From assembly GCA_951406725.2 (NCBI GenBank), contig OX597824.1, forward strand, positions 99,882,001-99,946,000: DNA of 64,000 bases, read 5' to 3'. Made by a program: the position numbers and the translations under genes. Below, in pieces: positions 1 to 64,000 of the stretch. The notes below the pieces were generated by a model. The model saw nothing but the letters and a program-made list of their open reading frames with translations. It did not search any database and was not told the DNA's origin. This stretch comes from Octopus vulgaris (taxonomy: Eukaryota). Positions within the stretch are counted from its first letter, which is position 1. Every line of letters starts with the position of its first letter.

Positions 1-800
1 TCATACTAGCATCCAAGGCCCATGTTTCACTGCCATGTAGCATGGCAATTCGCACACATGCATTGTACAGTCTACCTTTCACCCTGAACGAGAGGCCCTT
101 AGTTGCCAGCAGAGGTAGGAGCTCCCTGAACTTTGCCTAGGCTATTCTTACTCTAGTCGCTACACTCTCAGAGTAACCACCTCCACTACAGACTTGGTTG
201 CCTAGGTAGCAGAAGCAAATAACTAATTCTAGTTTTTCCCCCTGGCATATGATGAAATCTATTTTCTGTACATCTTCAGTGTTTATTACCCCAGTGCATC
301 TACCACACACAAAAACTATTTTCCTGGTTAACCTTCCTTTGATATTGCTGCACCTTTTATGTGTCCATAGCTTACACTGGGTACATCGTATGGAATTTCT
401 ACCCATGCCTTTTCTACAGATTGAGCAGGGCCATCTATCTGAAGGGGGTTGTGATTTGACAGCCTTCTTACTTACTAAGAGTTTGGTTTTTGCTAGGTTA
501 ACCCTAAGACCCTTCAATTCTAGACATTGCTTCCACACCCTTAACTTCATCTCCAGTTCTGGCAGGGACTTGGCTATTAGAGCAAGGTCACCTCCCAGGA
601 GCAGCTTGTTTTGAATTCCTCTGTTATTGCCTGGAGGACGATAATGAATTAAGAGGGGGTTGAGGACTGATCCTTGGTGAACCCCTACTTCTACTCGAAA
701 TTCTTCACTATACTTGTTGCCAACCCTCACTTTACTGATAGCATCCCTGTACAGGGCTTGTACAGCTCTTACCAGCCACTTGTCTATCCCCAGTTTCCAC
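1..800 (-). mobile_element. RTE-clade LINE (PHD-containing RT family), decayed fragment
   Basis: ORF 137-730 is homologous to 5284-7005 (VGVHQGSVL, WPCSICRKG...WTHKRC, CFCYLG), frameshifted. Confidence 0.92.
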
Positions 801-1059
801 GTATATATATATAATATGTGTGTGTGTGTTTCTTTTGCATGTATTACCCTACCCCATTGAGATGCTGTTGCTTTTTCAAATTATAGGTTTTTCTCAATAC
901 TTACACAGTTATACATTAACATTGCTTGCCTAGTAGACCATATACATCTCATTCCTCTGAAGCTACTGAGGTTTCCGGCATATTACATTGTCATAAATAA
1001 TAGTTGAAATTTAACTCTATCAAATGTTGATTTTGATGGTAATTTTTCCAATCTCACAG

Positions 1060-1151
1060 GTCAGTGTTTCCTGGAAGTGTCAAAGGATTTAGAAAGTGTA
1101 TATTCTTATTATTGTGTCAACATCACTTCTGCCCTGGAATATGAAAGTGAG
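1060..1151 (+). CDS. Tuba/DNMBP-ARHGEF37/38-like RhoGEF, first exon in window (DH domain); upstream exons lie outside the window
   Basis: ctcacAG|...GAG|GTaagt; translates (G)QCFLEVSKDLESVYSYYCVNITSALEYESE, typical DH helix motif CFL...Y..YC.N; phase 1 in, phase 0 out. Confidence 0.85.
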
Positions 1152-1622
1152 GTAAGTCTCTTGGACGATACAACTGTATAATTTGAATGATTATTTTAAG
1201 ATGTATCCTGTGTCAAAACATTTAGCTCGATAATTCTATTATTTTTTTTCTTAATCCTTTGAATTTTTCCTTGTTTTATTACTAGCAACAGCTCTACCAC
1301 TTCACTCAGCTCTACTCCATTTCCAGCAATAATCTTCACTCCACCAACCGACTCAAACTGCTTCTCTCCTATTAATACTCACTTGATGCCTACTAATACT
1401 ATGATGATCTCTCTTTTAAGTTGTTATTGATGTTGGTGGTAGTGGCCAAAATAAGTTTGTATCCTGGTTGGTGGCACAGTGGTGGTTGCACATAATGAAG
1501 CAGTTTCAGTGTCAGAAACTTGAATTTAGAATAAATATTGCACGAACGGACACCATAAATTGGTGAGAAATTAACACCATGGTACAAATTGTGGTTTAAT
1601 TGAAATTTGTTTTTCTCTTTAG

Positions 1623-1772
1623 GTAGCACAGCATCCTCTGATTTTGGACAAAATCAAGCAGTTAACCGATCATTACCAGAACACAAATCAAATAATTACT
1701 CTAAATTCCTTGCTAACAAAGCCTGTACAAAGAATCACTAAATATCATTTATTACTTGAATCTCTGCTAGAG
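1623..1772 (+). CDS. RhoGEF exon 2 (DH conserved region 3)
   Basis: ttctctttAG|...GAG|GTgag; VAQHPLILDKIKQLTDHYQNTNQIITLNSLLTKPVQRITKYHLLLESLLE contains the DH signature L..LL.KPVQRI.KY.LLL. Confidence 0.95.
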
Positions 1773-2535
1773 GTGAGCCTTAATTTTACTATTGGCAACA
1801 CTTAATTTCATATATTTATTCTGTACTGTGACATTGTTGAATAGATAAGATATTGAAGTTTCAGCATAGAGGGTGTGAACCCCAACTGGAATTTCACTAA
1901 ATAGAATATCAGTCGACAAAGTTTGGACAGATGTATTATATTGACTAAATGTGCAACAGCAGTTATCCTAAATGTTCACTGCCATTTTTTTCTGAATAAG
2001 TAAACTAATTGGCCCTATCCTCAGTAGCTTTTTAAAAGTTTAAAAAAAAAACAGTTCAAGGCCTACCCACTTGATGTTGGCCTTGCTTTGTCTTAGAATA
2101 TTTTATTTAGATATCTGGTGATTACACTTGCCATTCATTAATTTTCTAAAGAAAATTTGTTTTAGTATTTTTGTTTAATTCATGTAGCTGACATGCCCTG
2201 ATCAAAAGGTGAGTCATGAGAATCTTCAGTTGTAGATTAGGTCTTATGTACAACTTTCTGAAGTATTAAATCTTTGTTTTTCAATGTTTGAAATTATCTG
2301 TCATCCAATGTATTGTACTACTGCATTGTATTACCATTTCTCATGTTATATAACAGCCAGTTATCATTTTTTTAAATGTCACACTAATGTGCCATGCATC
2401 ATGTTAATATTAAGTGACCTCTCTTATTTCTTTCCTGGTGTGCTATAATTCTTTTCTATATTTTATGCTACTGTTGTCTTTTCTTAGCATATATGAACTG
2501 TGTGGATTATCTTATCAAAAGAACTTTGTTTTTAG

Positions 2536-2641
2536 GTTACTGAAGAGAATCATATTGACTTCAGAGAACTGGACCAAGCCCACTCTTGCATGAAGAATGT
2601 TGCCAATAATGTGAATGAGAGTATACGAGCAAAGGAAATTG
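2536..2641 (+). CDS. RhoGEF exon 3 (end of DH domain)
   Basis: tttttAG|...G|GTaaat; VTEENHIDFRELDQAHSCMKNVANNVNESIRAKEI matches DH helix 6 (H.D...L..A...N.NE); phase 1 out. Confidence 0.92.
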
Positions 2642-3084
2642 GTAAATACAAATTTTTTGTTGTTTTGTTAAACTAGAATTGATTTCACATCATATATTTG
2701 TATGAGACAGATGTGGTAACATTTATTTTTATATATTTGTATCAAAAACAGTGAACTGACTTCAGCTGGAGAGTGAAACTAGTTCTTACATGTATTTGCT
2801 GTGAGTTTTAGACTCTCACTTCTTAACAAGTTCAGGGACTGGTAGCAACAGAGACAGCAACCCACTTCCTTTTTCTCATTTTCTTTCTCATCTTCTTGCA
2901 TCAAATATGGTTTTTATGATCATATCGATCTATTGTGCATTGACAAAAAAAGATTGGGGGACAAAATCAAGGTTCACTTCTATAATCAAGTTAGTATTAC
3001 TCTATATTAGTATTTGTATAGTTCAATTGAAGAATTAAAACATTAAACAGAAAGCTTTATGATTATAAAAATAGTTATTAGTTT

Positions 3085-3733
3085 AATTGGGCTAGGCATC
3101 AGATGTAGTGTGCAAGAGAGACAACAGCACTGGTATGGTCAGGTGATGCATAGGCTGTGGACAGCTATGTGAGGAAGTGCTGATCTCTATTAGTGGAAGG
3201 AAGCTATGGAAGAGAGAGACTCAGAAAGACATGAGATGAGGTGGTTAAGCAAGATCTTCGAATGTTGGGCATCATGGAGGCAATGACTAGTGACTGAGAC
3301 CTTTGGTAATAAGTCATGCTTAAGAAGATTTGTCACGCCAAGTGAAATCATAGTTATGGCTGTTGTTGCTATCATGTAGCTGACACCCATGCTGGTGGCA
3401 TGTAAAAAGCACCTTTCAAGTGTTGGGCCTCACGGATGCAATGACAAATGACCCAGACCTTTGTCAATATACTGTGCTTGATAAGACCCATCAAGCCAAG
3501 TGAAATCATAGTTGTGGCAGATACTGGTGTCACAGCTGGTACCCGTGCTGGTGGTACATAAAAGCACCCATTACACTCTCAGAGTGGTTGGTGTTAGGAA
3601 GGGCATCCAGCCATAGAAATCATGCCAAATCAGACTGGAGTCTGGTGCAGCCCCTCAACTTTACAGCTCTGGTCAAACTGTCCAACCCCTGCCAGCATGG
3701 ACAATGGAAATTAAATGATGATGATGATGATTG
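3085..3733 (+). mobile_element. RTE-PHD family 3' fragment with tail
   Basis: End of ORF (VQERQQHWYG...), 3' UTR modules, ggaagggcatccag box, (GAT)n tail. Confidence 0.85.
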
Positions 3734-3735
3734 CA

Positions 3736-3747
3736 TTATTATAAGTA

Positions 3748-3797
<50 letters not shown>

Positions 3798-3803
3798 ATT
3801 ATT
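3736..3803. repeat. (ATT)n microsatellite (tail of the adjacent minus-strand element)
   Basis: Direct inspection. Confidence 0.9.
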
Positions 3804-4290
3804 GAGTGAGAGAACAGCGCATGCCATCAAAGTGACACTGGGGTAAAATATATGAAGCCCAGTATACCCATCATATACCCGTCTGATAAGGGTGCACCAG
3901 GCACATGCATCACAACCAGTTAGAATTTTCTTCAGGTCGAGTAGCCCATCCTGCTCAAAAGGTCCTTGAATAAGGATTGTTTAAGGATGTTGAACGAAAC
4001 ACCCATGTTTCCAGAGGTAAATTATTCAAACCCCAAAGAATTCCTCTCCACACATGGCTATGATGCTCCCCCACTACTTCTGCTCATGATCAGAGATGCA
4101 CATATCGTCAGCCGCCAAGAGACATTCTCAAGTGATTATGGTCAAACAACTGACAAGCAAATCTGTGGTATTGAGCAGAATATTTGCTGTAGCCCATCTT
4201 TTATACCAACACAAAACAATGTACATGATAACACTTCCAATCAGTTAAGATCAGAAGCCCTGAGAGCCACTGTGTGGTTCTGCATCAGGG
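3804..4290 (-). mobile_element. Unclassified interspersed retro-repeat with (AAT)n tail
   Basis: A second, opposite-orientation copy lies at about 28575-28866 (ccagtgtcactttgatg, gggctact.gacctgaagaaaattctaac). Confidence 0.65.
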
Positions 4291-4599
4291 TATTTATTAC
4301 TACTACTACTACTACTACTATGCTGACGACGATGGTGGTGGCGATGACGACGACGATAACTGGGTTCCAACCTGGGCCACAGTAACAAAGTCCACTCATC
4401 ACACTTTTCAGTGCAACATGAAGGTCTTGGATACATTCCATGCCAGTGTCTGTGATCAAGTTGTCACTGTAATTGTGACATTTTCCTCTTTTTACATCAC
4501 CATAAAGTGGATTCCACAAGACTAATTTGGATGCTTCCATATAGTGACCAGATAGTTACGGTCCTCTTTGCCTGATCTTCTCACTATCGATTGGCACGT

Positions 4600-4782
4600 C
4601 TCCATAAAGTACTTAGGTGTTTGGGTGAGCAGTTCAGAAGCAGACATCAAGATCAGGAAGGCTCAAGCATGGACAGCATGTCACAAACTAAAGAAGGTCT
4701 GCCACTCTAAATTACGCAGGCAAATCAAAATCCAGCTGTTCATTGCAACTGTTGAATCAGTGCTATTATATGACAGTGAAGC
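4600..4782 (+). mobile_element. Fragment of a different RTE-like LINE (RT thumb region)
   Basis: KYLGVWVSSSEADIKIRKAQAWTACHKL...FIATVESVLLY.SE. Confidence 0.75.
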
Positions 4783-5283
4783 TGCTGTGTGTTTTACTTT
4801 GCCTTATCTAGGGAATAGGGCATCTCAGCCATTTTGGGTTGGTCACAAGGGTATCACTGCTGCACCCTATAAATTAACGCCCTTAAGTTCCTCTACCTCA
4901 TATTTGTGATACCTCATGAAGTGAACATTACAAAGAAAAATGTTCAGATAACTTTTGTTTGTCCAACCTAGCATACTTTTCAGTGCTCTTATTATTATTA
5001 TTATTATTCATTTATTTATCTATTTACCTATAAAGCTTTGTCTATTTCATGTGATATGTTATAGTAAAGAAATCCAAATGTTCAGTTCTGTTTCAGTTTA
5101 TAGCACTCGTATTATTATTATTATTATTATTATTATTTGAGGTATTTCGTGTTGCAAGACAGTGTGTGAGAGAGAATTGTGATGTGGTAGGAGAGAAATG
5201 TGTTCGCATGGAGGATGATTCACTTGCGCTAAATGAGGATGCAAAGAGAGAAGCTTGGAGACGCCACTATGAAAGGTTGCTGA

Positions 5284-7005
5284 ATGAGGAAAATGAATAG
5301 GAATAAAGAGAGTCTGCCGAATGTTGACCCAACAGAGGGACCAGCTATCCGAGTTGATAGTTCCGTGGTAGCTAAGGCAATTAGAAGCATGAAGACAGGG
5401 AAAGCCCCAGGCCCATCAGGAATTACTGCAGAGATGCTCAAAATATCTGGTAGTGTCGGCTATAGCATAGTCACCCGTATAGTTAACCAGGTGATACACG
5501 AAGGAGTCATACCCAATGACTGGTGTAGCAGCATAATAGTCAACTGCTACAAAGGTAAAGGCGATGCCCTAGATACAAATAACTACAGGGGCATCAAGCT
5601 GTTGGATCAGGTAATGAAGGTTACGGAGAGGGTTATAGCCCAGTTAATTAGAGAGAGAGTTAGCTTAGATGATATGCAGTTTGGGTTCGTGCCAAGGAAA
5701 AGTACTACTGATGCTATATTCCTGGTAAGACAGCTGCAGGAGAAATACCTAGCCAAAGGTAAGCCCTTGTACCTGGCTTTTGTTGACTTAGAGAAAGCCT
5801 TTGACAGGGTCCCCCGATCCCTTATCTGGTGGTCAATGAGGAAACTAGGGATAGATGAATGGTTAGTGAGAGCTGTGCGAGCCATGTACAGAGACGCAGC
5901 TAGTAAGGTGAGGGTTGGCAACGAGTACAGTGAAGAATTCCGGGTAGAGGTTGGGGTCCACCAAGGTTCAGTCCTCAGCCCCCTCCTATTTATCATAGTC
6001 CTCCAGGCAATAACGGAAGAATTTAAGACAGGATGCCCCTGGGAGCTCCTATATGCTGATGACCTTGCTCTAATTGCTGAGTCACTATCAGAACTGGAGG
6101 AGAAGTTTCAGGTGTGGAAACAAGGATTAGAATCGAAGGGCCTTAGAATCAACCTAGCCAAAACCAAAGTCCTAATAAGTAGGAAGGTGGACCAACCACA
6201 AACGACTTCAGGTAGATGGCCCTGCTCGATCTGTAGAAAAGGTGTAGGTAGAAACTCTATAAGGTGCACCAAGTGTAAGCTATGGACACATAAGAGGTGC
6301 AGCAATGTCAAAGGTAGGCTAACTGGGAAGATAGTTTTCGTATGTGGCAGATGCTCAGGAGAAATAAACACTGGAAATGTGCAGAGACCAACTTCTACCA
6401 CGTTCCAGGGAGACAAACTAGAAGTAGTTGATAGCTTCCGCTACCTAGGAGACCAAGTTAGTAGCTGGGGTGGGTGTGCTGAAAGTGTAACTGCTAGAGT
6501 AAGAATAGCCTGGGCAAAGTTTAGAGAGCTCTTACCCCTGCTGGTGACAAAAGGCCTCTCGCTCAGAGTAAAAGGCAGACTTTATGATGCATGTGTACGT
6601 ACAGCCATGCTACATGGTAGTGAAACATGGGCCGTGACTGCTGAGGATATGCGTAAGCTCGCAAGAAATGAAGCCAGTATGCTCCGATGGATGTATAATG
6701 TCAGTGTTCATAATCGTCAGAGTGTAAGTACCTTGAGAGAAAAGTTGAACCTAAGAAGCGTCAGTTGTGGTGTGCAAGAGAGACGGCTGCGCTGGTATGG
6801 TCATATGACGAGAATGGCTGAAGATAGTTGTGTGCAAAAGTGCTACACCCTAGCAGTTGAGGGAACCTGTGGAAGAGGTAGACCCAGGAAAACCTGGGAC
6901 GAAGTGGTGAAGCACGACCTACGAACTTTAGGTCTCACCAAGGAAATGACTAGAGACCGAGACCTATGGAAGTATGCTGTGCGTGAGAAGACCCGGCAAG
7001 ACTAG
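5284..7005 (+). CDS. Non-LTR retrotransposon reverse transcriptase (RTE clade), endonuclease lost by truncation
   Basis: 573-aa ORF with all RT motifs and a C4HC3 zinc finger at 6223-6354; the true reading frame is broken just upstream at about 5300. Confidence 0.9.
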   Translation: MRKMNRNKESLPNVDPTEGPAIRVDSSVVAKAIRSMKTGKAPGPSGITAEMLKISGSVGYSIVTRIVNQVIHEGVIPNDWCSSIIVNCYKGKGDALDTNNYRGIKLLDQVMKVTERVIAQLIRERVSLDDMQFGFVPRKSTTDAIFLVRQLQEKYLAKGKPLYLAFVDLEKAFDRVPRSLIWWSMRKLGIDEWLVRAVRAMYRDAASKVRVGNEYSEEFRVEVGVHQGSVLSPLLFIIVLQAITEEFKTGCPWELLYADDLALIAESLSELEEKFQVWKQGLESKGLRINLAKTKVLISRKVDQPQTTSGRWPCSICRKGVGRNSIRCTKCKLWTHKRCSNVKGRLTGKIVFVCGRCSGEINTGNVQRPTSTTFQGDKLEVVDSFRYLGDQVSSWGGCAESVTARVRIAWAKFRELLPLLVTKGLSLRVKGRLYDACVRTAMLHGSETWAVTAEDMRKLARNEASMLRWMYNVSVHNRQSVSTLREKLNLRSVSCGVQERRLRWYGHMTRMAEDSCVQKCYTLAVEGTCGRGRPRKTWDEVVKHDLRTLGLTKEMTRDRDLWKYAVREKTRQD

Positions 7006-7159
7006 TCAGGCCATAACCCGTGGCCCCTACCTAGGACGTAGTCAGTCCACCTGTGCATACCTTCCTTCTTGTGACACTTGTGAAGACCTGTTGAGGCAAG
7101 TGAAAATCAAATCAAACAAAATCAAAATAGATGAAAATCAATGGAATTTGTATCTTTGT

Positions 7160-8575
7160 GGTACCAGTGCCGGTGGCACACAAGAATACCATCCGAACGT
7201 GGCCGTAGCCAGTACCGCACCGACTGGCCTCCATGCTGTGGGCACGTAACAATCACCATCCAATCGTGGCCGATCGCCAGCCTAATCTGGCTCCTGTGTC
7301 GGTGGCACATAAAAAACACCATCCGAGCGTGGTCGTCTGCTAGCCTTGTCTGGCACCTGTGTCGGTGGCACATAAAAACACCATCCGAGCGTGGCCGTTC
7401 GCCAGCCTCGTCTGGCACCTGTGTCGGTGGCACATAAAAAACACCATCCGAGCGTGGTCGTCTGCTAGCCTTGTCTGGCACCTGTGTCGGTGGCACATAA
7501 AAACACCATCCGAGCGTGGCTGTTCGCCAGCCTCGTCTGGCACCTGTGTCGGTGGCACATAAAAAACACCATCCGAGCGTGGTCGTCTGCTAGCCTTGTC
7601 TGGCACCTGTGTCGGTGGCACATAAAAACACCATCCGAGCGTGGCCGTTCGCCAGCCTCGTCTGGCACCTGTGTCGGTGGCACATAAAAACACCATCCGA
7701 GCGTGGTCGTCTGCCAGCCTTGTCTGGCACCTGTGTCGGTGGCACATAAAAACACCATCCGAACGTGGCCGTTCGCCAGCCTCGTCTGGCACCTGTGTCG
7801 GTGGCACATAAAAACACCATCCGAGCGTGGCCGTTCGCCAGCCTCGTCTGGCACCTGTGTCGGTGGCACATAAAAACACCATCCGAGCGTGGTCGTCTGC
7901 CAGCCTTGTCTGGCACCTGTGTCGGTGGCACATAAAAACACCATCCGAGCGTGGCCGTTCGCCAGCCTCGTCTGGCACCTGTGTCGGTGGCACATAAAAA
8001 CACCATCCGAGCGTGGTCGTCTGCTAGCCTTGTCTGGCACCTGTGTCGGTGGCACATAAAAACACCATCCGAGCGTGGCTGTTCGCCAGCCTCGTCTGGC
8101 ACCTGTGTCGGTGGCACATAAAAAGACCATCCGAGCGTGGTCGTCTGCTAGCCTTGTCTGGCACCTGTGTCGGTGGCACATAAAAACACCATCCGAGCGT
8201 GGCCGTTCGCCAGCCTCGTCTGGCACCTGTGTCGGTGGCACATAAAAACACCATCCGAGCGTGGTCGTCTGCCAGCCTTGTCTGGCACCTGTGTCGGTGG
8301 CACATAAAAACACCATCCGAACGTGGCCGTTCGCCAGCCTCGTCTGGCACCTGTGTCGGTGGCACATAAAAACACCATCCGAGCGTGGCACGTTCGCCAG
8401 CCTCGTCTGGCACCTGTGTCGGTGGCACACCTGTGTCGGTGGCACAAAACACCATCCGAGCGTGGTCGTCTGCCAGCCTTGTCTGGCACCTGTGTCGGTG
8501 GCACATAAAAACACCATCCGAGCGTGGCCGTTCGCCAGCCTCGTCTGGCACCTGTGTCGGTGGCACATAAAATCA
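7160..8575 (+). repeat. 62-63-bp minisatellite (about 22 units) in the LINE 3' UTR
   Basis: Unit CCATCCGAGCGTGGCCGTTCGCCAGCCTCGTCTGGCACCTGTGTCGGTGGCACATAAAAACA, largely alternating with a GTGGTCGTCTGC variant. Confidence 0.97.
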
Positions 8576-9320
8576 CCCACTACACTCTCGGAGTGGTTGG
8601 CGTTAGGAAGGGCATCCAGCTGTAGAAACACTGCCAGATCTGACTGGCCTGGTGCAGCCTTCGGGCTCCCCAGACACCAGTTGAACCGTCCAACCCATGC
8701 TAGCATGGAAAGCGGACGTTAAAGGATGATGATGATGATGATGATTATTATTAGTATTTATTCACCCATTTTATCTATAAAACTTTGTCTATCCTATACT
8801 GTATATTATAGCAAAGTTAAGAAACCCAAATGTTCGATTTTGTTTACTGTAGCCATAAATCTTGTTAATTTTAATCTCTTCATTTGTTTTGTTACCCACT
8901 CTCTTATCCAAATGTTCTATTGTTTCCTCTACTGTAGCCCTAATTCTTGAAAATTTCATATCTCTCTTTCTCTCTCGATGTCTATATATATTCGCTTTGT
9001 TGCCTACTACATTTTCACTCACTCATATTATGTCTGTATCTTTGCTTTCCCATGTTGAATGTTAATTAGCAGCTTTTGCTTTGTTTGTGGACACTTCACA
9101 TTGCTAGGGAATGAGGCAGCCAAGGTGTTTCGTTGTTTTCAGTGCACCCTCCCCCCACCACCTGCTCTGGAAATCTTCCTCATCTAACCTCTACCAGAAG
9201 TTTTTCTCCTAGCACCTCTAATGCTTACCTATATGGTACCCTCTCTCCTGCTTCCATCCATATCTAGTGACTATCTCTTAGTAAATGTAACAAAAATGTA
9301 CATGTGTGCTTTCTTTTCAG

Positions 9321-12300
9321 ATGCAAAATTCTGTCCCCAATCCCTGTGTCTCCCCAGCGCCTCCCCTCCACACCTTTAGAGTTCGCATACTTAATGTGAG
9401 TACATTGAAAGGTAGGTCTGGTGAGATTGTTGAGATGCTTGAGCAGAGACCTGTAGATTTAGCTGCATCCAAGAAATAATGTGGAGAGGCAAAGAGCATA
9501 GGTATAAGATTTACTGAGAGGGGAAAAGTGATAGAGTTTGGGGTGTGGGCAAACTCCTTGTGGAGAAGTGGGTCGATAAGATAATTGAGGTAGTCAGAGT
9601 TTGTGATAGAATACTTAAGCTTAGAATGGTGCTGTAACATGGAACAGCAACCATTATCTCTGCCTATGCCCCTCAGCCAGGTCTACCTGATGAACAGCAA
9701 GACTGGTTTTATGACACTCCCTTGCAGACTACCTCATCGATGAATGACAGGGACCTTCTCTTTATGGCTGGTGACTTCAATGGGAATGTTGGACAACATT
9801 CTGGTAGTTACCATAGTGTGCATGGTGGCAACGGATTTGGTTCCTGCTATGAGGAGGGAACCAAGCTGCTGGAGTTTTGTGATGCAAAGACCTTATGATA
9901 TGCAAAACTGACTTGAGGAAACCTACCAGTCCAGTGGGCACACTAGTTAAATTGACCACATTCTCACCAGGAAATGGGGAATGATGGCTGCTTATAAAGG
10001 CCAAAGCTTTCTCAGGTGAAGAATGCATGCCCTCCCCAGCATAGGTTAGTTGCCAGCGATTTCAAGATCAGGACTAAATGGCTGCCCAGAAGACAACCAG
10101 TGTAGAAAAGAAGGGTCTGGAAGCTTAAAGATCCTCTGAATGGACAGAGATTCAGAGACATATTACTTAAAGCATTTGACAAAAAAGAGAAGGATATAGT
10201 GACATATAATGTTGAGGACAACTGGAGGTTCCTTTGGGACAACTTGTTAAGGGATATGTGGCTGGTACAAAGTCTCCTCTCAACTGAAGGTGACATGGTG
10301 GTGGAACAATGTAGTTGACAGGGCCATTAGAAAAAGGAAACAGGCTTGGAAGGACTGGCAGTCTGGTGGTAGTAGGGAACTATATTAGATAGCCAGAAGG
10401 GAAGCAAGGAGACAGGTATACTTAGCCAGAGGGGAAGCAGTAAAGAAGTTTGCTAATGTTCTGTGCTGTGAGGACCAGAAACTTAAAGTGTTCCAGATTG
10501 CAAGACAGTGTATGAGAGAAAATTGCGATGTCATATGAGAGAAATGAGTCTGCAGGGATGACAGTTCACTTGCATTTAATGATACTGTAAAGAAAGAGGC
10601 TTGGAAATGCCACTATGAAAGGCTGCTAAATAAAGCGAATGAATGAGAGGAGGAGAGTCTGTCAAATGTTGACCCAACTGAGGGACCAGCTATCTGAATC
10701 GACAGTACCTTGGTAGATAAAACAATTAAGGATATGACCCATTAGGAATCACTAGTGAGATGCTTAAAATATCTGGCAATGTGGGTTATGGTCTAGTCAT
10801 CTGTATAGTTAACCAAGTGGTTTACAAAGTGTCATACACAATGACTGGTGTAGCAGCACCATAGTCAACTGGTACAAAGGTAAAGGTGATGCCTTGGATA
10901 GAAATTATTGCAAAGGTATCAAATTGTTGGATCAGGTGATGAAAATCATTGAGAAGGTCATAGCCCAACTAATTAGGGAGAGAGTTAGTCAAGATGAGAT
11001 GCAGTTTGGTTTTGTGCCAGGGAGAAGCACCACCAATGCTATATTTCTGGTAAGGCAGCTGCAGGAGAAATACATAGCCAAAGATAAACCTTGATACTTG
11101 ACTTTTGTTGGCTTGGAAAAAGCCCTTGATAGGGTCTTCTGCTCCATTATCTTGTGGTCAATGCAGGAACTAGGGCTAGATGGGTGGTTGGTGTGAGCTG
11201 TACAAGCCATGTACAGGCATACTGTCAGTAAGGTGAGGGTTGACAATGAGTATAGCAAAGAATTCAGGGTACAAGTAGGGGTTCACCAAAGGTCAGTCCT
11301 CAGCCCCCTCTTGTTCATCATAGTCCTCCAAGCAATAAGGCAAGCTGCCCCTGGGAGCTCCTCTATGCTGATGACCTTGTTCTTATAACTGAATCACTAC
11401 CAGAACTAGAGAAGAAGTTCTAGGTATGGAAACAAGGTCTAGAATCAAAGGGCCTTAGAGTTAACCTAGCAAAAACCGAAGTCTTAGTAAGTAGGAAGGC
11501 AGACAAATCACAAATCCTTTCGGGGAGATGGCCCTGCTCAGTCTGTAAAAAGGCGTAGGTAGAAACTCCATAAGATGTACCCAGTGTAAGCTATGGACAC
11601 ATAAATGGTGCAGCAATATCAGAGGAAGGTTAACAGGGAAAATAGTTTTTATGTGTGAAAGGTGCACAAGTACAATTAACACTAAAAATGTTCAGAAAAT
11701 AGATCCTATAACACGGCAGAGGGGAAAACTAGAAGTAATCAATAGCTTCTGTTACCTAGGTGACCAACTTAGTAGTGGGGGGGGGGGGGTGGATGCTCCA
11801 AGAGCATAGCTGCTGTAATAAGAATTAGTTGGGCAAAGCTAAGAGAGCTCCTATCTCTGCTGGTAACAAATGGTCTCTCTCTCAGAGTAAAAGGTATGAT
11901 GCCAGCATGTAAACAGTCCTGCTACACAGCAGTGAAACATAAGCTGTGGTGGCCAAGAACATGCACAGGCTAGTAAGGAATGAAGCTAGTATGTTCTGCT
12001 GGATGTGTAATGTCAGTGTGCATGCACAACAGAGTGTAAGTGTCCGAGAGAAAAATTGGGGATAAGAGGTGTTATACATGGTGTGCAAGAGAGACAACTA
12101 TGTGTATGGTCATGTAATGCATATGGAGGAGGACAGCTGTATGATGAAGTGCCACATTCTAACAGTGGAGGGAACCTGTGGAAGAGGTAGACAAGCTGTT
12201 GAAGCATGTTCTTCAAATATTGGGCCTCATGGAGACAATGACAAGTGACCAAGATCTTTGGTGATATGCTGTGCTTGAGAAGCCAAGTGAAATTGTAGTT

Positions 12301-12787
12301 GTGGCTGATGCCAGTGTTGTGTAACTGGCACATATAAAACACCCTTCAAAAGTTGGGTTTTAAACTGTGCTTGAGAAGATCTGTCAAGCCAAGTGAAATT
12401 GTAGTTGTGGCCAATGCCAGTGGTGTCTGACTGGCACCTGTGCCAGTGGCTCATAAAATGCAATGTTCAAGCATTTGGCTTCATGGAGCCAGTGACAGTT
12501 GACTAATACCTTTGGTAGTATACCATGCTTGTATTGATCTGTCAAGCCAAGTGAGATTGTAGTCATGGCCGATGCCAGTGTCACATCAGTGGCACCCATG
12601 CTGGTGGAATGTTAAAAGCACCCACTACACTCTTTGAGAGGTTGTTGTTAGGAAGCTTATCCAGCTGTAGAAACCTTGCCAAATCAGATTGGAACCTGAC
12701 ACAGCTCTCTGGCTTACCAGTTTTCAGCCAAGCCATCTAACCCATGCCAGCATGGAAAGTGGATGTTAAATGATGATAATGATGATG
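9321..12787 (+). mobile_element. Near full-length decayed RTE-PHD LINE (APE endonuclease plus RT)
   Basis: EN N-terminus TFRVRILNVSTLKGRSGEIVEML, IISAYAPQ, MAGDFNG; RT with stops and frameshifts; (GAT)n tail. Confidence 0.92.
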
Positions 12788-13277
12788 CTAAATGGCTGCT
12801 ACCCAAGGATGCTACGAATGGCTCTAAATGTGAAATAGAAGCAACATATGGCAAACAAATGCCTTTAGGTGTATTGTCATGTCAGAGTCACATATATCAT
12901 ACATTATCTGATGCTGAACCCACAAACTTTTTCTTCTGAAAAAACTGTGACCATGTTAGAAGAGAAGTAAAAAAAGAGAATAGTAAGTAGTCAGGTATGA
13001 GCACAACACCAATTTACATAAGAGTAGAAGAGTAATTGTTGTTTAACTTTCCAGTCAGACTTGATTAAATAGTTAGCATCCCATTATCCAATGTTCTGTG
13101 ATGTAAATAACCTATTGATCTGCAACACCAACCAGCCACCTGATAATCTACCATTCACTTGATAACCTACCAGTCAGGTGACTGTGTTAGCCAGATCAAT
13201 TAGATTCTCACCAGACAGTGGGATGCATGGTTGCTCTTAAATGTTAAGACCCTCCTTGGTGAAAAATGTACCCCCCC

Positions 13278-16200
13278 CAGTGACTTCAGACTCCAGGCCA
13301 GAAGGATGCCAAGAAGCAGACTAATCTAGAAAAGAAGGATTTTGAAGCTTAAGGACCATTCATATGGTTAGAAAGGGAGGAGGAGCTACACACTTGTGAC
13401 ACAGAGGGCAACTGGGAATTCCTGTGGAACAGCTCTACTGAGTGCCATAGACCAAATCTGCAGATGGTGCAGAGTCCCATTAAGACCTAGGGCAATGTGA
13501 TGTTGGAACGATGTTGTAGACAGGGCCATTAGAATAAAGAAACAGGCTGGAAGGCCTGGAAGAGTGGGGGTAGCGGGGAACTATATTAAATAACCAGAAG
13601 GGAAGCTTAGAGACGAGTATACCTAGCCAAGGGAGAAGCAGAAAAGAAGTTTGCCTATGTTTAGTGACGTGAGGACCAAAGAACTGAAGTGTTTCAGATT
13701 GTAAGACAGTGTGTAAGAGAAAATTGTGATGTTATGGGAGAGAAATGTGACAGCATGGATGATGGTGCACTTGCATTTAATAATTCTACAAAGAAAGAGG
13801 CTTGGAAATGCCATTATGAAAGACTGCTGAACATGGAGAATGAATGGGAGGAGCAGAGTCTGCCATATGTTGACCCAGTTTAGGGACCAGCTACCCGAAT
13901 CGACAGTACCTTGGTAGATAAAGCAATTAAGGATATGAAGATAGGGAAATTCCTCAGCCCATCAGGAATCACCACTGAGATGCTTAAAATATCTGGTGGT
14001 GTGGGTTATGGTCTAGTCATTCGTTTTATAAATCAAGTGGTTCATGAAGGAGTCATACCCAATGACTGGTGTAGCAGCACCATAGTCAACTGGTACAAAG
14101 GTAAAGGTGATGCCTTGGATAGAAATAACATTGATTTACAAAAATTATTTTTGCTCTGAGGCAAGGATGTAAATCAGTGCTTTTTACTAATTTTGATGTG
14201 GTGAATTTGATTTTCTGAACAGTTTTGCTCTATCACCTCTGTTTTTCTTTTTGTTTTGTTTTCCCATATCCCATTTTAATTATACCTTATATAAATTCAA
14301 AATATGTGTTTATTTCATCTGTTACAAAGGCATATTACAGAAAAAATACAGCATAGATACAGGACATTGATGGACATTAATACAATACACACAAATCATA
14401 GTACAGCAGACAGAAGTGAGTTTTTTTTAATGATCTTGTGTGCTTTGCCTCCAGAATGTCACACAAGAGCATCCAGCAAAAGTCCCCCATCATGCTGGGG
14501 TTCCACTTGCTTTGGTAGTTGCTCTCCATCTTAGTAATATATTGGTGGAACCTTTCTTCATTCTCATCACTCACTGCTCTGAGCTTTGGAGGGAAGAGGT
14601 TGAAGTGGAAAAAGTGAATTTTCAGTGACATTCGACATCTCATATCTTCATAAGACTGTAACAACTTCTCAATACACTCTTGGTAATCTAGTACCCATGT
14701 GTTACCAAGGAAGCCATGGCAGATTGACTTTAATGCTTCTCATGCATTCAGTTCTTTTAAGGTAAGAAGCTCTGCAAAGTCCTTGTCCAATGAAGATGTC
14801 CTCCTTGAGCTTAGCAGAACTTGAAGTGGGAACAGAGTGCACAAGCGTTGGAAGGTAGCACCACTTTTATCCATGACTTTCATGAAATTCTTCATTAAAC
14901 CAAGCTTGATATGAATAGGAGAAAGAAGCACCTTGTTTATGTCCACCAGATAATTTTCTTGGACACTGTGTTCACCAGGCATGAAAGTGCTCCTAGATCC
15001 CCAGTCCTGCTTGTAGTGTCCCAGAGACAAAGAAAGCAACAGTACTTTGTGAAGCCTGCTTGCATACCCATAAGGAGCTCAATGACCTTGAAGCCCCGCA
15101 GAGACTCCACTGGTACCGGTTATATTTGACAGCTTCCAAAAGGAGTACCATATTGTCATACAACTCTTTCAGATGGACTCAGAAGGCAATGGAAATGTTG
15201 GGGTATTTATTCCCATTGTGCAGGAGCACAGCCTTCAAACTTTGCTCGGAAGAGTCTATGAAAAGATGCCGGTCTGAGGGATTGTGTGGGAAACCAAGAA
15301 AGCTAAACAAACCAGGGACATTTGTGCAGCAGCACAACCTGTTTCCCGTGTCTAAGAATGAAGCAAAGTCCTCGTTCCATGTCCTGAAACTGCTGATCCT
15401 TACATCTGCCTTGACCACGTTCCACTGTTTAAGCTGGGATGCCAGGAGCTCTGACTGCTGCTTAGATAGATACAAATCATGGGCAAAGTCATTCTGGTCT
15501 TCCTGTGTGGTCCAGTGTCTCCTGAATAAACAACAGAAATGTTGTCTTCAGAAGCGATCAACTTGGCAGGATCTCCCTCTGAAGGCATTTCTTCATCTGA
15601 TGAAAGAAAAAGGTCCTTATTTGGTGGGGGTGTAGGGACAGGAAGATAATCTGAGTAGGGAACAGGTTTCATAGCTGAGAAAAGGTTGGAATATTTGAAT
15701 TTTTTTTCAAGAAGCAATGAAACCTCTTACATCTGCATGGTTTTGTAGCTCTCTCCAGTCCACCGGGACAGCAAAGTTGAAGGCCGCTTTCTTGCCCTGC
15801 AGTCAGTCCATTGTAGCAGAGTTTACAACAGATGTGTGGGGTCCAAGATTTGTCCTGATCTTCAATTTTACAGTCAAAGTAATGGAAGTAGCAAGTTCTC
15901 AGGAGGGAAGTAATTGTTGCGCAACTGTTGTGAAATCCCCTCGTATTTCGGAGAATGAATTTACTTTGTTGATGCATCCTCGATGTTTTGAAGCCATTGT
16001 AGAGATGTATCATCTGTATCACAAAAATCTGGAAAACAAAATAAAAATTTATCATATATGTGGTTACGTGGATTGTCACAAAATCAGTAATGTATATCTC
16101 AAAAACTAGAGGTGATGAGTGAAAACTGGTTTTGATCTGAAATCAGCACCTCAAAATTAGGCTACAATAACTATTTTTATATTCGCCTCAATTTCTCTGT

Positions 16201-18030
16201 TTAACAAGTGTAATTACAAAGTTATCAAATTGTTGAATCACATGATGAAAGTTACAGGGAGAGAGTCATAGCCCAACTAATTAAAGAGAAAGTCAGTCTA
16301 GATGAGATGCAATTCGGGTTTAGTTTCTGGTAAGGTAGCTGATGTTTTATTTCTGGTAAGGTAGCTTCAAGAGAAATACATAGCTTATGTTGACTTCAAG
16401 AAAGCCTTTGACAAGGTCCCCCAATCCCTTATCTGGTTGTCAATATGGAAACTAGGGATAGACAAGTGGTTGGGTTGTGGAGAGCTGTACAAGCCATGTA
16501 CAGGGACACTACCAATCAGATGAGAGTTAGCAACGAGTACAGCGAAGAATTCAGGGTACAATTGGGGGTCCACCAAAGATCAGTCCTCAGCCCCCTCTTG
16601 TTCATCATAGTCCTCCAGGCAATAAGACAGGCTGTCCTTGGGAGCTCTTCAATGCTGATGACCTTGTTCTTATAACTGAATCACTACTAGAACTAGAGAA
16701 GAAGTTTCAGGTATGGAAGCAAAGTCTAGAATTGAATGGCTTAGAGTTAACCTAGCAAAAACCAAAGCCTTAGAAAGTAGGAAGGCAGACAAATCACAAA
16801 TCCTTTCAGGTAGATGGCCCTGCTCAATCTGCAGAAAAGGCATAGGTAAAACTCCATAAGATGCACCCAGGGTAAACTTTGGATGCATAAAAGGTGCAGC
16901 AATATCAGAGGAAGGTTAATAGGGAAAATAGCTTTTGTATGTGGAAGATGCACAGGTACAATAAACACTGAAAATGTACAGGTAATGGTCTCCATCAACT
17001 GCTATGGGAGTAAGCTAGAGGTAGTAGATAGCTTCTGTTCTCTAGGTGACCAAGTTAGTGGTGGAGGTGGATACTCCGAGAGCATAGCTATGAGAATAAG
17101 ATTAGGTTGGGCAAAGTTCAGAGAGCTCCTACATCTACTGGTAACAAAGAGCCTCTCTTTCAGAGTGAAAGGCAGATTGTATGATGCCTGTGTGTGAACA
17201 GCTATGCTACATGGCAGTGAAACATGGGCTGTGACAGCTGAGGACATGCGTAGGCTTGAAAGAAATGCAGCAAATTTGCTTCACTGGATGTGCAATGACA
17301 GTGTGCATGTTCATCAGAGTGTAAAAATTTTGAGAGAAAAATTGGGGATGAGAGGTGTTAGACGTGGTGTGCAAGATAGACAACTGCACTAGTATGGTGA
17401 AGCACTTGGACAAGGACAGCTGTGTAAAGAAATGCCAGTCTCTAACTGTGGAAGGAACCTGTGGTAGAGGTAGACCCAGGAAAACATGGAACAAGGAGGT
17501 GAAGCATGATCTTCAAACTTTGAGTCTCACAGAGGCAATGACTAGTAACTGAGGCCTTTGGTGGTGTGCTGTGCATGAGAGGACCTGTCAAACCAAGTGA
17601 AATCATTGTTGTGGCTGATCCTGGTGTCTCATTACTGGTACCTATGCTGGTGGTGCGTAAAAAGCACCTTTCAAGCATTGAGCCTCATAGAGGCTAAGTG
17701 GCTGAGCACCTTTTGAGTTTTTGGCCTCACAGAGGCAGTGACTGATACCTTTAGCATTATGTAATACTTGAGAAGAAGACCCATCAAGCCAAGCAAAATT
17801 GCAGTCATGGCAGGTACCAGTGTTACACAAATGGCACTCATACTGGTGGCATGTAAAATTACTCATTGCACTCTCAGAGTTGTTAACATTAGGAAGGGCA
17901 TCCAGCCATAGAAATCACATCAAATCAGACTGGAATCTGGTGCAGCCTTCCAGCTTGCCAATCCTAGTCAAACTGTCCAAGTCATGCCAGCATGGACAAC
18001 GGATGTTAAATGATAAAAATGATAATGATG
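13278..18030 (+). mobile_element. Decayed RTE-PHD LINE interrupted by a DNA transposon
   Basis: RT fragments on either side of 14129-16210 join as ALDRN|NY; tail at about 18030. Confidence 0.9.
14129..16210 (-). mobile_element. Chapaev3-like (CMC) DNA transposon with decayed transposase
   Basis: TAA target duplication (14126-28 and 16211-13), CAY...GTG termini with imperfect TIRs; minus-strand peptides DQDKSWTPHICC, LFIDSSEQSLKAVLLHNGNKYP, SPIHIKLGLMKNF, SLKIHF...AVSDENEERFHQ. Confidence 0.85.
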
Positions 18031-18185
18031 TTCTTTCTTTTTCTAAGATGATACAATATTTGCAGGATGTATGGGTGTTATTTACAGAAGATTACGCGAT
18101 TATATAGAATTTTCTGTGATATTTCACAAAGTTATAGTCTGTTGGCTTTAATGTAGGTCTTTTATTTATGTTATTTCTGTCCTTT

Positions 18186-19288
18186 CGTGTGCAGCAGATG
18201 CACAGGGGCAATAGATACCACAGATACTCAGAAAACAGATTCCATCATACTCCAGGGTGACAAACTAGAAGTAGTTGATAGTTTCCGCTACCTAGGTGAC
18301 CAAGTTAGTAGTAGAGGTGGATGCTCAGAGAGTGTCACCAATAGAATACGAATAGCTTGGGCAAAGTTTAGAAAGCTTCTACCCCTACTGGTGACAAAGG
18401 GTCTCTTGCTCAGTGTGAAAGGTAGATTGTATGATGTATGTGTGCAAACTGCCATGCTTTATGGCAGTGAAAACTGGGCTGTGACTACAGAGGACATGCA
18501 TAGGCTTGAAAGAAATGAAGCTAGCATGATCCGCTGGATGTGTAATGTCAGTGTGCACGCATGACAGAGTGTAAGCGCCCTGAGAGAAATGCTGGACATA
18601 AGAAGCATCGGATGTGGTGTGCAAGAGAGACGTTTGTGCTGGTATGGTCATATACTACGGATGGATGAGGAGAGATGTGTGAAGAAGTGCCACTCCCAAA
18701 CAATTGAAGGTATCTGAGGTAGCGGTAGACCCAGGAAGACATGGGATGAGGTGGTCAAGCATGACCTTTCAATGTTGGGCTTTACAAAGGCAATGAATAA
18801 AGACCGAGATCTCTGGAGATATGCTGTGACTGCAAAGACCTGACAAATAATGTGAGTTCATGGCTGTTTCCTGCACCAGTTTTGCATAGCCCCAGCCCAT
18901 CCAAAGTACCTTGGATTGCAGAACAACCTGCTGTGCTTACGTTGGATCGTAGGGTGACCTGCTGTGCTTGAGGAGACCTATTGAGTCAAGTACATCAACA
19001 TCAAAATAAATATCAAATGGAAATTGTAGTTGTGTTACCTGTGCCGGTGGCACGTAAAAAGCACCAACCGATCGTGGCCGTTGCCAGCCTCCCCTACCAC
19101 CTGTGCCGGTGCCATGTAAAAAGCATCCACTACACTCATGGAGTGGTTGGCGTTAGGAAGGGCATCCAACTGTAGAAACACTGCCAGATCAGACTGGAGC
19201 CTGGTGCAGCCCCCTGGCTTCCCAGACCCTGGTCAAACTGTCCAACCCATGCTAGCATGGGAAACGGACATTAAACAATGATGATGAT
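18186..19288 (+). mobile_element. 5'-truncated RTE-PHD LINE
   Basis: ORF 18187-18564 (FRYLGDQV, MLYGSENW), 3' UTR modules, (GAT)n tail. Confidence 0.9.
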
Positions 19289-19446
19289 AGTTAAAAGACA
19301 AAGTAGAGCTCACCTGGATCTGAATATGAAATCCACCTAAAGGCTTAACTTCATTAGTCCACCAAACAACTATTTCTGCCAATTTACAAAAATATCTATT
19401 GTAACTTTTTAAATAATGTAAATGTTGTTAAACTTTTATTTTTCAG

Positions 19447-19577
19447 TCACTAAATATCTTCGACCCAATAGTGCTAGCTTCCGCGATAGACTTGCCAGTA
19501 TCTCTTCACATGCAGTTCAGAAGAAATTTAGACGACTCAAAGGAGTTGTTGTTTCTAAAACTGGATTAACATCCACA
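19447..19577 (+). CDS. RhoGEF exon 4 (DH-BAR linker)
   Basis: tttttcAG|...ACA|GTgagt; (V)TKYLRPNSASFRDRLASISSHAVQKKFRRLKGVVVSKTGLTST resembles the DNMBP/ARHGEF38 linker (KY...H...KK..R...TG); phase 1 in matches exon 3. Confidence 0.88.
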
Positions 19578-19699
19578 GTGAGTTATAAAATTATATCACC
19601 TCTGTTCTATGTATACTAGTTTTAAATGTTATTGTTTTAAGATCAAATAAATATAACCAGAAAGCTCTAAAAGTCTTATTGCTGTGTTTGGGACAATAT

Positions 19700-20430
19700 A
19701 ACCTGTTGTTTTTGTGGCAACAGATTATTATTGTTGTGGCATGGAATAAAAGTGTATCTGTAGACACTGCAGTCTGTTTTCCCTGAGAATAATAGTCTGT
19801 TCCCTCTATAAATACTACAGTCTGTTTTTGTGAAATGTCCTGTTTGTTATATCAATGACACTAATGTCTGTTGCCTTTTTATCATGACAGTGTCATGTCT
19901 GTAATACTAGTTAGGTGTCTATGACATTAACGTCTTGTCTCTGTGAAAATTATAGTTATGTCTACTCTGTAACACTACAGTCTGTTATCTCAGTCACAAC
20001 TTCAGTTTATTTTGTGTCTGAACATTTCAGTTTGTGTGCATGAACATTACAATTTATTGCTTTGATGGAAACTGAAGTTTGTTATCTCTGTAGAGATAAT
20101 TTTATCAGTTAACAATTTACTTTGTGTCTTTGAATACAAGTCTGTTGATCCTGAGGATACTAGTCTGTTGTCATCTCTGGATAGTCAAGTCTGTACCTCT
20201 GTAGACACTTCAGTCTGTTGTCTGTGAACACTACAGCTTGTCTCTTTGAACATTACAGCTTGCTGTCTCATTGTGAACACTAAAGCCTGTCATCTCATTG
20301 TGAACCCTAAAACCTGTCATCTCATTGTGAACACTGCAACCTATTGTCAATGTGTGGATCCTACAACCTGTTGTCTTTTTGTGAACACTGTGGCTTCTTG
20401 TTTCTTTGAACAGTACAATCTGTTGTTGCT
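19700..20430. repeat. Degenerate minisatellite of about 30 bp (tgtgaacactacagtctgttgtct-like)
   Basis: Recurrent gtgaacact...cctgt/tctgtt motif, best preserved at 20220-20430. Confidence 0.7.
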
Positions 20431-22003
20431 CTAATAGCTGAGTCACTACCAGAACTAGAGAAGAAATTTCAAGTATGGAAGAAAGGTCTAGAATCAAAGG
20501 GCCTTAAGGTCAATCTAACAAAAACCAAAGTCTTAGTAAGTAGAAAAGTAGACAAATCACAAATCCAGTCAAGTAGATGGGCCTGTTCAGTCTGTAGAAA
20601 AGGCATAGGTAGAAACTCTATAAGATGTACCTGGTGTAAAATACAGACACTTAAGAGGTGCAGCAATATCAAAGGAAGGTTAACGGGGAAGATAGTTATT
20701 TTATATGTGGCAAGTGCACAGGAGCAATAAACAGCAATGATGTACAGAAAACAAACTGCATTATTTGCTAAGGAGAAAAATCAAGTAGTTGATAGCTTCC
20801 GTTACCAAAGTGACCAAGTTAGTAGAAGTGTGTAGCTGCAAGAATAAGAATAAGCTGAGCAAAGCTCAGAGAGCTCCTATCTCTGCTGGTAACAAAGGGC
20901 CTCTCACTCAGAGAGAAAGGTAGATTGTATGATGCATGTCTGCAAACAGCTGTGCTACATGGCAGTGAAACATGGGCTGTGATTACTGAGGACATGTGTA
21001 GGCTTGAAAGAAATGAAGTTAGTATGATCCACTGGATGTGTAATGTCAGTGTGCATACACAACAAAGAGTAAGCACCCTGAGAGAAAAGTTGGACATAAA
21101 AAGCATCAGATCTGGTGTGCAAGAGATATGACTATGCTGGCATGGTCATGTGTTGCATATGGACGAGGGCAGTTGTGTGAAGAAGTTTCACACTCTAACA
21201 GTGGAGGGAACATGGAAGAGGTAGACCCAAGAAGACATGGGATGAGGTGATGAAGCATGACCTTTCAATGTTGGGCTTTACAAAGGCTATGACAAGTGAT
21301 CAAGACCCTCCACACATTGACAATAGGATCCACACATTGACAATAGGTTGTAGTGTTCACAATGAGACAGCAAGCTGTAATGTTCAAAGAGACAATAAAC
21401 TGTATGAGATATGCTGTGCTTCAGAAGACCTGGCAAGCCAAGTGAGATCATAGCTATGGCCAATGCCAGTGTCACATAACTGGCCCTATTAAATGTGCTT
21501 GAGAAGATCTTTTGTGTCAAGTGAAATCAATCATAGTCGTGGCCGATGTCAGTGCCACCTGACTGGCACCCATGTTGGTGGCACATGAAAAGCACCATTT
21601 AAGTGTGGTCAATGCCAGTGCCACCTGACTGGCACCCATGCTCGTGGCACATAAAATGCACCATTTGAGCATGACTGATGCCAGTGTCACCTGACTGGCA
21701 TTTAAAAAGCACCATTCAAGTGTGGTCAATGACTTGCTCGCATGCTGGTAGCACATAAAAAAGCCCCATTTGAATATGTTCGATGCCAGTGCTGCCTGAC
21801 TGGCTCCCATGCTGGTGGTACATAAAAAGCACCCACTACACTCTCGGAGTGGTTGGCGTTAGGAAGGGCATCCAGCTGTAGAAACCTTGCCAGATCAGAT
21901 AGGAGCCTGGTGCAGCCTCCTGGCTTGCCAGTCGTCAGTCAAACTATCCAACCCATGCTAGCATGGAAAGCAGATGTTAAATGATGATGATGATGATGAT
22001 GAT
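20425..22003 (+). mobile_element. 5'-truncated RTE-PHD LINE with about 5 UTR modules
   Basis: Decayed RT C-terminal half, modules at 21540-21835, (GAT)n tail. Confidence 0.9.
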
Positions 22004-22593
22004 GTTGATCTCTTCAGGATTGGTAGTGGATTCTTGATTTCATACAGATTTCAAGTATTCAGCCTCTCTTTTCATCTTTGCTACTTAAGTATTTTGACCC
22101 ATTGTTAGGAAGAATAGTTCTGTGCTGCCCTTTTTTGGACCAAATACATCTTTCATATTGTCATGCAATGCTCTCAGGCTGCAAGTTAGCAGCCTGTTCC
22201 AATTCTTGGGGCTTTTGTTTTTTTGCCCACCAAGAATTTTTCATCTTACATCTTAGAGGAGATGTATAGGAATCTGAGTTATTGTTTGAAATCCATGGCT
22301 TGTGTTTTCTCTGCACAATTTCTAGGAGAGGTTTGATTTGAGAATCATCTTTATTGAACTTGTCTTGCATTTGACGAATCCTAGAACTTCAGCAGATGAT
22401 GTGACACTGTCTTGAATATTATGCCACAAAACTTCAGTATCTTTGCTTTCATCTATATTCTCAAGTTTTGAATTTACAAACATTTCAGAATACTTTGTTA
22501 TTTCTGAATTTTTTTGAAGAAGGCACAATTATTCTTGGAGGTATATTAGATCTCAGTGGCCTCTTTGCATATGGTTTAGTAAACACCTTAGTG

Positions 22594-22907
22594 TAGGTCT
22601 GGCCAACTCAAATTACATAGCAGGCCACTTTAATCAGAGAAAGTTTTTTAAGGGCTGCTTGTATACTTTATGCTCTAATAGTCAAATAATCAAATTACAG
22701 AATCAAGAATTTTTCATACTTTTCGTTTGTTTAAAATTATAAAATTGTAGGCTATTGCTTTATTGCCATTTATAAATTTTAATTTTGAAACAAATGTTTT
22801 ACACAAACAATTTTACACTAACAATAATGAAACTATTTTGAAATTAAACACAATACTTCAAGAAAGTATCAAGCAGGTTGCAAAAAGCCTCAGGTTGGCC
22901 AGCGCTT
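22594..22907. mobile_element. hAT (Charlie/Buster-like) MITE
   Basis: 8-bp TSD CCTTAGTG with central TA (22586-93 and 22908-15); TIRs taggtctggccaac / gttggccagcgctt. Confidence 0.8.
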
Positions 22908-23034
22908 CCTTAGTGTAAACCATTCTGTGATCCAACACTCAATAGTTTTATGAGCTCTGGTTCATCTGAAGTCAATGCAATCTTTGCTATTAGTTATGAT
23001 ATAGTCAAGCATGTGCCACTTAGCAGATTGGTGA

Positions 23035-23745
23035 TGTTTTCATCACCATCACCACAATCATTGTTTAATGTCTGCTCTCCATGCTAGCATGGGTTAGACA
23101 ATTTGACTGGAGTTGATGGAGAGCTGCACCAGGTTCTTGTCTTATTTGGTAGGGTTTCTTCAGCTGGATGCCATTCCTAACACCAGCCACTCCAGGAATG
23201 TAATGGATGTTTTTATGTGCCACCAGCACAGGTGCCATTTAAATGATGTAGGCAACAACCATGACTATGATTGACAAGTGGGTGCCATTTACATTGTCCT
23301 GGCAACGGCCACAACTGCAATGCACAGGTGTCATTTGCATGGCACCAGCAGTGACCATGACAATTCATGGGTGCCATATGCAATAACTACAACTCATGGG
23401 TGCTGTTGACATGGAACCACCAACGATCATGATTCCCAGGTGCCAATGTACAGGATACCCTCAATGACCACGACTACAATGCACAGGTGTCATTTGCATG
23501 GCACTGGCATCAACTGCAACAATTCACAGGTGCCATGTACATAGTACCGTCAACAACCTCAACTATGATGCATGGGTGTCATTTATACGGCACTGGCAAT
23601 GAACGACTACGATTCACAGGTGCCATTTACATGACACTGGCATGGCCACAACTATAATTTCACTTGGCCTGACAAGTCTTCTCCCACACAGCGTATCGCC
23701 AGAGCTCTCAGTCACTTGTCATCACCTCTGTGAGGTCCAATGTTT
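23035..23745 (-). mobile_element. RTE-family 3' end, minus strand, with degenerate tandem modules of about 55 bp
   Basis: catcac tail, ggatgccattcc box, repeated caggtgccattt...ggcaac...actac units at 23230-23650. Confidence 0.8.
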
Positions 23746-23912
23746 CATGTGGTTTTTTTGTATTTATCTGCTTGCTGAAACACTTTTTTTTGTGATTGAC
23801 CAAACTGTTGACAGCAGTCATAAACCATTTGCATTCATCTTTCATGTTCCATGTTTTCCTATTACTTTTGATCACACTGTGTGTGTTATCTGTTCTGGCA
23901 TTAAAATTGTCC

Positions 23913-24339
23913 GGATCTTTTCAGTTTGACCAGCAGTTTTTTAAAATAATTTCCACGTAACTAAACACTTTTAAACTTCGTATACTAGTAGAATGTATTT
24001 ATAAAACATCTTTTTCTCTTGGCTTTATTGAGAAAATTCTATAGTTTGTAAGATATTTATTGTTTTTTCTCTTCAATTTCTGCAATTTCAACCAATCAAT
24101 GACGTCTATTGAGGTGAAAACATTCTGTGCCGTATGAATATGTCCCTCGTTTAAGAAACAGATTGGGTTTATTTACATTTCTGAATAAATAAAGATACCT
24201 TTCCCCCCACCCCTAACCCTAACTAACCCTAACCTTAAAACAGATTGAAATGCAATAGATCGATACTAGGGTCATAATTATAGGTGACAATTTCATATGA
24301 CACCGCTAGAAAAAACTGCCGGTCAAACCGAAAAGATCC
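23913..24339. mobile_element. Merlin-like MITE (427 bp)
   Basis: TIRs of about 29 bp, GGATCTTTTCAGTTTGACCAGCAGTTTTT / AAAAACTGCCGGTCAAACCGAAAAGATCC; perfect 8-bp TSD AATTGTCC; GG termini. Confidence 0.85.
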
Positions 24340-25329
24340 AATTGTCCATTAATATGGCTTTGTCATGATATGAAATTTTATTGACAACTGTCTGTAATTC
24401 AGAGTAGATGTGTTCTTGTTTGGATGCTGAAAAAGTAGGTGTATATGCACTGATAATGTGCAGTGATGAGGAATTACCTATGGGTATACGGAATGTCATG
24501 AGATGCTTATCAACAGCTTGAGGGATGGATGGCAACATGCAATGTAGAGTTGATTTAATAGCAAAGCCAACACCATAAATTCTTGATTTATTTGCCGGCT
24601 TTCCACTCCCCCAAAAATGTATAGCCTCTTCCAAACTTCTCATTCACCAGTGTCTACAAACCTGGTTTCACTCAGAACAGCAATATCAATATCATAGGAA
24701 CCAGTTACCTTTGCAGTTAGTATTATTTTTCATTCTAGACTGTCTTTGCTGTCTTATTAAATTCTTACAGTCCAACAACCAAAGATGAGCATGTTTCTTT
24801 TTCTTATCTTTATCTCAGCTGTAATAAACTAGATTACCAGAAATATCTGCAGTTAATGCCAAGCTTATTGAAAGCAAGACTTTTCTTTAGGGTTCCTTTT
24901 CTCACTCCACCTCCGATATCAGAGAAGTAGTGTTACACCTAGATAGGATTGCTTGCCACACAAAGGAAAATATGAATCTTGCAGATGCTTTTGGATTCCA
25001 CAAAGTGATGGCCATCACCCTCTGTGCCACCTATATGTAAGACTCTGGCTAGGAACTTCCAGCAACACTCTGCTTGTTCCTGCCATCATAGGACTTTCAA
25101 TTTGTATTCAAAGTACCTACACAATGAATTTGTTTTAAGTGGTATGGGCTTGTGTCACCTGTTACACTCTCTCATCCAAATAGCCTAGACTCCAATATAT
25201 ATTAATGTCACATGTGGAACAGGCTGGTGGCTTGGGAGTGCTGAAGATGGAGTTTGATCAAGCTTTAATAACAGATGAAGCCCCCACACTTAATACAAAA
25301 TAATAATAATATTAATTAGAATAATCATA

Positions 25330-25705
25330 ATTCTTTCTAATATAGGCACAACTTACATTGACTTTTGTGTTTAACCGGTACTTATTTTATCAATCCTAAA
25401 GGATGAAAGGCAAAGTCAACCTTGGCAGAATTTGAACTCAGAATGCAAAACTGGAAGAAATGCCTCTAAGTATTATATCCCACTCACAAATGATTCTACC
25501 AGCCTGTCACCTTAATGGTTTCAAATTTGGTAAGCAATGAGTAGTTTTTAGAAGGAAGGGCTTAGTCGATTACATCAGTCGTAGTTATATGACTGGTACT
25601 TTATTATATTGACCCCAAAAGGATGAAGGCAAAAATCGACCTTGGCAGAATTTGAACACAAAACGTAAAGCTGGAAGAAATGTTGCAAGCATTATGTCTG
25701 GTGTG
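25330..25705 (-). mobile_element. Two decayed tRNA-derived SINE copies
   Basis: ggatgaaaggcaaagtcaaccttggcagaatttgaactcagaa core shared with the 59611-60059 copies. Confidence 0.8.
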
Positions 25706-26299
25706 CCCCTTTTTAGTCAACTTTCCTCTTCCTTTTCTGCCTCTTCTTTTTAATATTAATAATAATAATCACCATCACCACCACCACTACTCCATCACTA
25801 CCTTCATCTTCACCACTACTCCATCTTCAACACCACAGGAGCATTTAAAAAAGTACTGCTACCAGCATTGCCCCCCCCCCCCCCTCAAGAAGCACATGGA
25901 AGAACTGTTGCTCAACAACAACTACTCCACAACTGCACCTCTACTACGAAAACCAAGGCAGTAGTAACATATTTGACAGTGACAGTAGTAACAAAAGGAA
26001 ACAGGAGCAATAACAGTAGTAGCAGTAACAACAACACAGCCTGGCACACAGGAACAATAATAATTTATCCTGGTAAGGTTATATAGAGAAGGTATTTCAA
26101 TAAAAATATTCATGGGAAAACCCCATAAACCATTCTCATGGAATCATAATGCTAAACAATAATGAAATAGTTAATGGCATGAATGAAACTAGAAGCAATT
26201 TTGGTGAAGGTCTCTTGACCAACATGTCTCAAGTCCCCCTTAACAGGGGAAGGGATTTGGCTCCAGATAACCATTTTAAGCAATATATTACTTACAAAA

Positions 26300-28560
26300 C
26301 GTTCCCACAGCTAAACACAAAGGGATGAAGTAAGAGTCTGTGGCACTTCTTGAATATCATGAAAGAGCAAAACTGAAAGGAAGCTGTGGAAACTTTTGAA
26401 TGGAAAAGAATGTGTTTTCAATGTCAGAAAGTTCTGGAATGGAATATGAGGAAACACTGTGATGCATAGAAGAGATACCAAGGGAATAGAAACCATCAAG
26501 ACAGAATTGTGAAGAAGAAATAGAGACAAAGCTATTACCATAAGCACAGTTGATGTGAAGAATCAAATGGCCAAGAAACTAAACTGGAAAACTCCCAGTC
26601 CAGATGAGATCTATGGCTTTTGGTTCAAGAGATAAAATGTGGTTCATGAAAGACTGGCAACTCAATTGAAAGATGCAGGTAGGGGGAAAGTTGTGGGAAA
26701 CTACCATCCTATAGCATGCCTGAACATAATGGAAAGTACTTACTGGAATATTTATGGAGAAGGCATATACTTTGCTTTTATAAGAAGAAATATTACCAAG
26801 GGAAAAGAAAAGGCTGTAGGAAGAGATTTCAGGGTACCAAGGATCACCTGGTTATCAATAAGACAGTTTTGAGGCATTGTAAAAAACATCATACCAACGT
26901 GTCTGTGGCCTGGTAAGCAATGTATTCCTTGGAGAAGTAGAAATTAAAAGGAGTATTTTTCAAAGTGACTTCTTTTCCCCTTTACAGTTTGTTATGGCAC
27001 TTATGCCTATAACACTGACACTTAGGAAAGTTGAAATCGGTTACCAATGGGGAAAGAAGGGACCATTCTTAAACAATCTTCTGTCAATGGATGACCTGAA
27101 ACTGTTGGGGAAGTCTGAAAGATTATTTGGTTAAAACAGTCCAAGTATGTAGTAGCGACATCGGTATGGAATTTAAGATTTTGAAGTGCTCTGAACTCAA
27201 TATAAAAAGAGGGAAGAAAGCTGTGTGTAATGGATTATGGCTACCATTGAAAGAAACCCTTAAGGAACTAGATGATAGTGGATAGAAGTATTTGGGGATT
27301 TTAGAACTGGATATTTTACATGCAGAAATGGAAGAAAATATCAGGGAGATGTATTTAAATAGAGTAAAAATGACTTTAAAATCCAGCCTGAATGTGAGAA
27401 ATCTATTCACTGCAATGAATATTTGGGTAGCTGCAGTGGTCAGCTAGAGTGTATCCATCCTCAGGTGGACTGGAGAAGAAAATTCAAAGCTGGATAAAAA
27501 GACAGAAAAGTTAATGACATTGTATAGAGCTTTATATTCGAATGCAAATATAAATAGATTGTACACAAAAAGAAAGAATGATGGTAGATGTCTCTACTAT
27601 GTAGATTACTGTATAAGGAGTGAAAGGAGAATGTAGAATATTTGGTAAACTGTGAAGAAGAGCTGCTACAATATGCAGCAGAAGATATGGATATAAATGC
27701 AGGTGAAATCTTTGGTAAGGGACCTTTTAGCCAAAGAGTTGAAGAGAAGAGAAAAAGTATTCAGAAAATGAGAATGCATGGTCATTTTGAAAGAAATGCA
27801 CAGATTATCAAGGATAAAAAACATTATGGATATGGCTGAAGCAAGGCAATTTAAAGCCTACCACTAAAAACCTTATAATTGCAGCACTGGAGCAAATTAA
27901 ATTTTTGCTATCATTTTGGTGAAGAGTAATATCTACAAAACATCTGACACCCAGAAATGCAGACTCTGTGGAAAGGATGTTGAAAATGTAACCTACTTGG
28001 TAAGTAGATGTGAGAGCCTTATGCAAAAAGAATACAAGTGCCATTTGTACTTTCATTGGCTTTTTATTGTAAATAGCAATACAGACTAACAAAGAACTGG
28101 TATGAGTATGTACCTAGAATATGTAATGCTGGAAGTTAGGAAAGCAGTGACATTCTGGGATTATGATTTTCTGACTGATAGGGTAATTGAGAATCACTGA
28201 CCAGATATGGTTGTATTGAACAAGAAAGACAAATACTGTCAGATCATTGATTTGGCCATACCAAATGACATGAATATTGCAAGAAAAAGTCTGCAAGTAT
28301 TCCAAACTGAAAGTAGAGGTGATACCAGTTGTGATCAGGGCATTCAGATCAATCCCACTGAAACTTCAAGACTTCTTAAAGCAGTTGAGAATACCATGCG
28401 AGATTGGTGTTGTACAAAAATCAGCTTTGTTAGGTATTGCACACATTTTAAGGAAAGTATGGTCTGTCCGAGGTCCTTGTAGTGATTTGACAGATGACTA
28501 AAAACTCCTGTGCATTTTCCATTTACATTGCATGACAAAGTAATAAAAGCAATAATAATA
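26300..28560 (+). mobile_element. Decayed R4/Dong-like non-LTR retrotransposon (RT plus restriction-like endonuclease)
   Basis: Peptides KTPSPDEIYGFWFK, YHPIACLN, GCRKRFQGTKDHLVI, SMDDLKL, CRLCG, PDMVVLNKKDKYCQIIDLAIP, VQKSALLGIAHILRKV; (AAT) tail. Confidence 0.85.
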
Positions 28561-28865
28561 ATGTAGAGTTTGAATAATTCTTGGAAACGGGTGTTTCATT
28601 CAACATCCTTAAGTGACCTTTATTCAGGGACCTTTTGAGCAGGAGGGGCTACTTGACCTGAAGAAAATTCTAACTTGGTCCCACCTGCAAGGTCATGTGC
28701 TGTTTACCTTGATATGAGATCACCATGTTGCACACATATGGTTGTGATGCATGTGCCTGGTGTACCCTTATCAGAGGGGTAGTCATGATGGGTATACTGG
28801 GCTTTATATATTTTACTCCAGTGTCACTTTGATGACATGCACTACTCTCTCACTCAATACTAATA

Positions 28866-29165
28866 ATCCCCTTAATTATGAAATAACCTGGCTATGGAAA
28901 CTGAAGAAGGTGAAGATCGTGCCAATTATTGTTGGGTTCTTGGGAACAGTATCAGAAGGCAAAAGAAATTGGAATAGAGTGTCCAGTAGAACTGTTACAA
29001 AAGGTTTGCCTCCTTGGCATAGCCAGAATAATCAGGAAAGTATTAGATAGCTGAAAAGAATGAATAGCATAGTGCCGTAGGCTGCAGGTAGCAAGCCTGC
29101 TGTGCATGCAAGAGTCCAGGAATTACAACAAAACCCGAGATTAAAAGAATAGATAATAATAGTAA
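28866..29165 (+). mobile_element. R4/Dong-like 3' fragment
   Basis: YEITWLWKLKKVKIVPIIVGFLG...LQKVCLLGIARIIRKVL; (AAT) tail. Confidence 0.7.
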
Positions 29166-29169
29166 TTAT

Positions 29170-30005
29170 CTTTTCTACTATAGGTGCAAAGCCTAAAATT
29201 TTGAGGCAGGGGTCAAGTAAGTTATGTCAACTGCAGAACAGGTACTTATTTTATTGTACCTGAAAGGATAAAAGGTAAAGTTGACCCTGGCAGAGTTTGA
29301 ACTTAGAATGATACGTCAGAAGAAATGCTGCTAAGCATATTGTGAAGTGTGCTAATGATTCTGCCAGTTCACTACCTTAATAATAATCATCATCATCATT
29401 TAACGTCTGTTTTCCATGCTAGCATGACTGGGGTGTGGGAAGCCAGGAAGCTGCACCAGGCTCCTGTCTGATCTGGCAGTGTTTCTACAGCAGGATGCCC
29501 TTCTAACACCAGCCACTCTGAGAGTGTAGTAGGTGCTTTTTATATGCCACCAGCACGGGCCAGAGGAAGCTGGCAACGGCCATGATCAGTTGGTGGTTTT
29601 TACATGTCACTGGCATGCAAGCCAGTCAAGCCGGCGCTGACATCTGCCACGTTTGGATGGTGTTTTTTACGTGTCACTGGCATGAGTATCACAACTACAA
29701 TTACCATTTGATTTTCATTTTGATGTTAATGTACTTAACTCATTAGGTCTCCTCAAGCACAGCAGGTCGCCCTAGGATCCAAGGTACTTTTGAATGGGCT
29801 GGGGCTTGTTATGCGAAACTGGTAGGCATAAGGCCTGAAATTTTGAGATTAGTCTGTTACATGAATCCCCAGTACCCAACTAGTACTTATTTTATTAAGC
29901 CCCACCAAAAGATGAAAGGCAAAGTCAACCTTGGTGGAATTTAGACTCAGAATATGAAAACGGACAAAATGCCACTAAGCATCTTCTCTGGTTTGCTAAC
30001 ATCTT
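29170..30005 (-). mobile_element. Cluster: SINE (29170-29378), RTE-family tail (29388-29822), SINE (29825-30005)
   Basis: SINE core as elsewhere in the window; (CAT)n plus ccatgctagcatg plus ggatgccctt tail in reverse orientation. Confidence 0.8.
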
Positions 30006-30013
30006 AATAATAA

Positions 30014-30908
30014 TCCTTTCTACTAAAGGCACAGATGGAAAAGAATGGCACAATCTTGGAAGAAGGAGGCAGAGAGTTTCACGAGAAGGACGTGAGAGAG
30101 GGAGAGAGAAAGTGACGATGTTCATAAAAATAAAATGTAAAATGTTTTGTTTTTTCTTAAACACGAGATATAGTGTTCAAATTCAGGATATTTTTGAAAG
30201 ACACTATATTTTATAATCATAGTATTATACTTTCTCACACAACAATTACAATATATTTATTTTAAATCATTTATTTATTTTAAATCGTTCATCTTTCTCC
30301 CTGCCTCTCTCTCTCTCTCTCTCTCACACACATTACTTTGGGTGCGAAAGAGTTTTGTTTTTATTTTACGCCAAGTAAAAAAGTGTTTTGTTGAGAATCC
30401 ATGTATTTAACAACAAAGAAAGAAAGAGGTAACAATTTGTCAGTGAATTACACAATATACACAGGTACAATTTCCGAGGCTTCCACCACACCCCACACCG
30501 TTTCATGGACCACAAATAGGGTTTTGTAGCATATTAGGATACCAGAATAGTTGATTCCATGCAAAAAAAAAACCGATTTTTTTTCTTAGTGAAAATCGTG
30601 CGAGTGTTAATCTATAAATTCAACAACATTTTTTTCCATTCATTTCTGTTTATGAACATCTATGCATGCACAAAACATGCAATAGGTGTATGTACGTATG
30701 TGTGTTCGTGTCTGTTGCCCATATATATTTATATTATATTATATTTTATATATATAATATATATATACAATATATATATGATATAACCAATTTCAACGGA
30801 TTTCGCCCAAATTTGACATCGATATTACTTAGTTTGGTTTGAAATAAAGAACTTGATTAGCTTAATAACCGTAACTTAATCCCGGGCAAGGCCGGGTTAT
30901 ACTGCTAG
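30014..30908 (+). mobile_element. Non-autonomous Helitron-like element
   Basis: 3' hairpin CCCGGGCAAGGCCGGG (30881-96) followed by CTAG|T; putative 5' A|TC at 30014 (5' end uncertain). Confidence 0.65.
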
Positions 30909-31958
30909 TTATTATTAATTATGGGGGAAGACATACAGGCAATCACTGAACGAGCCAATTTGATAGTCATGCCATTTCCCCGAGCTTGTCCAACAGAATT
31001 TGTTTTTTGATTTTTTGTTTTGGGATTGTCTGAAAGTAACTGGCACATTGAAGGCAGATAGAAAATATTTCTCCCCTTTTGTATGTAGATGGCAGATGTG
31101 ATTCTTAGGGTACTGTTTTACTTTAGAACTGTGACTCATTCTGTTGCATAATTCACGCATACACGAAGCCATAACAATTTTCTTTTTCTGAATAGCTGTA
31201 AAATGGTCATAAAAAACTAAGAATAGCATGCTTATTAAACATTAGATATTTTCTAAATATCGTACTTGCAATGCATAAATGTGCATGCATGCATATATTT
31301 TGTAAGAATGAAATGTGGTATACTTGGATCTGAAGTATATTCCTGGAATATATGTAGTTCACTGTGTATAAATGAATTCTGTGATGTAGCAGTCATGACA
31401 TGTTTATTAATATTGTTTAAATAAGAAATTGTGATGACACATTGGTCACTATAGTGTCTCACATGTAACGTGAGATTTAGTTACATTCATTATGACTACA
31501 TATGGTTATTTTGATCTGAATTATTTCATTAAAGCAGAATTAAATTCAAAATAATATTTATTGGTCAGAAAATAACAACAGTATATGTGCTAGTTAAAAA
31601 TCAGTTTGAATTCTGTGATTTAGTTTTAAATTTTGGATGGGTTTGTTGAGTTTTTGCTAAAGATTCTCTTTTGTTTACTCTTGTTACTATGGAAGCAAAT
31701 GTTTTATAATTCCTTCCTACCCAACAAAACTTGTTGGTTGATAACTTGAACCAAATTCAGTTTGGCACTGTGCTGTTTCTGCCAATGAATGTGTTTTATT
31801 CAAACCATTCTTCTGTCAAGGAAACAATCCATTATTGCTACTATATAATTTTTCATGATCATTATCCTTTGGTTTGTCAATGCACTCTTCTAACTTTTTT
31901 ATTTTCATTGTTTCATGAGACTCAATCATAAATGAGGAATTATCTTTTAATATTATAG

Positions 31959-32063
31959 GTCGAAGATGAAGAATTTGATTGTAATCTGCAAAAATTTATT
32001 TCTGTTCAGAAAACTGTGTCTGATTTAAAAAAGAACCTTGAAGATTACCTCAAAGAATTTGAG
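31959..32063 (+). CDS. RhoGEF exon 5 (BAR helix 1)
   Basis: attatAG|...GAG|GTaagc; VEDEEFDCNLQKFISVQKTVSDLKKNLEDYLKEFE has the BAR start motif D..F.....F......L..YL. Confidence 0.88.
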
Positions 32064-32484
32064 GTAAGCTTTTGTCTATGTTTAGTTTTGTCATTATAAA
32101 GGAGATTTCATAACTTATTAAATTGTTTGTTACCTTAGTTTTATTTCTAAGGCAAGTCATCTTAGCCTGCCATATCTTTATTTCAGCTACACTTTTAAAA
32201 AGACTGAAACTTTGTTAATGAAATACCATATCAAATATACTTAACTACTGTTATTGTACCAACTAATAGTACAGTTTGTATTGAAGTATTTAACACTTAA
32301 GTCTTCTGGCCAGAGACTCAGTACTATTGATAAGAAAAAAATTCATGGATTCACATAGCAACTGGTTACTAATGTCAAAACACAGGCTTCAACTTGTCAG
32401 ACTTTACATCATTCTCTTAAAACCTGTTTCGTTTTAAAGTTTTCTGTTCTGTATATGTAGATAAGAAAAAAAAAAAAAAACCAG

Positions 32485-33170
32485 CCATCAACATCATCAT
32501 TACATATCCACATTCCATGCTGGTTGGTTTGGCTGGTTTTGACTGGTTTGATAGGAGTTGGCAAGCCAGGCAGCTGTGCAAAGCTCTGCTGTCTTCTTTG
32601 GCTACTTTCTACAGTTGGATGCTCCTGTTAAATTAAAGAGAAATAAACGAAAATTGTTCAGCTTGAAATTATATAGATTAATTAAAATCTTTTGCCAGGT
32701 AAAATAGCTTTAGTGTGTGGTAGATGCACAGATACAATAAACACCAAAAAATGTACAGAAAATAGATTCCATCAGCTGCCATGGGGGTAAGCTAGAGGTA
32801 GTAGATAGCTTCCGTTACCTAGGTGATCAAGTTAGTTGTGGAGGTGGATGCTCTGAGGGCGTAGCTGTTGGAATAAGATTAAGCTGGGCAAAGTTTAGAG
32901 AGCGCCTGCCTCTGCTAGCTACAAAGGGCCTCTCTCACAGTGAAAGGCATTTTGTATGATGCTACATGGCAGTGAAACATGGACTGTGACAGCTGAGGAA
33001 ATGCGAAGGCTTAAAAGAAATGAAGCCAGTATGCTTTACTGGATGTGCAGTGTCAGTGTGCATGTTCGATAGTGTAAGCACCTTGAGAGAAAAGTTAGAT
33101 GTAAGAAGCATGAGACGTGGTGTGCAAGGGAGATAACTGTGCTGGTATGATCATATGGTGTGTATGGACA
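32485..33170. mobile_element. RTE-family fragments (minus tail 32485-32630; plus RT piece 32697-33170)
   Basis: catcatcat...ccatgc...ggatgc in reverse; KLEVVDSFRYLGDQV, LHGSETW on the plus strand. Confidence 0.8.
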
Positions 33171-33952
33171 ACTATTGGGAGGTGGCTGCAGATTTACCAG
33201 GGTGCCAAGGATTTTTTACCGTTCCAGTTACAAAAAAAGCTAGATATTATAATGTGGTGTGAAAGAAAGAAAGTAGGGAATCAACTTGAGTTAATGGTTC
33301 TTTGTCAAGATAACGTGGATGCCGCTTGGGCTCAAATGATTGCCCGTCATGTAAACCCCCTTGAGGCAGGAAAGCAGAGCATTTTCCAAATGAAATTGGA
33401 TGTAGAAGATTCATTGGACACAGTGTGAGGTGACTGTTGTTATCATTAGGCCTAACTCATCATAAAGTAAATACCACCATGAACAATATCCAAACGACAG
33501 TGGAAAAGGCTGGGTACTGGATTTGGTTAAAAAGAGATGATGAGCAATGGCTAGAAGAATATTAAGCTTTATTTGATAACCAGTTGATCTAGCAAGCAGG
33601 GTCTCATATCAATGAGAGGGGCCGGTGCTCATTGATGCCGTCGAGAGGTAGGTCCCAAAATGGCGTGCATTCTCTCCTGATGATCCCATACACTTGCTGG
33701 CTGTGTGCATTCGACTGGTAGCATTTGCATGTGAAAGTTGTCTGCAAAACTTCAATTTCAGGTTTGTTAAATGATTTCTCATTGATTTTTATTTTGTGTC
33801 CCTAAATTTCCTATGTTTTTATACAATGTCCAAAAATCAATTACCCATTGATGTTTGTTATTTTAGCTTAGTGTAGATTTTCCAAAAAAATTACTGTTTG
33901 AAAATAACAAACAAATTTTTATATCCTGAAAAGTAGTGTTGCCAGCTGCATG

Positions 33953-36900
33953 AACCATTCGAGTGTGGCTGATGCCAGTGCTGCCTGACTGGCACCCGTG
34001 CTGGTGACATGTAAAAAGTACCATTTGAGCCTGGCCAATGCCAGGGCTGCCTGATCAATGCCAGGGCTGCCTGACTGGCACCCGTGCTGGTGACATGTAA
34101 AAAGTACCATTTGAGCCTGGCCAATGCCAGGGCTGCCTGACCAATGCCAGGGCTGCCTGACTGGCACCCGTGCTGGTGACATGTAAAAAGTACCATTTGA
34201 GCCTGGCCAATGCCAGGGCTGCCTGACTGGTACCCGTGCTGGTGACATGTAAAAAGTACCATTTGAGCCTGGCCAATGCCAGGGCTGCCTGACTGGCACC
34301 CGTGCTGGTGACATGTAAAAAGTACCATTTGAGCCTGGCCAATGCCAGGGCTGCCTGACTGGCACCCGTGCTGGTGACATGTGAAAAGTACCATTTGAGC
34401 CTGGCCAATGCCAGGGCTGCCTGACTGGCACCTGTGCTGGTGACATGTAAAAAGTACCATTTGAGCCTGGCCAATGCCAGTGTGCTGCCTGACTGGCACC
34501 CGTGCTGGTGACATGTGAAAAGTACCATTTGAGCCTGGCCAATGCCAGGGCTGCCTGACTGGCACCCATGCTGGTGACATGTAAAAAGTACCATTTGAGC
34601 CTGGCCAATGCCAGTGCTGCCTGACTGGCACCCGTGCTGGTGACATGTGAAAAGTACCATTTGAGCCTGGCCAATGCCAGGGCTGCCTGACTGGCACCCG
34701 TGCTGCTGATGACATGTAAAAAGTACCATTTGAGCCTGGCCAATGCCAGGGCTGCCTGACTGGCACCCGTGCTGGTGACATGTGAAAAGTACCATTTGAC
34801 CTGGCTAATGCCAGTGCTGCCTGACTGGCACCCATGCTGGTGACATGTAAAAAGTACCATTTGAGCCTGGCCAGTGCCAGGGCTGCCTGACTGGCACCCG
34901 TGCTGGTGACATGTAAAAAGTACCATTTGAGCCTGGCCAATGCCAGGGCTGCCTGACTGGCACCCGTGCTGGTGACATGTAAAAAGTACCATTTGAGCCT
35001 GGCCAATGCCAGGGCTGCCTGACCAATGCCAGGGCTGCCTGACTGGCACCCGTGCTGGTGACATGTAAAAAGTACCATTTGAGCCTGGCCAATGCCAGGG
35101 CTGCCTGACTGGTACCCGTGCTGGTGACATGTAAAAAGTACCATTTGAGCCTGGCCAATGCCAGGGCTGCCTGACTGGCACCCGTGCTGGTGACATGTAA
35201 AAAGTACCATTTGAGCCTGGCCAATGCCAGGGCTGCCTGACTGGCACCCGTGCTGGTGACATGTGAAAAGTACCATTTGAGCCTGGCCAATGCCAGGGCT
35301 GCCTGACTGGCACCTGTGCTGGTGACATGTAAAAAGTACCATTTGAGCCTGGCCAATGCCAGTGCTGCCTGACTGGCACCCGTGCTGGTGACATGTGAAA
35401 AGTACCATTTGAGCCTGGCCAATGCCAGGGCTGCCTGACTGGCACCCATGCTGGTGACATGTAAAAAGTACCATTTGAGCCTGGCCAATGCCAGTGCTGC
35501 CTGACTGGCACCCGTGCTGGTGACATGTGAAAAGTACCATTTGAGCCTGGCCAATGCCAGGGCTGCCTGACTGGCACCCGTGCTGCTGATGACATGTAAA
35601 AAGTACCATTTGAGCCTGGCCAATGCCAGGGCTGCCTGACTGGCACCCGTGCTGGTGACATGTGAAAAGTACCATTTGACCTGGCTAATGCCAGTGCTGC
35701 CTGACTGGCACCCATGCTGGTGACATGTAAAAAGTACCATTTGAGCCTGGCCAGTGCCAGGGCTGCCTGACTGGCACCCGTGCTGGTGACATGTAAAAAG
35801 TACCATTTGAGCCTGGCCAATGCCAGGGCTGCCTGACTGGCACCTGTGCTGGTGACATGTAAAAAGTACCATTTGAGCCTGGCCAATGCCAGGGCTGCCT
35901 GACTGGCACCCGTGCTGGTGACATGTAAAAAGTACCATTTGAGCCTGGCCAATGCCAGTGCTGCCTGAGTGGCACCCGTGCTGGTGACATGTAAAAAGTA
36001 CCATTTGAGCCTGGCCAATGCCAGGGCTGCCTGACTGGCACCCGTGCTGGTGACATGTAAAAGTACCATTTGAGCCTGGCCAATGCCAGTGCTGCCTGAC
36101 TGGCACCCGTGCTGGTGACATGTAAAAGTACCATTTGAGCCTGGCCAATGCCAGGGCTGCCTGACTGGCCACCCGTGCTGGTGACATGTAAAAAGTACCA
36201 TTTGAGCCTGGCCAATGCCAGGGCTGCCTGACTGGCACCCGTGCTGGTGACATGTAAAAAGTACCATTTGAGCCTGGCCAATGCCAGGGCTGCCTGACTG
36301 GTACCCGTGCTGGTGACATGTGAAAAGTACCATTTGACCTGGCCAATGCCAGTGCTGCCTGACTGGCACCCGTGCTGGTGACATGTAAAAAGTACCATTT
36401 GACCTGGCCAATGCCAGTGCTGCCTGACTGGCACCCATGCTGGTGACATGTGAAAAGTACCATTTGAGCCTGGCAAATGCCAGGGCTGCCTGACTGGCAC
36501 CCGTGCTGGTGACATGTGAAAAGTACCATTTGACCTGGCCAATGCAAGTGCTGCCTGACTGGCACCCATGCTGGTGACATGTAAAAGTACCATTTGAGCC
36601 TGGCCAATGCCAGTGCTGCCTGACTGGCACCCATGCTGGTGACATGTAAAAAGTACCATTTGACCTGGCCAATGCAAGTGCTGCCTGACTGGCACCCATG
36701 CTGGTGACATGTAAAAAGTACCATTTGAGCCTGGCCAATGCCAGTGCTGCCTGACTGGCACCCGTGCTGGTGACATGTGAAAAGTACCATTTGACCTGGC
36801 CAATGCAAGTGCTGCCTGACTGGCACCCATGCTGGTGACATGTAAAAAGTACCATTTGAGCCTGGCCAATGCCAGTGCTGCCTGACTGGCACCCGTGCTG

Positions 36901-39900
36901 GTGACATGTAAAAAGTACCATTTGACCTGGCCAATGCCAGTGCTGCCTGACTGGCACCCGTGCTGGTGACATGTGAAAAGTACCATTTGAGCCTGGCCAA
37001 TGCCAGGGCTGCCTGACCAATGCCAGTGCTGCCTGACTGGCACCCGTGCTGGTGACATGTAAAAAGTACCATTTGACCTGGCCAATGCCAGTGCTGCCTG
37101 ACTGGCACCCGTGCTGGTGACATGTGAAAAGTACCATTTGAGCCTGGCCAATGCCAGGGCTGCCTGACCAATGCCAGGGCTGCCTGACTGGCACCCGTGC
37201 TGGTGACATGTAAAAAGTACCATTTGAGCCTGGCCAATGCCAGGGCTGCCTGACTGGTACCTGTGCTGGTGACATGTAAAAAGTACCATTTGAGCCTGGC
37301 CAATGCCAGTGCTGCCTGACTGGCACCTGTGCTGGTGACATGTAAAAAGTACCATTTGAGCCTGGCCAATGCCAGGGCTGCCTGACTGGCACCTGTGCTG
37401 GTGACATGTAAAAAGTACCATTTGAGCCTGGCCAATGCCAGGGCTGCCTGACTGGCACCTGTGCTGGTGACATGTAAAAAGTAACATTTGAGCCTGGCCA
37501 ATGCCAGGGCTGCCTGACTGGCACCTGTGCTGGTGACATGTAAAAAGTACCATTTGAGCCTGGCCAATGCCAGTGCTGCCTGACTGGCACCCGTGCTGGT
37601 GACATGTAAAAAGTACCATTTGAGCCTGGCCAATGCCAGGGCTGCCTGACTGGCACCTGTGCTGGTGACATGTAAAAAGTACCATTTGAGCCTGGCCAAT
37701 GCCAGGGCTGCCTGATTGGCACCTGTGCTGGTGACATGTAAAAAGTACCATTTGAGCCTGGCCAATGCCAGTGCTGCATGACTGGCACCCGTGCTGGTGA
37801 CATGTAAAAAGTACCATTTGAGCCTGGCCAATGCCAGGGCTGCCTGACTGGCACCTGTGCTGGTGACATGTAAAAAGTACCATTTGAGCCTGGCCAATGC
37901 CAGGGCTGCCTGACTGGCACCTGTGCTGGTGATATGTAAAAAGTACCATTTGAGCCTGGCCAATGCCAGTGCTGCCTGACTGGCACCCGTGCTGGTGACA
38001 TGTAAAAAGTACCATTTGAGCCTGGCCAATGCCAGGGCTGCCTGACTGGCACCTGTGCTGGTGACATGTAAAAAGTACCATTTGAGCCTGGCCAATTCCA
38101 GGGCTGCCTGACTGGCACCTGTGCTGGTGACATGTAAAAAGTACCATTTGAGCCTGGCCAATGCCAGGGCTGCCTGACTGGCACCTGTGCTGGTGACATG
38201 TAAAAAGTACCATTTGAGCCTGGCCAATGCCAGGGCTGCCTGACTGGCACCTGTGCTGGTGACATGTAAAAAGTACCATTTGAGCCTGGCCAATGCCAGT
38301 GCTGCCTGACTGGCACCCGTGCTGGTGACATGTAAAAAGTACCATTTGAGCCTGGCCAATGCCAGGGCTGCCTGACTGGCACCTGTGCTGGTGACATGTA
38401 AAAAGTACCATTTGAGCCTGGCCAATGCCAGGGCTGCCTGACTGGCACCCGTGCTGGTGACATGTAAAAAGTACCATTTGAGCCTGGCCAATGCCAGTGC
38501 TGCCTGACTGGCACCCGTGCTGGTGACATGTAAAAAGTACCATTTGAGCCTGGCCAATGCCAGGGCTGCCTGACTGGCACCTGTGCTGGTGACATGTAAA
38601 AAGTACCATTTGAGCCTGGCCAATGCCAGGGCTGCCTGACTGGCACCTGTGCTGGTGACATGTAAAAAGTACCATTTGAGCCTGGCCAATGCCAGGGCTG
38701 CCTGACTGGCACCTGTGCTGGTGACATGTAAAAAGTACCATTTGAGCCTGGCCAATGCCAGTGCTGCCTGACTGGCACCCGTGCTGGTGACATGTAAAAA
38801 GTACCATTTGAGCCTGGCCAATGCCAGGGCTGCCTGACTGGCACCTGTGCTGGTGACATGTAAAAAGTACCATTTGAGCCTGGCCAATGCCAGGGCTGCC
38901 TGACTGGCACCTGTGCTGGTGACATGTAAAAAGTACCATTTGAGCCTGGCAAATGCCAGGGCTGCCTGACTGGCACCCGTGCTGGTGACATGTGAAAAGT
39001 ACCATTTGACCTGGCCAATGCAAGTACTGCCTGACTGGCACCCATGCTGGTGACATGTAAAAAGTACCATTTGAGCCTGGCCAATGCCAGTGCTGCCTGA
39101 CTGGCACCCGTGCTGGTGACATGTAAAAAGTACCATTTGAGCCTGGCCAATGCCAGGGCTGCCTGACTGGCACCCGTGCTGGTGACATGTAAAAAGTACC
39201 ATTTGAGCCTGGCCAATGCCAGTGCTGCCTGACTGGCACCCGTGCTGGTGACATGTAAAAAGTACCATTTGAGCCTGGCCAATGCCAGGGCTGCCTGACT
39301 GGCACCTGTGCTGGTGACATGTAAAAAGTACCATTTGAGCCTGGCCAATGCCAGTGCTGCCTGACTGGCACCCGTGCTGGTGACATGTAAAAAGTACCAT
39401 TTGAGCCTGGCCAATGCCAGGGCTGCCTGACTGGCACCTGTGCTGGTGACATGTAAAAAGTACCATTTGAGCCTGGCCAATGCCAGGGCTGCCTGACTGG
39501 CACCTGTGCTGGTGACATGTAAAAAGTACCATCTGAGCCTGGCCAATGCCAGGGCTGCCTGACTGGCACCTGTGCTGGTGACATGTAAAAAGTACCATTT
39601 GAGCCTGGCCAATGCCAGTGCTGCCTGACTGGCACCCGTGCTGGTGACATGTAAAAAGTACCATTTGAGCCTGGCCAATGCCAGGGCTGCCTGACTGGCA
39701 CCTGTGCTGGTGACATGTAAAAAGTACCATTTGAGCCTGGCCAATGCCAGGGCTGCCTGACTGGCACCCGTGCTGGTGACATGTAAAAAGTACCATTTGA
39801 GCCTGGCCAATGCCAGTGCTGCCTGACTGGCACCCGTGCTGGTGACATGTAAAAAGTACCATTTGAGCCTGGCCAATGCCAGGGCTGCCTGACCAATGCC

Positions 39901-41370
39901 AGAGCTGCCTGACTGGCACCCGTGCTGGTGACATGTAAAAAGTACCATTTGACCTGGCCAATGCCAGTGCTGCCTGACTGGCACCCGTGCTGGTGACATG
40001 TGAAAAGTACCATTTGAGCCTGGCAAATGCCAGGGCTGCCTGACTGGCACCCGTGCTGGTGACATGTGAAAAGTACCATTTGACCTGGCCAATGCAAGTA
40101 CTGCCTATCTGGCACCCATGCTGGTGACATGTAAAAAGTACCATTTGAGCCTGGCCAATGCCAGTGCTGCCTGACTGGCACCCGTGCTGGTGACATGTAA
40201 AAAGTACCATTTGAGCCTGGCCAATGCCAGGGCTGCCTGACTGGCACCCGTGCTGGTGACATGTAAAAAGTACCATTTGAGCCTGGCCAATGCCAGTGCT
40301 GCCTGACTGGCACCCGTGCTGGTGACATGTAAAAAGTACCATTTGAGCCTGGCCAATGCCAGGGCTGCCTGACCAATGCCAGAGCTGCCTGACTGGCACC
40401 CGTGCTGGTGACATGTAAAAAGTACCATTTGAGCCTGGCCAATGCCAGGGCTGCCTGACTGGCACCCGTGCTGGTGACATGTAAAAAGTACCATTTGAGC
40501 CTGGCCAATGCCAGGGCTGCCTGACTGGCACCCGTGCTGGTGACATGTAAAGAGTACCATTTGAGCCTGGCCAATGCCAGGGCTGCCTGACCAATGCCAG
40601 AGCTGCCTGACTGGCACCCGTGCTGGTGACATGTAAAAAGTACCATTTGAGCCTGGCCAATGCCAGGGCTGCCTGACTGGCACCCGTGCTGGTGACATGT
40701 AAAAAGTACCATTTGAGCCTGGCCAATGCCAGTGCTGCTTGGCTGGCACCCATGCTGGTGACATGTAAAAAGTACCATTTGAGCCTGGCCAATACCAGGG
40801 CTGCCTGACTGGCACCCGTGCTGGTGACATGTGAAAAGTACCATTTGAGCCTGGCCAATGCCAGGGCTGCCTGACTGGCACCCGTGCTGGTGACATGTAA
40901 AAAGTACTATTTGAGCCTGGCCAATGCCAGTGCTGCTTGGCTGGCACCCGTGCTGGTGACATGTAAAAAGTACCATTTGAGCCTGGCCAATGCCAGGGCT
41001 GCCTGACTGGCACCCGTGCTGGTGACATGTAAAAAGTACCATTTGAGCCTGGCCAATGCCAGTGCTGCTTGGCTGGCACCCGTGCTGGTGACATGTAAAA
41101 AGTACCATTTGAGCCTGGCCAATGCCAGGGCTGCCTGACTGGCACCCGTGCTGGTGACATGTAAAAAGTACCATTTGAGCCTGGCCAATGCCAGTGCTGC
41201 TTGGCTGGCACCCGTGCTGGTGACATGTAAAAAGTACCATTTGAGCCTGGCCAATGCCAGGGCTGCCTGACTGGCACCTGTGCTGGTGACATGTAAAAAG
41301 TACCATTTGAGCCTGGCCAATGCCAGTGCTGCTTGGCTGGCACCCATACTGGTGACACGTATAAAGCACC
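33953..41370 (+). repeat. 7.4-kb minisatellite of a 66-bp unit (about 110 copies) derived from the RTE 3' UTR module
   Basis: Unit CTGGCCAATGCCAGGGCTGCCTGACTGGCACCCGTGCTGGTGACATGTAAAAAGTACCATTTGAGC; continues directly into the family tail. Confidence 0.98.
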
Positions 41371-41525
41371 CCCTACACTCTGAGTTGTTGGCGTTAGGAA
41401 GGGCATCCAGCTGTAGAAATCTTGCCAAATGAGATTGGAGCTGGTGCAGCCTCCCAGCTTGCCAATCTTTAGTCAAACCCTCCAACCCATGTCAGCACGG
41501 AAAGCAGACATGATGCTGATGATGT
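41371..41525 (+). mobile_element. RTE-family terminal tail closing the large array
   Basis: ctacactct...ttggcgttaggaagggcatccagctgtagaaa...ccaacccatg...gatgctgatgatg. Confidence 0.9.
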
Positions 41526-41763
41526 TCATTATCTTCTGAAAAGCCATTCATAACCTGTGTTATTTTATTAACATTAATGGTGAAGGAATGGTTTGAAACA
41601 CTAGACTAAGTGCTTTGCTGGAAGTATTTACTTTCCTGCTCTTCTGTTCTCATTGTTTCCATCTTCCCTAAGTTGATAAAATAGATATTAATCTGACCAA
41701 CAACAAAGTTGTAAGTGATATAAAAAATCAGTTTTCTATCATATTTTTTTGCTTCTGTTTCAG

Positions 41764-41892
41764 AAATCAATGATTACTTTCGATGAACTTGTTAGTCATG
41801 TTGTTGTTTTATATGGAGACGAAGCAAGGAATTTATTTGTCTTTCATTTACAAGAACTCAACAAGTCTTCTTGTTCCATTTGTCAATCAGTA
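41764..41892 (+). CDS. RhoGEF exon 6 (BAR)
   Basis: ctgtttcAG|...GTA|GTaagt; open 129 nt, phase 0-0: KSMITFDELVSHVVVLYGDEARNLFVFHLQELNKSSCSICQSV. Confidence 0.78.
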
Positions 41893-42511
41893 GTAAGTAA
41901 CTTGTTTAATTTTTCAATTTTTTAGCAATTGAGGTTGAGGTGTTTGATGATGTCTAAATAGACATCAATAAGTTTCAAAGTATTTATGGTGTCTAGTTCT
42001 GAAAAAAAAAAATAATAATTTCCCCACTCATGTTAACATAGAAAATGGATGTTAATCTGTTGTAATATCTGAAAAAAAAAGTCTGCTGTAATATCTGAAT
42101 TTATTCTTTTTTTTCAAATGCTTTGATCATATTTACTAATTTTTGTATTGGAATATGTAATTAGCACTATCTTGACTGTCTCATAAATTGTGTAGAAATA
42201 CGGTTTAAATCCTATTTTTATCACATCTGTATTCATTCCCCATTTATGGATAAGATATTGTACAAGAGCTGACAGGATTGTTCCCAGTCAAGTCGAAATA
42301 TTGCCTATTGACCTAATCGTTTCCCCTTAATTTGTTCAAGTGATGATTATGGCCACAACACAATTCTTGGTAGTTTTGTTTATCAATAAACAGATATCAT
42401 TGATTGATAAAATTCCTTAATAACAATCAGTGGTTAGTTGTTATTGTTAAAAAGGCAGTATTTGATATTAAGAAGCTCCATTTGGATGTTTCAAAGTGAG
42501 CTTTGGTACAT

Positions 42512-42760
42512 TATCATCATCATCATCATCATCATCATTTAACGTCTGCTTTCCATGCTGGCATGGGTTGGACGATTTGACTGAGGACTGGCGAACCAGG
42601 TGGCTGCACCAAGATCCAATTTTGATCTGGCAGAGTTTCTACAGCTGGATGCCCTTCCTAACGCCAACCACTCCAAGAGTGTAGTCGGTGCTTTTACGTA
42701 CCACCGGCATGAGGGCCAGTCAGGCAGTACTGTCAATGGCCACGCCCAAATGGTGTTTTT
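42512..42760 (-). mobile_element. RTE-family tail, minus strand
   Basis: (CAT)n, ccatgctggcatgggttgg, ggatgcccttcctaacgccaacc. Confidence 0.9.
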
Positions 42761-42770
42761 TTTTTTTTTT

Positions 42771-45160
42771 TCATTTGATGAGGCTGCAAAGAGAGAGGTT
42801 TGGAGATGCCACTATGAAAGGTTGCTGAATAAAGAAAATGAAAGGGAGAAAGAGAGTATGCCGAATGTCGACCCAACAGAGGGACCAGCTATCCGAGTTG
42901 ACAGTACCTTGATAAATAAAGCAATTAAGAGTATGGAAACAGGGAAAGCCCCCGGCCCATCAGGAATTACTGCAGAGATGCTCAAAATATCTGGCAGTAT
43001 CGGCTATAGCCTAGTCACCTATATAGTTAACCACAAAGTCATACCCAATGACTGGTGTAGCAGCGCTATAGTCAACTGCTACAAAGGTAAAGGTGACGCT
43101 TTAGATACAAATAATTACAGAGGTATCAAGCTGTTGGATCAGGTAATGAAGGTCATGGAGAGGGTCTTAGCCCAACTAATTAGGGACTGAGTCGGTTTAG
43201 ATGAGATGCAGTTTGGGTTCGTGCCAAGGAAAAGCACCACTGATGCTATATTTCTAGTAAGACAGCTGCAGAAGAAGTATCTGGCTTTTTTTGACATGGA
43301 GAAAGCCTTTGACAGGGTCCCCCGATACCTTATCTGGTAGTCAATGAGGAAACTAGAGATAGATGAATGGTTAGTGAGAGCTGTGCAAGCCATGTACAGG
43401 GACGCTGTCAGTAAGGTGAGGGTTGGCAATGAGTACAGTGAAGAATTCAGGCTAGAGGTAGGGGTCCACCAGGGCTTAGTCCTCAGCCCCCTCCTATTTA
43501 TCATAGTCCTCCAGGCAATAACAGAGGAATTCAAGACAGGATGCCCCTGGGAGCTCCTCTATGCTGATGACCTTGCTCTAATTGCTGAGTCACTGTCAGA
43601 ACTAGGAGAAGTTTCAGGTGTGGAAACAAGGATTAGAATCGAAGGCCCTTAGAGTCAACCTAGCTAAAACCAAAGTCCTCATAAGTAGGAAGGCAAACCA
43701 CAAATCCCTTCAGGTAGATGGCCCTGCTCGATCTGTAGTGGAGGCGTAGGTAGAAAATCTATAAAATGTACCCAGTGTTAGCTATGGACACATAAGAGGT
43801 GCAGTAATATCAAAGGAAGGCTAACTTGGAAGATAGTTTTTGTATGTGGCAGATACTCTGGAGCAATAAACTCTGAAAATGTGCAGAGAATAGCTTCCAT
43901 CGCATTCCAGAGAGAAAAACTAGAAGTAGTTGATAGCTTCTGTTACCTAGGTGACCAAGTCAGTAGCGGGGGTGGGTGCGCTGAAAGTGTAGTTGCTAGA
44001 ATAAGAATAGCTTGGGCAAAGTTTAGAGAGCTCTTACCTCTGCAGGTGAAAAAGGGTCTATCACTCAGAGTAAAATGTAGACTGTATGATGCATGTGTAC
44101 GAACAGCCATGCTACATGGCAATGAAACATGGGCTGTGACTGCTGAGGACATGCGTAAGCTCACTAGGAATGAAGCCAGCATGATCCGATGGATGTGTAA
44201 TGTCAGTGTGCATACTCGACAGTGTAAATACCTTGAGAGAAAAGTTGGACCTAAGAAGCATCAGATGTGTGCAAGAGAGACAACTGCGCTGGTATGGTCA
44301 TGTGGCGAGAATGGATGAGAATAACTGTGTGAAAAAGTGCCATACCCTAGCAGTTGAGGGAACCTGTGGAAGAGGTAGACCAGGAAGACCTGGGATGAAG
44401 TGGTGAAGCACGACCTTTGAACTTTAGGCCTCACCAAGGAAATGACTAGTGATTGAGACTTGGAAATATGTTGTGCTTGAGAAGACCTGGCAAGTCATAT
44501 GAGACCATAACCTCGTGGCCTATGCCAGGGGTGTAACCAGCCCACTTATGCATACCTTTTCCTTCTTTGGACACTAAAACTCTGCTTGTGAAGACCTGTT
44601 GAGACAAGTGAAATCAAAATCAAATTTGATGACTGGCATCCGTGCTAGCGGGGTACAAAGAGCACCATACGAGTGTGATTGTTGACAGAGCAGCTAACCG
44701 GCTTCTGTTCCAGTGGTACATAAAAGGCACCATTTGAGTGTGATCGTTACCAGCGTTGCCTTACTGGCACTTGAGCCCCATGCTAGTAGGGTGCCAAGAG
44801 CACCATCTGAGCGTGTTCGTTGCCAGAGTGGCTAACTGGCTTCTGTGCTAGTGGCACATAAAAAGAACCATTCAAGCATGATCGTTACCAGCATCGCTTT
44901 ACTGGCACCTGTGCCGGTGGCATGTGTAAAAGATTCAAGCAAGGTTGTTGCCAGTACCACCTGACTGGCTCCGTGCCGGTGGCACGTAAAAGCACCCACT
45001 ACACTCTCGGAGTGGTTGGCGTTAGGAAGGGCATCCAGCTGTAGAAATTCTGCCAGATCAAGATTGAAGCCTGGTGCAGCCATCTGGTTCGCCAGCCCTC
45101 AGTCAAATCATCCAACCCATGCTATCATGGACAGCGGATGTTAAACAATGATGATGATGA
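42771..45160 (+). mobile_element. 5'-truncated RTE-PHD LINE with about 6 UTR modules
   Basis: ORFs 42600-44406 are RT pieces including YADD; (GAT)n tail at about 45160. Confidence 0.93.
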
Positions 45161-45897
45161 TTAGTCTTTGTGCATTATGTATGATGAAGACACTGGCCCA
45201 CTTCATTTAACAGTTGTAAGCCAATCAGGTTTAAGTATATTATGTAGAAACAAGACAACTATATAACTAACAAATATATCAAACCTGAAGTATTGAGTTC
45301 AAGAGGTTTCATGGACTTGAGCTTTAACATATTACTGGCTTGTCTATCATCTTACCTAATTGGTCTCAATAGGAACAATCCATTTATTATGAGGTTACAG
45401 ATATACCCATCTGGATATACTTCCCAGCATATATCCATATATACCATTAGATACTCTGTAATACCATGATATAGTAAACTTATTAAGAATGATATCTCCT
45501 TGGGTTTACAGGATTGTTAAATGAGAATTCTTTATAACTTTTAACAGTTTAAGTAACCACTAACATTTTCAGCTTTATGTGATGTTTTGATTGGCTGATA
45601 AAGTGTTTATCAAGAGTAATTAACTCATCTGAAAGTTAAACATGTTCTAGGTTGAACACTTTACATTACCACAGTGATAAAAGGGAAGTTTTATGAAAGA
45701 GATCTAATCAAACAAGTAGTATACAAATATTACTACAACTGGAAAGGAGAAGCTGTTTTGGATGTATCATTTTCCTAAACAACTACGTGATTTGTCTAAT
45801 CTTCAATTGACCGCTCAACAATTTTGTTTGATTTTTTTTCTTGATATAATTGATCAAATTAACTGATTTGAATTTTACTTTTTTTGTGAATATTTAG

Positions 45898-46008
45898 GTA
45901 GAGAAGGTAACAACTTTGCTTCTTCAACCCCTAATTGTGTTAATTAAACTATATGAAGGACCAGAGGCTCTGATAAAAAAACGGAATGATAAATTAATGG
46001 AGATATAT
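45898..46008 (+). CDS. RhoGEF exon 7 (BAR helix 2)
   Basis: tatttAG|...TAT|GTaagt; VEKVTTLLLQPLIVLIKLYEGPEALIKKRNDKLMEIY matches Tuba-type PL..L...F.GP..L..KR.DKL.D. Confidence 0.92.
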
Positions 46009-46726
46009 GTAAGTATGAAATTAATGAAGAGGCAAGAAAGTATATTAAGATGAAATGGTGATTTGTTGCCATACAAGGTGGAGTGTTCTGTATCATGTAA
46101 AACATAGAGTATTTTGGTGAAGTGAAGTTGGATAGCATGTTGAGTCAGACATAAGAGAGTGGAATATGATCAGATTACATGAGGTTTGAGTCAGGTGAGG
46201 AATCTTCAGATGCCAAGATGTAGCACAAGGTAATCAAATCAAACTAAGATATATGTTAGTAATTTTTCTAATTCATGTGAAGCTGCAAATGTTAATAGTA
46301 GATGTGAGAGATTAAGATACTGGAATGCTGCCAGTTGAAACCTTGCTGTAAACATTTGTTTTGCCACTGATTGAGCAAGCCAGTGATTAACAACAGGCTG
46401 CTTGTGCCCATCCCATCTTATTTAATGAAGGGTTAGGGTATGAGTTGAAAGAAATAGGGCTGCTATTTCTTGCAGGTTAAGCTATCATGCAGATACTTGG
46501 CTTGGAATTTATGTTGAGGGTCAATTACTTTGCTGGATGCAATCTGCCTGACTGAAAAGTATGTATTTCTTCAGATGTCAATGGAAAGGTATCCCTCTGT
46601 ACTAAATGAAATACATCCTGGCAATAGTAGTATTTAAAGTGAAACTAAAATTGAAAATATTGCCTTTATTTTTTATTGGATATCAGATAATAAAAATAGT
46701 GTGAAAATATTTCTTTCAATTTTTAG

Positions 46727-46909
46727 GGTAATGAATCTTTGGAGTTGGTGAAAAAAGAATATGAATCCTTAAACTGTCAATTGATAAAGGGCTTGCCAGA
46801 TCTGTGTAAAATATCATCAGAAGTTATCTTGGACATTATTGTAAACTTCATACTGCTTAAGAATTACTATCAAGAACTCTGGGTTACAGGATTGAAGAAA
46901 TTTATTGAA
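46727..46909 (+). CDS. RhoGEF exon 8 (BAR helix 3)
   Basis: tttttAG|...GAA|GTaagg; GNESLELVKKEYESLNCQLIKGLPDLCKISSEVILDIIVNFILLKNYYQELWVTGLKKFIE contains the BAR motif YE.LN.QL...LP. Confidence 0.92.
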
Positions 46910-47551
46910 GTAAGGAATTTAAGATTTTTATTGTGATTTGAAAAAAATATTTAAATGAATAGACAAGATTCTGATTATTGCTATTTTGTAGTCCCACAAC
47001 CTCTAAAGGATTATACTTGTGGTCGTAGTAGTTGCTGTCAACTCAATATTTAACAGTATTTACGAATACATTATTGAGTGAATTGGCAGCATCTTTAGTA
47101 TGAGACAAAATGCCTTGCTGTATTAATTCCAACTCACTGTGATCTGAGTTTAAACTCTGCTAAATTTCATTATTTCAGAATCAGTAATATCAAAGTTTGG
47201 TAAATTAACAAAATTATTAATACTGTCAGACAAGATATCACCTTGGATTGGCTCTAGTATTCCCTTAGATGGTAAACTTAATCTGCCACTCATTTTAACA
47301 TCACAACCTGGTCATTGGGTGCATTTAGTGCAAACAGTTAGGCCAGGTCTCTAATTAGAGAATAACTTCCTTCCACAAGTCATAAAATTTCTGAAAAAAC
47401 AACAGGGTTATATATCTTGCAACATTATATACATTTTGTCATTGACCTAGTTGATTGAACAATCAACACTTTCTCCTAGAGTTGTCAAACTAAGTGTCAT
47501 TTAGAGATTTTAACAATCTCCACTGAAAATAAAATAATGATGTATAAATAT

Positions 47552-48318
47552 TAGGCTTGTAAGAAATGAAGCTAGTATGCTCCGCTGGATGTGTAATGTC
47601 AGTGTGCATGTATGACAGAGTGTGAGTGTCCTGAGAGAAAAGTTGGACATAAGAATCATTAGATGTGGTGTGCAAGAGAGACAACTGCACTGGTATGGGC
47701 ATGTGATGCATATGTGAAGAGGTAGACTCAGGAAGACATGGGATGAAGTGGTGAAGCACAATCTTTGAATGTTGGGTCTCACAGAGGCAATGACAAGTTA
47801 CCAAGACCATTAGAGATATGCCGTGCTTGAGAAGACCCGTCAAGCCAGGTGGGATCATTGTGATGGCTGATGCTAGTGTCACCTGACTGGCACCCGTGCT
47901 GATGACATGTAAAAAACACAATTTGAGCATGGCTGATGCCGGAGCTGATTGGCTCCTGTGCCAGTGGAGATTGTAGTTGTGGCCGATGCCAGTGTCACCT
48001 GACTGGCACCCGTGCCGGTGGCATGTAAAAAGCACCATTCAAGTGTGGCCAATGCCAGAGCTGCCTGACTGGCATATAAAGGGCATCATTTGAGCGTGGC
48101 TGATGCCAGGGACGCCTGACTGACACCCATGCCAGTGGCTCGTAAAAAATAACCTACTACACTCTGGGAGTGGTTGGTGTTAGGAAGAGTATCCAGATGT
48201 AGGAACCTTACCAAATCAGATTGGAGCTTGGTGCAGCCTTTTAGCTCACTAGTTCTCAGTCAAACCATCCAACCCATGCGAGCATGGAAAGCAGACGTTA
48301 AATGATGATGATGATGAT
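47552..48318 (+). mobile_element. RTE-PHD 3' fragment with about 5 modules
   Basis: RNEASMLRWMCNV, modules at 47870-48155, (GAT)n tail. Confidence 0.88.
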
Positions 48319-49756
48319 TAAACTTGTCCGAGCAACATGTTGAAATGGATGAGACTTAATAAGACTACCAACTAAAATGCACTGCAGCCTTTTTGATGTG
48401 TTTTAAGCAGAACAGTTATTACAATGCAACTCACCTAATTGTTGCAAATAATAATAATAGATCTTGAAATATTACTTGTAAATAACTAGCATTCTCTCCA
48501 GGGTGATGCTTAATCTCCCTTTGATTACATCTTCATCATGACCTGCTTTGATTGTTGGTAGAACATAGATGCTGAACAGCAGTCTTCAGTTGTGTTCTGT
48601 CTTGTACTTTGCTTTTCACTTAATTCCATATCATTCTTTTCTTTTATCCTCAGTTTTTAACCTGCCAGTCTCTAACAAATGAGCCTTTGTTGTCCTGCCT
48701 TTCTCTTTTCCTCTGGGTTCCAATTCAAGGCTCATCTTGCCAAACCTCCTTCTGATTTTTTAAATTTGTTGCTTACCTATTTCCACTTATATCATTTACT
48801 TTTATGGCGGATGGGTTCCTGTTTGTGTTTGGCCCAAAGGTTTCCATTGCTCACAATTTTTTCAGGGCATCTAATATTTAGTGGGTTTCTGATGTACCCT
48901 TCCATGAAAGTTTGTATCTTTTTGAGGATATTTGAATTCATTCACCATAGCCTTGCATCACATAGCAGGATAAATTTGATGTTAATTGAAAGTTGTCAGT
49001 GTAACATATGGATAAATCCTTTACATTTCCTCTATTGAATTTAAGTTGAATACTTAATTTATTAAAAGAAATTTAACATTTATCATTAACTGACTTAAGT
49101 GATATCAAGAATTTTGGTTATTATCAAATCAACAAAGATAAGCAGAACTGAATTTAATTGTAAGCAAATTGATCCAAGCAGTTAGTTAATCAGTATGAAT
49201 GTCTGTTTGGTAATCAATCCAATATTGGGACATCTTTTCATAAATTGTATAATTTTTATGGTTAAACACAGAGCTGAAGAAATGTGGTAGTTGTTTATGC
49301 AGTTCTCAAAAATATTAAGAAAGTGAATGAAGCTGTGTCAATGAAGAATGGAAAAAATTTGCACCATTTACTAAAACTTTATGAAACCGCAGAAAGCATC
49401 TATTGTAATACATAATTTCAGTTAAATTATATTAGAAATAAATAGCCATAGGCTGGTCCTATGGATTGTTAGAATATGGAGAAAACAAGTGTGAGTAATA
49501 TGAAACAACTATACATGCAACTGAGTAATTATGTCATCGAATACTGAATGGTAGAATAAGAGTTGAAGCAAACCCACATAAAAAAAAATTTAATGAATTG
49601 CTTGATGACATTGTACTGCATTTAGTTAATGTTTCAACATTCAATAGTTTGAGTTTTAAATAGCTAAAATGATGATTTTTTAACAAACTTATAGAACCAT
49701 CCAACTAAGGCTGTCATAGAAATCGTTTTAAAAAACCATTAAAAAATATATTTTAA

Positions 49757-49974
49757 CCCTTTACCATTTAAAATTATAATATTTACCCCAAAATATTCTA
49801 CCTGTTTTATGTTCAAACCAGCCAGGTTCAGCCTCTCATAACTACCCTACAATGTAATCCTAAAAATAAACAATCACATCAAAATCCCAAATCAACAAGA
49901 TAATGCATGATTAATTCAAAATGATGTGCAAAAATAAGCATTACATTTGACAGAGTAATTTGCATGCTAAACAG
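49757..49974. mobile_element. piggyBac-like (TTAA) MITE
   Basis: TTAA|CCCTTTACCATT ... ATGCTAAACAG|TTAA, imperfect TIRs. Confidence 0.65.
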
Positions 49975-50052
49975 TTAAAATGAATGAAAATACTCTCTAT
50001 CATTAAAATAATTGTATGTGTAAAATGAATATGATCTTTGCTTTGTTTTCAG

Positions 50053-50154
50053 TTTATTGAAATGAAGGACGACAAGAATAAAAATGAACCCAGCAACTGG
50101 CAGGTACAGAAAATATTTTCTGAGTTGTGGTTTCAACAGTTTGATGTTAATCGT
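50053..50154 (+). CDS. RhoGEF exon 9 (post-BAR)
   Basis: ttgttttcAG|...CGT|GTaagt; open, phase 0-0: FIEMKDDKNKNEPSNWQVQKIFSELWFQQFDVNR; an alternative in-frame donor is possible after 50103. Confidence 0.7.
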
Positions 50155-50164
50155 GTAAGTTTAT

Positions 50165-50740
50165 ATCATCATCATCATCGTTTAACGTCCACTTTCTATG
50201 CTAGCATGGGTTGGATGGTTTGACTGAGCACTGGTAAGCCAGAGGCTGCACCAGGCTCACTCTGGTTTGGCAAAGTTTCTACAGTTGGATGCCCTTCCTC
50301 ATGCCAACCACTCCGAGAGTGTAGTGGGTGCTTTTTACATGCCACCTGCATGAGGGCCAGTCAGGCGGTTCTGGCAACGACCACACTCACACTCAAAAAG
50401 TGATTTTATGTACTACCTGCACGAGAGCCAGTCCAGTGACACTGGCAACGACCATGCTCGAATGGTGCTTTTCACATGTCACTGGATTGGGAGGCAATCC
50501 GTGGCCCTGGCAACAATCATTCTCAGATGATCATGCATGAGTGCCAATCAGGTGGTATTGTCATTGGCTACGTCAGCAATTTTGGTTTGTTTACACTTGC
50601 CTCAACAGGTCTTTGCAAGCAAAGTTCATTGTCCAATGAATGTGGAGTGGTTACACCCCATGTTCGGATGTGCTTTCAATGTTCCACTGGCACGAGTGCC
50701 AATCAGGCAGTACTGTTGTCAGCCACGCCTGCAATTTTGA
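50165..50740 (-). mobile_element. RTE-family 3' end, minus strand, starting about 10 nt after the exon 9 donor
   Basis: (CAT)n, ggatgcccttcc box, reverse-oriented modules. Confidence 0.88.
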
Positions 50741-51049
50741 TTTTTCTATTTTATAGCAACTGCTTAGTTAAAGTTTACCAGAAAGCTGGTTTGGGTTAGA
50801 ACCATTGTTTGGCTTGAATTAAGTCTAGTTAAGGAATTAGGGCAGAAAATGTTTCATAAATAAAATTTGTACAATGAATTTGGTATAATTTTTGAGATCT
50901 TGAAACTGGGATATTGTGCATAACACTAATCATAATAGATGAATGAGTAAATTGTGATGGCAAAGAAAAACTAATTTTAACTAAGCAAAAATGTTGTAAC
51001 ATTATTAGTCTCTAACATATTTTTCTAAAAATCAGTTATCACCATTTAT

Positions 51050-53065
51050 TTCAAAGATCCATCAAACAGTCAGAAATTTCAAGATGTTCTGATTAAAGCA
51101 TTGGACAAGAAAGAGGAGTAATAGTGATGTATAATGTAGAAGACAATGGAAAGTTCTTACGAGACAACCGTCTGAAGACGGCAGATCAAATCTGTGGCTG
51201 GAGCAAAGCCCCAACTAGTCAGAGGATATCATAGTGGTGAAATTGTAAGGTAGATAGGGGCATAAAAGTGAAGATACAGGCTTGGAAAAACTAGAAAAAT
51301 GGAGCTGTATCAAGTAGCTAGGAAGGAAGTTAAGTGACAAGTTTATCTATCAAGGGCAGAAATAGAATGGAAGAAGTTTGCAAACATCTTACAGCATGAA
51401 GATCGGAGACTGGAAGTGTTCCAGATTGCTAGTCAGTGTATCAGAGAATCAAATTGTTGCATGAAAGACATGTATATGAATAGTATGCTTGTACTTAGTG
51501 ACTCTGAAAAGGAAGAGGCATAGATGAACTACTATAAATGACTCTTAAATGTAGGAATGCATGGAAGAAAGAGTCTTTCCAGTGTGAAATCAAAAGAGGG
51601 ACCAGTTATTTTAGCTGACAACAGTATGATAAATAAAACAATTAAGGATATGAAGATGGGGAAAGCCTCTGGCCCACTGAGATGCTTATAATATATAGTC
51701 TAGTTACCTCTATAGTTAATCAAGTTGATATTTAATTGCTGGACCAGGTCATAAAAGTTACAGAAAGTGTTATAACCTGATTAATTAAAAATGGAGTTAG
51801 GCTTGATGAAATGCACTCTGGTTTTGTGCAAGCAAGAAGTACTACTGATGCTATCTTCTTAGTCAGACAACTTCAGAAGTAGTTAACTAAAAATAACTAT
51901 TGTACTTGACAATTGATGACATTGTGAAAGTCTTTGACTGAGAACCTTACTCTGCAAAATACTGATCTCTGAAGTAGCTAGAGATAGATGATGGACTTGT
52001 GAAAACTATACAGGGATGCTGTCAGTAGGGTAAGAGTTAACCATGAGCACAATGACAAATCTAGTGTACATGGAGGCGTTCATCCGGGCTATGTTCTCTC
52101 TTCCTTCCTATTCATCATCCTCCAGAACATAAAAGGATTTTAGACTGGCTGACCCTAGGAACTACTATATGCTGATGATCGTGTTCTCATACTGGTGTCT
52201 GTAACAGAATTAGAAAAGAAATTCCAGGTGTGGATGCCAAAGCTAGAATAGAAGGGCCTTAAAGTTAACTGAGTAAATGCCAAAGTTCTAGTAAAGAAGA
52301 AAATAGATAAGACTCTACCTACAACAGGTAAACGGCTCTGCTCAATATGTAGGGAAGGTGTAAACAGGAATTCCATACAGTGCAAGCTATGGACACACAA
52401 GAGGTGCAGTAGAATTACAGGAAGGTTAACGAGAAAGTAGTGTTAGTGTGTGGAATATGCACAGGGGTCATAAAGACTATAGATACACAGAAAATTGATT
52501 TTTCTCAAATACACTGGAGGCTCTCTAGAGGCAGTAGATAATTTCTGTTACCTAGGTGACCTAATTAGATGTAGAGGAGCATGTTCTGAAAGAGTACTTA
52601 CCAGAATAAGAATAGGATGGAGAAAATTAAGAGAAATTTTACCTCTGTTGGCAACAAAAGTTTTCTTTCTCCAAATGAAAGGAAGATTGTATGATGCTTG
52701 TGTATGAGCATCATTGCTACACGGTAGTGAAACGTGGGCCCTGAATGCAGAGGACATGCAACAACTAGAGAGGAATGAAACTTGTATATGCCAGTAGGTG
52801 TGTAACTTCAGTGTACATGTATGACTGAGAGAAAAGTTAGGCGCAAGAGGAATTAGACGCAGTGTGCAAGAGAGATGACTGCACTGATTTGGCCAAGTAA
52901 TGCATATTTTAACAGTTCCATAAAGAAATGCTGATTCCTTAAAACAAATCAAACTATTTGAAGAGGGAGACCTAGGAATACTTGGGAGATGTATTGAAGG
53001 CCGATCTCAAGATCCTGAGCAAGATGGTTGGTGTTTTGCTGTGTTTGAGAGGACTCATTCACCTC
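51050..53065 (+). mobile_element. Old, heavily decayed RTE-PHD LINE
   Basis: ELLYADD, CSICREG, WTHKRC, NFCYLGD, GRLYDACV remnants. Confidence 0.85.
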
Positions 53066-53072
53066 AGCAAAA

Positions 53073-53745
53073 ATCATCATCATCATCATCATCGTTTAAT
53101 GTCCGTTTTCCATGCTGGCATGGGTTGGACAGTTTGACTGAGGTCTGGAGAGCCACTGGCTGCACCAGGCTCCAGTCTGATCTGGCAATGTTTTTACAGT
53201 TGGATGCCCTTCCTAATGCCAACCACGGGAGCCAGTCAATGGGTAGTGGCATTGGCCGTATTTGGACGGTGTTTTTCCTGTGCCACCAGCACAGGGGCCA
53301 GTCAGGTGAATCTGGCATCAATCACATTCAGATAGTGCTTGTTATGTGCCACTAGCATGGGGGCCAGTCAGAGGGTATTGGCATTGACCACACTTGGATG
53401 GTGCTTTTTACATGCCACTGGCACGGGAGCCAGTAGGGGACACTGGCATCGATTACGTTCAGATGATGCATTTTATGTGCCACCAGAATGGAAGCCAGTC
53501 AGTTGGCACTGGCCACAGCTGCGATTTTGGTTTTACTTTACTGTCCAACCCATGCTAGCATGGAAAGCGGATGCTAAACGATGATGATGATGATGATGAT
53601 GATTCACTCAACAGGCCTTCTCAAGCATATCATATCACCTGAAGCACCAAGGATACTCTTAAATGGGCTGAACATGCAACACTGACATTGACCATGGCTG
53701 CAATCTCACTTTAGTTGCTGGGTCTTCTCAATCACAGCAGATCTC
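53073..53745 (-). mobile_element. RTE-family 3' end, minus strand, with a nested plus-strand tail of about 60 bp (53540-53602)
   Basis: (CAT)n start; internal ctgtccaacccatgctagcatgg...(GAT)n. Confidence 0.8.
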
Positions 53746-54449
53746 CATCCTAAAACTACTTTGGTAATGCCTGTACCTGAGGGGCCCTGCCCCATCAAGC
53801 ATTTCCTCCATATTGCATCCCCTTACACTCATCACTTCGCTTTCTATACTATAATCATCCAGGAGCAGAATAGGCACATACTACATTTCCTCCCTTTTGC
53901 TTACCTTCCTCCCCACTAGAACCCATTTCTCATTATCTTCCCTGCCCCCACTATTTCCTTTCCACTCCTTTGTATGCTTTTAGCCATTTCTCTCTCCCTT
54001 CTGCTACACTCCATCTTTAACATCTCTCTTATCTGCTCTCACTCTCACTGCTCCCACATATCTATCAGTCTCACTGAGTAACCACTATGTCTCTCACCAT
54101 TTGCTTCTTCTCCATCTCTAATCATCTCTCCTCACACTCTTATTATGAAACTTCCCCTCTGTCTCCTCTGCCCACTCACCCAGTCCAATCCTCTCTACAT
54201 CTTTCATTTATAGTCACCTCTCTCTCTATCTTCACACATCTCCAGCACCATCTCTCTTTTTCACTCTTTCTCTGTACCTCTCTATCTTCCTTTCTAACTT
54301 TCTGCTTTTCTTCCCCCATAGGAGTAGCCATGTATCTCCTCTACAGCAAGACACCTATCTCTATCCCTCAATTATACTTTTATTTCTTGTCAATATGCAC
54401 AAAGTCAGTATGCACTGCCATCAATACAACCCCACCTCCCAGTTGAGGG

Positions 54450-54665
54450 CTGTTTGTCTTGCAAGTTACTTGGTGACCTGCTTGTGCTGATGCCATGTAG
54501 CCAGTCTTCTGTGTAAAATGTTTGGCATTAAAAAGAGCATCCAGCTGTAGAAATCATGCCAAAGCAGCTGATAGAGTCTGGTGCAGTGCTCTGGCTAGCC
54601 AGCTCCTGTCTGGCTGTCCAACCCATGCCAGTATAGAAAACGGATGTCAAATGATGATGATAATG
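54450..54665 (+). mobile_element. Decayed RTE-family or SINE tail
   Basis: gagcatccagctgtagaaa...ccaacccatgcc...tgatgatga. Confidence 0.7.
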
Positions 54666-55157
54666 AAGATGGTATAATTTTTACTATTCATTATTTCTAT
54701 AATGAATTTTGTATAGTAAATAATATTTGAAAAATTAGTCATTGCTGGTCATGTGGATTGTTAGAATGTGGAGAGAATAAGTGTCAGTAATATGAAACAA
54801 CTATATATGCAACAGAGAAATAGTAATTACCTCATCAAATGTTGAATATTAGAATAAGGGTTGAAGCAAACCAATAGAAAATATTTACTGAGTTACTTGA
54901 GGAAATTGTACTACTTTTGGTTTATGTTTCAGCATCTAGCAGTTTAGATTAAACATTTTTTTCACTAAACTCACTCTAGATTATTCTCAATTCCCATTTG
55001 CGAAAGATATGAATTGACTTTTGGTACTTGTCATCCCTATACTCCTTTTCTCATTAACAGAGATGGTTGCATCAAATATGGGTATCCGTAGTAATATTCA
55101 GTTGTAGTCATGTAGTTTGCATAGTTATATGCATGTATATATGAATTTATTTTTCAG

Positions 55158-55275
55158 GTATTACTTAATGTACCTGTGTTACTTTCTGAAACATGCAGGT
55201 ATAGTTTGCCTGTAAATACAAACAAAGCAACTAGACCTAAAACGGGTATGAATACTGATCATTTTCCAGTAACAG
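55158..55275 (+). CDS. RhoGEF exon 10 (linker)
   Basis: ttttcAG|...CAG|GTgagt; open: VLLNVPVLLSETCRYSLPVNTNKATRPKTGMNTDHFPVT(G); phase 0 in, phase 1 out; supported by splice sites and phase only. Confidence 0.62.
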
Positions 55276-57274
55276 GTGAGTCACTTCAATTAATCAGCTA
55301 ATAAAAATTTGCCTCTTACTAATGACAGCCAGCAGAATTAGTAAGCTGAAAAGCACCTGTCATATTTCAATAATTACCACCTTAAGACAAAAGGGATCTC
55401 CCTCTCACACACATACTTGATTAAATTTACATAGTTAAATGCTTCTTTCAATGAGTGTATCTGCAAGTTATACTAATTAGGTGAAGCTACACATGCAAAT
55501 GTTTTGTAATAATAACCTTACTAATTTCTACTATTTTTACTGGTGAACTGTATCGTTATTTGGTACCTGTCTGCAGCTATGTGGGTTAGTTAGCAATAAT
55601 TATATTTGCTATGGGTCCAATGCAGTGTCAGTGATGAGATATGAACTGGATCACTTCAATAGGTTTGGTACTTTATCAATTCAGTCAGTAGCATCTCTCA
55701 ATTTTTTATCAATTTTACAGAAAATTGAGCTCAAATAATTCTTTTGTAAATCAAGAACTACACTATCTCATGTATACATACACACACACACACACATACA
55801 ATAAATAATTTAAAGAAAACAGAGAATAATCATCATCATTTTTGTTTAATGCTTGTCTTCTATACTGTTACTGTTTCTGCACCCCCCTCCCCCAACAATA
55901 AATCTGTATAACTTCAGTAAGAATTGTCTTGGACTCTGATGAACTGCCCAACCCATGGTGGCATGGCAGATGGACTAACCCATTCTGTCACTGGGTCCAC
56001 CTACTTGACCCACCTCATCAAACTGTCTTTCTTGTGTGAACATGAAAAATAATCCTGAAATAATAAATGGTAGGGCGTGATTTGCGGGAGATTTAGCTGA
56101 TATTTTTAACCAGACCAACAACTATGTAGAGGTTTCCTCATTTATGAAAATTAGCATGTGTCAGATCAGTTATTTTATGGTACCTAGTATAGTGCACAAA
56201 AAGTATTTCCAATGCCTTGTAGTGTAAAAGTAGCTGATTTTTTTGAGGTATTGGATGCACTGGATTAGCTGTGTCTAGTATTAACATTGACCTGCTATGA
56301 AGTGTTCAAACGGTTCACTTGAAGCAGTTGATGTGTTTTGTTAATGATGAGATATAATTAACCTGTAGTAGCAATCCTCTCTCTCCACCAAAAGAACCTA
56401 ACCAACTTTGTTGAAAACAGAATATATTTTAGTCCCTATGTGGAGGTAAAATTGTAAGGATTCACTGTATAAATTTGTGTTCCTTAATTAACTTGAAATA
56501 TGGCTAAGAATGCATACTTGATGAACAGGTGCCATTTGCTGGTTGTGTAAAATACAGAGGATAAATTAGATTGAATCCAAGAAGATACATCATCAAAATT
56601 CATAGAGAAATGCTGTATTTCTCCTTGAATTTTTAACTTGATGTATTTCAAACTTGTGCTAACTTTAGAAAAACAAACTTTAAAATGATAAGAATGATGA
56701 AAATACTAAGTCCAGCATAATAGCATAAAGGTCATTTGCCCTACAAAATTTATCACTCATACTTCATGTCCCAACTAAAAACATGAACCTGTGCCTCTTC
56801 CTAAGCACAAGTTAACATTTTGTATTTTGTCCATAGTGAAAGAAATTTAGAAGTATTTGTTACCTAGCAACATTTTCAATAGGCTTAGCAATCATTAAAA
56901 TCACAATGACAAGGTTAAAAAGGGGGAAATATCATCTAAAGGAAGCAAACTTTTCATAGTCAAGGATGTTATTTGGGAAATCTTACTTGATTCTGGAACC
57001 CTAATAGTCCGTCAGACATTTAGGGTTGCCTATTGGTTTTGCATTATGGATGGCCTAAACTTCAGTCTGATTTGAAACACCATTATATATTCTATTATAG
57101 AGTATTTAACTGTGACATGAAGTGTTTCCAAGAAATGTTTGATCCAGAATGTTATTCAATCTTGTATTTGTATTATTAAAGACTGATAGTGACTACAATC
57201 TGTTCGTAGTAGCTTGTCTCTGTGTATTCTTTTGTAAAATATTTTAATTGATTCATTTTATTTATGGTAATCAG

Positions 57275-57321
57275 GTAATATTGAGCTGAAGCAGTCACTG
57301 ATGATTGATGAAGATGATGGT
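57275..57321 (+). CDS. RhoGEF exon 11 (short linker exon)
   Basis: aatcAG|...GGT|GTaagt; (G)NIELKQSLMIDEDDG; phase 1 in, phase 0 out, exactly bridging exons 10 and 12. Confidence 0.6.
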
Positions 57322-57536
57322 GTAAGTAAATATATACATTTGAAGTCAATCAATTTCCTATAATTTTTATCACAATTTAGAAATACATAAGGGCTTTTAG
57401 TAATATTTCCTTATAACTATGCTAGCTAACAGTTATGATCATGGCTACTTGATTTTAAATGTTCAATAGCAATTGTTGTTTTCTTATAGCTACAGCAATA
57501 ACTATCGAAATGAAAAGTACCATAATTACTTTGTCA

Positions 57537-59139
57537 TCTCTCTATATATAAAACTGAGAATGTGTGTGTGTGTGTGTGTCTGTCTGTCTGTCTGTATGTT
57601 TCCCTAAAACTAACTACACAACCAATTTCATTCAAATTTTACACATGCCTTACTTAGGGTCCTTGTAGTTTCATGGCAAAAAAAAATGTTCAACTTCTTG
57701 CCTAGGGCGAGCCCATAGCAATATCATATCTTCTCCACTCTTTCAGTATTACGTGTTAAAAGTGAAACAAAAACATTTCTCTATTTTATGTCAGATACTT
57801 TGACTTTAACAATAAAAATTAGTGATAATAATAACAATTGAGTTATATGTAGTAAGTAATAATTAAAATCAAACTAAAGTATAATATAATAATTAAATCG
57901 TAAAATAACAAAAGTAAAAATAGCAATTGGTATAAAATTGCATCAATGACTTGAACTTGAATAAATGGTTTCACATGAATGGGAATAAATTAAAAATAAA
58001 ATTAGTGTGCAGAAATGGAATAGTCTAGATGGAGCTGTGCACATACCTTTTACCACGGCTTTTACATTAGATTATTTGCTAATTAGCTAGCATTAAGTAT
58101 CTACATGAAGTTTGGCTATATGTGATGTCTGTTTTCTCGAACAGCCGCTTCTACTGAGTACTGCTGTTGGTTTATTTCTTATACATAAAGGACTATAGCT
58201 TCAACTGCGTACTGCTTTTTGATTCACCGTAAGGTTTGTTGTTATTATTATTTCTGTTTAACTATTGTTATCACGTTTGTTGGTTCCTCGAAAGGGAAAC
58301 ATTGTTGTGTTAAATAATTGTAAACCGTAACCCTCCCACTCTAGGAGAAGAAGCTTTGGTTATTGTTTAAAAATTGAATTGTGTCCCTGTTTGGGAAAAT
58401 TGACAATATTTTCACCGTTTATACGGAAGCATTTTTGTTAAAATGCCTTTGATAGAAGAAAGTCCGAAAATGAATTTCACTGCAGCCATCAGCGGGTGCG
58501 AACTCATTAAAATTAAAATGGAAGAAATACAAACCTATTTCGGATTGATCACCGACAAAGATGGTGAATCTAGGATAACACCACCAAACGAAATAAAAAA
58601 TTAAATTAAAGAAAAGACTATTGTCTATAAAGTACACTATGTAGATAAAAAAAAAAATTTGAACACCTGGAGGAAAGCACCATCGAAAAGTGTCTTGGTG
58701 CAAAGATATCAAATATCTAACCAGAGGTGGTAAATTCACCACAATAGAAGCAAGGTTCGAGTCAACGTAGCGTGCAAGGGAGTACTCGACTCAAACCTTG
58801 CAAAGTAAAATATTTTATTTTTACCTTTATATCTGGGACGTAGGACGTCCCAGATAAAAATTTAAAATGTCCCCCCAGAAGTAGAGGTAGGCTGGATTGT
58901 AGCCACACTTCTATACAAGAGGGAGGACAAGATAAAATTGATCGAAATTGCAAGAGACGGGCCTACAATTCCAGTCTGTTATATATTTCGAGTATTGTTA
59001 TCACTAGCGATATCAAAATATAACTTTGTATTTTATGTGTAGATGTATATATAGATGTACATGTAATATGTACACATATATATACACATATATACATGCA
59101 CTAGCACTATTACCTGGCAACGATGGGTCATAATGCTAG
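57537..59139 (+). mobile_element. Non-autonomous Helitron-like element (1.6 kb)
   Basis: A|TCTCTCTATATATAAAA 5' end, internal (GT)n(CTGT)n, 3' hairpin ACCTGGCAACGATGGGT and CTAG|T, no TSD. Confidence 0.78.
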
Positions 59140-59610
59140 TAGTTAATAATTATCCAGGACAAAAAGCACCTGATCCAAAAGTTATTCCTTCACCCATTTT
59201 CACAGTTGGTTATTGAGTATTTGCAAGTATTTGAACCTAGTTTCCAGCCCAGAGATAACTTTCTCCCTTTCTACTACTAGTCAAAGAATCTTTCTTTGCA
59301 AAAATATTATGGATACTGCTCTTCCTTCTCTGATTAAGCCATTTATTGTATGTAACTTGTCTTATTCCAAATTATTTAACAGATGAAATTTCATTATTGT
59401 GAATACCAATAGATCAAAGTTTAAGTTTCAATTTCTGATTATAATCTTAATGAAAATGTTATATGGGTTTTGATGTAATGAAAATCATTACAACAAATAT
59501 TTTTAGTAGTATCAAACAAAATTTTAACTTCTAGCTGTTAAAATTTCTTACTTTAACAAAAATATTTTAGAGACAGTGGTCTTGAAAATCAAGTGTACAT
59601 ACAATATATA

Positions 59611-60059
59611 TTATTTTTTTTCTACTCTAGGCACAAGCCCTGAAATTTTTGGGGAAGGGACCAGTCGATAGGATTGAGCCCAGTATGCAAGTGGTACTTA
59701 ATTTATTGACCCTAAAAGAATGAAAGGCAAGGTCAACCTTGGCAGAATTTGAACTCAGAACGTAAAGACAGATGAAATACTGCTAAGCATTTCGCCCGCA
59801 TGCTAACGTTTCTGCCAGCTCACCATCTTATACAATATATATTATTCTTTTCTATCTAGGCTTAAGGCCCAAAATTTTGGTGGAGGGAGCCGGTCAGTTG
59901 GATTGACCCCAGTATGAAACTGGTACTTAATTTATTGACCCCAAAAGGATGAAAGGCAAAGTCAACCTCGGTGGAATTTGAACTCAGAACATAATGACAA
60001 ACGAAATACCGCTCAGTATTTCGCCTGAAATGCTAACGTTTCTGCCTGCTCACTGCCTT
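59611..60059 (-). mobile_element. Two tandem tRNA-derived SINEs
   Basis: Minus strand: ..GAGCTGGCAGAAACGTTAGC (A-box-like) ... GAGTTCAAATTC (B-box) ... GCCTTTCATCCTTT core; period about 230 bp. Confidence 0.88.
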
Positions 60060-61390
60060 ATACAATATATTTTATTGGTTAGACAATGTAACAGCTAGAA
60101 GTGAGTGAGGTATAGTATTAAGATGCAATTCCATCAGTTGAGTGCCCTGACTACTAAGTTGTCTGTATTTTCTTAGTATTCTTTATTTCACAGACCAAAT
60201 CAGAAATTTGGCAAATCCAAAACAAAAGAGTTTGATTTATTTTTTTTTGTTGAAGAGGCACTAAATTAAGCAAATTTCAGTGGTCAGGTCACCAAAAAAT
60301 CAGAATTTATTCATGCAGTTATCAAACATAAGTAAGAATGAAACTTCTAGCTGTGGCCAACTGGTTGTTTTTATTGAAGCAATTATTTCTTTCAAATTTT
60401 CCAGTTGTATATTTTATGGATTCAGAAATATTTTCTGCATTAGTAAGAATGGAAGTGTTCTAACTGCAACCAGCATATCTGTTTTCAAATTTAAATTCAG
60501 AGACAATACAAATGAAAAAGAGATATTTTTGCCGACATTTATTAAAGATATAACATCTTTTCATTATCTAAATATGAATAGCCAGACTAATAAAGGAAAG
60601 AAAAGATTTTATTTGCTTATTTTAGCCTTACAAAATTTCTATACAAATATCCAAATCTTCAAACTTTATAATATCCATTGTCAAGTAGAAGATTTGAACT
60701 ACACCCACACACCACTTTTTCAAACTAATTTTTATTTAATTCCAGTATGACTTTGGATTTTATCAACATCCTAACACTTGTAACCCCACCCCTCCCCATC
60801 TCAAAATCTTATATCCTGGTGACATTTAACTTCAGAACATAAGGTAATCAAAACACTTATCAATTTGTAATACTTTAAAAGAGCAAAGTAAAAGAAAATG
60901 TTAGCTTAATTTTATTTGAGTATTTTGTCCTTTCTTCCTACAATCATAAGTTGTTTTAACACAATTCACTTTGCTTTCCATCTTTTTGTGGGTATTGATG
61001 CAAACAACTATACTTCTCAGTTAAATACAATTAGCTATATCACCGTCACCACCATTGTTATTTAGTGCCGCTAATGGGTGATGAGTGGCATCTAGTCACA
61101 TTATTTATTTGTAGCTTGAGTGAGTAAAATGTCTTGGATAGAGACACATCATATTGTTGGAACTTCATTAGAACCAAACATTCTGCTAGGATATACATCA
61201 CCAATAATATGTAACTGCTGCATTCTGACTTGATCACCTGCACTGTGGTCATGATCAGAATGTACAGGTAGAAGAAAACTAATAAGGAAGGATGATATAA
61301 GCTGATAAATGTGGAATGGTTGGAATGCTTTCGATCATAGGTCTGCATCCAAAGCCCTAACCTGGGCAACAACAATGGCAACAACATATT

Positions 61391-61848
61391 CTTTTCTACT
61401 CTAGGCACAAGGCCCGAAATTTTGGGGGATGGGGACAGTTGATTAGATTGACCCCCAGTATGCAACTGGTACTTAATTTATTGACTCTGAAAGGATGAAA
61501 GGCAAAGTCGACCTCAGCAAAATTTGAACTCAGAATGTAAAGACAAAATACTGCTAAGCATTTTGCCCAGCGTGCTAACATTTCTGCTAGCTCGCCACCT
61601 TAATGCCAACAACATATTTCATTATTGCCTACAGGGGGCTAAACATAGAGGGGATAAACAAGGACAGACAAAGGGTTTTAAGTCGATTACACCAATCCCA
61701 GTGCATAATTGGTACTTATTTAATAGACCCCAGAAGAATGAAAGGCAAAGGCAACCTCAGTAGAATTTGAACTCAGAACGTAATGGCAGACGAAATACTG
61801 CTAGGCATTTCGCCCGGTGTGCTAATTTTTCTGCCAGCTCGCCACCTT
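61391..61848 (-). mobile_element. Two tandem tRNA-derived SINEs of different subfamilies
   Basis: Same head and core; different 3' parts (ctctaggcacaaggcccgaa versus gggggctaaacatagagggg). Confidence 0.88.
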
Positions 61849-62136
61849 AATGACAACAACATATTGCTAATAGAAGGATACAATAGGAGCTAGCAAATGG
61901 ATTGACACTGTTAAATTAACCAGTTGACAATAGTTACTGCAAGATATATTACCCAAACATTTTTGAAGTGAAAAATGTAAAATATATATATTTTAAAATT
62001 TTCTAAATGCTTTACAGTTCTTTGAAAGCAGGACTCTTTAAATTTTTATAACACTACATTTATATTCATTTTTAAAAAATATTAACACTAATTGTTGTAA
62101 ATAAAATATTTCTTGATGTCTTTCCCCTCTCTACAG

Positions 62137-62367
62137 TTCTACTTTGCAAAAATCCCTTATGATGCACACGCTAACCAACCAGAAGTATCTCTCTATGAAG
62201 GACAGTTTGTTACAGTCATTACAAAGAACGATGGAAATGGAAATACTGAATGGTGGGAAGTTGACACGGGTGACAATGTTGGATACTGTCCAGCTGTCTG
62301 CTTGGAAAAAGCAATCAATTTCATGGAAACTGAAGAAATACTTTTCGAAGAGATATTACCAATGTAG
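62137..62367 (+). CDS. RhoGEF terminal exon (SH3 domain and stop)
   Basis: cctctctacAG|; FYFAKIPYDAHANQPEVSLYEGQFVTVITKNDGNGNTEWWEVDTGDNVGYCPAVCLEK...PM*; the D..GNTEWW motif is characteristic of the last SH3 of Tuba/DNMBP-family proteins. Confidence 0.92.
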   Translation, partial: FYFAKIPYDAHANQPEVSLYEGQFVTVITKNDGNGNTEWWEVDTGDNVGYCPAVCLEKAINFMETEEILFEEILPM

Positions 62368-62405
62368 ATACTTTCTATCATTAATTGTAAAATTGTATTT
62401 ATACT

Positions 62406-62411
62406 AATAAA
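62406..62411 (+). terminator. Candidate polyadenylation signal AATAAA
   Basis: AATAAA about 40 nt after the TAG, followed by AT/T-rich sequence. Confidence 0.45.
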
Positions 62412-62472
62412 ATTATAATTGTTTACATTCATTATTGATATATAATTAATCATATTAAAATTCTCTCACTCT

Positions 62473-62515
<43 letters not shown>

Positions 62516-62516
62516 G

Positions 62517-62914
62517 CGTGATTGTTGCCAGGTCTGCTGACTGGCTCCTGTGCCGGTGACATGTAAAAAACACCATTCGAGCATGATCATTACCAGCATT
62601 GCCTTACTGGTGGCATGTAAAAGACAACATTTGAGCGAGGTTGTTGCCAGTACCACTGGACTGGCTCCTGTGCAGGTGGCACGTAAAAACACCATTTGAG
62701 TATGGCCATTGCCAGTACCACCTGACTGGCCTCGTGCCAGTAGCACATAAAAGCACCCACTACACTCTCGGAGTGGTTGGCATTAGGAAGGGCATCCAGT
62801 TGTAGAAACTCTGCCAAATCAGATTGGAACCTGGTACAGCCATCTGGCTTGCCAGTCCTCAGTCAAACCGTACAACCCATGCCAGCATGGAAAGCGGACG
62901 TTAAACAATGATTA

Positions 62915-62916
<2 letters not shown>
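62517..62916 (+). mobile_element. RTE-family 3' end (about 4 modules plus tail) inside (TA)n
   Basis: Modules, ggaagggcatccag box; (TA)n on both flanks (62487-62515 and 62917-62954). Confidence 0.88.
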
Positions 62917-62957
<41 letters not shown>

Positions 62958-64000
62958 AATTGGTCCAGGAAACTTGATGGTAAAATGTTTTTATTTTTTC
63001 ATTTTGTTCCTATCAAATTTTATCCCTAATTTTTGTGGTTATAGAACCTAGCTGTTCTTTCTAGCGTGTTAAATCCCACGAGTGAATTCCTTATGTGTTT
63101 AAATGTACATTGTATGTTATGACTAATACATAGTCTTTGGACTAAATTTTTACACGTTAGGCCACTGGAAATGAAAACTGAGACATTGGAGCTCAGGTGA
63201 ATCCTGTCCAACTCGTGCCAGCATTGAAAGTTGATGTAAAATAATGATGATTAGTATGTTTAGTGGTATGTTTTATCAAAACACACGTACTAGTATCTTT
63301 TCAGTTGTTACCAACAAATTTACTCATGAGGCTTTGATCAGCCCAGAGCCATTGTAAAATGTACTTGCTCAAAGTACTGCACATCTAAGACTACATTATG
63401 TAGTCAAAACTAAGTGATTGTGAATGTCTTAATCACACAACCAGTAGCTCATGATATGATTATTTATTCAGCTAAAAACCTACAATCTCAGTTTAAAAAG
63501 TATAAAGAATAGATGTTTGTATTTAAAGCAAATGGCTATCCGCCAGTTTTCAATCTGGATATCTTATACATCTAGATTGGCAGTTCCATTTCATGAAACC
63601 AACTGTGGCTAGTTTTAAGAAGTGGCCGTATCATTAACCTGATTTAGCCAGTTTAAATGTTATAGGATTAACAACATAGATTTTAATTCAACATAAAGCC
63701 ACTTTTTGTTATGGCTGTTGATTGAAATGATCTGTAATATATCCTTGAGATTTATTCTAACTATTACAAGGATGAAAGACAAAGTCAAGCTCTGTAAGAT
63801 TTGAACTTGGAATTGTGGTAACTCTGCCTTTTCTATGAAGTAACAAAACCTGTTAATATTCATGTCTTCTGACTTACCTTTCTGGTTCTTCATGCTGAGA
63901 ATTACCACAAGGCTTATACCAAGACCAGTTGCAAGAATGCAAAGGGAGATCATAACAGTTCTCATTTCTAACCAAATAAAGGGCCGATTGCCTCTTTTCG

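What the first reader, a model, noticed from the sequence alone, without database searches (positions are those of the whole stretch)
7160..8575. The repeated module looks like a conserved structured RNA: hairpin plus compact H-type pseudoknot with an A-rich loop
Seen on the sense strand: (i) a hairpin GCCAG-loop-CTGGC with a freely varying loop (GCCAGcctcgtCTGGC here; TGCCAGtgctgcctgaCTGGCA in the big array). (ii) Directly after it, stem 1 YRTGY/GCAYR encloses YGGTG, which can pair with CACC(A) located after a TAAAAA(G) linker. Examples: CGTGC-cGGTG-GCACG-taaaag-CACC (44972), CATGC-tGGTG-GCATG-taaaaag-CACC (3388), TGTGT-cGGTG-GCACA-taaaaaa-CACC (7296). This is the topology of small H-type pseudoknots with an A-rich minor-groove loop. 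Inference: a tandemly amplified cis element for RT recognition, nuclease resistance or RNA stabilisation in an element lacking poly(A). Caveat: part of the apparent covariation is also what CpG decay would produce, and stem 1 has a mismatch in the big array.
Basis: partly seen in the sequence, partly recalled or inferred. Interest (0 to 1): 0.72.

Follow-up and report, generated by a model that had tools for sequence, protein, structure and literature searches.

The report
Retrotransposon-tail minisatellite; pseudoknot unproven
A 62-base piece from the tail of a broken jumping gene is repeated about 21 times in a row; it is predicted to be able to fold into a hairpin and a small RNA knot, but its sequence changes show no sign of preserving the knot, so the array is likely an ordinary repeat expansion.

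Summary
The hairpin and pseudoknot pairings can be drawn as described, but covariation does not support them. The stretch is a 62-nt tandem array (about 21 units) in the 3' UTR of a 5'-truncated RT+PHD LINE, RTE-type by architecture. Over 37 modules, the stem-1 'compensatory' changes equal independent CpG decay (13 Watson-Crick cases against 12.7 expected); stem 2 shows none. All 109 units of the big array break stem 1. The two halves of the module are an old 26-nt tandem duplication, and the linker resembles the ORF tail. Dimer and 9-unit block repeats point to amplification at DNA level. The module was not found in 90 loci of related elements. The structure that does covary across those relatives is the terminal stem-loop before the (GAT)n tail (8685-8723), the better candidate for RT recognition. 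It ends a tail whose first part matches the 5' UTR of intact relatives. Left open: 1-5 modules ride in source elements, the hairpin arms are steadier than their loop, and a compact A-rich pseudoknot is rare by chance (2 of 400 shuffles). Dead copies cannot refute the fold; I put a functional pseudoknot at about 20%.

The parts
5140..7005 (+). 5'-truncated LINE ORF remnant (RT + PHD finger); frame change near 5290; no endonuclease part
   Evidence: ORF 5284-7005; Pfam RVT_1 E 3.9e-32, PHD E 2.3e-4 at its cut-off margin; full-length homologues of about 1050 aa with endonuclease, 48-56% identical; tblastn and frames
7006..7165 (+). 5' part of the 3' UTR, shared with the copy at 44502-44624
   Evidence: blastn 73%
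7166..7290 (+). two degenerate modules (cores at 7166 and 7232)
7241..8577 (+). 62-nt tandem array, about 21 units, alternating A/B units (124 nt) and a duplicated 9-unit block; one 17-nt duplication at 8411-8446
   Evidence: TRF; unit list; 7429-7802 vs 7989-8360: 371 identities, 1 mismatch, 2 gaps
7401..7416 (+). example hairpin half of a unit (GCCAG, 6-nt loop, CTGGC)
   Evidence: sequence; folding probability about 0.4-0.66 by context
7295..7321 (+). example 'pseudoknot' half: stem 1 (5 bp), 1-nt loop, stem 2 (4 bp), A-rich loop; homologous to the hairpin half
   Evidence: descriptor; 15-21 of 26 identical between halves
8575..8640 (+). segment matching a motif that lies in the 5' UTR of intact related LINEs and in SINE-like elements
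   Evidence: motif upstream of the endonuclease in L002, L031 and twice in L081, 4 of 17 motif copies; alignment A4
8685..8723 (+). 3'-terminal stem / A-rich internal loop / stem-tetraloop, covarying among relatives; likely RT recognition site
8725..8745 (+). (GAT)n tail running into a (TAT)n tract
   Evidence: sequence
33990..41370 (+). second array of the same module, 66-nt unit, 109 cores, stem 1 broken in every unit, 13-unit block duplication, same terminus at 41368-41532

Best explanation
The stretch is a 62-nt tandem array inside the 3' UTR of a truncated RT+PHD LINE, likely amplified in place at DNA level from one UTR module, and its pseudoknot is likely a by-product of a duplicated, partly palindromic 26-nt unit rather than a selected fold. 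Shown: the module is two homologous 26-nt halves plus a 16-nt linker; a longer repeat (about 160 nt) in older copies runs from the ORF tail to the module; different insertions share the same ordered module variants. Inferred: the 62-66-nt unit arose from the longer one by internal deletion; source elements carried 1-5 modules and spread them by retrotransposition; two inserted copies then grew to 21 and 109 units by slippage or unequal exchange. Inferred: the RT recognises the covarying terminal stem-loop and (GAT)n tail, not the modules. The hairpin arms may be under mild constraint in source elements.
For: Stem-1 end pairs behave as independent CpG decay (13 vs 12.7 of 37, p 0.52); permutation p for S1 0.74, S2 0.55, hairpin 0.053; covariation score at shuffle level. 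Big array fails the pseudoknot in 109 of 109 units; a G>A change that breaks stem 1 is in 7 of 39 independent modules. A/B dimers, a 9-unit and a 13-unit block duplication, and CpG-decay states fixed in every unit. Halves 15-21 of 26 identical, at most 5 of 5000 shuffles reach this in each of 9 comparisons. The 160-nt unit aligns with ORF tail plus module. Five of the unpaired linker's non-CpG sites (0, 1, 5, 9, 10) differ in only 5 of 95 cells, as steady as the stems, and S1+S2 do not differ from loop 3 (p 1.0). Units of both arrays fold no better than shuffles (z -0.32, -0.15). No module in 90 related loci. The terminal stem-loop covaries (17 cells changed on both sides; score 0.489 vs 0.211; 0 of 500 shuffles); its model finds 15 window termini at E<0.01 and no module on the sense strand. 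Retrotransposon 3' UTRs are a recorded source of tandem repeats (PMC9659126, passages).
Against: Inserted copies decay neutrally, so missing covariation is weak evidence about the active element. Hairpin loop 24% vs arms 5.9% divergence (p 1.7e-8; arms used for row selection). An A-rich compact pseudoknot turned up in only 2 of 400 shuffles (descriptor chosen after seeing the fold). Among the variant rows shown for three high-copy contig sets, the non-CpG ones in the core fall on loop 1 (C>A, 5-14%), loop 3 (A-run length 14-32%, G>T 4-12%) or keep a U-G pair (10-13%); none is shown in stem 2, but 23 rows were hidden. Rough energies put the pseudoknot (-7.0 to -10.7 kcal/mol) level with the 6-bp hairpin (-8.6). 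15 of 16 termini keep at least one module upstream. My global alignments of the 62- and 66-nt units to the 160-nt unit were scattered and do not show the single deletion cleanly.
Confidence: 0.65

Rival explanations
1. The hairpin plus compact pseudoknot is a selected cis element of the source LINE RNA that would bind the element's own protein (for example the PHD-like zinc finger) or stabilise a transcript without poly(A), much as the A-clade R2 pseudoknot does; only the long arrays are incidental.
For: Geometry close to luteoviral pseudoknots; 2 of 400 by chance; variable loop between steady arms; recurrent variants at loop 1 and loop 3 (loop 1 = A in 3 of 39, which fits the pseudoknot and not the 6-bp hairpin); a module stands 51-54 nt before the motif in 14 of 16 termini; precedent in R2 (PMC12180492, passages).
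Against: No non-CpG compensatory change; stem-1-breaking G>A in 7 of 39; absent from 90 related loci that retrotranspose with a short UTR; about 150 nt from the tail, whereas the R2 fold lies in the last 65 nt.
Confidence: 0.2
2. The module core is the element's former 3'-terminal recognition stem-loop, left inside after the LINE captured a new bipartite tail by read-through, and now vestigial.
For: In simple copies the first hairpin begins about 20 nt after the stop codon, where relatives have their terminal stem-loop (0-80 nt after the protein match ends); five core-versus-8579-terminus alignments were printed and four land on the terminal stem-loop, best 2 of 1000 shuffles; two variant cores keep the same CTAG loop.
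Against: Only 3 of 18 core-terminus comparisons reach p<0.05; the terminal stem-loop model scores no module on the sense strand at E<=5; no outer stem in the module.
Confidence: 0.08
3. The module belongs to the captured 5'-UTR piece, a structure that would normally sit upstream of the conserved motif (promoter, processing or ribozyme remnant).
For: In L002 a clean 7+7-bp H-type pseudoknot lies just upstream of the same motif in the 5' UTR of an intact relative; the last module is always followed by the motif.
Against: One clear case among 17 motif copies; module model does not hit L002; no 5' end of the host's own element is in the window; no Rfam ribozyme hit.
Confidence: 0.05
4. The module is a self-cleaving ribozyme or an exonuclease-resistant RNA that would release unit-length RNAs.
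For: Tandem arrangement and pseudoknot potential only; several RTE families are reported to carry 5' ribozymes (PMC5786205).
Against: No Rfam family at gathering score in the window or at E<=10 over 7000-8760; the 5 weak hits over 44400-45200 are unrelated; cleavage inside the 3' UTR would separate the ORF from the priming tail (inference).
Confidence: 0.02

Closest known systems
Tandem repeats born in retrotransposon 3' UTRs (Ogre/PisTR-A, HeT-A/18HT, cetacean L1 satellite, chicken CR1/HinfI; PMC9659126, passages)
   Same: Array confined to the 3' UTR of a retroelement, short in most copies and long in a few; unit includes ORF-tail sequence as in the CR1 case.
   Different: Host element is RTE-type; arrays here reach 1.3 and 7.4 kb, not satellite size; no RTE case in the passages read.
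Bipartite RTE-derived non-autonomous elements and SINE tails (PMC5786205, parts 1-4 of 5 read)
   Same: The last 165 nt join an internal piece of an RTE-type 5' UTR to an RTE-type 3' end with a microsatellite tail.
   Different: Here the bipartite unit is the 3' end of ORF-bearing copies themselves; the motif is not the Ceph-domain piece as far as a text search shows (0 hits in the one supplement).
Stringent-type LINE 3' stem-loops (PMC3747384, passages)
   Same: The terminal stem-loop at 8685-8723 has compensatory changes, fixed loop letters and a 3' microsatellite.
   Different: This describes the terminus, not the repeated module.
A-clade R2 3' UTR pseudoknot-hinge-stem (PMC12180492, passages)
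   Same: Small pseudoknot potential with an A-rich linker in a non-LTR 3' UTR.
   Different: R2's fold is single, within the last 65 nt, shared by diverged species and rescued by compensatory mutation; the module is repeated, about 150 nt upstream, lineage-limited and without covariation.
Luteoviral P1-P2 frameshift pseudoknots (PLRV; PMC5416846, passages)
   Same: About 26 nt, 1-2-nt loop 1, A-rich loop crossing stem 1.
   Different: Lies after the stop codon, so no frameshift role; stem 1 has U-A/U-G pairs where PLRV's is all G-C.

Membership tests
RTE-clade LINE | single ORF with AP endonuclease and RT | tested here: met
   Full-length homologues of about 1000-1130 aa carry PF03372 + PF00078; intact single ORFs in L002, L080, L081; degenerate endonuclease part in the window copy at 9375. 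This copy is truncated.
RTE-clade LINE | 3' end in a short tandem repeat instead of poly(A) | tested here: met
   (GAT)n in the window; microsatellite tails in relatives
RTE-clade LINE | RT groups with RTE in a phylogeny | not tested
   No named reference RT set was at hand; the clade label rests on architecture and recall.
Transposon-derived minisatellite | unit homologous to a dispersed element, amplified in place with higher-order blocks | tested here: met
Bipartite RTE-derived tail | 5'-UTR fragment joined to the 3' end without the ORF between | tested here: met
   motif 207-298 nt before the endonuclease match in L002, L031, L081 (twice); terminal stem-loop about 80 nt after it in the window
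Conserved H-type pseudoknot RNA | both stems can form with feasible loops | tested here: met
   21 of 21 here, 0 of 109 in the big array, 9 of 42 in the dispersed set
Conserved H-type pseudoknot RNA | compensatory changes beyond CpG decay | tested here: not met
   low power because the copies are dead
Conserved H-type pseudoknot RNA | fold shown by probing | not testable with these tools
   no RNA raw reads were offered
A-clade R2-type 3' pseudoknot-hinge-stem | within the terminal 65 nt and shared across diverged relatives | tested here: not met
   last core ends at 8577, tail starts near 8725; 0 hits in 90 loci
Luteoviral frameshift pseudoknot | lies within translated, overlapping ORFs | tested here: not met
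   starts 160 nt after the stop at 7005
Known ribozymes, riboswitches and xrRNAs in Rfam 15 | match to a family model | tested here: not met
Stringent-type 3' recognition stem-loop (terminus 8685-8723) | covarying stem-loop next to the 3' repeat | tested here: met
   11 of the 12 training rows were read off a pairing descriptor, so percent paired is partly built in

The most novel reading that the evidence does not exclude
A very high-copy RTE-type LINE family rebuilt its 3' UTR by capturing a bipartite (5'-UTR + 3' stem-loop) tail and evolved, from a 26-nt duplication, a new luteovirus-sized pseudoknot with an upstream hairpin that it carries in 1-5 copies as a protein-binding or stabilising element: a structured RNA caught at birth, with hundreds of natural variants to test.
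Probability: 0.2. Interest if true: 0.6.

Novelty: new member of a known kind. Interest (0 to 1): 0.27.

Why it matters
As it stands, it is a clear example of CpG decay mimicking covariation, and of a LINE 3' UTR seeding minisatellites. The more useful by-products are a covarying 3'-terminal stem-loop shared by RT+PHD LINEs about 50% apart in protein, directly testable as the RT recognition site, and a LINE whose own 3' end is a bipartite SINE-like unit. If the pseudoknot proved functional, it would be a second non-LTR clade after A-clade R2 with a 3' UTR pseudoknot, and one whose origin by duplication can be traced.

Tried and rejected
Whole-genome alignment: no genome is held. Rfam: nothing at gathering score in the window or in 20 related loci; nothing meaningful by E-value. 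Viral contigs: 0 matches to the tail motif, no relative of the protein. Module model R2 on L001-L090 (90 of 96 loci; the six left out are distant bacterial RT hits): 0 hits. A fuzzy core pattern on all loci gave one hit (L029), judged chance. The tail motif is not the Vhc domain or in the searched supplements of two SINE papers (one file not searchable) and was in only two unrelated papers by full-text search (listing only). Identity with RTE-2_OV (PMC9115989) could not be tested: no sequence match in the 8 supplements searched, 4 not searched; that element is described with a C2H2 finger and a microsatellite UTR. Host: no close named homologue (best 73%, unnamed; named ones are a hydrozoan, amphioxus, a clam and fishes); 'octopus' is my recall, not a tool result. 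RNA ends: only contigs were offered for RNA runs, so cleavage or stall sites could not be looked for; the one raw DNA run laid only 22 reads and was not used. Earlier scan notes: nothing returned. Rows dropped: 2 hairpin halves; 3 degenerate or variant cores, and 10 more rows for the hairpin counts; A3 holds 33 modules with a recognisable hairpin, and MAFFT misplaces stem 2 in short-A-run rows, so one search is the better stem-2 test. L084 is misaligned in A2, which lowers its counts.

Full report
What is there. The stretch lies between the stop codon of a 573-aa RT+PHD reading frame (5284-7005) and a 165-nt terminus ending in (GAT)n (8575-8745). The copy is cut at about 5140 and has a frame change near 5290, so it is dead. 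Full-length homologues, 48-56% identical, are single ORFs of about 1050 aa with an AP endonuclease. With the microsatellite tail this is RTE architecture; no tree was built. The host is an animal; my recall says octopus, but no call shows it. The element is very high copy: 16 termini by motif in 64 kb, and 36,009-79,409 contigs laid on a 236-nt piece in each of three runs with different organism labels.

The observation. TRF gives a 62-nt array at 7241-8577 and a 66-nt array at 34135-41370. A fuzzy search finds 172 cores: 21, 109 and 42 elsewhere. The quoted pairings are correct. The pseudoknot descriptor is met by 21 of 21 units here, 0 of 109 in the big array, and 9 of 42 in a set of 40 dispersed modules plus one per array. 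A compact pseudoknot occurs in 31 of 400 shuffles of a 231-nt stretch, with an A-rich loop in 2 of 400. The nested minimum-energy fold of a CpG-intact module is two hairpins, with stem 1 extended to 6 bp over a GGU triloop (z about -1.3). Rough bookkeeping puts the pseudoknot at -7.0 to -10.7 kcal/mol against -8.6 for that hairpin, depending on the assumed penalty. Array units fold no better than shuffles (z -0.32 and -0.15).

Covariation. The two end pairs of stem 1 are CpG on both arms in the least decayed copy (44972). All nine combinations of CG, TG and CA occur. Both pairs are Watson-Crick in 13 of 37 modules; shuffling gives 12.7 (p 0.52). Permutation p-values are 0.74 for stem 1, 0.55 for stem 2 and 0.053 for the hairpin. 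The pair counter agrees (score 0.171 vs 0.168). Stem 2 has no compensatory change in the anchored alignment. A G>A change breaks the closing pair of stem 1 in 7 of 39 modules, against 1-3 of 39 at three other G sites.

Conservation. Non-CpG divergence from the majority is 5.9% in hairpin arms, 24% in the hairpin loop, 12% in stem 1, 8.4% in stem 2, 10% in loop 3, and 12.8% over the terminus with a median site of 6.7%. The arms were used to select rows. Five non-CpG sites of the unpaired linker differ in 5 of 95 cells, while five others vary widely. So only the loop-versus-arm contrast hints at constraint. In the three contig sets, shown core variants are CpG changes (11-22%), C>A in loop 1 (5-14%), a longer A run (14-32%), G>T in loop 3 (4-12%) and a C>T that keeps a wobble (10-13%); 23 rows were hidden. 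This mildly favours the pseudoknot.

Origin of the module. The hairpin half and the pseudoknot half align without gaps, 15-21 of 26 identical, at most 5 of 5000 shuffles reaching that in each of 9 comparisons. A partly palindromic unit duplicated in tandem yields alternating complementary words, so stems come cheaply (inference). In older copies the repeat is about 160 nt and runs from the ORF tail to the module. The 16-nt linker of the short unit resembles the start of that repeat, which suggests an internal deletion; my global alignments did not show one clean deletion. Other periods (17, 20, 43, 86, 138) occur too. Separate insertions share ordered module variants, and chains of 1-5 cores precede 13 of 16 termini; two have the long arrays and one has none. 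Short arrays therefore rode in source RNAs.

Growth of the long arrays. Units here alternate A/B, and a block recurs nine units later (371 identities, 1 mismatch, 2 gaps). TG and CA decay states are fixed in all units. The big array repeats a 13-unit block and is broken in stem 1 throughout. This is stepwise DNA-level amplification of mutated units, indifferent to the fold (inference). Retrotransposon 3' UTRs are a known source of such repeats (PMC9659126, passages).

Relatives. 96 loci were fetched; 26 had sequence after the ORF end. Most have short UTRs. A module model found nothing in 90 loci. A terminal stem-loop is shared: outer stem, 3-nt and A-rich internal loops, 5-bp stem, tetraloop. 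On 12 rows, 17 cells change on both sides and the score is 0.489 against 0.211 (0 of 500); rows were chosen by pairing and several are close kin. A model of it gives 42 hits at E<=0.05 in the 90 loci, 11 of them training rows, and 15 window termini at E<0.01, but no module on the sense strand. Stem-loops of this kind are typical of stringent-type LINE ends (PMC3747384, passages). This is the likelier RT signal.

The tail. Its first part carries a motif found 207-298 nt upstream of the endonuclease match in L002, L031 and twice in L081, 4 of 17 copies; the others are in SINE-like elements or unplaced. The terminus is thus a 5'-UTR piece joined to a 3' end, as in bipartite RTE derivatives (PMC5786205, parts 1-4 of 5), here serving as the end of ORF-bearing copies. 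Capture by read-through is my inference.

Known or new. No Rfam family matches. The geometry resembles the PLRV pseudoknot (PMC5416846, passages) and the setting resembles A-clade R2 (PMC12180492, passages), but position and covariation tests fail for both. Searches listed no description of this module; passages of PMC9115989, PMC13282606, PMC8967140 and PMC4758252 had none. The library lacks most subscription papers, and Repbase and Dfam were not available, so the family itself may well be catalogued.

Verdict. A real but ordinary LINE-UTR minisatellite (0.65). A functional pseudoknot in the source element remains possible (0.2). Interest 0.27.

Noticed in passing
window 8685-8723 and 42 hits in L001-L090: Covarying 3'-terminal stem / A-rich internal loop / stem-tetraloop shared by RT+PHD LINEs about 50% apart in protein; not matched by Rfam.
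   Followed up: yes
window 8575-8640; L002 229, L031 3503, L081 200 and 4007: A 12-nt motif nearly invariant between the window's LINE tail, 5' UTRs of intact relatives and SINE-like elements. Its loop could pair with a downstream TGCY in 11 of 16 window copies and 5 of 17 copies in relatives (chance about 9-13% each), a second small pseudoknot candidate; 11 of the 12 misses in relatives look like one kin group.
   Followed up: partly
L002 about 183-218: Clean 7+7-bp H-type pseudoknot descriptor hit just upstream of that motif in the 5' UTR of an intact relative; no Rfam match.
   Followed up: partly
L082 (minus strand, about 2310-2510): tRNA-like head followed by the 5'-UTR motif, a stem-loop and a (CAT)n tail: looks like an RTE-dependent SINE inside a bacterial MAG contig, so likely contamination.
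   Followed up: no
window 23270-23660 (minus strand): A 43-44-nt tandem array made of the hairpin half alone.
   Followed up: partly
window 44634-44670 and 44772-44808: Variant cores in which GGTG and CACC close a simple hairpin and the upstream stem has a CTAG loop like the terminal stem-loop.
   Followed up: partly
window 2537-2641: A spliced exon with a weak RhoGEF match (E 0.039, below cut-off); the element may sit in an intron on the same strand.
   Followed up: partly
window 4994-5137 and 8741-8845: The element sits in a (TAT)n tract between two 74%-identical flanks of about 105 nt.
   Followed up: no
L003, L080, L085 3' UTRs: A different, longer nested 3' structure followed by an A-rich stretch before the microsatellite tail.
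   Followed up: no
window 14377-16142: Fragments of reading frames on both strands that look to me like a broken DNA-transposon gene (recalled resemblance, not searched).
   Followed up: no

Follow-up and report, generated by a model that had tools for sequence, protein, structure and literature searches.

A 66-bp minisatellite lies in an intron and ends on a LINE tail

We analysed a window of 64,000 nucleotides of Octopus vulgaris DNA, the whole stretch to which all positions refer. It contains 12 exon matches to P0121, an Octopus vulgaris protein named dynamin-binding 38-like, and two long tandem arrays that are both intronic in this one dynamin-binding-like gene. The larger array occupies 33960–41370 on the plus strand (7.4 kb as assembled), with a P0121-matching exon upstream at about 31959–32072 and another downstream at 41764–41892 (plus strand, 100% identical to P0121). 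TRF reported a 66-bp array at about 33954–41370, decomposition gave 109 anchored units and one leading unit, and the module profile returned 110 full matches. These three agree with each other and with the preliminary description, which had placed about 110 modules ending on a LINE tail at 33953–41525.

Most of the 110 units are 66 bp long; nine anchored units are lengthened, eight of them by a 20-bp internal duplication. There are 43 distinct variants, with a mean pairwise identity of 96.7% over 100 of the 109 units. The array thus has the tandem 10–100-bp units with interspersed variants that define a minisatellite. Carriers of the same variant are clustered along it (mean gap 7.6 versus 11.5; 0 of 2000 shuffles), and a block of 13 units is duplicated at 34101–35862 (plus strand, 882 + 880 bp), the copies being distinguished by a 2-bp indel and a single substitution. 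The first and last units retain some states of the dispersed modules that the internal units have lost. Long open frames on the minus strand of the array were considered as a gene and rejected, being a by-product of the stop-free unit.

The array is preceded by a degenerate partial module (33934–33959, plus strand), which would mark the start of a 5′-truncated insertion, a boundary inferred from the target duplication. The candidate left target-site duplication (15 bp, 33919–33933) is identical at 13 of 15 positions to the candidate right one (41529–41543), both on the plus strand; random 55-mer pairs score equally well in 1.3–3.2% of trials, so this is modest evidence. At seven other copies, of which three have microsatellite ends, no clear target duplication was seen. 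As noted previously, no ORF is attached to the 7.4-kb copy, the closest ORF piece ending at 33166.

Short cassettes of the same module are dispersed through the window

There are 18 tail matches in the window, including three module-less fragments (32622, 53544 and 54522). All 192 module matches fall inside the remaining 15 tail-bearing copies, 13 of which have 1–6 modules and two of which have 22 and 110. Five shuffles of the window gave 0, 0, 0, 0 and 1 matches (best 9.4 bits). The earlier view of the LINE 3′ UTR module as the seed of the arrays is supported.

The most complete copy is a decayed, near-full-length element at 9321–12780 (plus strand), with an endonuclease start, reverse transcriptase (RT), three modules and tail in one former reading frame; its 9321–12282 portion aligns along one 1,004–1,130-aa relative (AP endonuclease, then RT). 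Our recount matched the earlier module numbers for the smaller array and for five short copies, all on the plus strand: 19037–19286 (one full and one partial module); 21456–21995 (five and one partial, at most 87% alike, with the least changed tail, 1/128); 44629–45138 (five and one partial); 47864–48316 (five); and 62516–62899 (four), an ORF-less copy truncated within its cassette and lying in an (AT)n tract. Eight further copies with 1–6 module matches have tails at 3561, 12615, 17870, 23192, 29542, 42694, 50337 and 53226. On the minus strand, 23068–23658 holds about 10 decayed 43–46-bp half-modules, then one full module and a tail.

Within the 13 short copies, none of 26 adjacent module pairs was at least 95% identical (maximum 87%, median 72%), and the module distance was 0.30 within copies versus 0.32 between them. 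Modules of the same rank corresponded between copies no more often than by chance (10 of 39 versus 8.5 expected), and 7 of 39 had their closest module within the same copy (2.8 expected). The lack of rank mapping and the own-copy excess suggest that cassettes also remodel in source lineages. An ORF ends just upstream of 9 of the 15 tails. Besides the 7.4-kb copy, five others have no full ORF end directly joined to them, and their start points differ, a pattern given by ordinary 5′ truncation.

The element has a single-ORF architecture: relatives encode 1,004–1,130 aa at 48–56% identity, mostly with PF03372 and PF00078. We take the family to be RTE-type from this architecture and from general knowledge of such elements; its close matches are unnamed. 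The tails end in GAT repeats, a microsatellite 3′ end as in the RTE clade. From ORF end to tail end the unexpanded copies measure about 260–690 nt, longer than the very short 3′ UTR given in PMC2887409 as typical of that clade, a feature that does not define it.

Neither a ribozyme-bearing tandem retrozyme nor another structured RNA was recognised: a search of Rfam gave no match, and RNAalifold found no consensus structure. The module can fold into a hairpin with 81.5% of cells paired, and single modules gave z-scores of −0.8 to −2.4. A conserved pseudoknot was rejected as unproven: for hairpin plus pseudoknot, covariation among 32 long-type modules was 0.200 versus 0.207 after shuffling.

The smaller array groups with a different module type

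TRF found the second array, of 62-bp units, at 7241–8577. With its lead modules it spans 7159–8578 (plus strand) and has 22 units: after one partial module come two diverged lead modules and then 20 units that alternate between two 62-bp types about 8% apart. This corrects the earlier description of both arrays as internally homogeneous, the smaller one not being a simple monomer repeat. It too has a block duplication, of 373 bp with two differences. Upstream, the LINE ORF of this copy is open over its 3′ part for 573 codons (5284–7005, plus strand; RT PF00078, E 3.9e-32), in which a weak PHD-like stretch (PF00628, E 2.3e-4) falls below the cut-off. The tail (8570–8746, plus strand) has private changes at 4/128 positions (CI 0.9–7.8%), so that the gap in age between tail and units is narrower here than at the larger array. 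The divergence between the two unit types is greater than the ageing of the tail, so they probably predate the insertion.

Units of the two arrays differ by 32% and no unit type is common to both. In a tree of 57 rows, including 14 variants of the large array, the small-array unit joined the short-type module of siblings 19117 and 29542 (97/91, rough bootstrap), and the large-array unit joined the long-type modules. This unit phylogeny of the window separates the arrays and supports the earlier suggestion that they expanded independently from different module variants.

The LINE tail is composite

We aligned 14 of the 18 tail matches, omitting the three fragments and the internally deleted 29542. 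Positions 24–69 of the tail profile match three segments of related loci, L081:3994–4039 (E 1.1e-9), L081:180–225 (E 5.4e-5) and L002:212–257 (E 0.003). At the large array this block lies, by the tail alignment, at 41384–41429 (plus strand) and corresponds to a 5′-UTR motif of related RTE-type LINEs with the core GGAAGGGCATCC. Positions 118–157 match L081 (E 0.0017) and L011 (E 0.022) at their 3′ ends; at the large array, decayed GAT repeats and this true RTE-type 3′ terminus of about 40 nt occupy 41477–41524 (plus strand). The match to the relatives' 3′ end is limited to these last 40 nt. Judged by such homology, what had been regarded as a single fixed terminal tail is a composite of a 5′-UTR motif-like middle and an RTE-type 3′ end.

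The motif is present in three of five related elements with a visible 5′ end; it is absent upstream of the other two ORF starts and from the 5′ UTR of the one decayed 5′ end in the window. The loci examined also contain 11 copies of a dispersed repeat with this layout of motif plus 3′ end. A 5′-UTR part joined to an RTE 3′ end is the structure of a bipartite unit, but a standalone element with a fixed 5′ end is not what we see, since an ORF end precedes 9 of the 15 copies and the others start variably. None of 22 relatives has modules, and in most of the 22 with an ORF end the 3′ UTR is about 50–110 nt. The modules showed no homology to the relatives' 5′ UTR in any of three regions, and a search of 79 + 8 loci was equally negative (best E 0.33). 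The tail pattern had no match in metagenome or viral contigs, and a protein scan of viral contigs gave none that was confirmed. On balance we lean slightly towards an origin of the long UTR via a bipartite, internally deleted RTE unit that replaced a short ancestral 3′ end.

One sequencing run contains the junction and an array variant

Run X20 contains the tail-to-flank junction (41411–41631) with one difference. It also contains a 64-bp contig identical to the array's 3′ variant, with a depth of 72.9 versus 4.6–5.2 on the flank, although contig depth is not copy number. The 31-mers of this variant occur 3–5 times in the window and its depth in X20 is about fourfold higher than the window predicts, an excess that could come from other loci. 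Two raw runs of 1,934 million letters each, X21 and X22 (about 0.7x expected for a 2.8-Gb genome), gave 4 and 10 partial reads on the locus, none on units or across unique flank; they were picked by species label alone and are counted neither for nor against. Run X10 (share 0.07) had no long piece on the flank. No empty site or short orthologous allele was seen in the runs examined.

Arrays probably grew after insertion

We consider it probable that this abundant octopus LINE spreads a short cassette, from which one module or module pair later gives rise, by DNA-level expansion, to a kilobase-sized minisatellite. The element bearing 1–6 diverged 62–66-bp modules in its long 3′ UTR would be retrotransposed with the cassette unchanged, expansion following at some loci. 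The copy at 33934–41524 probably inserted as a few-module, 5′-truncated piece flanked by the 15-bp target duplication, its unit gathering changes before amplification. Amplification would then have proceeded by slippage of one or two units, with unequal exchange or conversion for larger blocks, because 882 bp exceeds the limit of roughly 200 bp argued for slippage in the available text of PMC4432496.

Growth after insertion is favoured by the block duplication, the variant clustering and the difference in age between tail and array. The tail of the large copy has private changes at 11/127 positions (8.7%, 95% CI 4.4–15%), some of which may be source-subfamily differences, as well as small deletions; the array has 15 singleton changes in 7,282 bp (0.2%, 0.12–0.34%), a homogeneity that dates the last turnover rather than the first expansion and would look similar in a long-inserted array homogenised later. 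Had the 110 units aged separately for as long as the tail, they would be about 84% alike with some 630 private changes, instead of the observed 96.7%. Both long arrays have likely grown in place long after insertion, and of the mechanisms offered previously, post-insertion unequal exchange fits these data.

Slippage or re-priming of reverse transcriptase on the module, writing the array in one event at insertion, had also been offered. It has been proposed for RTE microsatellite tails (PMC2887409, available text) and the module hairpin might promote it, but the short copies have no fresh duplicates, many rounds are required to produce nested variants and block duplications, and tail and array differ in age; we regard it as very improbable. 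The suggestion that the long array moved, SVA-like, as a non-autonomous array-plus-tail RNA from an already expanded source locus draws on the missing ORF, the intact 3′ terminus and the excess depth of the 3′ variant in X20. Yet the start points of ORF-less copies are scattered, the two arrays have no unit type in common, and an old tail with small deletions adjoins young units, so that such an RNA is not needed and, on the evidence of this window, seems unlikely. We give about the same low weight to an assembly error in the 7.4-kb length or the 882-bp block of a real array: no spanning read was seen and near-perfect block duplications can be mis-joins, but the 43 variants are clustered in order, an exact variant contig occurs at high depth in the separately labelled run X20, and the host protein is recorded on a 100-Mb contig.

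Relation to known systems

More tentatively, an octopus LINE lineage may, via a captured bipartite 5′-UTR-like unit, have acquired a modular 3′ UTR, so that each insertion would deposit the seed of a minisatellite. Independent polymorphic VNTRs of kilobase size, all from one transposon family, could then number many thousands in octopus genomes, given 15 tails in 64 kb and two of the 15 expanded, a rate probably overstated since the window was picked for its arrays; the 3′ motif might also act as a promoter for neighbouring DNA. If true, nature would have run a heavily replicated experiment on minisatellite birth. Should the pattern be general, octopus intron length and VNTR polymorphism would have a single LINE family as a major source, which would offer many replicate loci with one seed and different ages for testing expansion triggers. 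The composite tail would then document a passage of sequence from a non-autonomous unit back to an ORF-bearing LINE.

An octopus LINE-tail minisatellite seed of this kind was not found in the literature searched; Repbase or Dfam may already contain the family. RTE-2_OV of Octopus vulgaris (Petrosino et al., PMC9115989) is likewise an RTE-clade LINE with a single ORF of about 1,100 aa and a 3′ UTR of about 600 nt, but by its description that UTR is mostly microsatellite and there is a C2H2 zinc finger. Bipartite non-autonomous RTEs and RTE-derived SINE bodies (Kojima, PMC5786205) similarly join a 5′-UTR block to an RTE 3′ end, whereas in octopus the block follows the LINE's own ORF, an arrangement absent from the text available to us, as is the 12-nt core from the supplement text.

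The general route from transposon to minisatellite, by local expansion of internal repeats, is already documented (Ogre, SVA). Human tandem repeats derived from transposable elements (Ahmed and Liang, PMC3389668) also begin in transposons and grow over time by local duplication; the octopus seed differs in being a pre-duplicated cassette in every full tail-bearing copy seen. The SVA/LAVA VNTR (Lupan et al., PMC4432496) is, like the octopus arrays, a repeat in a non-LTR retrotransposon with conserved end units and DNA-level remodelling. SVA, however, is non-autonomous with a central VNTR, whereas the octopus seed is a short, diverged cassette in the 3′ UTR of an ORF-bearing LINE. In Ogre LTR retrotransposons, 3′-UTR tandem repeats expand into satellites (Vondrak et al., PMC7004042; Macas 2009, as cited in PMC7004042 and PMC9659126), and there too a dispersed element carries short 3′-UTR arrays of which most stay short and few expand. 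The octopus case differs in being an animal non-LTR element whose expansion is intronic and kilobase-scale rather than centromeric, with the twist that its 3′ end holds a motif that its relatives carry at the 5′ end.

The large array passes directly into the LINE tail

The region 33960–41370 consists of 110 tandem units, mostly of 66 bp and in 43 variants, and passes directly into the LINE tail, of which the window contains 18 occurrences. Searching with a profile of natural modules yielded 192 matches, all 192 inside the 15 tail-bearing copies; five shuffles of the window each gave at most one weak match. There are 1–6 matches in 13 copies, 22 full units in one and 110 in one. The long 3′-UTR module array abutting the tail, as claimed in the preliminary description, is thus borne out. 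Both arrays are intronic in a dynamin-binding-like gene, exons of which gave 12 matches across the window; the exon at 41764–41892 agrees at 100% identity with a protein of Octopus vulgaris. No homolog of the module was detected outside the window, the module has no proven structure, and a literature search, with repeat databases outside its reach, found no description of module or array. The CpG observed/expected ratio is 0.92 in the small array (7300–8560), 0.12 in the large array (34000–41340) and 0.19 in the surrounding DNA.

Modules and a composite tail form the LINE 3′ UTR

Sequence matches identified an RT-encoding open frame at 5284–7005 (+ strand), and sequence comparison a decayed near-full-length copy at 9321–12780 (+ strand). 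Full-length relatives (48–56% identity) encode ∼1,050 residues in a single frame, with endonuclease and RT domains and, in many cases, a PHD domain, an architecture that, rather than tree placement, assigns the element to the RTE layout. For nine of the 15 tails an ORF end lies just upstream; therefore, the 3′ UTR of the LINE itself is made up of modules and tail. The remaining six copies are either interrupted or start at scattered positions within the UTR or cassette, a pattern consistent with ordinary 5′ truncation and not with a fixed-start SINE. One subfamily (3300–3570, 12230–12620 and 17530–17860) has a duplicated unit of 150–190 bp comprising the ORF end and one module. Copies also lie inside TAT or AT tracts or another copy's GAT tail (5110–5137/8730–8750, 62490–62955 and 53544–53592), suggesting a microsatellite target preference.

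The tail had been described as fixed and terminal. It does recur, and both arrays run into it, but it is composite: only its last 40 nt match the 3′ ends of relatives (L081, E 0.0017; L011, E 0.022), while its middle matches DNA lying ∼140–230 nt 5′ of the ORF start in three of the five relatives with upstream DNA (best E 1.1e-9; L081 twice and L002, none in L058 or L080). None of the 22 related loci that include an ORF end has the module, and in most of them the 3′ UTR is just ∼50–110 nt long. The tail core occurs 11 further times in 79 metagenome loci (0–3 in shuffles), mostly in a dispersed repeat ending in the respective LINEs' own 3′ end. The window contains a single decayed 5′ end, and the 5′-UTR motif is absent from it. 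On balance, these matches slightly favour a bipartite unit that would have been captured into the 3′ end of the LINE.

At ten loci (L009, L014, L025, L027, L031, L033, L041, L059, L061 and L071) there is a SINE-like repeat, ∼250 bp long, whose copies share their 5′ start, contain the RTE 5′-UTR motif and carry the 3′ end of the local RTE. At a single locus (L002:170–240), a hairpin loop could pair with a downstream 7-mer just before the 5′-UTR motif. The RTE-type LINEs at L080–L085 are filed under bacterial genome bins and are presumably animal contamination.

The large array probably grew after insertion

A candidate target duplication (33919 and 41529; 13/15 identical) lies on either side of the focal copy; random pairs equal it in 1.3–3.2% of trials, so the evidence is modest. 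Scored at columns conserved among 14 tails, its tail has 11/127 private changes, plus small deletions. The array units have a mean pairwise identity of 96.7% (100 of 109 anchored units compared), where separate ageing over the tail's lifetime would have left ∼84%; the array shows 33 mutation events, including 15 singletons, in 7,282 bp. The variants are clustered along the array (0/2000 shuffles equally tight), and the two copies of a duplicated 13-unit block differ by just two events. A calibration reported in PMC13282606 (distance 0.09 for about 25 Myr) would roughly date the insertion to ∼12–40 Myr, with the array's last turnover far younger.

Both RT slippage or re-jumping at insertion and post-insertion exchange had been proposed as mechanisms. 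The tail age set against few singletons, the clustering and the block duplication argue for growth after insertion. Slippage during insertion is opposed by the 13 short copies, where all 26 neighbouring module pairs fall below 95% identity and the best (87%) belongs to the copy whose tail has changed least; cassettes were thus inherited already diverged. Modules were nearest to one of their own copy in 7/39 cases (2.8 expected), and module rank is not preserved from one copy to another. Cassettes remodel slowly in source lineages. The large array is real and, we consider with reasonable confidence, most likely a minisatellite grown post-insertion from a LINE-borne cassette.

Other local expansions

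The small array has two alternating unit types ∼8% apart, which probably came with the source element, and a 6-unit block duplication. Its unit clusters with the lone short-type module of sibling copies 19117 and 29542 (97/91; bootstrap not settled). With 4/128 private changes, its tail is younger than the focal tail, so the gap between tail and array ages is narrower. Sequences at 4991–5093 and 8738–8845 (∼105 bp, 74% identity) flank this copy on both sides. In the copy with its tail at 23192, ∼ten decayed half-modules of 43–46 bp (23432–23658, − strand) represent a third, older local expansion.

The array in other samples

Seven of 20 listed sample rows contained at least half of the words of 41170–42500. 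In sequencing run X20 (organism E, share 0.48), tail and flank are represented by three contigs that show 3 differences over 714 bp; one of these contigs spans the tail-to-flank junction. The array's 3′ variant is matched exactly by a 64-bp contig whose depth is 72.9, against about 5 on the flank; the 31-mers of this variant contig occur 3.7 times on average in the window. These data support a real multi-unit array and hint at a different allele than in the window, but contig depth does not measure copy number and other loci may add to it. Two raw runs covered neither array units nor flank and have no bearing on the array, and the 7.4-kb length is as assembled. In run X22, ten reads at loose ends (41378 and 41382) run from later tail sequence straight into the tail motif, which suggests that the tail core is repeated head to tail elsewhere.

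Comparison with known systems

The tail motif followed by the LINE 3′ end has the same arrangement as the bipartite RTE layout reported by Kojima (PMC5786205). RTE-2_OV, compared here by description only, has a 600-nt 3′ UTR described as mostly microsatellite, and its sequence may bear on the identity of the window LINE (PMC9115989). RTE elements are reported to seed microsatellites (PMC2887409), and Ogre elements to carry short 3′-UTR arrays that occasionally expand (PMC7004042, PMC9659126). In SVA, a repeat within a non-LTR element is described as remodelled at the DNA level (PMC4432496), and in human, TE-derived repeats are reported to grow locally (PMC3389668).
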